Below are positions 1 through 64,000 of a DNA stretch of 64,000 nucleotides, one piece after another (positions within the stretch are counted from its first letter, which is position 1; each line of letters opens with the position of its first letter). The notes beneath the pieces are model-generated. The model did no database searches and was not told where the DNA came from. It was given only the letters and a program-made list of their open reading frames with translations. The DNA is from Eledone cirrhosa. Lineage: Eukaryota. The translations under genes and the position numbers were made by a program. The stretch covers positions 264,926,001 through 264,990,000 of the forward strand of contig OZ024741.1 of assembly GCA_964016885.1 (NCBI GenBank), in the 5' to 3' direction.

Positions 1-1061
1 CAGGTGTGGTCGCCGTTTGCTAGACGCGTTTTTCCCCAGCTCGTTTCCTTGACGGAGCTGCAGTCCTGGGTCAAGCGAAGACCGAGAGGGAGCGCCTGGA
101 GACTGGAATGTCTTCAGGCGCTCACAGCCCTCGACCAATCGGGCAATGTGATCGGTGGAAACTCCACCTCGGCGTTCTATAGAGGATTAGTGGAGGGGAA
201 GAGCGACGACGTACTTGGGGAAACTCTAGGCGTCGACGAAAATCAACTAGCCAATCTCTTCGGAAGAACTTTCGGGCCGGGGCCTATGGACAACTTCCAG
301 AAATCTCTGGCCTGGCAGTGCTACCGAGGAGCCTTGCCAGTTCGGGATAAACTCTACAGGCATGGAGGTGCCGTCAGCCGGGCATGTCCGAGATGCGCGC
401 AGGGCGACGAAACCGTCCTGCACGCACTCGTCCAGTGTCCGAAAATTGCTGACTTGTGGGTTTATGTCGAACACCTGCTGTCGCGTTTAGGACGGATCCA
501 GCTATCATCTGAGTCTATCGTGAGGATTGCCCCGCCCTCCTCCTTTAGCCGGGAAGGGCAGGCAGTTTTTATCTGTCTGGTGGCCATGGCGAAAGAGATA
601 GTATGGTGGACACGTTTGAAAGGGCTGAAGACGAGCACTTACCTCTTCGGTGATGCTCTGATTGACTTTTTCAAATTTCATTTGAAAAGGAAAATCAGAG
701 TAGAGAGGGAAGTGCTCTCTTCCCAGCATTTTGTTGAAAGATGGGTGAGAGAAGCAAGAATGGCCCGAGTGAATGGGCCGACTCTGAGTATATATCTGTA
801 AACTAAAGGTGGAAAACTGGGAGAGGGCACTTGCCTTGGTGGTCAGGGTCATTGTGGCTTTTTACTGGGCTTTCTCCACAAATGTCCCTCCGAAGTCTCC
901 CCCCTATTGGGGAATTTTTCATTGTTATTTTCATTGTTATTTTTGTTACATCCTCTGTTTTTGTTTTTTTACACGCAGAAATGCCCATTTGTACCGTCCT
1001 GCATTGTCCTGCACTGTCCTTAATGTCTACTTTATGTAAACCCTTGTGGTTAATAAAGAAA

Positions 1062-1099
<38 letters not shown>
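1..1099 (+). mobile_element. 3' part of a Tx1-type (L1 clade) non-LTR retrotransposon: ORF2 C-terminus, 3'UTR, AATAAA, (TTA)n tail
   Basis: Near-identical to 6047-7137 (offset 6046; about 4 substitutions seen). ORF 4..801 carries the CPRC-x8-H-x4-C zinc motif. AATAAA near 1052 is followed by (TTA)n. Confidence 0.93.
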
Positions 1100-1313
1100 G
1101 AATGCCATGGTTGACGGAGGCTCGGCTCTGTAAGGTATAGTAATTTTTAACCGTTAAAACAATTGTAAATTGTTTAAAACTTGAACCAAATTGTTGATAA
1201 AGACACCCTCCTCCTCGTGAGAGGGGTCTTTCTGTCCGTTATTTGGCCCTTCGGGGTTAAATAACCAGTTATTGGGGTTTTGTACCCAATATTCATTTTA
1301 AACAAAAAACAAC

Positions 1314-3392
1314 ATGGCTACGAAAAAGAAATTTCATACGTCACTCCCACTCATTCCGTCTTCTTCTTCCTCAATCATCACTACAGCAGAGAGAAGATTG
1401 TCTCTCTCCCTCCCTTCTTTAAATGTGTCTCTCTCCCTCCCTTCTCTTTCGCAAGCGACGAAAGAAAAGAAAAGTCTCGTGCAAAGCGTGCAAGGTTTCT
1501 CCACGACGACGACGACAGAGACGAAACAGGTGTGCGGGAAATACGAAAACCCAGTTCATTCGTCTGACGTCAGGAATAATAGCAGTAGCAGCCGTAATAA
1601 CAACAGCAACAGTGACAATGAAAACAACAGTAGCAGCCGCAACAGCATCACCAGCAGCATAAACAACAACAGCATTAGCAGCAGCAACACCAACAACAAC
1701 CACAGCAACAGCGGCGGAGGCAGTCGTCGTAGTACCTGCAGCAACAACAAAAGTACCAGCAGCTCTGACGACAACAACAACAGCAGAGAAAAACCAATCT
1801 CATTTGCAGGTATTGCGAAAAACTTGGAAACAATCCTCATAACAAATGAGGAATTAGAGGAAGCGAAGAAGATGGTGACAAAGAACGGACACCGAGCAAT
1901 CTGCAAGGCAGCGAAAAATTTTTTCGAAACCCAAGAGCACTGTACGGTCACGTACCGTACAGTAAGTACAAAATCCCGTAGGGTGGAAAGAGCCACAGAG
2001 GCCCAAATACAAAAAGCCTTGGGGTCTGTGTGGCAGCGGAAAACGCACATCACCCGAGGCAAAAAATATTCCACCGTAGACGTACTTTTTGCCACACCCC
2101 AGGAGGCAAAGGCCCAATCAGTAGTGACCCTAAGGAGCGAGGAAATGGTGTTGGTGCCCTCCTACTGCGGGCAAAAAATTGTGAGGGTCAAACTGACCCA
2201 CGTCCCACCCGGAATGACCCCTTCTTGGCTGGCCGCGTCTGTCCTCGTCGGAATCGAGGACAAAACAACTGTACTGCAAGTACAGAAAAAAGTAAGAGAA
2301 GATTGGGTCGGCTCCTCCATTGAGATGCTAATCCAAACCAACCAGGAGTGCATCGAAGCTATCCCGGATGTGATAGACTTCGATAACGGCATTCAACTGC
2401 CCATAAGTGTTGAGGGCAAACGCCCGAAATGCTTTCGCTGTGGATCGAAGACTCACCTCAGGGCCTTCTGCAACGAGAAGACCCTGAGAAAGGAGAAAAC
2501 CCCCCTCCTTCCGAATCCGGCTCCACGGCTACCAGCAACAGGACAAGCGGCAACCAGGAACGATAGGTCCGTGGCACCCATACCCACTCCACGGAAATCA
2601 AAAACAGCAGCAGCAGTGGAAATATTAACAACAACAACAGCAATACCAAATGCAGCTGCAACAGAGACTCCAGTGCAAACATCACCAACAACAAGTGAAA
2701 GAGTGGAGCTGGTACCCCTCCCCGACCTCACAGAATCAGACATGGAGTGTGAGGTGGGAGAGGGATGGCAAAAGGTCGTAAGAAGGCACAAACGCAGAAG
2801 CAGCGCATCGTCGCCTTTGAAAAGGGAGGAAAGAAATGAGAAAAGGGTAAAGTCTACTGCAAAGAGACCCACAGCAGCAACAACACCAACACCATCACCA
2901 CCCACACTAGCACCACCATCACCACCGCCAACAACACCTTTAACACCACCACCACAAGCACCAACATCGCAAACACAACAACAAAACACACACACCCAGC
3001 AACAACGACAAGAAAATAGCAGAACCACACCCCACCCCCAGAAAAACAAATGCACGGCAATAAACACACACAACAAGAAACTAATGACTTACATAATTGA
3101 ACACACAGACATTTCACAACAGGACTACATAATACCAGCACCAATCAAAACGCCAACTAACATAAGACTGCTAAAAATAGCACAGAAACAATACACAAAC
3201 ATTAAAACGAAATTCCCCAACGCAGTTGGTGATTTCAGGGACCTAGGAGGAACCATTAATCGAAGAGTATATTCAGACATTCTCTTAGAAGAGCCGACGA
3301 CCAGCCGAAGGGACGATTCAACGGTCCCTTCACCAGACGATCAAGTGAAAAGGGATGTAAAAACCATCCCTCCTCTACCAAAAATACGGTAA
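1314..3392 (+). CDS. Tx1 ORF1 (gag-like nucleic-acid-binding protein with zinc knuckle)
   Basis: 692-aa ORF with CCHC knuckle CFRCGSKTHLRAFC, low-complexity N/S and P/T tracts, A-rich context before the ATG, directly upstream of an APE-RT ORF. Confidence 0.88.
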   Translation: MATKKKFHTSLPLIPSSSSSIITTAERRLSLSLPSLNVSLSLPSLSQATKEKKSLVQSVQGFSTTTTTETKQVCGKYENPVHSSDVRNNSSSSRNNNSNSDNENNSSSRNSITSSINNNSISSSNTNNNHSNSGGGSRRSTCSNNKSTSSSDDNNNSREKPISFAGIAKNLETILITNEELEEAKKMVTKNGHRAICKAAKNFFETQEHCTVTYRTVSTKSRRVERATEAQIQKALGSVWQRKTHITRGKKYSTVDVLFATPQEAKAQSVVTLRSEEMVLVPSYCGQKIVRVKLTHVPPGMTPSWLAASVLVGIEDKTTVLQVQKKVREDWVGSSIEMLIQTNQECIEAIPDVIDFDNGIQLPISVEGKRPKCFRCGSKTHLRAFCNEKTLRKEKTPLLPNPAPRLPATGQAATRNDRSVAPIPTPRKSKTAAAVEILTTTTAIPNAAATETPVQTSPTTSERVELVPLPDLTESDMECEVGEGWQKVVRRHKRRSSASSPLKREERNEKRVKSTAKRPTAATTPTPSPPTLAPPSPPPTTPLTPPPQAPTSQTQQQNTHTQQQRQENSRTTPHPQKNKCTAINTHNKKLMTYIIEHTDISQQDYIIPAPIKTPTNIRLLKIAQKQYTNIKTKFPNAVGDFRDLGGTINRRVYSDILLEEPTTSRRDDSTVPSPDDQVKRDVKTIPPLPKIR

Positions 3393-3427
3393 GTGGTCTT
3401 TCCCATCTTTTCCACTCTATTTTAAAC

Positions 3428-6400
3428 ATGACCTCACTCAGAATAGGCAGCATAAATGCGCGTGGCTTGGGGTCGTCATGGAAGCAGGGTCACCTGCTCA
3501 ACGACCTCAGGTCACTAAACATAGATGTAGTGGCCATCAGCGAGACCAGAATCTCCGAAGCACGGGCCTTCGCACCGATCTTCGGCGGCTACGATGTGTA
3601 CGCATCTCCCAGCCGTCCTGGATCGGGTGGAGGAGTTGCTGTGCTTTTTCGGAGAGGTTTGGATCTCGCCATACGGGCCATCTTCCTGGACCCAGAGGGT
3701 AAGCTGGTGGTGCTGGATGTGACCAGCGGAGACGGGCAAGCTTTCAGGCTAGTGGCCGTCTATGCCCCGACAGGAGCAGGGCGGCCTGATTTCTTCCGGC
3801 GTCTGGAGACCTTTCTTGGAACGTCGCGCTCTTTAGTGTTAGTGGGCGACTGGAACGGGATCTTAGATGCACGCTGGGACTGTGTGGGATTAGCGGATAG
3901 GGGTGGAGGGTGCAAGAGCCTCACCAACCTGCTCAGGCGTTTTGAACTGTCTGACAGGTACCGATTGGATTTCCCGAATGTGCCAATGTGGACTTGGACA
4001 AACCGCATAGGGTCATCCAGATCATATCTAGATAGAGTATTTTGTAGGGAAATAGATAGGTCTAGCATAGGCTGTCCACAATTCAAGATAGTCAGCTACA
4101 CGGACCACAAATTCGTGATCTGTGTGCTTGACTTAGATAGGCTTCATAGACGAGGACCCGGCTACTGGAAGCTAAACGCGTCCTTACCAGCGCGCAAGGC
4201 CTACAGAGACCGGATTAGCGAACTAGTTAAGCGGGCGTTGACGGGGGCCATCGTCAACAACAAGTGGTGGTTTGCTCTGAAAAGAGCGATTAGAATAGAA
4301 TCGATTAGGTTTAGTAAGGCTTTAGCAATAGAGAAAAATAGAGCAGAGGGAGAACTAGTTAGAAAATTAGACGAGGCGCTTAGCAAAGGCATTGCGACCG
4401 ACGTGCTTGCGGCGAAATTGGCCCTTGACCAATTCTTCAATGCAAAGCACGAAGGCTGCGTTGTCAGAGCTAGGGTGCGTGCTCTCAGACACGAGGGGAC
4501 GAAAGCCGTTCAATGGGCCCGAGTGGCGGAGGCGCGTCGTGGCAACAAAGCCACGATCCGGTCTTTGGTGGACCACGACGGGCGCATGCTACTCGATCCC
4601 GGGCAAATGTGTGAAGCTTTTCAGCGACACTTCGCTCAGCTGTTCGGGGGCAGCGGGGGGCCGGGTAGAGGGATGGACTTTAGTGTCTACCTCGACGGAC
4701 TGCCGCGGCTCTCGGCCACTGAGGCGAAGTGTTGCGAAAAGCCGATAACAGCCGCTGAAGTAAGGGAGGCAATGACTGGCTGCACAAGGGGTAAATCGCC
4801 TGGTTTGGATGGTCTGCCCTATGAACTTTACGTACAGATGCCAGACTTGTTCGGAGGCCTCTTGGCGGACGTCTACTGCAACTGGCAACAGAACGGGAGA
4901 ATTCCCAGTTCTGTGAGCCGAGGAGCGGTGGCACTGCTGAGAAAGGATCCGAACAAGGGGGATAACATAGACAATTTCCGGCCCATAACTCTGCTAAACA
5001 CAGAGTTTAAGATTTTGGCCAAGGTGCTAGCAAAGAGGTTGGCGCTTGTCGTTGGTGGTCTGGTGGGAGAGGCGCAGACATGCGCCATTCCCGACAGATC
5101 CATCCACGACAACCTCCACCTCATGCGATACATCGTAGAGAGGGTAGCTAGGGAACCTGGCACGGGTGGGTCCTTGATCAATTTAGATCAGTCGAAAGCT
5201 TTCGATAGGGTCGACCATCGTTACCTAGCGGCAGTCCTGAGGGCGGCTGGCTTTGGGCCCGTCTTCAGAGGCTGGATCGCTGCCATGCACAGCGACATCT
5301 GCTCTGTGGTGAGAGTGAACGGTCACCTGTCGGAACCGTTCAACATCATGCGCTCGGTCCGCCAAGGATGTCCCCTCTCGTCCCTCTTGTACGTATTGAC
5401 TCTCGAGCCATTACTGCACAAACTGGAGACGTTGAGGGGAGTCCCGCGCGAACTAGGATGCGGAAGATCCGTGTCAGCATATGCGGACGATGTCACCGTA
5501 GTGGTGTCGAACGCCAAACACATCGAGGCGATCGGCACTACACTAAGAGAATACGAAGCGGTGACAGGAGCAATGATCAACCAGGAAAAGTCAGTGGGCC
5601 TGCAGCTCGGCACCTGGAGAGGCAGGTCCATGCCGTCCAACAGCGTCGTCGGGCGCTGGACGGACGGACCGGTTAAATTGCTAGGGGTCTGGTTCGGTCC
5701 GGACCTCCAGACGGACAAAAACTGGGACGAGGTGACGAGCAGGGTGGCTTCTCTCACCCAGAAATGGGCGGAGAGGAAGCTATCCCTGAAAGGTCGAGCG
5801 GAGGTGGCTAACGCGTACATCGCGTCTGTCATCTGCTACCGCCTAACCGTCGTACCTTGTCCTAAGCCTCGCCTGACTGCGCTGGAGCGTTTGCTCTTTC
5901 GCTTTTTGTGGAAGGGACGTGCTCCGATGGTCAGGCGGTCCATCTGTTGTCAACACCCGCTACGTGGAGGGCTGGGCATGCCGTGGCTGATGATGCGCAG
6001 GCACGCGCTCAGGCTACGACATCTCCACCTCTTCCTCGACGGTGATCAGGTGTGGTCGCCGTTTGCTAGACGCGTTTTTCCCCAGCTCGTTTCCTTGACG
6101 GAGCTGCAGTCCTGGGTCAAGCGAAGACCGAGAGGGAGCGCCTGGAGACTGGAATGTCTTCAGGCGCTCACAGCCCTCGACCAATCGGGCAATGTGATCG
6201 GTGGAAACTCCACCTCGGCGTTCTATAGAGGATTAGTGGAGGGGAAGAGCGACGACGTACTTGGGGAAACTCTAGGCGTCGACGAAAATCAACTAGCCAA
6301 TCTCTTCGGAAGAACTTTCGGGCCAGGGCCTATGGACAACTTCCAGAAATCTCTGGCCTGGCAGTGCTACCGAGGAGCCTTGCCAGTTCGGGATAAACTC

Positions 6401-6847
6401 TACAGGCATGGAGGTGCCGTCAGCCGGGCATGTCCGAGATGCGCGCAGGGCGACGAAACCGTCCTGCACGCACTCGTCCAGTGTCCGAAAATTGCTGACT
6501 TGTGGGTTTATGTCGAACACCTGCTGTCGCGTTTAGGACGGATCCAGCTATCATCTGAGTCTATCGTGAGGATTGCCCCGCCCTCCTCCTTTAGCCGGGA
6601 AGGGCAGGCAGTTTTTATCTGTCTGGTGGCCATGGCGAAAGAGATAGTATGGTGGACACGTTTGAAAGGGCTGAAGACGAGCACTTACCTCTTCGGTGAT
6701 GCTCTGATTGACTTTTTCAAATTTCATTTGAAAAGGAAAATCAGAGTAGAGAAGGAAGTGCTCTCTTCCCAGCATTTTGTTGAAAGATGGGTGAGAGAAG
6801 CAAGAATGGCCCGAGTGAATGGGCCGACTCTGAGTATATATCTGTAA
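3428..6847 (+). CDS. Tx1 ORF2: APE endonuclease + reverse transcriptase + C-terminal zinc finger
   Basis: 1139 aa uninterrupted. SINARG, SET, VYAP, GDWN, YLDR and TDH endonuclease motifs; KSPGLDG, FRPITLLN, KAFDRV, RQGCPLS and YADD RT motifs; terminal CCHC. Confidence 0.96.
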   Translation: MTSLRIGSINARGLGSSWKQGHLLNDLRSLNIDVVAISETRISEARAFAPIFGGYDVYASPSRPGSGGGVAVLFRRGLDLAIRAIFLDPEGKLVVLDVTSGDGQAFRLVAVYAPTGAGRPDFFRRLETFLGTSRSLVLVGDWNGILDARWDCVGLADRGGGCKSLTNLLRRFELSDRYRLDFPNVPMWTWTNRIGSSRSYLDRVFCREIDRSSIGCPQFKIVSYTDHKFVICVLDLDRLHRRGPGYWKLNASLPARKAYRDRISELVKRALTGAIVNNKWWFALKRAIRIESIRFSKALAIEKNRAEGELVRKLDEALSKGIATDVLAAKLALDQFFNAKHEGCVVRARVRALRHEGTKAVQWARVAEARRGNKATIRSLVDHDGRMLLDPGQMCEAFQRHFAQLFGGSGGPGRGMDFSVYLDGLPRLSATEAKCCEKPITAAEVREAMTGCTRGKSPGLDGLPYELYVQMPDLFGGLLADVYCNWQQNGRIPSSVSRGAVALLRKDPNKGDNIDNFRPITLLNTEFKILAKVLAKRLALVVGGLVGEAQTCAIPDRSIHDNLHLMRYIVERVAREPGTGGSLINLDQSKAFDRVDHRYLAAVLRAAGFGPVFRGWIAAMHSDICSVVRVNGHLSEPFNIMRSVRQGCPLSSLLYVLTLEPLLHKLETLRGVPRELGCGRSVSAYADDVTVVVSNAKHIEAIGTTLREYEAVTGAMINQEKSVGLQLGTWRGRSMPSNSVVGRWTDGPVKLLGVWFGPDLQTDKNWDEVTSRVASLTQKWAERKLSLKGRAEVANAYIASVICYRLTVVPCPKPRLTALERLLFRFLWKGRAPMVRRSICCQHPLRGGLGMPWLMMRRHALRLRHLHLFLDGDQVWSPFARRVFPQLVSLTELQSWVKRRPRGSAWRLECLQALTALDQSGNVIGGNSTSAFYRGLVEGKSDDVLGETLGVDENQLANLFGRTFGPGPMDNFQKSLAWQCYRGALPVRDKLYRHGGAVSRACPRCAQGDETVLHALVQCPKIADLWVYVEHLLSRLGRIQLSSESIVRIAPPSSFSREGQAVFICLVAMAKEIVWWTRLKGLKTSTYLFGDALIDFFKFHLKRKIRVEKEVLSSQHFVERWVREARMARVNGPTLSIYL

Positions 6848-7107
6848 ACTAAAGGTGGAAAACTGGGAGAGGGCACTTGCCTTGGTGGTCAGGGTCATTA
6901 TGGCTTTTTACTGGGCTTTCTCCACAAATGTCCCTCCGAAGTCTCCCCCCTATTGGGGAATTTTTCATTGTTATTTTCATTGTTATTTTTGTTACATCCT
7001 CTGTTTTTCTTTTTTTACACGCAGAAATGCCCATTTGTACCGTCCTGCATTGTCCTGCACTGTCCTTAATGTCTACTTTATGTAAACCCTTGTGGTTAAT
7101 AAAGAAA

Positions 7108-7137
<30 letters not shown>

Positions 7138-7139
<2 letters not shown>

Positions 7140-9760
7140 TTTTTTTTTTTTTTTGAGTCTCAGTCATTGATGTTAGTTAACTGGAAAGTTTGTTGAAATG
7201 AATATCAAGCCACTACCTGCAGCCTCAGATATTCAGGACGTATCGGAGGGTCCTTGCTGTTCCCAGCAAACATGCCTTTTGAAGCGTTCTAAAAAGCGTG
7301 GCGGGGCCAATTTTCCTTAACCATCCCTGGAAACTTTTTGAGATAGTCCCTAGTGCGCCTATGACAATCGGGACCACTTTGACTTCATTGCAGTTCCAAA
7401 TCCTTTTTACCTCCCACTTTAAGTCCTGGTATCGGTTAATTTTCTCCCTCTCCTTCTCTTGCACTCTCGTGTCGAATGGGCAGGTCACATCCACAATCAG
7501 GCACGATCTTTTTTCTTTGTCCAAAACCACCAGGTCAGGTCTATTGTGTTCCAGTTTCTTGTCCGTCTGTATCCTAAAATCCCACAGCACCTTCACCTGA
7601 TCGTTCTCTATCACCGCCTCTGGCTTATGCTCATACCATTTCTCAGAATGTGGTAAATTGTTTACTTTGCACAGGTGCCAGTGGATCACCCTGCCCATCA
7701 CATCATGTCTCCAGCCCTTATAGTGGGTCTGGGCTAGGTGTTTACACTCGGATACAATGTGAGCCACAGTCTCATCTCTCTCTCCACAGATCCTGCACAG
7801 TGGGCTAGCCTCCTCCTTGTAAATATGGTGTTTCAACCACTTCGTTTTGAGGGCCTGCTCCTGCGCAGCCATTAACATTCCTTCTGTAGCCTTTTTAAGG
7901 TCTCCTCTTCTCAACCAGTTCCATGTCTGCGGATCTCTAAATTCAGTTTTCTCAAAGAAGGCACTATGAAGGGATTTTTCCTGAAGGCTGCTCTTTCTCC
8001 TTGATGTTATTTCCTCCTTGGACATCCCCTGGTCTATTGCCCCCCCCCCTTCAGTACAGTTCTGAGCATTGGCTCCTTACTATCAGTCACGTATTTGTGT
8101 AGGTTGTTTTCCTCCATCTGAACACAGTCCTCTATGCTGATAAGACCTCTTCCACCCTCAGATCTCCTTAAGTAGAGTCTATCGACATCACTCCTCTTGT
8201 GGAACATGTTGTAGATAGTCAATAGCTTCCTAGTCTTCCTATCCATTTCTTTTTGTTCAGCAACATTCCATCTCAGGATTCCCGCACTGTACCTAATAAT
8301 AGACACAGCTCGGGAATTTACTGAACTTATGGCATTTCTGCTGTTCCGATGTGACTTCAATACGCTCCTTACTCTCCGAATGTATTCAGTTCTTAACAAT
8401 TCCTTCATTTTTTTGTTCTTTATGCCATCAGCCTCCAGAACGCCCAAATACTTGTATCCTTCCTCAGAGTCAATTTCCTTTATCATCTCACCTGTTGGTA
8501 TCTGGATTCCGTTACTTCTGCTCAACCTACCCCTCCTCATCACAATGACTCCACACTTACTAATACCAAACTGCATACATATATCACTGCTGAAAATACG
8601 GACAGTGTCAACAAGCACATCCAACTCCTTCTCACTCTTCCCGAAGAGCTTAAGATCGTCCATGAAGAGGAGGTGATTGATGGTAAGCCCTCCATTTCCC
8701 AACCTGTATCCTGCTCTCACTTTTCGCAGTACACTGGTCAGGGGCATCAGGGCAAGGACAAACAGCAGAGGGGACAGGCTATCTCCCTGGAAGATACCTC
8801 TCTTGATCTTCACGCTTCCCAAGGATACTCCAGTTGATGTCAACTCTGTCTCCCAGGACCCCATACTCCTGCCCAGCAACTGTCTGATGTTATCTGCCAC
8901 CCTGAAGATCTCCAGGCTTTTGGTGATCCAAGAATGAGGCACCATGTCAAATGCCTTTCTGTAGTCTATCCATCCCATGGCAAGATCAGTGTGTCTCCTC
9001 CTGCAATTCCCCATTACCATCTTATCAATAAGTAACTGGTCCTTTGTACCACGTGACTTCTTTCGGCATCCTTTCTGTTCGTCCGGTAACAAGTTGTTTG
9101 TGTGGAGGTGATGGTAGATTTCCTCATACACAATGCTCGTCAACAGTTTCCACATTACGGACAGACATATGATAGGTCTATAGTTGGTAACATCATTACC
9201 CTTGATTCGGTCTTTCATTATCAGAACTGTGGTACCTTTTGTCAACCACTCTGGCACCTCACCCGACACCAAGCAGTCATTGAACATGGCCGTCAGCTTC
9301 GGGTGGAGGGATGTTAAATTTTTAATCCAATACCCCTGCACACCATCTGGGCCTGGTGATTTCCAGTTGGTTAGTTTTTTGGCCTGCCCCTTAAGAGTTT
9401 CAACTGTGATACTCAAATCAGTTTGTTGGTGTGCCTGCTCACCGATCTCCCTCTGTACTGTCTCAATCCACCCTGCCTGGACATTATGTCTAACATCCTG
9501 CTCCCATATTCCTCTCCAGAATGTTTTAGTTTGCTCCGCCCCAGGGATCAAGTCGTTGCCTCTTTCTTTCTCCTCAAGCTGTCCAAACAGCATCTTCTGG
9601 TTGTTGTCGAACATGCGGTTCTGTTTATACTGACTGACTCTGTTCTCGTATCGCCTGATTTTTGCACTCTTTGCTACAATGCGTTGCTTCAGTTCCTCTA
9701 TCATAATATTTAGCTTTTTCCTCCTAGTTTTGTACTTTATTTCCAGTCTATTTTTAGTGC
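7138..9760 (-). mobile_element. 5'-truncated R4/Dong-clade (restriction-like endonuclease) non-LTR retrotransposon inserted in (TAA)n
   Basis: RT ORF 8034-9704 and RLE ORF 7225-8025. On the minus strand the 3' end runs into poly(A) then (AAT)n, and the 5' junction also abuts (AAT)n at 9761. Confidence 0.9.
7225..9704 (-). pseudogene. R4/Dong ORF (RT + CCHC + PD-(D/E)xK endonuclease) broken by one frameshift in a G10 run
   Basis: KSPGPDG, YRPI, KAFD, FQGDSLS, FMDD; CRICGERDETVAHIVSEC, RHD, RPDLVV..IVDVTCP..KE. The frame change is at the C run 8040-8049 and could be a homopolymer sequencing error. Confidence 0.88.
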
Positions 9761-9761
9761 C

Positions 9762-9805
<44 letters not shown>

Positions 9806-9839
9806 GTTGTTGTTGTTGTTACTATTATTATTACTTTAT

Positions 9840-12800
9840 TTTTTTCCCAATTCAATGATGTTCCAAAGCAATATAAAAGAGATAATTGGCAATAAAGGTT
9901 CTGGAACAAAAAAGATAATTGACAATAAGGGAAGGGGCCCCAGGTTATCACAGCCTGGGCTCGCTCGTCATCGTACCACTGTAATAGAGCCAAACCAGGC
10001 ATTTAGTCTTGGCTGCTGGAACGTACGGACGCTGCTTGACAGGGATTCCTTGGAGCGTCCTGAACGAAGGTCCGCTCTTGTTGCAAAGGAGCTTCGACGT
10101 TACGATCTTGACATCGTGGCTTTATCTGAGACGAGGTTAGCTGGAGATGGTCATCTTACAGAATTTTGTGGAGAATATACATTCTTCTGGAAAGGAAGAG
10201 ATGAAGGAACCAGAAGAGAGGCTGGGGTAGCATTTGCTTTTAAGACTGTTCTTGTGAATAAATTAGAAGAATTCCCAGTAGGGATTAGTGAGCGTCTTAT
10301 GTCCATGAGAGTTCCGCTGGACAAAGGAAGATATGCGACCCTGGTGAGTGTGTATGCTCCAACTATGAATTCTGTCGATGAAGAAAAAGTGTCCTTTTAC
10401 CACGCCTTGAAAGGTGTTTTAAGAAATATCCCTCAGGCAGACAAAGTCATCGTGCTTGGTGACTTTAATGCTAGAGTGGGTAGGGATTTTAACACATGGA
10501 ATGTAATCGGAAGGCATGGGGTGGGAAAGTGTAACAACAATGGTATGCTCCTGCTGCAGATGTGTGAGGAGCTGGATCTGTGTGTTACCAACACCATGTT
10601 CCAACAAAAGAACAAATTCAAGATCACATGGATGCATCCTGCATCTAAGGAATGGCATCTTTTCGACTACGTCCTAGTCAGGATGCGTGACAGATAGCAT
10701 GTGCAGTGTGTTCGTGCTCTTCGTGGAGCTGAGTGCTGGACGGACCACCGCCTGGTACGTGCAAAAGTGAAACTAATCACTAAACGTAAAATCCGGGCTC
10801 CTGGTGTTGCCCTGCTCAAAAGATTGAATGCTGCTCGTGTTAAGGATAAAAATGTGAAGAGGACATTGGAAAAAGAGATGCAGGCTGCAGATCTTGGTGA
10901 GGATTGGCCGACCCTTAAAAAGTCGGTTTATGATGTAGGCAGGCGTGTTCTGGGATTGGTGCAGAGAAAACATCAGGACTGGTTTAATGAGAATGATGTA
11001 CATATAGAAGACTTGTTGGCTGATAAGAGGCGTGCTCTGTCACGCTACTTGACGGCAAAACCACAGGAGAAGAATACGTTGCATAAGGAACTCAAGGATG
11101 TGAAATCACGTGTTAGGCGGAGTCTTTCTCAGATGAAGGATCAGTAGTGGGGTGAGAAGGCTGATGAGATACAAACTGCGTCAGATTCCAATAACACAAA
11201 GCTGTTGTACAGTCTCTTGTGTGAAGTTTATGGACCGTCTTCTTCTCTGGTGGTACCGCTTCGCAGCAAGGATGGCAAAGAACTTCTTCGTGACTCACAA
11301 GGAATTCTACGAAAGTGGCGAGAGCACTTTGATGATCTTTTGAATCAGCCGTCTGTCGTCAATGAAGATTTCCTCAATCTCATTCCAGGAAGTCCTGTGA
11401 AAGGAGCTCTCGCAGAACCTCCGACGCTTGTGGAGGTTGCAGTGGCTATCTCGAAGCTGAACAGTGGAAGGTCTCCAGGTATGGATGGCATACATGCTGA
11501 GCTCCTACAATATGGTGGTGAGAGACTCCTGCAACATCTTCACTCTTTGTTTGGCAGGATATGGGCTAATGAATCCGTACCTGATGACTGGAGAGATGCA
11601 GTAATGGTGGTCTTGTACAAGGGAAAGGGTAACAGGAATGATTGTGGGAACTACAGAGGTATATCATTGCTTTCTGTCGTAGGGAAAGTTTTATGTAGGG
11701 TGCTTCTGGACCGTCTGCTGACACACATTGCAGATTGTGTTCTTCCTGAAAGTCAATCTGGATTTCGTGCTGGACGCAGCACTACTGATATGATCTTCTC
11801 AGCTAGACAGCTCCAGGAGAAGTGCATGGAACAAGGTTTGGATCTGTATCAGGTTTTTGTCGATCTGACAAAAGCTTTCGATACTGTTAACAGAAATGCA
11901 TTATGGAAGGTTCTCCAGAAACTTGGTTGCCCTGATAAGTTCCTTGCTTTAGTTAGGTCTTTCCATGACGACATGAAGGCTTGGGTTAATGTCGGAGGTA
12001 ACATGTCGGAGCCTATCTCAGTAAAGAATGGAGTGAAACAGGGGGATATTCCAGCACCGATGTTGTTTGCCATATACTTTGCAATGGTTTTCTGTATTGC
12101 ATTCAGGAATTGCGAGCATGGTGTTTACATCCGATATCGAACCTCAGGCAGCATATTTAACATCAGGCGCTTTGCTGCAAAGACAAAAGTATTTACATCA
12201 ATCATAAGAGACCTCTTGTATGCAGATGATTGCGATCTTGTAACGCACACAGAGAGTGATATGCTGCACATTTTTAATGCATTTTCTGATGCTTGCACTG
12301 CCCTAGGATTGACTGTCAGTCTCAAGAAAACCGTCATGTACCAACCTGCCCCTGGTAAGCAGTACAGTAAACCAAATATCTATGTGTATGGTAAACGACT
12401 TGGAGTGGTTGATCAGTTTGTCTACCTGGGAAGCACTGTCAATCGATACGGCAACCTTGACAGTGAAATCTCACTTAGGATTAGGAAAGCAAGTGATGCT
12501 TTCGGAAAGCTAGAAAGGCGACTCTGGGGTCGGCGAGACATATGCAAGAAGACAAAGGTAAAGGTGTACAAGGCATGTGTGCTCTCTTCTCTTCTTTATG
12601 CCTGCGAGACCTGGGTCACATATCGACACCACCTTAAGCAATTGGAGCGTTTCCATCAGATGTGTCTCAGACGGATCCATGGCGTTCACTGGAGGGACCA
12701 CATCAGTGATGTCGAGATTTTGGAAAGCTCTATGTGTGACAGTATAGAAGCTCTTGTGCTTAAGCAACGACTCCGTTGGAGTGATCACCTTGCCAGGATG

Positions 12801-13490
12801 AAGGATTCTAGAATACCAAAACAACTCTTTTATGGAGAGTTAGTTAAAGGAAAACGACTGCCACATAAACCGAAAAAGAGGTATAAGGATTCCTTGAAAG
12901 CCTCTTTGAAAGACGCTAACATCTCTGCTGATACATGGGAAAATATTTCTGTTGATCGTAATAAATGGAGAAAGACTGTATATGAGGGAAAAGTTGCCTT
13001 TGAGGCATCTCGAATCGCATACGAGAAAGTAAAGCGGGATGTGAGGAAGGGCATTGCTGTTGCACTTCCAGACGGCGAGGGTCCTCCTATGGTGCTGACA
13101 TGCAGCGTCTGTGCGAGACTCTGCCTAAGCAAAGCTGGACTCGAAAGTCATCTTCGCAGTCATAAAGTAAGACCAGTGGTTGACTACCAGGCTGCTGTTG
13201 GAAATGCTACTCATCATGCTTGCCAGGCATGTGGTAGAGAATGTAAATCAGCAGGAGGGCTCGAACGACATGCAAAAGTACATGAACTCCAACCACAGCC
13301 GGCTATTCCCAGTGAATGTTTTGGTTGCCGACTCTGTGCAAGACATTTTAGATAATTGGCTGGGCTAAAATTGCTATCGTGTGTGTATAGATATGTTTAT
13401 GTGTGTGCGTGTGTGTATATATATATATGTATATTATTATTGTTGTTGTTGTCGTTATTATTATTGTTGTTATTATTATTATTATTATTG

Positions 13491-13551
<61 letters not shown>

Positions 13552-13603
13552 TTTTTTTTTCTCGTGCAATAGCCATACTCGATAACGAGGGGGCAGCCAT
13601 CAT
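9840..13603 (+). mobile_element. RTE-clade LINE with C-terminal C2H2 zinc fingers, near full-length coding region
   Basis: APE (WNVRTL, LSET, VYAPT, GDFNA, DY, TDH) plus RT (YADD) and RTE-type tail LRWSDHLARM..PKQLFYGEL. A microsatellite block (13380-13560) separates the ORF from the 3' terminal motif and (GTAT)n tail. Confidence 0.9.
9855..13375 (+). pseudogene. RTE ORF (APE-RT-3xC2H2) with three in-frame nonsense codons
   Basis: ORFs 9804-10697, 10701-11147 and 11205-13355 share one frame. Stops are TAG 10695, TAG 11145 and TAA 13353. Fingers: CSVCARLCLSKAGLESHLRSH, CQACGRECKSAGGLERHAKVH, CRLCARHFR*LAGLK. Confidence 0.9.
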
Positions 13604-13671
13604 GTATGTATGTATGTATGTATGTATGTATGTATGTATGTATGTATGTATGTATGTATGTATGTGTGTAT

Positions 13672-14254
13672 GTTGCTGCTACTGGTAACATTTATCCCAG
13701 TACAACCTGTCTCATGGTCGGGTCGTTGGCGACTAAACTGGCAACCCCACCAAGGTCTCTTGGTGAGGAGGGTGACTTTCGACATCCTGCAGGACTAAAA
13801 ACAAAACCTGTCAAAGGAGCTCTTAAGAGTCAATGGCCATCCAAATTACCGGGAGAGATGACCCCTTAGCCTTTGTCAAGAATTCTAGAAGGAAAACTCT
13901 GATATAACACCTGCAACCCTGATGGTATCCAATGATGTTGACTTGTTCTTCTTTTTGGTAAATATCATCCTGGTTAAGAGAGTGGGACTGGCTTTGTGCA
14001 GTGCCTTTGCTCACTATAAAAGCTTCACGGCACAGGCATTGCTTTATATCTGGATATCTCTCTGCACTTGTCGTCACATGGTACCATGGGCCCAGCACTA
14101 TGTGTCAATAATTGTCACAAGTGTAGTGTTTGTACCAGAGTTTTCAAGTCACTGGCTGGACTAAAAAGTCACACTCGTTCAGTGCATCGGTAGGGGTTTT
14201 CCTACATGGATATAAAGTAGTGGCCGTACTCGAAAACGAGTTGGCAGCCACCAT
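13672..14254 (+). mobile_element. Non-autonomous bipartite RTE derivative (about 600 bp), copy 1
   Basis: RTE 5'UTR-like motif (G)AGAAGGAAAACTCTGAT. The 3' part encodes the RTE terminal finger HKCSVCTRVFKSLAGLKSH and ends CTCGAAAACGAG..GCAGCCACCAT + (TATG)n. Confidence 0.8.
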
Positions 14255-14277
14255 ATATGTATGTATGTATGATGTAT

Positions 14278-14883
14278 GTTTTGTTTTTAGTCCTGCAGGA
14301 TGTCCAAAGTCACCCTCCTCACCAAGAAACCTTGGTGGGGATTGCCAGTTTAGTCGCCAACGACCCGACCATGAGACAGGTTGTACTGGGATACATGTTA
14401 CCAATAGCACCATCTGGTGACCTGTCAAAGGGCAAAGGAGCTCTTAAGAGTCAATGGCCATCCAAAATCACCGGGAGAGATGACCCCTTAGCCTTTGTCA
14501 AGGCAGAATTCTTGGAGAAGGAAAACTCTGATTTAACACCTGCAACCCTGATGGTATCCAATGATGTTGACTTGTTCTTCTTTTTGGTAAATATCATCTT
14601 GGTTAAGAGAGTGGGACTGGCTTTGTGCAGTACCTTTGCTCACTATAAAAGCTTCACGGCGCAAGCATTGCTTTATATCTGGAGATCTCTCTGCACTTGT
14701 CGTCACATGCTACCATGGGCCCAGCACTATGTGTCAATAATTGTCACAAGTGTAGTGTTTGTACCAGAGTTTTCAAGTCGCTGGCTGGACTAAAAAGTCA
14801 CACTCGTTCAGCGCATCGGTAGGGGTTCTCCTACATTGATATAAAGTAGTGGCCGTACTCGAAAACGAGTTGGCAGCCACCAT
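14278..14883 (+). mobile_element. Bipartite RTE derivative, copy with inverted 5' head
   Basis: 14278-14424 is the reverse complement of the head seen at 15612-15760; 14420-14883 is the forward body. Confidence 0.8.
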
Positions 14884-15352
14884 AATGTATGTATGTATGT
14901 ATGTATGTATGTATGTATGTCGAGTCACTCTTGTGTGCTACTGATAACATGTAACCCAGTACAACCTGTCGCATGGTCGGGTCGTCGGCGACTAAACTGG
15001 CAACCCCACCTTCTTTTCAGTGACAATGTTGAAAAATAAACCCTATCTAGTCATTCCATGAGAGTATCTTGGTCAGCCTATGAACTTTTCAAGCGAGCCT
15101 CGTAGAACATCCGCTAGTGTCAAAGAAGGATGTCATGCTGACATGTTGTTTATCAATTGTTATTACAAATATATATAAACATCTATACTGTCAAGTACAG
15201 CAAACAATGATGTCTACCTGTATGTATGTTCGTCTGGTTTTATAATTTCACAAATTTGTATGTATGTATGTATGTATGTATGTATGTATGTATGTATGTA
15301 TGTATGTATGTATGTATGTATGTATGTATGTATGTATGTATGTATGTATGTA

Positions 15353-15399
<47 letters not shown>

Positions 15400-15422
15400 T
15401 TGCGTGCGTGCGTGCGTGCGTG

Positions 15423-15566
<144 letters not shown>

Positions 15567-15611
15567 TGTGTGTATGTATAAATGTATGTATAAATGTATG
15601 TATGTATAAAT

Positions 15612-16219
15612 GTCAGGTCACCAGTTGGTGCTACTGGTAACATTTATCCCAGTACAACCTGTCTCATGGTCGGGTCGTTGGCGACTAAACTGGCAACCCC
15701 ACAAAGGTTTCTTGGTGAGGAGGGTGACTTTCGACATCCTGCAGGACTAAAAACTAAACCTGTCAAACGGCAAAGGAGCTCTTAAGAGTCAATGGCCATC
15801 CAAAATCACCGGGAGAGATGACCCCGTAGCCTTTGTCAAGGCAGAATTCTAGGAGAAGGAAAACTCTGATTTAACACCTGCAACCCTGATGGGATCCAAT
15901 GATGTTGACTTGTTCTTCTTTTTGGTAAATATCATCTTGGTTAAGAGAGTGGGACTGGCTTTGTGCAGTGCCTTTGCTCGCTATAAAAGCTTCACGGCAC
16001 AGGCATTGCTTTATATCTGGAGATCTCTCTGCACTTGTCGTCACATGATACCATGGGCCCAGCACTGTGTCAATAATTGTCACAAGTGTAGTGTTTGTAC
16101 CAGAGTTTTCAAGTCGCTGGCTGGACTAAAAAGTCACACTCGTTCAGCGCATCGGTAGGAGTTCTCCTACATGGATATAAAGTAGTGGCCGTACTCGAAA
16201 ACGAGTTGGCAGCCACCAT
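15612..16219 (+). mobile_element. Bipartite RTE derivative, full copy
   Basis: Aligns along its length with 13672-14254; (TATG)n on both sides. Confidence 0.8.
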
Positions 16220-16267
16220 GTATGTATGTATGTATGTATGTATGTATGTATGTATGTATGTATGTAT

Positions 16268-16590
16268 GTCATCTCTTTCTCTTAATTTCGAGTATATTTT
16301 TTTTGACCGGCCACCTTCCTGGTGGCAAGGTTGTAAAAGAAAAGAAATTGTCATCCCTTGAATCGCAAGAATGTTTTGCAAATTTTGAAGGTGCCAGCTA
16401 TCGCAACCATTTGTAGACTATGAATTAGGGAGCTGCGCTTTTTGTCCGCAAATCCAAGTTCAGTCATACTTTGGTCCAAGCGGGTTGGTATATAACCCGT
16501 AGCTCCAATAATGATGGGTATGAAGCTAAAGGTGTATCTTGGATACTGGATTTGTAAACTCCTCATCAATGGTCCGTCGATGTCCTCCTT
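16268..16590 (-). mobile_element. 3' fragment of a second (CATA)n-associated R4-clade family
   Basis: Encodes LMRSLQIQYPRYTFSFIPIIIGATGY..GTFKICKTFL, homologous to the end of ORF 19191-19985 but with a different 3'UTR. (CATA)n flanks both sides on the minus strand. Confidence 0.82.
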
Positions 16591-16622
16591 GTATGTATGT
16601 ATGTATGTATGTATGTATGTAT

Positions 16623-17227
16623 GTTTTGTTTTTAGTCCTGCAGGATGTCCAAAGTCACCCTCCTCACCAAGAAACCTTGGTGGGGATTGCCAGTTTAGTC
16701 GCCAACGACCCGACCATGAGACAGGTTGTACTGGGATAGATGTTACCAGTAACACCAACTGGTGACCTGTCAAAGGGCAAAGGAGCTCTTAAGAGTCAAT
16801 GGCCATCCAAAATCACCGGGAGAGATGACCCCTTAGCCTTTGTCAAGGCAGAATTCTTGGAGAAGGAAAACTCTGATTTAACACCTGCAACCCTGATGGT
16901 ATCCAATGATGTTGACTTGTTCTTCTTTTTGGTAAATATCAGCTTGGTTAAGAGAGTGGGACTGGCTTTGTGCAGTGCCTTTGCTCACTATAAAAGCTTC
17001 ACGGCACAGGCATTGCTTTATATCTGGAGATCTCTCTGCACTTGTCGTCACATGGTACCATGGGCCCAGCACTATGTGTCAGTAATTGTCACAAGTGTAG
17101 TGTTTGTACCAGAGTTTTCAAGTAGCTGGCTGGACTAAAAAGTCACACTCGTTCAGCGCATCGGTAGGGGTCTCCTACATGGATATAAAGTAGTGGCCGT
17201 ACTCGAAAACGAGTTGGCAGCCACCAT
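16623..17227 (+). mobile_element. Bipartite RTE derivative with inverted head (duplicate of 14278-14883)
   Basis: Same inversion junction GGTGACCTGTCAAAGGGC. Confidence 0.8.
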
Positions 17228-17827
17228 GATGTATGTATGTATGTATGTATGTATGTATGTATGTATGTATGTATGTATGTATGTATGTATGTATGTATGT
17301 ATGTATGTATGTATGTCGAGTCACTCTTGTGTGCTACTGATAACATGTAACCCAGTACAACCTGTCGCATGGTCGGGTCGTCGGCGACTAAACTGGCAAC
17401 CCCACCTTCTTTTCAGTGACAATGTTGAAAAATAAACCCTATCTAGTCATTCCATGAGAGTATCTTGGTCAGCCTATGAACTTTTCAACCGAGCCTCGTA
17501 GAACATCCGCTAGTGTCAAAGAAGGAGGTCATGCTGACATGTTGTTTATCAATTGTTATTACAAATATATATAAACATCTATACTGTCAAGTACAGCAAA
17601 CAATGATGTCTACCTGTATGTATGTTCGTCTGGTTTTATAATTTCACAAATTTGTATGTATGTATGTATGTATGTATGTATGTATGTATGTATGTATGTA
17701 TGTATGTATGTATGTATGTATGTATGTATGTGTGTGTGTGTATGTATGTATGTATGTATGTATGTATGTATGTATGTATGTATAAATGTATGTATAAATG
17801 TATGTATAAATGTATGTATGTATATAT

Positions 17828-18429
17828 GTCAGGTCACCAGTTGGTGCTACTGGTAACATGTATCCCAGTACAACCTGTCTCATGGTCGGGTCGTTGGCGA
17901 CTAAACTGGCAATCCCACAAAGGTTTCTTGGTGAGGAGCGTGACTTTGGACCTCATGCAGGACTAAAAACAAAACCTGTCAAAGGAGCTCTTAAGAGTCA
18001 ATCGCCACCCAAAATCACCTGGAGAGAAAACCCCTTAGCCTTTGTCAAGGCAGAATTCTAGGAGAAGGAAAACTCTGATATAACACCTGCAACCCTGATG
18101 GTATCCAATGATGTTGACTTGTTCTTCTTTTTGGTAAATATCATCTTCGTTAAGAGAGTGGGACTGGCTTTGTGCAGTGCCTTTGCTCACTATAAAAGCT
18201 TCACGGCACAGGCATTGCTTTATATCTGGAGATCTCTCTGCACTTGTCGTCACATGGTACCATGGGTCCAGCACTATGTGTCAATAATTGTCACAAGTGT
18301 AGTGTTTGTACCAGAGTTTTCAAGTCGCTGGCTGGACTAAAAGTCACACTCGTTCAGCGCATCGGTAGGTGTTCTCCTACATGGATATAAAGTAGTGGCC
18401 GTACTGGAAAACGAGTTGGCAGTCACCAT
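17828..18429 (+). mobile_element. Bipartite RTE derivative, full copy
   Basis: Aligns with 15612-16219. Confidence 0.8.
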
Positions 18430-18497
18430 GTATGTATGTATGTATGTATGTATGTATGTATGTATGTATGTATGTATGTATGTATGTATGAATGTAT

Positions 18498-18822
18498 GTC
18501 ATCTCTTTCTCTTAATTTCGAGTATATTTTTATTTTGACAGGCCACCTTCCTGGTGGCAAGGTTGTAAAAGAAAAGAAATTGTCATCCCTTGAATCGCAA
18601 GAATGTTTTGCAAATTTTGAAGGTGCCAGCTATCGCAACCATTTGTAGACTATGAATTAGGGAGCTGCGCTTTTTGTCCGCAAATCCAAGTTCAGTCATA
18701 CTTTGGTCCAAGCGGGTTGGTATATAACCCGTAGCTCCAATAATGATGGGTATGAAGCTAAAGGTGTATCTTGGATACTGGATTTGTAAACTCCTCATCA
18801 ATGGTCCGTAGATGTACTCCTT
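18498..18822 (-). mobile_element. R4-clade 3' fragment (duplicate of 16268-16590)
   Basis: Same sequence and same truncation point. Confidence 0.82.
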
Positions 18823-18962
18823 GTATGTATGTATATGTGTATGTATGTCCGTAGATGTCCTCTATGTATGTATGTATGTATGTATGTATGTATGTATGTA
18901 TGTATGTATGTATGTATGTATGTATGTATGTATGTATGTATGTGTGTATGTGTGTATGTATG

Positions 18963-21900
18963 TTCTTCTGGTTTTATAATTTCACAAAGTTTTACCAATA
19001 GAGAGAGAGTCGGTTTCTAACATAGAGACAAAACTCTCTCATTGGAATTTACACAACATCAACTAGGTAGATATGTATGTATGCATGCATGTGTAGATAT
19101 GGATGTTATTGTATGTGTGGATGTGTATGTTTTGATTTGTATGTGTGAATGTGTATATGCTTTGTATCTGTACATGTGTATATGCAGTTATTAGATGCAA
19201 AATTTTTGGAATGTTTTACATATTTTTACTGTTCCATTAATGGATTGTACTTGTAGTTTCCTAACTAGTTCTGTTGTTTCTGTTCCTGTGAAGCCTAGCT
19301 TCTCAAGATTTGTATTGAGGCAGTTACTAACATATCCCAGTGCCCCAATAATCACAGGAATAAATCTGAAGGTGTAATCAGGGTGGAGTATCTGCAGATT
19401 TCTCATCAGTTCTGCATAAATATTCTCCTTTTCACTAATCTTTGATATTATATTGGCATCTGCTGGGCAGCTAATTTCCACTACTGTGCATGTTTTCTTC
19501 TCCCTGTTCCATATCATAATATCTGGTCTGTTATGCCTGCATTTTATTGGGGTTTTTACTGGAACATTCCACCAGTACTCTTTCATATTATGTACATGGA
19601 TGTCTTCCACATTGTTGTAGCTTTTAATGTGTTTATTATCGGGGCTATCTTTTTTACGAACTACATTGTACAGTGTTTTGGCCACTACATCATGCCTCAT
19701 AGGGAGATAGTACAGCGATGACATCTTTGGACAGCTGCTGATGACATGGATGATATCTTCGATGTTAGTTCTGCAGAGTCTGCACTTGTTATCACATCTA
19801 GGTGTTTTGCCTGCATCCATATCTCTTTTGTGAATCAGGTATTTCGGGCTAATATCCTGTTCTTGGATTGCAAAAGCGTATCCTTCAAAGTGGGAGCCAA
19901 TATAGCGGTTGTTGGTCCAAGATAGACTACTTTCCTTATCTATATTACTCTCACTCTGGAGCTTCCTGGCAACATATCCATGCATGACTTTTTGCTGATA
20001 AGCATGCAGTCATCCATGGATTCACTGCGATACTGCTGAGCGACTTCCCTGGGTGTGAGTTTTTGATTATCACACAGGGAATATCTCTCAAGGAGTTCCT
20101 TCCCAACTCTCATGATCTTATCTGTTTCATGCAGATAAACTTGCTCGAGAGACGGGCTCCTACGCTTCGAGGTTCGTAGATGTTGTCGGAGAGATATGAT
20201 GCGACATTCAAATGTTGTCTGGACTGATGTTAGGCCTCTGCCTCCCTGCTTACGTTTCAAGTAAAGGTTGTCTATGTCACTGTTGCTGTGGAAGTTTCCG
20301 GTGTTGTTCTGTATTTTTCGAGTTCCAACATCAACTGCTCGGATTTCGTCTATCGCCCAATTGAGTATTCCAAACGTTGGTGTTAGGACAGACACAGCAA
20401 ACATATTGTGAGCCATTGTTTTGTTTTGCGCAGAGAGTTCCGATGACCAGATCTTTCTTAATCGGGTGTATTATTCCCTGGTTACGCGTTCTTTATTACA
20501 TATACCATTATAGGATATGTTCTCATTTATCCCAAGGTATCTGTAGCAGTCCTCATCAGATATCGGTGAAACAGTTAGACCATTGATGACAATGTTGCTA
20601 GATTGGGTTGTTGTTTTTCCCCGCTTTACAGTCATGTATGAGCATTTATCTTGGCCAAACTCCATTCCTATATCCTTTGAGAATGTTGTAACCAGGTCAA
20701 GATTTTTCTTCATTCCATCCATGTTCTTGGCATAGAGTTTCAGATCCTCCACAAAGAAGTTATGGGTTAGGTTCGTATTTCTGTCCTCCTGTGAGCCAAT
20801 GATGTATCCCTCACATTTCTTGAGCAGAAAGGACAAGGGGTTTAATGACAAGATGAACAATATCACAGAGCGACTGTCCCCCTGAAATATACCCCTGCAA
20901 TATTTTATTTTATCAGTGAAAATAGAGTCCTCCCTCTCTGTCTTTAACCTTAGGATAGTAGCCCAAGAAGACAGCCTCTCTATGGCTCTGACAATAATGT
21001 CTGGGACTTTAGCAAGTTGGAGGGCCTCTATCATCCAAGAGTGGAGAACAGAATCGAAAGCTTTCCTGTAGTCCAGCCAGACTGTAACCATATGCCTCCT
21101 AAGTTTTCGCACCTCCGACATCGCAGTTTTGTTGATTAGGAGTTGTTCAGCACATCCTCAAACCCTTTTCTTTCCAGCTGCTTGTTCATCTGTGATGATG
21201 TTATTATTTTCACAGTGATCTTGGAGGAATAGGTTCAGGCAGGCTGTATACATCTTATACATCAGGTTCTGGCATGCAATGGGTCGGTAGTTTTTTGCCA
21301 AGTGGGTGTCTTTGTTCTTGGGGACCAGTAACGTTTGTGCTAATGTCAACCATTCTGGTATAAGTGTATCTCCCTTAAGAACTTGTTGGTAGAGGTCAGT
21401 AAGATACCTCCGATAGAATATTAGTTTTTTGTACCAGTAGCCGACAATCGTGTCTCTTCCTGGTGTTTTCTTATCTTGGAGTTTTCCTATCACAGTCTCA
21501 AGGGTACCCTCACTTCTTTCGTATGTTTTTGTTGTAGGAGCAATAGTTTTGTTGTAGGAGCAATAGTTCTTTCGGATTTCTCTTAGCCACACTGCATCTT
21601 GGTTGAAATGCTTCTTTTCACCCCATATTTTGCTCCAAAAAGAATATATGTCTTTCTGGGATGGGGCCTCAGTGACACTTATTATTTTGCCCTTCATATC
21701 TCTATAGACTGATGTTTGGTTTCGTCTGAATCTTTTATTAAGCATTTTTCTCTCATCTACCTTCTTCAGGTATCGGCGTTTTTCGCTAACAGCTCTCGAT
21801 TCTTGTTTGAGGGTGATCAACTTATATTGGAGAGTTCTGGTTCTACTGTTACCAAACATCGTCTCTATTTTATTTTTCACTCTTTGTTGGTGAGGAGTGA

Positions 21901-22783
21901 GTTTTTTTTGTGTTTGTTTGCATGTAAGGAGCATTGTCACATGTCCTATGTTTTTGCGTAGGTCAGCACTCTTTTTTTCTATTTTAGTTATATATGATGG
22001 TATCTTTGGTAGTGTTTTGTTCTTGTTAATATCTCTGCTATCACCAAGATAATGCTTCACTGTCATTGCTAAGGCATATAAACAGGCGTTGATTTGCAAA
22101 ATGTTGGGGTTTTATCCGTCGTAAATATTCATCCCCTATTTTGTCAATAACACGTAGTATTTCATTTGGTTTTTTATTCACCATCGTCATTTTAACACGT
22201 TCAGCCAGAGAAATGTTTATACATGAGTTAATTTCTCTCTGGAAGATTTCGTTGAGGGAAATTTTCAATTGTTTATACTTTTGATTATCATTATCGATAG
22301 TATTTTCCACAATAGTAGAGGTAGACTCAGAAGGTATACGTGGTGTCACATTTATTCGATTATTATTATTATTTCTTCGATTATTATTATTATCGATAGT
22401 GTTTTCCCCAGCATTCGAGGTAGACTTAGATGGTACAGGTGGTGTCAAGTTTCTTACAAGCATAGTTGTTTCAAGGCGCTGTTCGACCTGGCTGCTAGGA
22501 AGTCTAGTAACATGGCGATCTGTAGCACGTGTTGTTGATTCCATGTTTGTTGTGGGGGACTTACAATTAATAATATTTATCTTATTTTTACGTTCAATAA
22601 ACGTCGCTTGTTGGCGTAATTGTTTTGCTGTGAAATAATTTAGCTCTGGGTGCATTTCGTCCCAGTGTAGCTTCATTCTGTTCATATAGCCAATGGAGGG
22701 ATTGTTTTTTGCCATTTTATAACAATTAAATAAATCATTATTAAGTTCGCAACTCAAAGAGAAATGCTATTTATAATTTCTTT
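18963..22783 (-). mobile_element. Near full-length, decayed R4-clade non-LTR retrotransposon embedded in (CATA)n
   Basis: Frameshifted ORFs 22041-22757 (R4/Dong-like N-terminus CY..GYMNRMKLHWDEMHP..QLRQQ), 21158-22099, 20471-21121, 19940-20416 (RT) and 19191-19985 (CRLC..H..C, RHD, RPD..VEISCP..KE). (CATA)n at both junctions. Confidence 0.9.
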
Positions 22784-23159
22784 ATGTATGTATGCATGTA
22801 TGTATGTATGTATGTGTGTGTATGTATGTATGTATGTATGTATGTATGTATGTATGTATGTATGTATGTATGTATGTATGTATGTATGTGTGCGTGTGTG
22901 TATATATATATATAGATATATACTTACATTTTTGTAATTTTTTAATGTTTTAATTCCTTTAAAATTTTAAAAAAGTTTTAAAATTATTTTTAAAATTATT
23001 TTTAATTACTTCCAATTATTTTTAATTATTTTAAATTATTATTTTTAAATTACTTTTCTTAAAATCATTTTTTAATATATTTTCTTAATTATATTTAAGC
23101 GCTTATGTTTGCTTTCGTATGCCTTCACATGCCTCAGTCTCTTGTGGGAAAATCTGCAT

Positions 23160-23791
23160 ATCGATATGCAAATTAGGCTGCTCACCCGTTAATATGCTTA
23201 AGGAGAGTATATATGTGTGCATGTATGTATATATATATATATATATATATATACATACTACTGTACGTCTGTATACATATATGTATGTATACATACTTAT
23301 ATTTAAGTAACATCCGTACTAAGAGTGAAAAATGAAATTTAGTTTCATTTTTCCGTTTATCGTTTTCGGTACCCCGGCCGATTAACTCACTCGATATGCA
23401 AATTAGGCTGCTCAGCCGTTAATATGCATAAGGAAAGTATATACTTTCAGACGTTCAACCATCTGGCAGGATGGTATACGTTGCTGACGATAGCTAATAA
23501 ACTTGAAACTAGTACAACGTTCCTTTGTCAGTGTTGAACAAATGAGCAACGATGGTTGCAAGACACTGTACGGCTTAATTCGGGATGTTTGTTTACAAAC
23601 ACACCGAGCATTATAATAAATGTTCGGTGAATCCATACGTACATATATATATGTGTGCATGTATGTATATATATATATATATACATACTACTGTACGTCT
23701 GTATACATATATGTATGTACGTATACATACTTATATTTAAGAAACGGCCGTACTAAGAGTGGGAAATGAAATTCGTTTCATTTTTTCCGTT
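23160..23791 (+). repeat. Partial direct repeats around the hammerhead (pseudo-LTR-like)
   Basis: 23161-23205 recurs at 23391-23440, and 23210-23358 recurs at 23645-23791. Confidence 0.65.
23478..23520 (+). ncRNA. Minimal type I hammerhead ribozyme motif (Penelope/retrozyme-like)
   Basis: Stem I ACGTTG/CAACGT, core CTGACGA...GAAA, palindromic stem III ACTAGT, cleavage triplet GTA. Confidence 0.75.
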
Positions 23792-23832
23792 CATATATAT
23801 ATATATTGGTAAACGGAATAGATTGGTAAACG

Positions 23833-23892
<60 letters not shown>

Positions 23893-24180
23893 TAAACGGA
23901 ATAGAAAATGCTGACAAATTGTTCACAGTGAAAAATAGTTTAATTAGGAATAAGTGAGAATTAGTAATAGTATTGGTTAGTATTCAGTTTTGGTTTTAAG
24001 TTTTACCGGTTGCGCATTTCTAATGCTTTTCAAAAATAATTTTGAGATAGAGCGTCTGTGATGTTTGCTCTGATCTGATTAGTTTTGGGAATTCTACCTG
24101 TTTTTATGTTAAAAATGTGGCTCCAGCGGTATTAAAATAAGTTTTACGCCAATTCGTGTTGCAAAAATTCTTGTAGTCAA

Positions 24181-24297
<117 letters not shown>

Positions 24298-24904
24298 TAG
24301 ATAGATAGCTAGGTATAGTGGCACCCCAACCTCGACCCCCGCCATCACCACCACCCCAAAACAGGAGGTTATATCCTTAGTTGGTAGAGCACATCGTCGA
24401 AAGGACGAGTTCGGTTAGTTCCGCAACAAATTAGCAAATCGTGAGTTTCTACAGACGGATTCTCGACCACGGTGAATTGGCCCTCACCCCGCCCCTTTCA
24501 CACACACACACACAACAACAACAACAACAACAACACTTTTCAATGTTCTGCATGATTCAATGTTTAAAGATATCGCTGTTCTGGAAGACGAGAAAACCGA
24601 TGTAAAGAATAATAAAGGTAGAGCTAGAGTTTTCTCCCTTGCACCAGGTGATTTCAGTGTTATGCAGGACAAGATTATAAGAATTTCTTAAACAATATTT
24701 TATTGGCGTCTCGCCTAATAGAGGTAACTGGCGAATCTCGCGAGGGCGCTTGGTTGTTTCCAGCCTCGCCATCACCCGAGGCAACACAGCGCGTGTGCTG
24801 GCTTGCATCAAAAATCATTAGAGATGTTGCCCAGTACCCCTCGCTGCTGTCTTTTGCTCTGGTGTTGGCTCGGTTGTTCACTCCTTCCTTTACATTTTCT
24901 TTAA

Positions 24905-25352
24905 TACTTATTTCTACTTTAGGCACAAGGCCAGCAATTATCCAGTGCATTACTGGTACTTTATTTTATCGACCCCGTAAGGATGAAAGGCAAAGTCAAC
25001 CTCGGCGGGATTTGAACTCAGATCGTAAAGGGACGTAACTATGCTGGAAAGAATGGCGTCCGACCCTCCACCGATACTGCCAATCCACCGCCCTACATTT
25101 TCTTTAATACTGTAACATTTTATTGTTTGCGTATGTTCAAAATTCTATTATTTAAAACAGCCTAAGTAGAGGGTCGGCTTTGCAGCATAGAGTTGCGGCC
25201 CTTTATGATCTGATTTCAAATCCCGCCGAGGTTAATTTGCTTTTCATCCTTACGGGGTCGATAAAATAAAGTACCAGTCACGCACTGGAGTCGATTTAAT
25301 CGACTTTCCCCTCCCCCAAAATTGATGGCCTTGTGCCTTTATAAGAAACCAT
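24905..25352. mobile_element. Two divergent copies of the Nin-domain tRNA-derived SINE (minus 24905-25094, plus 25170-25352)
   Basis: A box TGGCAGTATCGG, B box GAGTTCAAATCC, core GCCTTTCATCCTTACGGGGTCGATAAAATAAAGTACCAG. Confidence 0.8.
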
Positions 25353-25576
25353 TTTTTTAAAACTGCCTAAGATTCTTTGTTTGTTTCTTTCTTTTTTCCC
25401 TCTTTTTTTCTTTCTCTCTCACTCTTGCACTCTCTCTTTCTCTCTGTATAAATGTATACATATACACATTTACACACAAACATGCACGCACACATACACA
25501 TACACACACACACACATATATATATATACATGTGTTTACACACACACACATACACACGCACGCACACACACACACG

Positions 25577-25611
<35 letters not shown>

Positions 25612-25628
25612 GCATACACACTCACATA

Positions 25629-25659
<31 letters not shown>

Positions 25660-25720
25660 TTATTTTTTTGAATTTGTTTTGCAAGATTCCTTATCTGAAA
25701 AGGTGTGTTGAAACAGATAT

Positions 25721-25926
25721 TGTTATACTTTGGGTGGGTCATACTACCAATAAAACCACACGCACCTGTTATACTTTGGGTGGGTCATACTACCAATAAA
25801 ACCACACGCACCTGTTATACTTTGGGTGGGTCATATTACCAATAAAACCACACGTACCTGTTATACTTTGGGTGGATCATACTACCAATAAAACCACACG
25901 CACCTATTGGGTTAGGGTTAGGGTTG
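25721..25926 (+). repeat. 46-bp tandem repeat x4 followed by short (GGGTTA)n
   Basis: Unit TGTTATACTTTGGGTGGGTCATACTACCAATAAAACCACACGCACC at 25721, 25767, 25813 and 25859. Confidence 0.85.
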
Positions 25927-26064
25927 AATTTATTATAAATTTCCCGTTGGTTGGTTCGATAACCAGATGGCTGTTTATATATTGCCAAAGCTCTTTTGTC
26001 ACACATTTTTTGACCTCCTCAGTGATTGCGTTTTCATTTTTGTCTGTCTTTTGTTCTCTCTTTT

Positions 26065-26141
<77 letters not shown>

Positions 26142-26148
26142 CCCTCTC

Positions 26149-26510
<362 letters not shown>

Positions 26511-26661
26511 TCATGACTCTGTTTTCCTTTCAATGTTTTATTGTTTTCCGGGATATATTTTAACCTACAACATTTTCAACATATGGATTGCATTGAGTTC
26601 TTCATGCAGACTAGACCCCACAACTTACCGTGGATATCTCTCTGTGTGTATATATATATAT

Positions 26662-27071
26662 ATCACCGGGAGAGATGACCCCTTAGCCTTTGTCAAGGCA
26701 GAATTCTAGGAGAAGGAAAACTCTGATATAGCACCTGCAACCCTGATGGTATCCAATGATGTTGACTTGTTCTTCTTTTTGGTAAATACCATCTTGGTTA
26801 AGAGAGTGGGACTGGCTTTGTGCAGTGCCTTTGTCACTATAAAAGCTTCACGACACAGGCATTGCTTTATATCTGGAGATCTCTCTGCACTTGTCGTCAC
26901 ATGGTACCATGGGCCCAGCACTGTGTCAATAATTGTCACAAGTGTAGTGTTTGTACCAGAGTTTTCAAGTCGCTGGCTGGACTAAAAAGTCACACTCGTT
27001 CAGCGCTTCGGTAAGGGTTCTCCTACATGGATATAAAGTAGTGGCCGTACTTGAAAACGAGTTGGCAGCCA

Positions 27072-27074
<3 letters not shown>
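26662..27074 (+). mobile_element. 5'-truncated bipartite RTE derivative with (TA)n tail
   Basis: Aligns to the body of 15612-16219. Confidence 0.8.
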
Positions 27075-27126
<52 letters not shown>

Positions 27127-27591
27127 TTTATGTTTTATGGTTCACCAATGGCTAGAACTGTTCATTCAATTTAGTTAACCATGATGTGATAGTAGGAAAA
27201 GCACTCTACATTACGTAACTCATCCATCGTTGGGACCCGATGGCTGAGCTCCTGCCGTTTCAACAGCTAGTTCCGTCATTCAGCACATCACACTTAAACT
27301 TATCTAAATTCATGTCGTTGGGTCCCTTAAGATATTTCCTTTGGTTCATTTTATCCTTAAATTAGGAAAATTATTGCTGGTCAAAAGTCTTTGTAACTCT
27401 GTTCTATATGTAAAAAAGATATCTGTCAAATCATTAAAACAGACTTTGAATTACAGTTAGAATACATCTGACTGTCTTCAGCACAATTTCCCTCTACCTA
27501 ATTCTACTCACATGTCTTTGGTTGACCCAAGGTTATAGTCAATGAGCCTTACCCAAGATGCCATGCAATGAAATTGACCCCGGGACTATTT

Positions 27592-27880
27592 AACCGTTCA
27601 GTCATACATGCGTCCACAAATCAATAGATAAATAAACCATGAGTGATCGATAGATAGAGAAATAGATTGATTGATAAGGTGATAGACAACCGTTCAGTCA
27701 TACATGCGTCCACAAATCAATAGATAAATAAACCATGAGTGATCGATAGATAGAGAAATAGATTGATTGATAAGGTGATAGACAACCGTTCAGTCATACA
27801 TGCGTCCACAAATCAATAGATAAATAAACCATGAGTGATCGATAGATAGAGAAATAGATTGATTGATAAGGTGATAGACA
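27592..27880 (+). repeat. 96-bp tandem repeat x3
   Basis: AACCGTTCAGTCATACATGCG recurs at 27592, 27688 and 27784. Confidence 0.9.
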
Positions 27881-27899
27881 TGTCTTTAAATTATAGTGT

Positions 27900-28250
27900 T
27901 TAAGTAGAGTTGCTTGCTCTTACCAGCGACTTCCTTACCAGCGACTTCACATCTTTAATTATAGTTGCTTGTTTATACAGATGACTTTCCATTTATATAT
28001 ATTTAGTTGCTTGCATTTTTAGGCGTCCTCCTATTCACATGTTTAAGTAGAGTTACTTGCTCTTACAGGCGACTTCCTATTCACATATTATATTTAGTTG
28101 CTTGCTCTTACAAGCGTCTTCCTATTCACATATTTAAGTAAAGTTTCTTGCTGTTACGGACGACTTCCTATTCACATATTTAATTATAGAGGCTTGCTTT
28201 TACAAACGTCTTCCTATTCATATATTATATTTAGTCGCTTGCTTTTTTAG
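27900..28250 (+). repeat. Degenerate minisatellite, unit about 40 bp
   Basis: Recurrent GTTGCTTGCTCTTACAAGCGACTTCCTATTCACATAT. Confidence 0.7.
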
Positions 28251-28804
28251 CTATGAACATCTTTAAGTAAATATATTTGTTCTTACAGGTGTCGTCCTTG
28301 TAACATCTTCGTTCATTTGGTTGCAATAGCTTTGCCGGATCAATTACATCTACATTTATAATTATGTACATGGACATGGACTTCCTCTCGTGCAGCATAA
28401 GGCCGGTCGATGTGTGTATATCGACTTTGTTTCCACTGCACTTCGGGTCGAGGAGAGTAAACTCCAAATATCGGTCACATTCCGACAAGTTTGCGGATGA
28501 GCCCATAGCAGTGGAGACCTCTGATGTCCTTGGCCCTAGGACTACCTCCCTATTTACCACCATCAGCATAGAGTTGACTACCCGCAGGTGTGAGCCTCAC
28601 GAGCTGGAATAGTTCTTCCAACGTGTCTCCCTCACCATCCTCCGGTGAAACGCCTTCTCTGTTCTGTCTACCGGGGCCACGGGTCGGCCAGTACGTGAGC
28701 CCCCACCCCCCCTGCTCATAACAGTGAGAGATGGGAAGAGCGGGAGAGAGGGAGGCAGTGACAGTAGGATTTTGGTTCCTTTGTGTTCGGCTTGGTGGAA
28801 ATAT

Positions 28805-28869
<65 letters not shown>

Positions 28870-28874
<5 letters not shown>

Positions 28875-29450
28875 TCCACTTGATTGCCAGTTTTGTCAGA
28901 GTGGACGTGCACGGTATCTATCTATCTAGGGCGGGTAAAATTCCCGAGATCCATGGACGAGTTCTCTCCAGTGGTCTCTGTCCCTCAATATCGCTGCCAT
29001 GTCCTGCGCCTCCAACAGACCAGTGTCTGTCCTTAAGGCATCAACATACGTTAACCTTGGTCTTCCTCTTCCAGTGTGTCCATGCAGTGTGTCCATGTAG
29101 GGGATCCCACAGGAGCACTGAGTGCAGTGTCAACTTTGGATGTCGGTGAGCATGTCCAGTTAACCCCCGTCTCCTCTGTGTCACTTTTGAACTGACTTTT
29201 GGGAGGCTCCCATACAGTTCTGAGTTTTTCATCCTCAGTGTATACTGATTAATGTTCAGAGCCATCCTCAGCATTCTCGTGCAGCACCCATCCACCATCT
29301 GGGTGAGTTTCTTGAGACTAAAACAAAATATCTGGTAGAGAATGTTGAGAAGCCAGAGGGGATCACTAATGTAGGCGGGAATCCGCTAGAATTGGTTGAG
29401 GACTTCCTGTATTTGGGAGCAAAGATTGGGAATACGGAGGATAATGTGCA
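28870..29450 (-). mobile_element. RTE-like LINE 3' fragment with inverted upstream piece
   Basis: Minus 28870-29300 reads DGCCTRMLRMALNI..LTGHAHRH..LLWDP. Plus 29300-29450 reads KTKYL..LELVEDFLYLGAKI (RT thumb region). Confidence 0.7.
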
Positions 29451-29528
29451 CGATATTAGAATCCTTAATAGAACGAATTCTATTATTCAGGTCCTGTTGT
29501 AAGGAATTGCTCCTAGATTGACTTTTTT

Positions 29529-29579
29529 AGTTTCAGAAGATCCCGTTAAAGGTGAAAGCAGCGATTCTTTGCTTAAACT
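29529..29579 (+). ncRNA. Hammerhead-like fold with variant core CAGAAGA
   Basis: Stem I AGTTT/AAACT, CAGAAGA, short stem II, GAAA, stem III AGCA/TGCT, triplet CTT. Also present at 36724-36774 (-) and 37181-37231 (+). Confidence 0.55.
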
Positions 29580-29677
29580 TTAATCTGTTATTTTAATAAA
29601 TATTTGCTATATATATTTGATATATATTTATCCTTATCGAGCCCCCTTTGGATTTTAGTCTTCAAATTTATTATTAT

Positions 29678-29723
<46 letters not shown>

Positions 29724-30010
29724 TGTCTGTTTTTTTGCCTGAGAAAATATCTCTATGTGTGTATAAATAATACATACATATATTTATTTTTTTAAATATC
29801 CGATTGAGTTCTTCACGCGTGGTTAGAATTCATAACAGGGTTCAATGACCTACGTATATATTATTTTATGTTTTACGATGACCTCCCCTTCCCGTTTGGG
29901 TACAGAAGGACTGCTGGACTTTCAAATTTTGGCGGTCATTCTAGCACTGACGATGACCATCGCTGAATATTAATACCAATGTGGTTTTTTATATTGATAT
30001 TGCCTAGGCA

Positions 30011-30132
30011 TCCACTGATGAATTATAAGTGCCCACTTGTATGTATACCTATGGACTATATGCAAGCTTCTACATAACCTGGACATTATTTTCCCAATTT
30101 GTAGAAAACTTATAACGAAACGATCGTATGGA
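30011..30132 (+). ncRNA. Hammerhead ribozyme motif with long branched stem II
   Basis: TCCA-CTGATGA-(A)TTATAAGT...ACTTATAA(C)-GAAA-CGATC-GTA-TGGA. Confidence 0.65.
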
Positions 30133-30423
30133 AAGAGAGATTTATTTAATTATGTCTCATATAAAATAATACAACCGGCTATCCACAAAATACAATATAG
30201 TTAGTACCCCAAACATATAATTGGGATTATACTCAGGTATATCCTAATGTTTGTTGAGTGAGATGGGAGTCGGTCGGAGTATCGTTTTAAGCTTTCTCTG
30301 TTAATGTATTAAGTTAAATATATATATATATATATATATATATTTCACCGTATTTTTTACTAAAGAAATTTTAGTCTGATAATGGGGTTTAGAACCCTCA
30401 GATAAATGGAAAAAGATGAGTAT

Positions 30424-30494
30424 TGACGTACATGGGAGTCGAACCCACATCTTTGGTTATCCAGACCACTGTGCTACCATTACACCAACACATT
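30424..30494 (-). pseudogene. tRNA-like pseudogene or isolated SINE head (apparent anticodon GGA, short variable loop)
   Basis: TGGTGTAATGG A box, GGTTCGACTCC B box, imperfect cloverleaf with mismatches in acceptor and anticodon stems. Confidence 0.5.
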
Positions 30495-30519
30495 CCCGGG
30501 GGTCACTGCAGATTTCGTA

Positions 30520-30990
30520 TTGGTGGATTGGCAGAATCAGTAGAGCACTGGCCAATATGTTTTGCGATATTGTGGTACAACTTTCTACTTTTTGAGTTCA
30601 AATCCGACTACGGTCAACGCTGCATTTTTTTTTTTAATCTTTCCGGGGTTGATAAAATAAAGTACCAGTTATGTACTAGTTCGATATAATCGACTTTCCC
30701 TTCCCCTAAATTACTGACATTGATTCTATGCTAGAATCATTGTTATTGTTGTTGTTTTTGTTTTCGTGCTAGTATTATAACTGCTATATCAGTAGGATTG
30801 GCAGTATCGGTAGAGGGTCGGACGCCATGCTTTGACGCATAGAGTTACGGCCCATGCCATTCTGAGTTCAAATCCCGCGGAGGTTAACTTTGCCTTTCAT
30901 CCTTACGGGGTTGATAAAATAAAGTACCAGTAATACCTTGGGATAATTGCTGGCCTTGTGCCAAAAGTAGAAACAATTATTATTATTATT
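30520..30990 (+). mobile_element. Two tandem Nin-domain SINE copies
   Basis: A/B boxes and Nin core near 30520-30745 and 30795-30985; followed by (GAA)n 30998-31113. Confidence 0.75.
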
Positions 30991-31084
30991 GTTGTTAAAG
31001 AAGAAGAAGAAGATGAAGAAGAAGAAGAAGAAGAAGAAGAAGAAGAAGAAGAAGAAGAAGAAGAAGGAGAAGAAGAAGAAGAAG

Positions 31085-31115
<31 letters not shown>

Positions 31116-31316
31116 TATATTTTTATGAATACGATGAAACAATTCTTTGTATGAGGTTCTATAGTCTATTGGGATATATATCAAGTGTTTTGAAATAAAT
31201 GTTATTCGCCCACAGGGAAACATATCTTTATAATATAACCATACTCTACTACCCCAAGTATCGAGTACTCTATTGAGTAGTGATCTAACCAATTTCAAAT
31301 TGAATCAATCCTGATT

Positions 31317-31401
<85 letters not shown>

Positions 31402-31497
31402 GTGTATATATATATGTGTGTGTTTGATGGTAGCTATGATGTTTCCATAGGCGGTATGCCGGTTGAGCACTCTATGTTCTTACAGAGCAGAGTGTGA

Positions 31498-31777
31498 TAT
31501 AATATAAAACGAAAAATCAGTGATACATCTGGACTCAATTTATTGTGTGTTACAGTTGTTTCGCCGGCAGACGGCTCGAGACACGATCATTGTATGGATC
31601 TGTCTGATTCTGGAAACTGCAGGTTTGTCAGACACTGGCAATAATTCCGGATCAAAGTTTCCAGAATCAGACAGATCCATACAATGATCGTGTCTCGAGC
31701 CGTCTGCCGGCGAAACAACTGTAACACACAATAAACTGAGTCCAGATGTATCACTGATTTTTCGTTTTATATTATAT
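31498..31777. repeat. Near-perfect inverted repeat, about 120-bp arms with about 37-bp spacer
   Basis: 31498-31618 is the reverse complement of 31656-31777; the arm contains GCCGGCGAAACAACTGTA (hammerhead 3' half). Confidence 0.9.
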
Positions 31778-32125
31778 TATATATATATGAATTGGCAGTA
31801 TCGGTAGAGGGTTGGACGCCATGCTTTCTAGCATAGCTGCGTCCTTTTACGCCGAGGTTAACTTTGCCTTTCATCCTTACGGGGTCGATAAAATAAAGTA
31901 CCAGTAATGTACTGGGTAATTGCTATCCTTGTGCCTAAAGTAGAAACAATTATATATATATATATATATATATATATTACTTTAGGCACAAGGATAGCAA
32001 TTACCCAGTACATTACTGGTACTTTATTTTATCGACCCCGTAAGAATGAAAGGCAAAGTAAGGTACTCAATACACAGCAGAGTATAAATATTTAATATAG
32101 AAATGGCTTCTACAAGACTAGAACT

Positions 32126-32178
32126 GGGCTTCCTGATGATTTCTCCCGAATGAAACAGTTCTAGTCCTGTAGAAGCCT
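32126..32178 (+). ncRNA. Type I hammerhead ribozyme motif inside a fold-back repeat (32088-32193)
   Basis: Stem I GGCTTC/GAAGCC, CTGATGA, stem II TTC/GAA, GAAA, stem III ACAG/CTGT, triplet GTA. Confidence 0.75.
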
Positions 32179-33080
32179 TTTCTATATTAAATAATATATA
32201 TATGGTGTATTATTAAGACTTTTGGACATTATTTCATTTATATAAATTTGAAATAATATATACATAATATATATATATATATATGAAATAATTGTTTCTA
32301 CATTTGGCACAAGGCCAGCAATTACCCAGTACATTACTGGTACTTTATTTTATCGACCCCGTAAGGATGAAAGGCAAAGTTAACCTCGGCGGGATTTGAA
32401 CTCAGATCGTAAAGGGATATAACTATGCTTTAAAGCATGGCGTCCGACCCTCTACCGATACTGCCAATCCACCATAATGCCGAAAGGTCTTAATAATACT
32501 GAAGGTGTAGGATTAAGTCTGCTGCTGATATATAATTCTTCATTTAATGTCTTGTATGTTAAATGACATTTACTATTGCCGCACTTAAAAAAATGAAAGG
32601 GCAGCTAAAAATAATATATGCAACCCAGTAGAGTCGCTGTAGAGCCAGTGTAATGGAAATTCTCCAGACATATCTTCACTAAATGAACGAATGAATTCAA
32701 CATACAACGGACGGTTGAAAATCTCACAGACTGTAAATTTCATAGGCTGACTAACATACTCTCATGGAATGACGAAATAAGGTATATTTTTCAGCGTAGT
32801 CCCTGAAGAAACAATGCAGTCATTAATAACAAGACTTCTTCCCTATCAACAACCCACCAGTAAATAAGGAATTGAAACATTAGATAAAGTATTACTACAT
32901 ACTCTTAGAAAAATGGGATGGTCGCAGTTGGAATGTCTTTAGCTATAAGTCTGCTCAATCAAGGTAGACCTTCAACTAAACATCACCAATCGCATAATAA
33001 TATAAAAGGCCATGGATTTTTCAGAAAGAAGTTGAACCTTAAAACTTGAATGTGATCTCGGAATGATAAACCAGTAATAT

Positions 33081-33226
33081 ATGAGGGTCGGCCGAAAAGT
33101 TCATATTATGACCAAGATACTCTCATAGAATGACCAAATGAGGTTTATTTTTCAATATAGTCCCTGGAAAGAAATAACGCAGTTATTGATAGAGCCAGCC
33201 TATGAACCTTTCAGCCAACCCTCGTA
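33081..33226. mobile_element. Mariner-type MITE
   Basis: TIRs TA(T/C)GAGGGTCGGCCGAAAAGTTCATA ... TATGAACCTTTCAGCCAACCCTCGTA. Related ends near 15078, 17475, 32705, 37730, 43101-43298 and 53195. Confidence 0.75.
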
Positions 33227-33574
33227 ATATTGGTTTCTGATTTAGGTACAAGGCCAACAATTTAGGTGGCGGAAGAAATTCGATTAATTCCTTACTTGTA
33301 CTTTATTTTATCCACATTGTACGGTTGAATGGCAAAGCTAACCTCGGCAGGATTTAAACTCAGGACATAACCCTATACCGCAAAGCATGCTACCCGGCGC
33401 TCTACCGATTACTGCCAATCCACTGCCCTTATTAAGTCAACATAGTATTGAATTATAAGGTAGACACGAGGCAATAAATGGAGTAGAGAAGGTATATACA
33501 GGATGAGCATAACGTCTTTACATAGCATGAAATTAAATATCGCTTAGATGTGTTCCGAGTGACGAGTGGGGCCC

Positions 33575-33830
33575 ATGCTGAAGTTCAATGAAGTTCATGT
33601 GTGAATGAGAAAAACTCCTAGACATTTTTTCATACTCAGAGTTGCTGAAGCATGGAACAAACTACCTGCATCGGTTGTTAGCTACTGGGACACTGCAGCC
33701 TTTAAAAACCTCCATGCTTCCTGATATTAACCAACACAACACCTGATACCCCCCACTCCCTCCAAACACACCCACACATGTATATCATGACTCATACACT
33801 GTTCATTTTCCTGACATTTGTACATTATTC
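33575..33830 (+). mobile_element. CR1/L2-type LINE 3' fragment
   Basis: Translates RHFFILRVAEAWNKLPASVV..AFK, typical of the CR1 ORF2 C-terminus. Confidence 0.65.
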
Positions 33831-33842
33831 TATGTACTACGG

Positions 33843-34030
33843 GGTGGTGGATTGGCAGTATCGGTAGAGGGTCGGACGCCAAGCTTTCCAGCATAGTTAC
33901 GTCCCTTTACGGTCTGAGTTCAAATCCCACCGAGGTTAACTTTGCCTTTCATCCTTACGGGGTCGATAAAATAAAGTACCAGTAATGCACTGGGTATTGT
34001 TGGCCTTGTGCCTAAAGTAGAAACAACTAT
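33843..34030 (+). mobile_element. Nin-domain tRNA-SINE, representative full copy
   Basis: Other copies near 31790, 32290(-), 33230(-), 34505, 37373, 46175, 46833-47385 (three), 53760, 57045(-), 58580-58960 and 59900. Confidence 0.82.
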
Positions 34031-34134
34031 CGATCATACACAGATTCCAGCCATTATTTCCAGGCGGAATTGTCAAACTAAATTATTCAAGCAATCATCA
34101 AATCATTGAAACGTCGTCAGTAAAATATTAACAC

Positions 34135-34230
34135 ATCATCATCATCATCTCCATTACCATTATCATCATCATCATCATCATCGTCATCACCACCATCATC
34201 ATCATCATCATCATCATCTCCATTACCATT

Positions 34231-34275
<45 letters not shown>

Positions 34276-34337
34276 GTCATCACCACCATCATCATCATCA
34301 TCATCATTATCACCATCATCACTATCATCTCCATTAC

Positions 34338-34378
<41 letters not shown>

Positions 34379-34460
34379 CCAACAGCCTCATCATCACCAT
34401 CATCAACACCAACATCACCATCATCACTATCATCATCACCATCATCATCATCATCATCAT
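34135..34460. repeat. (CAT)n/(CAC)n microsatellite
   Basis: Direct reading. Confidence 0.95.
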
Positions 34461-35010
34461 TAGCTTTGCCTTTCATCCTTACGTATTGTATTTATTATTA
34501 CTCATAGGGCGATGGTTTGGCAGAATCGGTAGAGCGCCGGACCCGGCTTCGTGGCATAGAATTACCACTCTTAACGTTCTGAGTTCAAATCCCGCCGAGA
34601 TTAGCTTTAGCTTTCATCCTTACGGGGTCGATAAAATAAAATACCAGTCACGCACTGGGGTCGATTTAATCGACTTTCCCCTCCGCTAAAACTATTGGTC
34701 TTGTGCCTAAATCAGAAACCATTATCGTGTGTGGTATACCGTCACCATGACAAAGCACAAATAAGGTATTTACCCATTTCCCAAATTAAGAGACTAATGA
34801 CAAGACATCTAATCCCGGAGATAATCTCTAATTAATTATCGTTCCTCTCTTAACAATGGTGATTCCGTGGATCTAATTAATTTTCGTCTTAATTAGGATT
34901 CTTTCTCAACGTCCTGTGTATATATTGGTACACTCACACACACCCACACATACACACACACATGTATATATGGATGGATGTGTATATGTATGCATATATA
35001 TATATATATA

Positions 35011-35690
35011 TGATGAGCGCAAACTCGTGTTTGAGCATTGCCAGTGCCTGATAAAATGTTAAAAAATGTGAGGCACGAATGTGGCTCTTTAAACCAGCCA
35101 AAGACTTGCACCCTCTGGCACATATATGGCAACTGTAGGCTCCTCTGGGACTTTCCACTGCTTGGTTCTGACTGTGTGTTCTCATATGTCTTTTAAGACC
35201 TCCCAGCTTGCACATTCCTTGCCACATTCCTTACACCTTCTCAGATCATAATCTACATACGGTCTACTGATATGACTTTGTTTGTGTCTAGTCAAACCAG
35301 CTTTACTCAGGCAGACTCGACCACAGTGCTGGCAAACCAGATGTTGTTCAACAGCAGGCAGTTCAGAACAGATCCTTTTCCTCACCTTCCTTTTCAGTGT
35401 AAAGTGCTCTCTCCGACGAGTTTCAAAGTGTTCACTACCTGACTTGACCAAACAGCTCCACTTCACACGCTCCTCAGCCATTTTCTCCCATTAGTCAGAT
35501 GAAATTCCAGCACAAGCCAAGGTGCCCCTGACACAGTCCCGGTACCACATTTTTGGTTCGTGTGGTGGTCGCCTTCCTTCACACAGTTCTCCATAGAGAA
35601 GTTGCTTTGGAATGCGACCATCAGACATCTGGACCACGTGTCCACACCACCTCAACCAGTGCCGAAAGATCATGTTCTCTATAGTCACGC
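35011..35690 (-). mobile_element. 3' fragment of a second C2H2-bearing RTE family
   Basis: LRWCGHVVQMSDGRIPKQLLYGEL; fingers CQHCGRVCLSKAGLTRH, CKECGK.., CHICARGCKSLAGLKSH; (AT)n tail. Confidence 0.85.
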
Positions 35691-35734
35691 ACCTAAAATA
35701 GTAAAAGGTGGTGTTGTATCTAAATCCTAAAAAT

Positions 35735-36000
35735 CTGTCTCGAACCCGGAGGTTCATAAGACCGGTGCTTGTTTCGTGGCGTGAAGGGACCGGGAGTACA
35801 AAACTCAACCCTGGACAGGTCGCCAAGCCATCGAAGGGTTAAATCCCCAGCTATTGTCAGTATTCATGTTCAGCTAAGTATACAGGAGCAACGTGAAATG
35901 AAGTGTTTTACTCAAGAGCACAACACACAACCCAGTCCAGGAATCGAACACAGGATATTATGATCGTAAGTTCAACACACCACTAAGCCACGCACCTCCA
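35735..36000 (-). mobile_element. Second tRNA-derived SINE family (CORE/Meta-like middle)
   Basis: TGGCTTAGTGG A box, GTTCGATTCC B box, TGAG(C/T)AA(G/A)ACACTT..TTTCACGTTGCTCC. Related copies near 36204, 42430, 54586 and 57590-57828(-). Confidence 0.7.
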
Positions 36001-36621
36001 CGCAGTGTTTTATGGGTATATATAAATAAGTAAACAGTAAAATTATAATGAAATGATAAATAGATTTTTAAATATAAGTGAATACATATAAAATTATATA
36101 TAAACACAATAATTCAATAATTTCGAATTATTATTCATTATTATTTTTTGTTAAAAGTGGCTGAAAGTAACAAAATGAAACTGAAGCTAGCAGTGAAGTG
36201 AAGGTCCATGGCTTAGTGGTTAGAGGTTTGGATTTACAATCGTGAGGTTGAGAGTTCGATTCCTGGACTGGGCAATGCGTTATGTCCAAGACACTTTATT
36301 TCATGACCCTGGTCTTTCTAGGAGTTACGATAGTATCAACAATGGAAAAACCAATGGAAATATTATTTACTTGGTCCGATTTGACGAGTTCCACACCACT
36401 CGATAAAGGTCTGGGGGTCTTATCGATCAATTCAATCGATCTAGCAATGAATCCAGAATGTTAAAACCTAACTTGGTTTTGCTGAATTAATGAAACGAAT
36501 AAATTAAATCATGCTTCCACCCACAAATGTTTATATTTTGGATTATATTTAAACTAATCTTCGGAATTTTGTTTTAAATACTGTACACACACACACATAT
36601 ATATATATATATAGTAATAAT

Positions 36622-37375
36622 AATAAATTTGAAGACTAAAGTCCAAAGAGGGCTCGATAAGGATAAATATATATCAAATATATAAGAACCGTAGAGCAAA
36701 TATTTATTAAAATAACAGATTAAAGTTTAAGCAAAGAATCGCTGCTTTCACCCTTAACGGAATCTTCTGAAACTAACAAAGTCAATCTGTAAACGCAGAA
36801 GTGGATATTTCAAAAAACGTTGCAACCGGAGGAAGACAGGAAGACGATACTTTGGTTCGTGGAAACGTTCCCTGGCAAAGAACGGGAAAAAACAAATATA
36901 ATACGTCATTAATGGGAGCGGTGAAAAACAATTACGCGCAAAGACGTCTCTATGCACCACCTAAGAGAACATTAGTCTACGACTTCTTTTATACCATAAA
37001 CGTGGTTCTGTCTTTGCGCGTAATTGTTTTTCACCGCTCCCATTAATGACGTATTATATTCGTTTTTTCCCGTTCTTTGCCAGGGAACGTTTCCACGAAC
37101 CAAAGTATCGTCTTCCTGTCTACCTCCGGTTGCAACGTTTTTTGAAATATCCACTTCTGCGTTTACAGATTGACTTTGTTAGTTTCAGAAGATCCCGTTA
37201 AGGGTGAAAACAGCGATTCTTTGCTTAAACTTTAATCTGTTATTTTAATAAATATTTGCTCTACAGGTTTTTATATATATTTATATATTTTATATTTATA
37301 TTTATATATTTTATATATTTTATATATATAATCCTTATCGAGCCCTCTTCAGATTTTAGTCTTCACATTTATTAT
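36622..37375. repeat. Long fold-back element, about 320-bp inverted arms with about 65-bp spacer
   Basis: ORFs 36801+ and 37154- translate almost identically. The right-arm end also occurs at 29515-29678. Confidence 0.92.
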
Positions 37376-37564
37376 TCTGAGTTCAAATCCCACCGAGGTT
37401 AACTTTGCCTTTCATCCTTACGGGGGTCGATTAAATAAAGTACCAGTAATACACTGGGATAATTGCCGACCTTGTGCTAACAGTAGAAACAATTATTACT
37501 ATATATATATATATATATATATGAGTAACCACAGTTAGTAATGTACTGAATACATTAGCAGAGT

Positions 37565-37695
37565 GTAAACATCATGTTTAGTATAGAAATGGCTTCTACA
37601 GGACTAGAACCGTTTCAATCAGGAAAGCCCTGATGATTTCTTTTGAATGAAACAGTTCTTGTCCTGTTGAAGCCATTTCTATATTAAACATGATT
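37565..37695 (+). repeat. Second fold-back copy of the 32.1-kb hammerhead family, degenerate
   Basis: CTGATGA at 37630, GAAACAG at 37649, triplet GTT; inverted left arm 37571-37616. Confidence 0.65.
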
Positions 37696-38169
37696 TCGCA
37701 GCTCTGGGATCACTCCTTCATAGTGAGCCTATGAATTTTTCGGTCTGCCCTCGTGTGATTATTATATTTTCCATTATTGCCAGTCCTAATTCAAATTATG
37801 TCGCTTTTATCTCACCCCAACCGCTCTGCACCCCCACCATCACTTATCCTTTTTTCTTTCTTTTTTTTTTCAAAGAAACCATGTAAATATTGGGAAAGAA
37901 ATGATAAAAATATATATAATTAAATTTACATTGTTTTTTACTTATACTTTCTGGAAGTAAGAAGATCAAATAGAAGGAATGTGAACAAAAATATATTGAA
38001 GCAAACCAAGTTGATGTTGAATTGATGTATTTTAATATAAATAAATCATTTTATCAGCTTTTTTTTAATGTTTTAAAATAATTTAATTAGAACTGATATT
38101 TTATAGCGAAGCATTTATATTTTTATGTTTTAATTTAAGTTACTTTACTGAGCATACAAAGGTGCTTGT

Positions 38170-38199
38170 ATATATATCTATCTATATCTATCTATATAT

Positions 38200-38267
<68 letters not shown>

Positions 38268-38284
38268 TATATATATATAAATGC

Positions 38285-38347
<63 letters not shown>

Positions 38348-38364
38348 TATATACACACACACAC

Positions 38365-38463
<99 letters not shown>

Positions 38464-38480
38464 TATATACACACACACAC

Positions 38481-38556
<76 letters not shown>

Positions 38557-38640
38557 CTATATATTATAAGCCCTATATACATATGGATGTGTGGTATTAT
38601 CGGAAAGGCATTATTTATGTGTGAGTGTGTGTGTGTATGT

Positions 38641-38712
<72 letters not shown>

Positions 38713-39126
38713 GTGTGTGTGTGTGTGTACTGATATATATGCACAACTCTGTGTATGTGTTGTGAGTGCTTTCTAAACACTTGTTCATATATGGGTGGGC
38801 ATATATAGATGTGTATATTTTTGTAGGTGTGTATAGTGATAGTGATGTTCATGTTATTCAACATACATGTGTATATATGAATACTTACGTGTTGTTTGAT
38901 TGTATACCAATTTGATTTCAAGTGTCTACGAATGATGGTCTATGTGTATGCATGTATATGTGTATATATGCGTGTATATATGTGTATATGTGTACGCATG
39001 AGCCTGGGAAGGTTTACGTATGTGTATGTATATATATATATATATTTGTTTGTATGTATGTATATATGTATATATATATATATAAATGTTTATATATGTA
39101 TATATATATATATATATGTATGTGTA

Positions 39127-39215
<89 letters not shown>

Positions 39216-39297
39216 ACGTGTGTGTGTGTGTATAAATATATATATATTTATATATATATACGTACGTATGTGTGTGCTGGGCATAAATGGGTGATGT

Positions 39298-39328
<31 letters not shown>

Positions 39329-39345
39329 TGTATGTGTGTGTGCCT
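38170..39345. repeat. (TA)n/(TG)n/(AG)n microsatellite field
   Basis: Direct reading. Confidence 0.95.
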
Positions 39346-39762
39346 ATGTTATATGATCACAGAGAGTTTTCAAATCAAGAGCAAGTAGCTATTGCAGAAG
39401 TTTAGTTTAGTACAGTAAAAGTTTCTAGAACAGAACAGAAAGAAAAAACAAAAACAAGAGCATAAGGTGTCAACTATAGAATATATATCTAACACTGAAC
39501 ATTAGGGATGTGAGCTGCATGTGTAGACACCAAGTTGGAAACAACACTACACTTACACATTATATTTAGAATTAAATCCGTGGTTAGGGATTAACAAACA
39601 CCTGGCTGTGTTCTACAGTACACCCACACATCATAAATACTTTGGAATCCAGAATGATGGAGCAAAAGTTAAGAAAATTGATTTTATATGAAGTTCATAT
39701 ATAATTTAGCCATAAATAATTTAAATAGTTAACGATCCACGGAGATTTTAAAGTCCATCGAT

Positions 39763-41064
39763 TTATCGAGAAGACTTTTCAGGAGAGAATCCCTCTATCT
39801 TCTCGGAAGTATTACTTTCTCCCTCTGCTGGCGAAATTGGTGATTTCACAGGTGACTTGACAGGAATCATGCATGCCGGCTTCCCATTCTTCATTTCTAA
39901 CGAGTTTATCGCTGGTGAAGCTTGGGGAGATTTATCGGTAACATTCATCACTGGAGACTTTTCAGGTGAGCTTTGTGGTGAAGGACTTGACGATGGCCCA
40001 GAAGAACTCATTGCTACGAAACTAGGAGATTTTTCTGGGCTAATGGAAATCATACTAGGAGACTTTTCGGTACTTCTCGTGGGTATCATTGTTGGAGACT
40101 TTTCTGGACTCTTTGTAGGGATCATACTCTGAGCTACATCTGGGCTTCTAGTTGGTATCATAGAGGGAGCCTTTTCTGGACTCTTGTTGGGAGATAGATT
40201 TGGTGTTATATCTGGACTCTTTGTTGGTACTTTAGTAGGAGACATATCAGGACTCCTAGTCGGGATCATAGAGGGAGGTTTTTCAGGGCTCTTATTAGGG
40301 ATTGATACATTTGGGCCTTTTGTTGGCGACTTATTAGGAGACACATCTGGACTTCTGGTAGGTATCATAGATGGGACCTTTTCAGGACTCAGGGTTGGTA
40401 TTTCAGAGCTCTTAGATTTCACGTCGTTTTGAGATTTTTCTTGACTTTCATTTGTTATAATTGGTGATATGTCTGAATTCCGAAGATTACTAGAAGCTGA
40501 AGAAAGGTTTAAACCTTCAACAGGACCAGCAGGGATCTCTGGATTTAAGATTGGAATTGGACTTGGCAACTTTTCTGGAATGGTTTCAGGTACAGGACTC
40601 GGTGGTTGCGGAGAACTTTTGCCAGAGATTTGGTTAGGAGATTTTACTCGATCACCTGTTGGGAGTGAGTTTGGTGACTTTAATGGACTTTTTATTGGTG
40701 CAGTTTCTGGCGATTTTACACCTGTTTTAAGAGCAGTTGAACCGAGTGGCTTGTCCGGGCTTTTGATTGGCGATTTTTCGGTTGTCTTTGCCTTCATCTT
40801 GTCTTGTTTTGTTTTGTCCCCCAGTTTACCTTTATCAGGAGTATCTTTTGGCGTTCTGGTTCCTGTTTTAGCTGCACTTTTCACAGGAGTTCCTTGGTTT
40901 TCTGATCTCGCAGAACCCTTGTACCCTGTCACATAGCCACTCTTATCGGCTTTATCAGCACGTCCACTTGCTCCTCTGCCTTTTCCAGCACTGTCAAATC
41001 TTTCCCTATGGGAACCCGTGTACCGAGAAGTATCGGTCAAGTTCGAAACAATCTTTGTAGATTT
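39763..41064 (-). CDS. TPPP: TPPP/p25-alpha family protein, last coding exon: p25 C-terminal signature plus about 385-aa Ser/Pro tail
   Basis: Acceptor tctctttgcag| in phase 0. [35 protein letters not shown] is the p25-alpha signature with GxGxxGR. Stop TAA at 39763. Confidence 0.9.
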
Positions 41065-41324
41065 CTGCAAAGAGAAGACATTAAAATATCAATTAAAACA
41101 TTTAGGGGTCAAAGGTTTGTGAAAGGTAGGAAACATATGGGTGCAGATCTGTTAGAAATGGCTTAGTTGTACAAATGTAAAATATGTTAAAAAGAACTTA
41201 CTCAGAATTTTATCATAAAAGTATAATCTATTTCATAATATTTTACATAAATTTTATAGTTTTTACAACATTGGAGAAAAATACCTTATAGTTTCGTTTA
41301 CCCATCTCTACAACTGTAAAGCAG

Positions 41325-41662
41325 GGAATTGGCAGAATCATTATAACATCAGAGAGAATGTTTTGCGGTATTCGTTCAGAATCTCTGCTCTCTGCGTTTA
41401 AATCCCGCTAAGGTCAACTTTCCCTTTCATCCTTTCAAGATCGATAAAAAAAGTACCAGTCAAATACTAGGGTCGATTCTTCCTCTATATTTCTTTTTCA
41501 ATTTCATTCTCTCGCTTTCTATCCTTCTCTTGATGAAATCTGTTGTTGTATTCAGACCTGGAGAGGAGATGGGCTCCACCAGGTTTTAAAATGCCCTAAA
41601 ACACTGTATGCCCCTACGACTCCCCCAAGAGTTACGGGACCATACATACATACATACATACA
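41325..41662 (+). mobile_element. Nin-domain SINE subfamily with a distinct long 3' tail ending GGACCATAC(ATAC)n
   Basis: Tail GAAATCTG..CAGACCTGGAGAGGAGATGGG..GAGTTAC(G/A)GGACCAT. Other copies at 45455-45790, 47395-47830, 54110-54455(-) and 55530-56165. Confidence 0.72.
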
Positions 41663-43449
41663 ACTGTAAAAACCTTGTACTGATATACAAAATATTTTTT
41701 ATCCAGGTGGTACAAAAAAAACTCAACACCTTGACCATTTTTCGAAGGTGTAAAAATAAATCAAAATAAAATTGGTTAAATTTTTCATCAAAGTGAAGGC
41801 CATGCTGGATGACACACTACACACCCTGGGCTGAAATTGAAACCATAAACCAGAGTATTGATTGATAGTTCACACATTGTATCTTGACTCCCACCCTATC
41901 TTAAAACCTTTGGGTTTTTATACAAAAATCTTCAATATTGCAGTAGAATATAAGTCTGAAAGGAGAGGCAACAGAGAGGAGTTCCAGCTAGATCTTGTCA
42001 ACAAAATCTCCAAGAGTCATGACCAAGAGCACCCCCCCCCCCTAGAGTGTAAGAAGCTAGGGATAGAAACACTTGCTTGAGCTCTCCTGGGAGAGTTTCT
42101 TAACACTTTAAATGGTTATTATAGACTTCAATACACCAGTAGAATATCTAAATGGCTATTGTATGTTGATTTACTTCATCTCAATTTCTTCATTAAAGTT
42201 GCGGAGTGTTGTGTCACGAAATGCCATGTCTTCGGGTGTCTTCAAACGGATCTGTCCACAACTGGGAACGAAAATAGGACCCTGGAGGGTGGCGGAGAGT
42301 ATGAAGCTATGATGCAAAGTATATTATCGAAAGCTAAATTTTATTCCCATATTTGATGAGTTCACTCCCATTTCTAAGAATATTTCTCGCTATAAATAGT
42401 AAAGCTAACAGTATAAAGGAATCGTGAAGGTGCGTGGCTTTGTGGTGAAGGTATTTGGCTCACAATTGTAAGGTCGTGAGTTTGATTCCCGGTAGTGTGT
42501 TGTGTCCTTAAACAAGACAATTTTTTTCACGTTGCTCCAGTCCACTCAGCTGGCAAAAATGAGTTGTGTCACGCTGAATCTCCCTGAGAACTACGTTAAG
42601 GTTACATGTGTCTGTGGAATGCTCAGCCACTTGTACATTAATTTCACGAGCACGCTGTTCCGTTTATCGTATCAAGTGGAACACTCGTCGTCGTAACCGA
42701 GGGAGTGCCCAGTAATATAAAAGAAACTCAAACTTGCACGTTATTAGAGGATGATAGTCTGAACTAACATGTGGCTACACTGAGATGCACTAGTTAACCT
42801 CTGTGTTCTCTCAGGCATATAAACTACCAGATCTATCGTTGTCATCAACTATATCTTGAGCAAGACTTCTTCCCTATCAACAATCCAGCAGTAAATAAGG
42901 AATTGAAACATTAGATAAAGTAGTATTACATGTTCTTAGAAAAATGGGATGGTCACAGTTGGTATGTCTTTAGCTATAGGTCTACTCAATCAAGGTAGAC
43001 TTGCAACTAAACATCACCAATCGCATAATAATATAAATGGCCATGGATTTTGGAGAATTTCTAAAACTTGAATGGGATCTCGGAATGATGTACTAGAAAT
43101 ATATGAGGGTTGGCCGAAAAGTTCATATTATGACCAAGATACTCTCATAGAATGATCAAATGAGGTTTATTTTTCAATATAGTCCCTGGAATGAAACAAT
43201 GCAGTTATTGATAGGAAGAGTTGAAATTAATGCATGCAATATTTCACAGCTCTAGCATCATTCCTTTATAGCTTATGAACTTTTCAGTCAACTTTTGTAC
43301 TGAAACTTCGTTTATCTTCAATAATCCAAGCAATTTGTAGACAAAAACTCCCTCTAGGTGGGTTTAAAATCTAAAACCAAGGATCAAACTGTATCACCAA
43401 TATAAAACTCAACCTTGTTACTAATTATAATAATGAATTGTTCAAATGT

Positions 43450-43655
43450 TCCGCTGGGGATACAACCTGATCAATTGGAGAGGGTTGCTGCTGACAGGAC
43501 CCTCTGGAAGGAGTACTTGAGTACTCTTCCCTCCACGACCCTCACAAGACGAAGAAGAAGAAGAAGAAGAAGAAGAAGAAGAAGAAGAAGAAGAAGAAGA
43601 AGAAGAAGAAGAAGAAGAAGAAGAAGAAGAAGAAGAAGAAGAAGAAGAAGAAGAA
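43450..43655 (+). mobile_element. Short RTE 3' end with (GAA)n tail
   Basis: LGIQPDQLERVAADRTLWKEYL, homologous to 44845-44945. Confidence 0.7.
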
Positions 43656-43731
43656 ATGACTGTATTAAGTGAGAAAAACTACAACAACAAAAACAACAAA
43701 AAACAACGAAATCCGTTGCTAGGTTACATAC

Positions 43732-43900
43732 AATTTCTTTTACTCCTGGAGTTCCTTTCTTAATTAATTCACGAAACTCATTAGTATATTTCTCAATACT
43801 TTCATCTTCTCGGCTCAGTTTGGTATTCTTTGTCTTCATTTTGGCATATTCAAAGGCGCAGTCAGCAATGAATGAAGGGAACTTGGAAATATGCATGTAC
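43732..43900 (-). CDS. TPPP: TPPP/p25-alpha family protein, middle coding exon (169 nt)
   Basis: Acceptor ctctttctctag|, donor |gtatgt. Phases match both neighbouring exons. Reads YMHISKFPSFIADCAFEYAK..ELIKKGTPGVKEI. Confidence 0.82.
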
Positions 43901-44049
43901 CTAGAGAAAGAGAGATGAGAGAAAAGAAACAACGTGGGGAACAACATTATATACATTGCTGGCCTTGTGCCAAAAAGTAGAAACAATTATATACATGTCT
44001 ATGTCTCTCTCTACTAGTCAATCAGAGCACGGATGGATATCTAATTACA

Positions 44050-45240
44050 TTTTAGTGGTTAGAATGTCTCAGGAAAGAACACTGGAGTCACTCCAGGTAG
44101 AGCTGCTACTTCTCCGAATTGAGAGATCACAGCTCAGACACTATACGCATGTGGTTAGACTGTCTCAGGAAAGAATCACTGGAGTCACTCCAGGTAGAGC
44201 TGCTTCTTCTCCGAATTGAGAGATCACAGCTCCGATATTACAGACATGTGGTTAGACTGTCTCAGGAAAGAATCAGTGGAGTCACTCCAGGTAGAGCTGC
44301 TACTTCTCCGAATTGAGAGACCACAGCTCCGATATTACAGACATGTGGTTAGAATGTCTCAGGAAAGAATCAGTGGAGTCACTCCAGGAATAGCTGCTTC
44401 TTCTCCGAATTGAGAGACCACAGCTCCGATATTACAGACATGTGGTTAGAATGTCTCAGGAAAGAATCACTGGAGTCACTCCAGGTAGAGCTGCTACTTC
44501 TCCGAATTGAGAGACCACAGCTCCGATATTACAGACATGTGGTTAGAATGTCTCAGGAAAGAATCACTGGAGTCACTCCAGGTAGAGCTGCTACTTCTCC
44601 GAATTGAGAGACCACAGCTCCGATATTACAGACATGTGGTTAGAATGTCTCAGGAAAGAATCACTGGAGTCACTCCAGGTAGAGCTGCTACTTCTCCGAA
44701 TTGAGAGACCACAGCTCCGATATTACAGACATGTGGTTAGAATGTCTCAGGAAAGAATCGCTGAACAGATTTTACGGAAAAAAACAAGGGGGGGGGGGGC
44801 TCGATCAAGATGATTGGATAATATCCATGCACTTGGCTGATCTCGCTTGGGGATCCAACTGGATCAGTTGGATACGGGTGCATCTGACAGGAGCTGCTGG
44901 AAGGAATGTTTGAGGACACTGCCCCCTCGGCCCTCTCAGGAATAAGTGGGAGAAGAAGAAGAAGAAGAAGAAGAAGAAGAAGAAGAAGAAGAAGAAGAAG
45001 AAGAAGAAGAAGAAGAAGAAGAAAAAGAAGAAGAAAGAGAAAAAGAAAAAGAAAAAGAAAAAGAAGAAGAAGAGAAAGAAGAAGAAAAAGAAGAAAAAGA
45101 AGAAAAAGAAGAAAAAGAAGAAAAAAGAAAAAGAAGAAGAAAAATAAAAATAAAAAAAGAAGAAGAAAAAGAAGAAGAAGAAGAAGAAGAAGAAGAAGAA
45201 GAAGAAGAAGAAGAAGAAGAAGAAGAAGAAGAAGAAGACG
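44050..45240 (+). mobile_element. RTE 3' fragment with a 97-bp internal segment amplified about 7x, and long (GAA)n tail
   Basis: Unit translates LESLQVELLLLRIERPQLRYYRHVVRMSQERI; period 97 from ORF starts 44119, 44216, 44410, 44507, 44604, 44701. Confidence 0.85.
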
Positions 45241-46417
45241 ACGACGACGAAGACGTTACACGGGAAAGGTACATAATATACCACATAACATGTGACTTGT
45301 ATCTAGAAGTAATATGTGATATAAAATGTCTTGTACGTTAATTGAACCTGTGTCATAGACTCGGCACCTGAAGTGACTATTAGCATGAATTTCCTAATTA
45401 ATTCACGTCTTACTTACCGAAATTGTTATCTAATTGTTTATTATTGTTTCATTAGCGGCGAATTGTCAGAGTCATTAGAATGTCGGATAGAATGTCGGAT
45501 AGAATGTCGGATAGAATGTTTTGTGGGATTCATTCCGACTTTCTGCTCTCTGAGTGCAAATCCCGCCGAGCTCAAATTTGAGATCGATAAAAAAAAGTAC
45601 CATTTTAGTACTGGGGTCGATTCTTCCTCTATATCTCTTTTTCACTTCCTCTCCCTCACTTTCCATTCTTCTCTGGAAGAAATCTGCTGTATTTAGACCT
45701 GGAGAGGAGATAGTTTTTACCTGGTTTAAAATTCCATAGAAACACCCATACGACTCCATCAGGAGTTACAGGACTATATCATACCATACCATTGTTGTTT
45801 CACTTTACGGTATTGGTTTTGTTCTAGGCCCAGAGCCCATCATCCTCTCCTTTTCCCCATCACTTTCTTCTCTGGTCCAAGAGTCCTCGCTTTTTCTCTC
45901 CTTTCCTCTCGTTTATGGCATTTATAATTCTTTCCCCTCCTTTCCCATACAGCCAGATCTGACCCTCTTTACCACTTTCTCTTTTTCTCATTACCTAATT
46001 TTGTTTTTATCTTTCTTTTTTCATATTTATGTAAATATCAATGGTTTTAAAGCCAACTTTGTGAGTGAAACACATGTATTGAGAATAAACAGTTTTTTTT
46101 TTTATATTAAAGTTTACATCAAGAATTTAAAAAACAAACTTTAGAAATAAACTCAAGAAATGTGATATTAATACAGTGGATTGGCAATAATCGGTAGAGC
46201 GTCGGATATTATGTTTTGCGGCATATAGTTACGGTCCTTTACATTCTGAGTTCAAATCCCACCGAGGTCAGCTTTGCCTTTCATCCTTACAGGGTCAATA
46301 AAAAAAAATGCAGCAGTAACGTACTGGGCGATTTGATCGACCCCCGCCCCCACCGAAAAAAAAAATTGTTAGCCTTGTGCCTAAATCAGAAACAATATTG
46401 ATATAATTTTTACTCAC

Positions 46418-46659
46418 TGCTTTCCCTTTTCTTTGTATTTGGGGAAGACACAGGCATCAGCAATGGTCTGCACTTCCTTCGGTAAAGTCTTACGAACTAG
46501 TTTCCCGCAGGCTTTGCAGTTCATTTGCTTTAGCTCCTCAGGTGTTAGTTTTTTGCCGACTGACGAAACACGAACAAATTCTTTAAAAACTTTGTTTATT
46601 TCTGTATTTTCGTCTGGTTTTTTCTCCTCGGGAGAAACTGGAGATTCCTTTGTCGCCAT
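46418..46659 (-). CDS. TPPP: TPPP/p25-alpha family protein, first coding exon (242 nt)
   Basis: MATKESP..VFKEF..QMNCKACGKL..DACVFPKYKEKGK resembles the p25 N-terminal half. Donor |gtgagt; acceptor catttcag| 13 nt upstream of the ATG. 242+169+1302 nt = 570 aa plus stop. Confidence 0.85.
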
Positions 46660-47489
46660 CGTTTGACTCTATCTGAAATGACAAATTAAATAAATATTAT
46701 TAGATAAATATATATTAATTAGGTCGAAATATATAATGACAAAATTATATTTTTAATGTTGTATTTTGAGAGGGTCTTTATGACAATGGAAAATACAAAA
46801 ACCAAACATATTTTATTATTATTATGAGTTCAAGGGTGGTGGATTGGCAGTGTCGGTAGAGAGTCGGACACCATGCTTTCCAGCATAGTTACGACCCTTT
46901 ACGATCTGAGCTCAAATCCCGTCGAGGTTAACTTTGCCTTTCATCCTTACGGGGTCGATAAAATAAAGTACCAGTAACGCACTGGCGTCGATTTAATCGA
47001 CTTTCCCCTCTCCCAAAATTACTTATGTGCCTTTATAAGAAACCATTATTAGGGCGGTGGATTGGTAGTATCTGTAGAGAGTCGGACACCATTTGCAGCA
47101 TAGAGTTACGATTCTTTACGGTCTGAGTTCAAATCCCGCCGAGGTTAACTTTGCCTCTCATCTCTACGGGGTCGATAAAATAAAGTACCAGTACGTACTG
47201 GAGTCGATTTAAGCGACTTCCCCCTCCCCCCAAATTACTGGCCTTGTGCCTATACTAGAAATTATTATTATTAATCCCGCCGAGGTTAACTTTGCCTTTC
47301 ATCCTTACGGGATCGATAAAATAAAGTACCAGTAATGCACTGGGGTAATTGCTGGCCTTGTGCCTAAAGTAGAAACAATTATTATGATTGTTGTGGAATG
47401 GCAGTATCGAAAAGCTGATGTCAATTTTGCCTTTCGTCCTTTCGAGGTCGATAAAAAAAGTACCAGTCTAGTACTGGGGTCGCTTCCTC

Positions 47490-47690
47490 CTCTATCTCTC
47501 TTTCTTACTTTCTCTCTCCCACTCTATATCTCTTTCTTACTTTCTCTCTCCCACTCTATATCTCTTTCTTACTTTCTCTCTCCCACTCTATATCTCTTTC
47601 TTACTTTCTCTCTCCCACTCTATATCTCTTTCTTACTTTCTCTCTCCCACTCTATATCTCTTTCTTACTTTCTCTCTCCCACTCTATATC
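47490..47690 (+). repeat. 32-bp tandem repeat about x6 inside a SINE
   Basis: ACTCTATATCTCTTTCTTACTTTCTCTCTCCC. Confidence 0.85.
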
Positions 47691-47869
47691 GTTCACTGGA
47701 AGAAATCTGCTATGTTCAGACCTGGAGAGGAGATGGGCTCTGCCAAGCTTAAAATGCCCAAGAAACACTGTATGCTAAAACGGCGTCCTTACCACTCTAT
47801 CAGAGGTTACGGAACCACACCGCACCATATAACCATCTGTGGTCTCCTGCCAATATTGGAAACAACTGG

Positions 47870-49590
47870 CATGTGGTTTACATGGCTATAGCAATATAGC
47901 TACATTAATATAGCCACATGTATATAGCTTTAAAGCTGGCTACATTGATCTGGCTACATGTTATGTTGTCAAATATTTCTGAAGCAGACTACATCAATAT
48001 AGCTACATGTTATAGAATATTTCTGAAGCAGGCTACATTAATATAGCTACATGTTGTAGAAGCAACATGTTTAAAGCTGGCTACATTGATCTGGCTACAT
48101 GTTATATTGTCAAATATTTCTGAAGCAGAATACATCAATATAGCTACATGTTATAGAATATTTCTGAAGCAGGCTACATTAATATAGCTACATGTTGTAG
48201 AAGCAACATGTTTAAAGCTGGCTACATTGATCTGGCTACATGTTATGTTGTCAAATATTTCTGAAGCAGACTACATCAATATAGCTACATGTTATAGAAT
48301 ATTTCTGAAGCAGGCTACATTAATATAGCTACATTAATATAGCCACATGTTTAAAGCTGGCTACATTGATCTGGCTACATGTTATGTTGTCAAATATTTC
48401 TGAAGCAGAATACATCAATATAGCTACATGTTATAGAATATTTCTGAAGCAGGCTACATTAATATAGCTACATGTTGTAGAAGCAACATGTTTAAAGCTG
48501 GCTACATTAATCTGGCTACATGTTATGTTGTCAAATATTTCTGAAGCAGACTACATCAATATAGCTACATGTTATAGAATATTTCTGAAGCAGGCTACAT
48601 TAATATAGCTACATTAATATAGCCACATGTTTAAAGCTGGCTACATTGATCTAGCTACATGTTATGTTGTCAAATATTTCTGAAGCAGAATACATCAATA
48701 TAGCTACATGTTATAGAATATTTCTGAAGCAGGCTACATTAATATAGCTACATGTTGTAGAAGCAACATGTTTAAAGCTGGCTACATTGATCTGGCTACA
48801 TGTTATATTGTCAAATATTTCTGAAGCAGAATACATCAATATAGCTACATGTTATAGAATATTTCTGAAGCAGGCTACATTAATATAGCTACATGTTGTA
48901 GAAGCAACATGTTTAAAGCTGGCTACATTGATCTGGCTACATGTTATGTTGTCAAATATTTCTGAAGCACACTACATCAATATAGCTACATGTTATAGAA
49001 TATTTCTGAAGCAGGCTACATTAATATAGCTACATTAATATAGCCACATGTTTAAAGCTGGCTACATTGATCTGGCTACATGTTATGTTGTCAAATATTT
49101 CTGAAGCAGACTACATCAATATAGCTACATGTTATAGAATATTTCTGAAGCAGGCTACATTCATATAACTACATGTTATCTTGTTAAACATGTCTGAAAC
49201 AAGCTACATTAATATAACTACATGTTATATTATTAAACATGCCTGGAACTGGCTACATTCATATAACTACATGTTATCTTGTTAAACATGTGTGAAGCAA
49301 GCTTCATTAATAGAGCTACATGTTATCTTGTTAAACATGTCTGAAGCAAGCTACATTAATAGAGCTACATGTTATCTTGTTAAAATGTGTGAAGCTAGCT
49401 ACATTAATATAGCTACATGTTATTTTGTTAAACATGTGTGAAAAAGGCTACATTAATATAGCTACATATTATCTTGTTAAACATGTGTGAAGCAAGCTAC
49501 ATTAATACAGCTACATGTTATCTTGTTAAACATGTCTGAAACTGGCTACATTAATAAAGCTACATGTTATCTTGTTAAACATGTGTGACA
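47870..49590. repeat. GCTACAT-based satellite with 141/139-bp higher-order units grading into about 49-bp monomers
   Basis: AAAGCTGGCTAC at 47932, 48073, 48214, 48353, 48494, 48633, 48774, 48915 and 49054. Confidence 0.92.
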
Positions 49591-49817
49591 TTTTATGATG
49601 GGAAATGTTGGTTAATGTGAGACTCACTAATGCACAGAGATAGAAATGACAGAGGCAATGTCAGGCGGGGTGGAGCAGACGAAGCGAAGTGGGGGTGGCG
49701 TAGCGACGGGTGTGTGGGGTGGGTGTGGGGGTGGGGGTGGTGTGGGGGAGCTAAATACACCCTGAAATTGCCTCATGATCATCACAAGCCACCCATATTC
49801 TACCCTGATACCCTTAC

Positions 49818-49900
49818 CTTAAAACCGTCACTCATCAATAGGGTAATTAATTAATTACAATCGATATCTATCACAAAGACACCTGCTATCGTTAATGAGT
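49818..49900 (-). other. Candidate non-coding first exon of the TPPP gene
   Basis: Strong donor AAG|GTAAGG at 49818/49817 just downstream of the X-boxes. The first coding exon has an acceptor and so needs an upstream exon. Start position is approximate. Confidence 0.45.
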
Positions 49901-49930
49901 TTCCTGTTTTAATTGTTGTTGTACCCAGTG

Positions 49931-49964
49931 GTTACTATAGCAACACAGTTGTTACCGTGGAGAC
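49931..49964. promoter_or_regulatory. Two RFX X-box motifs
   Basis: GTTACTATAGCAAC (49931-49944) and GTTACCGTGGAGAC (49951-49964) fit GTYNCY-AT-RGNAAC, the second less well. Confidence 0.65.
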
Positions 49965-50054
49965 TACATGACACACAATATGGCCGCCTTCTTAAGTAAC
50001 CAACGAAGAAAGAATCGTGGGAACGTCAGAATGAAACAAATAATATGTATAACA

Positions 50055-50202
<148 letters not shown>

Positions 50203-50345
50203 CTTTTTAGTACCTTGATTGTGCACTAGGTGACTCTGTATGTGGCAGCTGTAATATCGCACCTGTAAGATGGCACAAAGTTTCTACATATGGATGTATG
50301 ACTCTCTCACATTCCCTCCCTTTCTCTCACACACACACCCTTCTC

Positions 50346-50392
<47 letters not shown>

Positions 50393-51037
50393 TCTCTCTC
50401 TCTCTCTCTGTCTCACTTTCACTAACCTCCTCTCTCTTTCTCTCTCCCTCCCTCACTCTTTCTCGCTCTTTCATTCTCCCCATCTCTCTCCCTCCCACTC
50501 TCCCTTCCACATGTCTCTCTTTCTCTCTCTACCCATATATACCAGAACTGTCAACTATCCCCGTCCGACGAGGGGAGGGGGGGGATCTCAAACCCACTTA
50601 GGGGTGGGTGAGAGATGTCTTCTCTTGTGAAAATGGGTATAGCTTTCATTATGTAAAAACTCCCCATTTTGCCTCATTTCTCCCCGTTTGGGGGCACTTT
50701 TTTTCATTGTTCTCCCCATTTGAGTTTTTAGAGGTTGGCAGGTCTGATATACACCTATATGTTAACAACAGTAAATGTTACTTCAATAGGCGCTGCTCTC
50801 CTTCTTCATAAAAAAAAGAGTTCACACCAGTTTATATACTATAATTAGTCATTAAACAGTATTATTGTGGTGGTGGTGGTGGTGGTGGTGGTTTAGCTGC
50901 AGTGAAGGTAATAGGAGCGTTCTTGGTGGTAGTTTTAATGATAATGGTGATAGTGGTATCAGCACCGATAAGATCTCTGCTAGGCTAGACTTATCAACAA
51001 TGCATCCACCCAGCATCTTAAAATGTATTTGATTAGT

Positions 51038-51112
<75 letters not shown>

Positions 51113-51144
51113 CCACCCCCGCTCTCTCTCTCTATATATATATA

Positions 51145-51285
51145 TCAGGATAGAACCAGTGTAAAACTAGTTAGACCAGTACTCAACAGAGTACTCGTGA
51201 CTTGGAATAGTAGAGTATGGCTATATTATAAAGAGTCAGGGCCCGACGGCTGAGCTCTTGCCGTTTCAACAGCTAGTTCCATATA

Positions 51286-51322
<37 letters not shown>

Positions 51323-52130
51323 AAAGTTTAACCCCGACGGCAGAGCTCAAGCCGTTTCGACGGCTATTTCTGGACTGAAATAGCTGTCGAAACGGCTTCA
51401 ACTCTGCCGTCGGGGTTATACTTTTTTCCTATTACCGACTCTACTACCCTAAGTATTGAGTACTCTGGTGCGTTATGGTCCATCTGATTCCTTACCACAC
51501 CTCCTTCGTTATATATACGCCCCTTCACCAGATGGACATAAGTAGGCTTAATAATCACCACTCGAGGGCGGTCGACCAGGGTAGAAGCTGCTAAATGTTC
51601 GGCCGCCCTCATGTCTCTGATTTTCAGCCCCATGGATTTTGTCTATTATATTCATTTGTTATATTTCGAATACCTGATGATGTCACCGGATACATACTGA
51701 ACCCGGTCATTGAAATGATCATAGTATAATAAACCTTTTAAGGATTTACACCAGTCCAGCCTCCTGTTATTTTATAATAATTAACTCCCTACTCGCACCA
51801 CCAACTACACAAAGGAAGACGGATGAGTTGCATTACGTTGAGTGCTCTCACTAATATTATATCGAGGTTGACTATACGGAATGACCAGTTCTATCCAGTG
51901 GTGAACCAATAAACCTAAATATATATATATATATATGAAAATGTTCAGGACCCCGACGGCAGAACTCCAGCCGTTTCGACGGCTATCTCTGGTCTGAAAT
52001 AGCCGTCGAAACGGCTTGAGCTCTGCCGCCGGGGCCCTGACCTTTTTCCTATTACCCACTCTACTACCCAAAGTATCGAGTACTCTGGTGTGTTATGGTC
52101 CACCCGGTTCCTTACCACACTTCCTTCGTT
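51145..52130. mobile_element. Cluster of short Penelope-like fold-back elements in (TA)n carrying hammerhead 3' halves
   Basis: Palindromes 51325-51420 and 51945-52042 contain GAAACGGC..GCCGTC. Shared tail ACTCTACTACCC.AAGTAT.GAGTACTCT. Relatives near 27125-27280, 31220-31320 and 59402-59440. Confidence 0.6.
51670..51727 (+). ncRNA. Minimal hammerhead ribozyme motif
   Basis: ATAC-CTGATGA..ACCGG/CCGGT..GAAA-TGATC-ATA-GTAT; palindromic stem III ATGATCAT. Confidence 0.65.
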
Positions 52131-52484
52131 ACATATATATATATGTATGTATATACACTACACCATCACTGCTATCTTCAGATCACAGCCACCATTACCC
52201 CCAATCCACCACCACAACCACCACCAACACTGACAGCTATAATCCCTTACGACCCGACCAACTATATATTATGATCTCTTTGGTCTTCTTTTATCAATAA
52301 CATGTTATTTCATGAATATCCTTTGTTATTTACTTCCATTGTTTTCAATTCGTGTTATGAACTATTTACTAATTGCTATCTTAACATGGCACACAGAGTA
52401 TTTTAGTTCTTGCATCATCAGCTGAATTGTTATTGGGAGTAAGTAATAATCGATTGTCTCTTTATCCCACGTATATTACAGCTG

Positions 52485-52950
52485 TTTCTTCTTCTTCTTC
52501 TTCTTCTTCTTCTTCTTCTTCTTCTTCTTCTTCTTCTTCTTCTTCTTCTTCTTCTTCTTCTTCTTCTTCTTCTTCTTCTTGAGAGGGTTGTGGGAGCAGA
52601 GTCCGGAATAACTCCTTCCAGCGGATCTTGTCAGAAGCAACCTCGTCTCCAACTGATCCGACTGGATTCCCAAGTGAAACAAGTCAAACTTATTTCTGAA
52701 AGGGTTGGAGGGGGATGGGGTGGGGGTGAGTCCTTTCAAATCCTCCTTTCACCGGGTCCTGTCAGAAGCATCCGACCAAGCGAGACCATTCGAGCTTATG
52801 GATGTTATCCAATTATCTTGATTGGGGTCTACTCCTGGGTCTCCTGTCGGTTTGTTTTACCCGTAAAATCTGTCCAGCGATTCTTACCTAAGATATTCTA
52901 ATCACATGCTCGTAATATCGGAGCTGTGATCCCTCAATTCGGAGAAGTAG
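52485..52950 (-). mobile_element. RTE 3' fragment with (GAA)n tail
   Basis: Homologous to 44690-44945 on the opposite strand. Confidence 0.75.
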
Positions 52951-55812
52951 CGCCTCTTCCTGAAGCGACTCTTTGATCTATAAGCTACGTACTCTTTCGA
53001 GTAACGTTGCTCCAAAGACACAATTACGAATAGATGAAAGGTAAATTTTACCTTGACTGGATCTGAACTTAACAAATGGAGTAAAATATATGAAATGATT
53101 GAACTGACTCGAACCAGTATCGCAAACTCGACATTGTATAGAACTATCACCACTTCCCGTCAAACTGAGTTATCAGGAAATAAAATTTTCAGCCTATGAA
53201 TCTTTCAACCGACCCTTTGTATGTTGACATCATTTGTCCATTTAGTCAAGATCTGTCTGGATAACAAAGTCTAAATCAAAGCCTGGTCAGACCGACGGGA
53301 ACCGATATAACTTAACTATAAACTTCCTTGATGGTTGTACATCAGCACGGTTGCAGTTTAATAACCACAATCAGAAAAAAAGAGTCTAAAGTCTAAAGTC
53401 TGTCTCAAGCCCAGAGGCTAACTGGGGCCGGTGCTTATCCCAGCTTTCGTGGCGTGAAGCGACAGAGAGTTCTAAAACAAGAAGTTGGTCAGGATATCAT
53501 GATGGTTGCCACCACACAGTTGACCCTTCATATTCTAACATCTGCAATATTCTATATCCTTAGCAAAGGAACTCATATGCCAAACGTCATTTCCAGCCCT
53601 CATAAGGAACTGTAGCTAATCTACGCCGACCTGTGTTTATATAGCGGTTGTTACTGTTCCAGTTAATTTGTTTGGAAACTACAATATAAACGCCACAAGT
53701 CCCACACCCTCACCTTTAAACCTCAATATAAATGATCACCTGTTCAGGGATATTTATAACGGGGTCGATAAAATAAAGTACCAGTAATGCACTGGGGTGA
53801 TTGCAAGCCTTGTGTCTAAAGTAGAAACAATTATTAATCATTTGGTTCTTGTCTTCTACAAAAGTCTGTAGAATTATTTTTAAAAGAATTACATTCACGA
53901 TGTTGTAAACAGCGACACCACTGTATAATTAACGAGTGTTTCTCGTTAATCTTCAGCAATAATTTCAACTTCTTCCATGAATAGGATAAATAAATAAAAA
54001 ACTGGGAGGGGGTCAGGGATACGTTACTCGTTCGTTTAATCTTGAAGATGTTACTATATAAATTTCCCTACACTTCATCCATTACAGTAATAATAGTTTT
54101 GTATATATGGTATGCATGGTCCCGTAACTCATGGAAGTGGGGGTGGGAGTTGTAGGGGCACCGTATTGACATACGGTGTTACTAGGGTATTTTTTAGACC
54201 TGATAGAGCCCATCTCCTTTCCAGGTCTGATTACAGCAGATTTCTTCCAGAGAAGGATAGAGAGTGGGAGAATGTAAGTAAGAAAGAGATATAAGAGGAA
54301 GAATCGACCCCAGTATTGGCTGGCAATTTTTTATTGATCTCGAATGGATGAAACGCAAAATTGACCTCGGCGGAATTTGAACTCAGAGAGAAGAAAGACG
54401 AAATGAATACCACAAAGCGTTCTATCCGATGTCCTAATGACTGTCAATTTGCTGCCGTATCAATCATAGTGTTTAACAAGCTCAAAATTATGTCTATACA
54501 TCGATTTAGCAAGGAGCAAGAAAAATGTCTGGCGAAAAGGTTAGAAGGTATTTAATTTCATTTACACTGTGAATGGGGGTGGGGGTAGTGGTTAGAGAAT
54601 TAGATTCGCAATCGTGAGGTTGTTAGTTCAATTCCCAGACTGACCAATGTTTTATGTCCTTCAGCAAGACACTTTATTTCACGTTGCTCTTTCTGCCAGG
54701 AGTTGCGACCGGTAGATAGTATCAGCAATGGAAAGACCAATGGAAATATTGTTTCCTTGGTTGGAAAATCCAATGGAAATATTGTTTCCTAGGTCTGATT
54801 TTATGAGGTCCATCTCACTCGGTGAGAGAATGAGGTCTGGGATCTTGTCCAGAGATTCCTTATATACTGCCATGCGCATCTCTTCGTTGTAAATTTATAT
54901 ATTTCTTTCTCAGTAAAAACTCAATTGAGTGAGAGAAGTAATAAACCTAACAGAAGAAGGATTAATTAAAGAACCTGGTTCTTCTCAAAAGTCATTAGTA
55001 AACTTGTAAAAATAATCAGAGTTACTCTGCAAGAATTTTAGTCTTCCTTTCTGTGGAATATATTACACATTTTAACCAGAACATTTATCAGCCATTAAAA
55101 AGTGTAGCTAACTACTTTTAGGGCCAGCGGTAAGATAGATTTGAAAATAAAAGTCCAGCATCTGTTGTTGCCGTTTCAGGAAGCACTGCGGCAGAGAAAT
55201 TGCTGTATAATAAGCATTAGATTGATGGAATCTTGCCTAATAGTCAAAATGATGCAGCGTTAGGAAAGAAATGGAAGTACCGCAGTAAATGATTACTTAA
55301 AATGAGGCAGCTGATACTTAGAATAATCAATACTAGACTCTAAGCCATAGAGAAATGATTTGTTAGATATATACGGTATTGTTAACAAAAAATTGCAGGC
55401 AAATATTCTAACAGAATTTTAAAAAATAACACGTGATTTTCGTCTGATTTTTACTTGTCCTTTTAAAATGATTTTTTTTCTCTTAATGTAGCCATGTAAA
55501 GTTCAGTAAAAGTACTTGAGTTCCAAGTATGGAATTGGCAGAGTTGTTAGAACGTCGGATAAAATGCTTTGCGGTGTTCATTTTGACTTTCTGCTCTTTG
55601 ATTTTAAATCGAACGGATGTCAACTTTGCTTCTCATCCATTCTAGGTCGATAAAACAAGTACCAGTTTAGTACTGGGGCCAATTCTTCCTCTATATCTCC
55701 TTCTTACTTTCATTTTCTCACTCTTTTTACTTCTCTGGAAGAAATCTGCTATATTCAGACCTGGAGAGGAGATGGGCCCCGCCAGATTTTAAGAAATGAT
55801 CTAGAAACTCTG

Positions 55813-56160
55813 TATGTCAATATGGCGTCCCTACGACGGTCTCAGGAGTTACAGGACCATACTATGTCAATATAGCGCCCCTACGACGGTCTCATGAGTT
55901 ACAGGACCATGCTATGTCAATATGGCGTCCCTACAACGGTCTCAGGCATTACAGGACCATGCTATATCAATATGGCGTCCCTACAACGGTCTCAGGCGTT
56001 ACAGGACCATGCTATATCAATGTGGTGCCCCTACGACGGTCTCATGAGTTACAGGACCATGCTATGTCAATATGGCGTCCCTACAACGGTCTCAGGCGTT
56101 ACAGGACCATGCTATATCAATATGGCGCCTCTACGACGCTCTCATGAGTTACAGGACTAT
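55813..56160 (+). repeat. 50-bp tandem repeat x7 derived from the SINE 3' terminus
   Basis: TATGTCAATATGGCGTCCCTACGACGGTCTCAGGAGTTACAGGACCAT.. at 55813, 55863, 55913 and onward. Confidence 0.88.
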
Positions 56161-56890
56161 GCATGCACGCATTCTATATCTCGAGTTCTATATCTGCCTC
56201 GTTGACAATGACATTTAGTGAGGAATTTCGAAATGAGATCAAAGGAACGTGTTATAGTTCTCTATGCATACGTAGATAGTTTGAAATCTTAGGCAAGCCA
56301 AGATCTTATGGCAAAGTTTGGATCTATTTGCAAATCTTGGATCTATTCAGGATATATTTGTGTAACAAATTTTGTTTTTCCCAAGTTCGCAATTGTTTAT
56401 AGTTCTTACAGAATGAAAATATAAACACAGATATAAACACATATAATAAATAAAATTAATTATGGCTAGGAACCTCACAAATATAATGTACAAAAATATA
56501 TGATCACAGTGGGAGAGAAAGAAAAGGAGAGAAGAAAAAACAACAAAAATCAAACAAACAAAAACACCCGTCAAGTGTTACAATCGACCACACAATATTT
56601 TGTGTAGAAGTTACTGAAATATACATCATTTAATAAATGGATAACTACATGAATGAATGGCTATAAAATAATTAGAAAAACACTACAAATATTTTTTTAA
56701 AGAAACGGGAAAGGAAAGGAAAAGCACGGGCTCGAGGGCCACAGAAGAATGGGAGGAGGATGGGGAGGGTGATGGGCTCTGGGCCAAGGGCGCAGCGTCT
56801 GCAAAAGCATTTCTGCAGACAATGGCCAACGACTCCCATGATCAGGTCATGAATGTAAAACTAAGTACTTTTAGCCTAAATGACATCGAG

Positions 56891-57441
56891 CAGTGGTTCT
56901 TAACGTTTTTTCATTCACGGCACCCCTTGAGATGTTGAAATTCCACCCCACACTTCGTCCTAGCACATAAGACAAAAGAACTTGAATTTTCTGGTCAAAT
57001 TATCAGCTACTTAGCTGCTACTATTTAATTAATTAACTACTATGATTAATGGTTTCAGAATTTAGGTACAAGACCAGCAATTTAGGGAGCAGAGAAAGTT
57101 GATTAAATCGACCCCAGTGCATTACTGGTACTTTATTTTATCGACGCAGTAAGGATGAAAGGGAAAGCTAACCTTGGCGGGTTGTGAACTCAGAACGTAA
57201 AGAGCCGTAACTCTATGCTGCGAAGCAGTGTGTTCGACGCTCTACCACGGATTAATAAATACAAATGTTTGAAATCCACGGCCTTATAATTAATAAATAC
57301 AAATGTTTGAAAATAACAGAGAAAATCCAATGAAAATAGAAATAAAACCAAAAAAAAAATGTTTTTCTGGCCCTTCCCCACCCCCAAGAATTGTGTATCA
57401 CACCCCTTGGGGGTTCCGGCACCCCAGGTTAAGAACCACTG
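56891..57441. mobile_element. hAT (Charlie-like) MITE with a nested Nin-SINE
   Basis: TIR CAGTGGTTCTTAAC / GTTAAGAACCACTG; 8-bp flanks ACATCGAG / ATATAGAG (6 of 8 match). Confidence 0.75.
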
Positions 57442-58974
57442 ATATAGAGGAATGTATTCGATAATGCTTCTATTTAAATAATCCTTTAAAAATATGAGTA
57501 ATTTTACGAAGATAAAGACTTCCATCGGTCACTAATAACCATGGCTTTGTACCTAGAAAGTTTCCCTCCGAGGAATAAGCCTGAGAAAGTTTGTTTGTGG
57601 AAGACGAGTAGTTACCCATGCATACCAGTCTCTCCTCTCCCCGCCACCGATGTTGTCCAATGGAAAGGCAATGGCCAATACAGCTTGGCACCAGTGACGT
57701 CGCAACTCATTTCTACAGCTGAGTGAACTGGAGCAACGTGAAATAAAGTGTCTGGCTCTCAAGGACAGAACGATTCAACCTCACAATTGCAAGCTCAACG
57801 CTCTAACCACTAAGCCATGCGCCTTCACAATATACAACAGTAACAAAACATACTGAAAACCAGTCCTAGTTTGTTTCTATGTTGACTGACAATACATTGG
57901 ATCTGTAAAGGATTTATAGGAATATCTCCTGCCCACGACTGAATTTTATTTTCAAAAGATAAATAAATATGGGAACGAAAGATAAAAGAAAAATTAAGTA
58001 ATGGGAAAATGGGGAAGGGGTACGGAAGGGCAGATCTGGCTGTATGGGAAAGTAGAGGAAAGGACTATAAAAGCCATAAATGAGAGGAAACGGAGGTGGG
58101 AAAACAAGGACTGTATGGTCACAGAAGAAAGTGAAGGGGAAGAGGAGGGGGGGGGCTAGGGCACGGCGGTGTGGGGCTGCGCTCTGTGGACAAGACTGCA
58201 AATACCAAAAGATCTATTCCAGGAGGTATTGCTACACGTAAACACTTGATCAATATCAAAGCAAGCTGTTCCTTCAAGACTAATCTGATAACAGTAAACT
58301 ACATTTTATATCGCGACAATTGTATTTTACAGCGGTATTCAATTACATGCTAATATATCAGTCACGGGACACATTTATTTACTACTAAAATACTGAACCG
58401 GAACCTGTAAAATATCCAATTATCTTTTTTTAAGATTAAATAGTCACATTCCTTTGATATCGATAACATATTCCATTATTTTAAAATCGATACAATGAGT
58501 CCTAATTATAGGACTAAAGCCCTTCCTCAAAATGTATGTATTAGGCCAATAGAAAATAAATATTAACGTGAATTGTCAATACTCGGTAGAGCATCAAGAC
58601 AACGGGGCTTGTGGCATACAGTTACACCCCTTTACGTTCTGATTTCAAATCCCACCGAGTTCAAATCCCATCCTTACTGGGTCGATAAAATAAAGTACCA
58701 GTAACACACTGGGGACGATTTAATCGACTTTCCCCTCCGCCAAAATCGTTAGCTTTATGCCCAAATCAGAAGCCATTATTTTCAGATCAGTGGGTTGGCA
58801 GTAATCGGTAGGGCGTCGGACAACATGCTTTGCGGCATAGAGTTACGGCGCTTTACGTTCTGAGTTCAAATCCCACCGAGGTTGGCTTTGCCTTTCATCA
58901 TTGCGGAATCGATAAAATAAAGTACCAGTAACGTACTGGGTTCAGTTTAATCGACTTTCCATTCCCTTCTTCTT

Positions 58975-59170
58975 CCAATTAGAGAAGGATCTCCTTGTTA
59001 AGCCTCCCCGGTAAGGTCTATGCTAAGTGTCTGGCAAAAAGATTCAGGGAGATTGTCGAGTCCTAGCTAGCTGATGAAGAGTGTGGTTTTCGTCCGGGGC
59101 GCAGCACAGCCGACCAAATATTCAGACTGCGGCTGGTCTTCGATAAATTATGGAAGTATTTCCAAGATGT
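58975..59170 (+). mobile_element. Internal RTE reverse-transcriptase fragment
   Basis: RISLLSLPGKVYAKCL..ECGFRPGRSTADQIFRLR. Confidence 0.75.
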
Positions 59171-60089
59171 ATATCGATTTTCCCCTCCCCCATAATTGCT
59201 GGCCATGCACTTAAATCTAGAAACTATCATTAATGCTGCAGTTGTTACCGTGTTGAAACGTCATAACGCAACAAAGCGAAAATCCGATGGGTTGGTAAAG
59301 ATTTACTCATCAATCTAGCTACAACCCCGCAGGCCCTGTCATACAATATATATATATGTTATCCCCGCACCTCCAGTCATACAATATATATATAAGAAAA
59401 GAGTCAGGACCTCGACGGGTGAGCTCCAGTTGTTTCGAGTGGCGGACGAGGGAGGAAGTGAGCTAGCAGAGAGAGGGTGACTAGCAGAGAGGGAGTGAGT
59501 GAAAGTAAGAGGAAGCCATAAGGAGATAGTTATAATGGCAGGCTAGCAGAGAGAAGGTGACTCCGCCACTGCAAGCAGTCTCTTTTCTCACTCACACTGC
59601 TACAGTCAAGATGTGTCTGTTCTCTCTCGTCAAATTTGTCAGGACTTATGTCCAAAAAAAGTTTGTTGACTTGATATTTTTCCTCTCTTTACGTTGCTTT
59701 ACTTTTCGTGTCTGTTTACGTATTCTTTTCTCTGTCTCCCCCTTTTTATCCCAATAACTTATTCTAGTTATTGATCTCACTAGGTTGAGATATCTTGTCT
59801 CTAACGCGAAGAAATATCGATGATTCCTAGCAGACAACTGATGATGGATAATACCCTCTTTCGCCCGTAACTTTATTGTCATTATATATATATATATATA
59901 TGGCGGTGGATTGGCAGTATCGATAGAGGGTCGGACACCATGCTTTGCAGCATAGAGTTACGGCTCTTTATGATCTGAATTCAAATCCCGCCGGGGTCGA
60001 TAAAATAAAGTACCAGTCACGCACTGGGGTCGATTTAATCGACATTCCCTGCCCCCAAAATTGCTGGCCTCGTGCCTATATAAGAAACC

Positions 60090-60164
<75 letters not shown>

Positions 60165-60433
60165 GCCCTTGTGGCCAATAAATGAAATCATTATATATAT
60201 ATATATATATATATATGGGATAACAAGTTATCGTTATAGGTAATCCAGTTAGAGGTTGTGAGTACTCTGTGTCGTGGATAGTTTTAGCGTATGGCTTTGT
60301 TTGACTCAACAAGATGCTGCCATAGTTATGCAGCGAGTTCGCGGTAATTTCTACGCAGGTTATACTTGGAGTAATAATAGTGAAAGAAAGAAGAGTAACA
60401 TGGTTGGCTGTACAATAAGGGGCTTTATTTAAA

Positions 60434-60544
60434 GTACTAACAATTGTTTCGTTGATCAGGTGAGTTTAGAGTTCGCTAATCGCTTGAGGTTGCGTCATTC
60501 GATCTCCAATACATTATTTGCCTCTGGTCAACACATCAGAGTAC
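60434..60544 (-). ncRNA. Hammerhead motif with long stem II and A9-to-T core change
   Basis: Minus strand: GTACT-CTGATGT-GTTGACCAG...CTGATCAAC-GAAA-CAATT-GTT-AGTAC. Confidence 0.6.
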
Positions 60545-60598
60545 GTAGGTACATATATATATGTGTGTGTGTGTGTATGTTTCTGTGTGTGTGTGTGT

Positions 60599-62420
60599 GT
60601 TATCCCCGCAGCCCCAGTCATAAAATATATATGTTATCCCCGCAGCCCCTGTCATACAATATATATGTTATCACCGCAGCCCCAGCCATACAATATATAT
60701 GTTATCACCGCAGCCCCAGCCATACAATATATATGTTATCCCCGCAGCCCCTGTCATACAATATATATGTTATCACCGCAGCCCCAGCCATACAATATAT
60801 ATGTTATCACCGCAGCCCCTGTCATACAATATATATATGTTATCCCCGCAGCCCCTGTCATACAATATATATATGTTATCACCGCAGCCCCTGTCATACA
60901 ATATATATATGTTATCCCCGCAGCCCTTGTCATACAATATATATATATATGTTATCCCCGCAGCCCCTGTCATACAATATATATGTTATCCCCGCAGTCC
61001 CTGTCATGCAATATGTATGTTATCCCCGCAGCCCCTGTCATACAATATATATGTTATCACCGCAGCCCTTGTCATACAATATATATATGTTGTCACCGCA
61101 GCCCCTGTCATACAATATATATATGTTATCCCCGCAGCCCCTGTCATACAATATATATGTTATCACCGCAGCCCCTGTCATACAATATATATGTTATCCC
61201 CGCAGCCCCTGTCATACAATATATATGTGTTATCACCGCAGCCCCTGTCATACAATATATATGTTATCACCGCAGCCCCTGTCATACAATATATATGTGT
61301 TATCACCGCAGCCCCTGTCATACAATATATATATGTTATCCACGCAGCCCCTGTCATACAATATATATGCTATCCCCGCAGCCCCTGCCATACAATATAT
61401 ATGTTATCACCGCAGCCCCTGCCATACAATATATATGTTATCACCGCAGCCCCTGCCATACAATATATATATGTTATCACCGCAGCCCCTGTCATACAAT
61501 ATATATATGTTATCACCGCAGCCCCTGTCATACAATATATATATGTTATCACCGCAGCCCCTGTCATACAATATATATATGTTATCCCCGCAGCCCCTGT
61601 CATACAATATATATATATATGTTATCCCCGCAGCCCCTGTCATACAATATATATGTTATCACCGCAACCCCTGTCATACAATATATATGCTATCACCGCA
61701 GCCCCTGTCATACAATATATGTTATCTCCGCAGCCCCTGTCACACAATATACATGTTATCCCCGCATCCCCTGTCATACAATATATATGTTATCCCCGCA
61801 TCCCCTGTCATACAATATATGTTATCCCCGCAGCTCTTGTCATACAATATATATGTTATCCCCGCACCCCTGTCATACAATATATATGTTATCCCCGCAG
61901 CCCCTGTCATACAATATATATATATGTTATCCCCGCAGCCCCTGTCATACAATATATATATGTTATCCACGCAGCCCCTGTCATACAATATATATGCTAT
62001 CCCCGCAGCCCCTGTCATACAATATATATGCTATCCCCGCAGCACCTGTCATACAATATATATATGTTATCCCCGCAGCCCCTGTCATACAATATATATA
62101 TGTTATCCACGCAGCCCCTGTCATACAATATATATGCTATCCCCGCAGCCCCTGTCATACAATATACATGTTATCCCCGCATCCCCTGTCATACAATATA
62201 TATGCTATCCCCGCAGCCCCTGTCATACAATATATATATGTTATCCCCGCAACCCCTGTCATACAATATATATATGTTATCCCCGCAGCCCCTGTCATAC
62301 AATATACATGTTATCCCCGCATCCCCTGTCATACAATATATATGCTATCCCCGCAGCCCCTGTCATACAATATATATGTTATCCCCGCAGCCCCTGTCAT
62401 ACAATATATATATGTTATCC
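60599..62420. repeat. Minisatellite, about 30-36-bp unit GTTATC(C/A)CCGCAGCCCCTGTCATACA(AT)n
   Basis: More than 50 tandem copies; a two-unit relative lies at 59323-59392. Confidence 0.95.
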
Positions 62421-62663
62421 ATATCACAGGATCATATATTAGAGAGCAGGCACATAGCGATTGAATCTACATTATCAATATTCATACATCGATCCTGATG
62501 GGACGAAGTACAAATCAGCCTGGGCTACATTTGAATGTATATAGATTAATTCATCGCCATCTTCTCCAGTATCATCACTACCTCTATATCGCTAGTGTTA
62601 CACTTGCTACTTTTATGGTAGAAACCATTTTAAAATCTTCTTAATCTATCTGGGTAAATGTCT

Positions 62664-62665
<2 letters not shown>

Positions 62666-62758
<93 letters not shown>

Positions 62759-62916
62759 TATGTGTGTAGGTATGTGTAGGTGTGCGTGTGTGTGAGAGGG
62801 AGAGAGAGAGAGAGACATAGTGAGTTTTTGTGTGTGTGTGTACAGATGTGTGTGTGTAAGAGAGAGAGAGAGAGAGACATAGTGAGTTTTTGTGTGTGTG
62901 TGTACAGATGTGTGTG

Positions 62917-62965
<49 letters not shown>

Positions 62966-63062
62966 GTGAATGCTTGTGTGTGTATACTGATGTGTGTGTG
63001 TAAGAGAGAGAGACATAGTGAGTGTTTGTGTGTGTGTGTGTGTGTGTGTACAGATGTGTGTG

Positions 63063-63113
<51 letters not shown>

Positions 63114-64000
63114 GTGAATGCTTGTGTGTGTATACTGATGTGTGTGTGTAAGAGAGAGAGACATAGTGAGTGTTTGTGTGTGTGTGTGTGTACAGATGTG
63201 TGTGTGTGTGTACAGATGTGTGTGTGTAAGGGAGAGAGAGAGACATAGTGAATGTTTGTGTGTATGTGTGTACAGATGTGTGTGTGTGTGTGTGTGAGAC
63301 ATAGTGAGTTTTTGTGTGTGTGTAGGTGTGTGTGTGTGTGTGTGAGAGACATAGTGAGTGTTTGTGTGTGTAGGTGCGTGTGTGAGTGTGTGTGAGAGAG
63401 ACATAGTGAGTGTTTGTGTGTGTGTAGGTGTGTGTGTGTGAGAGAGAGATATAGTGAGTGTTTGTGTGTGTGTAGGTGTGTGTGAGTGTGTGTGAGAGAC
63501 ATAGTGAGTGTTTGTGTGAGTGTGTGTGAGAGACATAGTGAGTGTTTGTGTGTGTGTGTAGGTGTGTGTGTGAGAGAGAGACATAGTGAGTGTTTGTGTG
63601 TGTGTAGGTGTGTGTGAGTGTGTGTGAGAGACATGGTGAGTGTTTGTGTGTGTGTGTAGGTGTGTGTGTGTGAGAGAGACATAGTGAGTGTTTGTGTGTG
63701 TGTGAGAGAGAGACAGACATAGTGAGTGTTTGTGTGTGTGTAGGTGTGTGTGTGTGAGAGGGAGACAGACATAGTGAGTGTTTGCTTGTGTGTGTAGGTG
63801 TGTGTGTGTGAGAGAGAGACATAGTGAGTGTGTGTGTGTAGGTGTGTGTGTGTGTGAGAGAGAGACATAGTGAGTGTTTGTGTGTGTGTAGGTGCGTGTG
63901 TGAGTGTGTGAGAGAGACATGGTGAGTGTTTGTGTGTGTGTAGGTGTGTGTGTGAGTGTGTGTGAGAGACATAGTGAGTGTTTGTGCGTGTGTAGGTGTG
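62666..64000. repeat. Compound (TG)n/(AG)n minisatellite with ACATAGTGAG spacers
   Basis: Direct reading. Confidence 0.95.

What the first reader, a model, noticed from the sequence alone, without database searches (positions are those of the whole stretch)
39763..46659. TPPP/p25-alpha protein with a long tail of tandem SxIP (EB-binding-like) and KSP motifs
Seen: three exons with matching phases splice to 570 aa. After the p25-alpha signature comes about 385 aa of disordered S/P/K sequence. It contains four SMIP, one TMIP, SEIP and SPIP motifs (mostly 40080-40410), each set in PSMIPT(R/K)SP repeats among many KSP/SPEK sites. Known: canonical TPPPs are about 170-220 aa microtubule bundlers; SxIP in a basic S/P-rich context is the EB1 plus-end-tracking motif, and nearby proline-directed phosphorylation switches it off. 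Inference: this may be a phospho-regulated plus-end-tracking TPPP, an architecture I do not recognise from described TPPP subfamilies.
Basis: partly seen in the sequence, partly recalled or inferred. Interest (0 to 1): 0.75.

Follow-up and report, generated by a model that had tools for sequence, protein, structure and literature searches.

The report
Octopus microtubule bundler with phospho-switch tail
An octopus gene for the small microtubule-bundling protein TPPP is spliced to carry an extra 383-residue proline-repeat tail, kept in a second octopus, that likely works as a kinase-controlled arm and may also bind the microtubule-tip protein EB1 weakly, which is untested.

Summary
The gene is real. 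Three exons give 570 aa, and one assembled contig of a probable RNA run joins them and covers the whole tail without mismatch. Octopus sinensis has a 560-aa orthologue, misnamed 'cell surface glycoprotein 1-like'. It is one of three TPPP genes in this genome, all of a divergent mollusc type; the other two are 178 aa. The tail is a predicted-disordered array with proline every fourth residue, 40 S/T-P sites and 18 KSP. All 7 SxIP-like cores are kept in O. sinensis, and five copies of the octamer [ST]MIPT[RK]S[PT] hold their residues while silent sites have drifted. But 0 of 7 meet the published strict EB-binding context (5 of 7 a looser one), local charge is neutral, and SxIP words are common in unrelated xxxP arrays. 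Best reading: a microtubule-binding TPPP with a phosphorylation-switched projection arm (0.5). EB-dependent tip tracking is a live rival (0.35). New variant of a known kind.

The parts
46660..46672 (-). 5' UTR part of the first coding exon, behind an AG acceptor; holds an in-frame TAG just before the ATG
   Evidence: X1 contig of 593 nt fits 46501-46672 and has 421 nt upstream that lie outside the stretch laid; sequence
46418..46659 (-). Coding exon 1 (aa 1-81), N-terminal part of a divergent mollusc-type p25-alpha domain; phase-2 donor
   Evidence: 78 of 81 aa identical to O. sinensis P0001; X1 contigs
43732..43900 (-). Coding exon 2 (aa 82-137), middle of the p25-alpha domain; phase-0 donor
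   Evidence: loose end of the X1 contig matches 43732-43761; 52 of 56 aa identical to P0001
39763..41064 (-). Coding exon 3 (aa 138-570 and stop): end of the p25-alpha domain and the whole tail in one exon
   Evidence: open frame; covered with 0 differences by the spliced X1 contig
40915..41064 (-). Conserved C-terminal part of p25-alpha (aa 138-187) with the GxGxGxxGR motif at aa 164-172 (40986-40960)
   Evidence: Pfam PF05517, 55.3 bits, cut-off 22.6; motif
39766..40914 (-). S/P/K-rich tail (aa 188-570): 40 S/T-P sites, 17 of them S/T-P-x-K/R, 18 KSP, net charge +17, predicted disordered
   Evidence: pLDDT about 39-51 over the tail in the model of the O. sinensis orthologue
40018..40413 (-). 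Repeat array (aa 355-486): proline every fourth residue, 12-residue super-period, holding 6 of the 7 SxIP-like words
   Evidence: P-P pairs at lags 4/8/12 = 24/22/21 against 6.8 expected; DNA repeats spaced 33, 36, 72, 99, 108 nt
40552..40563 (-). SPIP (aa 305), no basic residue within the 9-residue window
40396..40407 (-). SEIP (aa 357), acidic residue inside the motif
40360..40371 (-). SMIP (aa 369)
40261..40272 (-). SMIP (aa 402)
40153..40164 (-). SMIP (aa 438)
40117..40128 (-). SMIP (aa 450); SIIP in O. sinensis; its serine uses an AGY codon where the three other SMIP use TCN
40081..40092 (-). TMIP (aa 462)
39297..39762 (-). 3' UTR as far as the X1 contig reaches (laid to 39400; 103 further letters run over the end of the stretch). 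True end unknown

Best explanation
This is a spliced TPPP gene whose p25-alpha head likely binds and bundles microtubules, and whose 383-residue tail, predicted to be unfolded, likely acts as a projection arm switched by proline-directed kinases. Shown: gene structure, spliced contig, orthologue, repeat layout, selection on the repeat's residues. Inferred: unphosphorylated, the tail is basic (+17) and would add to binding on the acidic microtubule surface; phosphorylation of its 17 full CDK-type sites would bring it to about -17, and of all 40 S/T-P sites to about -63 (at -2 each), so that it would extend and repel, widening or releasing bundles, as the KSP tail of neurofilament-H does. The repeated octamer [ST]MIPT[RK]S[PT] is a selected unit. 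In this reading it serves as a kinase site with a hydrophobic patch, and any EB binding through its SxIP words is weak and secondary.
For: Head: full p25-alpha domain in the orthologue (Pfam 2-153 of 153, 81 bits), 173 of 187 aa identical between the two octopods, as well kept as the short paralogue (160 of 178); best fold match human TPPP3, PDB 2JRF (E 2.7e-4). The last exon is described as responsible for microtubule binding (PMC8180608, passages). Tail: 37 of 40 S/T-P sites and 16 of 17 full CDK-type sites kept in O. sinensis. Among the five repeat copies the T[RK]S[PT] half is held at least as tightly as the SMIP half (pN/pS 0.10 and 0.15). The periodicity lies in the protein, not the DNA (no excess over synonymous shuffles within the array). 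Non-SxIP variants SMIS and CMIP are also unchanged in O. sinensis. 0 of 7 motifs pass strict SxIP-9AA (rule from PMC6138660). NF-H KSP tail expands on phosphorylation (PMC11626179, passages). Human TPPP is a Cdk5 substrate at TPPKSP (PMC12047068, passages).
Against: No experiment on this protein. Phosphorylation, microtubule binding and spacing are all inferred. The SxIP words are the best-kept words of the array (6 of 6 keep positions 1, 3 and 4 against 13 of 24 other P-ending words), which a simple charge brush would not need. No control array reaches the tail's density of loose-rule motifs (0 of 60 at 3.5 per 100 aa; tail 3.76). A fixed, aligned repeat layout in two species (130 of 130 positions without gaps in the window row) is tighter than a spacer requires. 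Only one orthologous tail was available. The tissue is unknown.
Confidence: 0.5

Rival explanations
1. Plus-end-tracking TPPP: five weak SMIP/TMIP motifs spaced 12-36 residues apart bind EB dimers by avidity and carry the p25-alpha head to growing tips; phosphorylation of the serine three residues after each motif switches this off, as in SLAIN2.
For: 21 of 21 core residues kept against 311 of 383 in the tail; copies keep [ST]-M-I-P with silent sites near saturation (pS 0.73, pN/pS 0.15) while the four residues before vary more (0.49); position 1 alternates only between S and T, with both serine codon families; 5 of 7 pass the looser rule of one basic and no acidic residue in nine (wording in PMC9877351); 0 of 60 unrelated arrays reach that density. 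The genome has a canonical EB gene with an EBH exon and an acidic EEY end. SLAIN2 uses tandem SxIP-like sites turned off by Cdk1-dependent phosphorylation (PMC3115796, passages).
Against: 0 of 7 pass strict SxIP-9AA; the one strict motif of O. sinensis (TKIP) is TKGP here. Net charge within 5 residues is 0 or -1, whereas the bare SKIP binds at about 10 mM and affinity comes from hydrophobic and basic flanks (PMC12695022, passages). At word level 7 of 7 against 43 of 61 is not significant (p=0.10). 21 of 60 unrelated xxxP-array proteins, 32 of the 60 with a crudely called signal peptide, hold 6 or more SxIP words in 110 residues. The five copies share one origin.
Confidence: 0.35
2. The tail is a largely neutral or generic low-complexity extension (read-through plus tandem duplication), and the SxIP words are by-products of a proline-every-fourth array.
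For: Tail less conserved than head (81% against 92.5%); best database matches of the array are unrelated xxxP linkers rich in the same words; only 1 long-tailed TPPP among 102 p25-type proteins retrieved.
Against: Frame open for 383 codons in two species; low pN/pS among copies; no DNA-level microsatellite signal; no donor elsewhere in the genome (next match 51 bits against 233, and the 7 of 9 such loci inspected were simple repeats).
Confidence: 0.1
3. The Met-Ile patches repeated every 12 residues are stickers for self-association or for a partner other than EB, so the tail drives condensates or a scaffold that phosphorylation dissolves.
For: M-I is kept in SMIS and CMIP, which are not SxIP; a preprint abstract reports liquid condensates of mammalian TPPP (10.1101/2023.05.31.542915, search listing only).
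Against: No direct test; the tail has almost no aromatic residues.
Confidence: 0.05

Closest known systems
Long-type TPPPs (human TPPP/p25, TPPP3/p20; Drosophila Ringer; Pfam PF05517; PDB 2JRF, 9J4E/F)
   Same: Full p25-alpha domain, GxGxGxxGR motif, three coding exons with phase 2 then phase 0 introns, proline-directed sites.
   Different: 570 aa against about 170-220; 383-aa C-terminal xxxP array; N-terminal two thirds of the domain are of a divergent mollusc type (30-32% identity to fish TPPP3); the terminal GTY/F motif is replaced where the tail begins.
Octopus sinensis XP_029640840.1 / A0A6P7SRB8 (P0001), auto-named 'cell surface glycoprotein 1-like'
   Same: One-to-one orthologue: 560 aa, same repeat layout, all 7 cores kept.
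   Different: A database model with a misleading name; no paper found on it. It has an extra TKIP and lacks an 11-aa stretch.
Short octopod TPPP paralogues (O. bimaculoides XP_014777243.1, O. vulgaris CAI9729497.1, O. sinensis XP_029640662.1; two in this genome)
   Same: Same divergent domain type; the three-exon paralogue has introns at the same places.
   Different: 178-199 aa, no tail; 54-57% identical in the domain; a separate clade (100/98) from the long paralogue's clade (100/98).
SxIP-type plus-end trackers with tandem motifs (SLAIN2, MACF, Navigators)
   Same: Several [ST]xIP words in a disordered, serine-rich region with neighbouring Cdk-type sites.
   Different: Motifs here lack a basic residue at X1-X4 and have acidic residues close by; binding untested; head is p25-alpha.
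Neurofilament-H/M KSP tails
   Same: Many KSP sites (18; bovine NF-M has 17, NF-H about 50 per PMC11626179), slightly basic until phosphorylated.
   Different: No intermediate-filament rod (Pfam finds only p25-alpha in P0001); strict 4-residue proline period; resemblance is compositional, no homology shown.

Membership tests
Long-type TPPP | Full-length p25-alpha domain | tested here: met
   PF05517 2-153 of 153 on the orthologue P0001; on the window, exon 3 alone scores 55 bits and exons 1 and 2 alone score nothing; 173 of 187 aa identity links the two
Long-type TPPP | GxGxGxxGR Rossmann-like motif | tested here: met
   aa 164-172; motif named in PMC3498115
Long-type TPPP | Three coding exons, first intron phase 2 | tested here: met
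   against PMC8180608; the first intron splits Gln81, not a lysine, so its exact position differs
Long-type TPPP | TPPP helical core fold | tested here: met
   Model of P0001: aa 21-130 pLDDT 80-94; top Foldseek hit 2JRF, the only one at E<=0.001, with modest TM-score 0.43 by target
Long-type TPPP | Stand-alone small protein of about 170-220 aa (typical, not defining) | tested here: not met
   570 aa; longest S/P tail among 102 p25-type proteins retrieved
Long-type TPPP | Binds tubulin and bundles microtubules | not testable with these tools
   inferred from the family (PMC4542545 abstract)
SxIP-type +TIP | [ST]-x-[IL]-P core | tested here: met
   7 words
SxIP-type +TIP | Motif in a disordered region | tested here: met
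   pLDDT mostly under 50 from aa 182 on in the orthologue's model, whose alignment had no other tail; composition
SxIP-type +TIP | SxIP-9AA: a basic residue at X1-X4 and no acidic residue at X1-X6 | tested here: not met
   0 of 7 here; 1 of 8 in O. sinensis, not conserved (rule quoted in PMC6138660). Looser reading: 5 of 7
SxIP-type +TIP | Motif conserved above background | tested here: inconclusive
   21 of 21 core residues; 7 of 7 against 43 of 61 words, p=0.10; one orthologue only
SxIP-type +TIP | Binds EB and tracks growing ends | not testable with these tools
   needs pull-down and imaging
Neurofilament H/M | Intermediate-filament rod domain | tested here: not met
   Pfam finds only p25-alpha
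Neurofilament H/M | KSP-rich tail | tested here: met
   18 KSP against 1.5 expected, 0 of 10,000 shuffles

The most novel reading that the evidence does not exclude
Cephalopods evolved a TPPP that rides growing microtubule tips: five weak SxIP motifs bind EB by avidity, and CDK-type phosphorylation beside each motif both releases EB and turns the tail into a repulsive spacer. It would be the first plus-end-tracking member of a family known as lattice bundlers.
Probability: 0.33. Interest if true: 0.7.

Novelty: new variant of a known kind. Interest (0 to 1): 0.48.

Why it matters
TPPPs are described as small bundlers, generally one per invertebrate genome (PMC12047068, PMC8180608; passages). 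This octopod has three, of a divergent mollusc type, and one has gained a conserved kinase-site tail twice the size of the domain. It gives a natural test of whether a TPPP head plus a charge-switched arm can set microtubule spacing as neurofilament or MAP arms do, and of whether several SxIP motifs in poor context can add up to EB binding. It also corrects a misleading database name.

Tried and rejected
Complex prediction: two copies of the 49-aa EBH exon with aa 426-475 of the tail gave 'no answer' (scores 0.01, 0.00; no alignments; EB lacked its last exon); not used as evidence. Run search: no RNA holder listed; X1 is called a probable RNA run only because its contig skips the introns; 4 runs, 1 study, tissue not given. 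This is no evidence that they lack a tail. ESM Atlas on the tail: no usable hit. Origin from a DNA microsatellite: rejected. Origin by copying from another gene of the genome: not found (150 of 17,235 candidates scored). Intron or UTR misread as coding: rejected. The first tree (46 rows) had a wrong last exon for the short paralogue; it was rebuilt correctly with 24 rows and the long-paralogue clade was unchanged; deeper branches are unresolved. Literature: no paper holds SxIP+SMIP+EB1 or two of the accessions/TPPP name/octopus terms; TPPP+end-binding+SxIP gave 2 reviews, of which I read passages of one (PMC13406575) and saw no link; two searches listed nothing on cephalopod TPPP. Buey 2012 was not held; Jiang 2012 and Honnappa 2009 were not read, and their rules are taken from citing papers. 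KSP repeats in squid NF-220 are recalled, not found. No supplements were read; those of the Orosz TPPP surveys could list the O. sinensis protein. Earlier notes of this scan: none on this gene.
Full report
Verdict. The protein is a real TPPP variant with a long conserved tail. Whether it tracks microtubule tips is open, and the sequence evidence cuts both ways.

Gene. On the - strand, exons 46659-46418, 43900-43732 and 41064-39763 have GT/AG ends and matching phases and give 570 aa. A 1997-nt contig of run X1 lies on the end of exon 1 and on all of exon 3 and 363 nt of 3' UTR with no difference. Its loose 229 nt start with the end of exon 2 and equal 60 + 169. Contigs of X2-X4 run on into the intron, so the joined form is not DNA. 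A second X1 contig covers 46501-46672 and continues with 421 nt from upstream; an in-frame TAG precedes the ATG. The runs come from one study and carry no tissue. O. sinensis XP_029640840.1 (P0001, 560 aa) is an orthologue with the same junction residues and 81% identity over exon 3.

Family. Pfam p25-alpha covers the whole model in P0001 and the GxGxGxxGR motif is intact. A model of P0001 has a confident helical core (aa 21-130) and a low-confidence tail; its best fold match is human TPPP3. The genome search found three TPPP genes: this one, a 178-aa three-exon gene with introns at the same places, and a 178-aa intronless gene. All three belong to a divergent type also found in bivalves and a chiton. 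In the corrected tree the window gene, P0001 and two unnamed exon-1 fragments (78-79% identical) form one clade (100/98), apart from the short cephalopod genes (100/98). So the paralogue is older than the split between this species and O. sinensis; the age of the tail beyond that split is unknown. Of 102 p25-type proteins retrieved only P0001 has such a tail. Passages of TPPP surveys (PMC3498115; PMC12731214; PMC8180608; PMC12047068) describe long, short, truncated, fungal-type, double, triple and multidomain forms and apicortin; PMC12731214 and PMC3498115 do not contain 'mollus' in the main text.

Tail. Residues 188-570 are 19% Ser, 18% Pro, 12% Lys, net +17, with 40 S/T-P sites, 17 S/T-P-x-K/R sites and 18 KSP. 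Prolines recur every four residues, most strictly in aa 355-486, with a 12-residue super-period. The period is not seen in the DNA beyond what the protein imposes, apart from a weak 36-nt signal over the whole tail (z 2.8). O. sinensis keeps 37 of 40 S/T-P and 16 of 17 full sites. No source for the repeat was found elsewhere in the genome.

For EB binding. All 21 core residues of the 7 words are kept, against 81% for the tail. In the array 6 of 6 SxIP words keep positions 1, 3 and 4, against 13 of 24 other words ending in proline. Among the five SMIP/TMIP copies silent sites are near saturation while the motif is held (pN/pS 0.15) and the four residues before it vary more (0.49). Five motifs have a basic and no acidic residue in the nine-residue window, a density none of 60 unrelated arrays reaches. 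A serine-proline follows four of the five motifs within four residues, the layout of SLAIN2 (PMC3115796, passages). The genome has a canonical EB gene.

Against EB binding. The strict rule needs a basic residue at X1-X4 (PMC6138660, passage); 0 of 7 have it with no acid, and the one strict motif of O. sinensis is absent here. Net charge within five residues is 0 or -1. Measured affinity depends on flanks: about 10 mM for bare SKIP, 3.5 uM for the 11-mer of MACF, nanomolar with added hydrophobic and basic residues (PMC12695022, passages). Over the whole tail the word-level conservation is not significant (p=0.10), the T[RK]S[PT] half is held as tightly as SMIP (0.10), and SMIS and CMIP are kept too. 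The closest matches of the array in 1.84 billion representatives are unrelated xxxP linkers; 21 of 60 hold six or more SxIP words in 110 residues and 32 of 60 hold at least one strict motif. These controls were picked for likeness to the tail, and their signal peptides were called by a crude rule.

Mechanism. The reading that needs fewest exceptions is a microtubule-binding head with an arm whose charge is set by proline-directed kinases, from +17 to about -17 or -63, by analogy with the NF-H tail (PMC11626179, passages). Binding, phosphorylation and spacing are inferred (0.5). Avidity-based tip tracking is the main rival (0.35) and can coexist with it. A neutral tail (0.1) fits the selection signal poorly.

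Novelty. New variant of a known kind: a TPPP by every structural test made, not filed as an SxIP +TIP because the context test failed. The searches listed under Tried and rejected found no description. Other papers seen only as passages: PMC9877351, PMC3649978, PMC3513837, PMC13406575; PMC4542545 as abstract and outline. Interest 0.48.

Noticed in passing
L001:1486-2022 (G000:C2:392870529-392871062): Intronless, intact 178-aa TPPP, likely a retrocopy of the short paralogue's lineage; groups with an unnamed Logan protein and, in the first tree, an Argonauta protein.
   Followed up: partly
L012:1483-2391, - strand (G000:C1, about 111.4727-111.4736 Mb): Single-frame 303-aa EB-like gene with a divergent CH-like region and EB1 C-terminal motif (27.5 bits, cut-off 27) that ends without the acidic EEY tail. 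An EB lacking the acidic tail might care less about basic flanks of SxIP; untested.
   Followed up: partly
L011, L014, L016:1536-1604 (G000:C2, 88.02-88.04 Mb): Canonical EB gene: two CH-region exons, an EBH exon and a candidate last exon ending in EEY, found by pattern only.
   Followed up: partly
L007 (G000:C2, about 397.011 Mb): The acceptor and first few codons of the short paralogue's last exon are duplicated 289 nt upstream, followed by a TG-rich repeat: a possible decoy splice site.
   Followed up: no
window 46418 and L005: The first, phase-2 intron splits Gln (window) or Pro (short paralogue), 5-7 codons behind the conserved lysines K74/K76 of alignment A1, whereas PMC8180608 places it in a conserved lysine in human: a possible intron shift in the mollusc-type genes.
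   Followed up: partly
P0015, P0029, P0043, P0096, P0189 and unnamed relatives: A divergent mollusc-type TPPP group (bivalves, chiton, cephalopods; a sea-slug protein more distant) with a longer middle region; no canonical-type TPPP surfaced in this genome's Pfam search (3 matches, 6 candidates).
   Followed up: partly
window 1302-6847 (+): Two long open frames (696 and 1195 aa) that look like an intact LINE retrotransposon (ORF1 with zinc knuckle; endonuclease-reverse transcriptase), read by eye.
   Followed up: no
window 7225-13355 and 19191-22766: Several broken reverse-transcriptase elements on both strands, read by eye.
   Followed up: no
window 44060-44760, 48000-49600, 60430-62500: Tandem arrays: a 97-nt unit in intron 1, an AT-rich array upstream of the gene, and an array giving long stop-free frames near the window's end; also long GAA runs at 43551-43636 and 44950-45240.
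   Followed up: no
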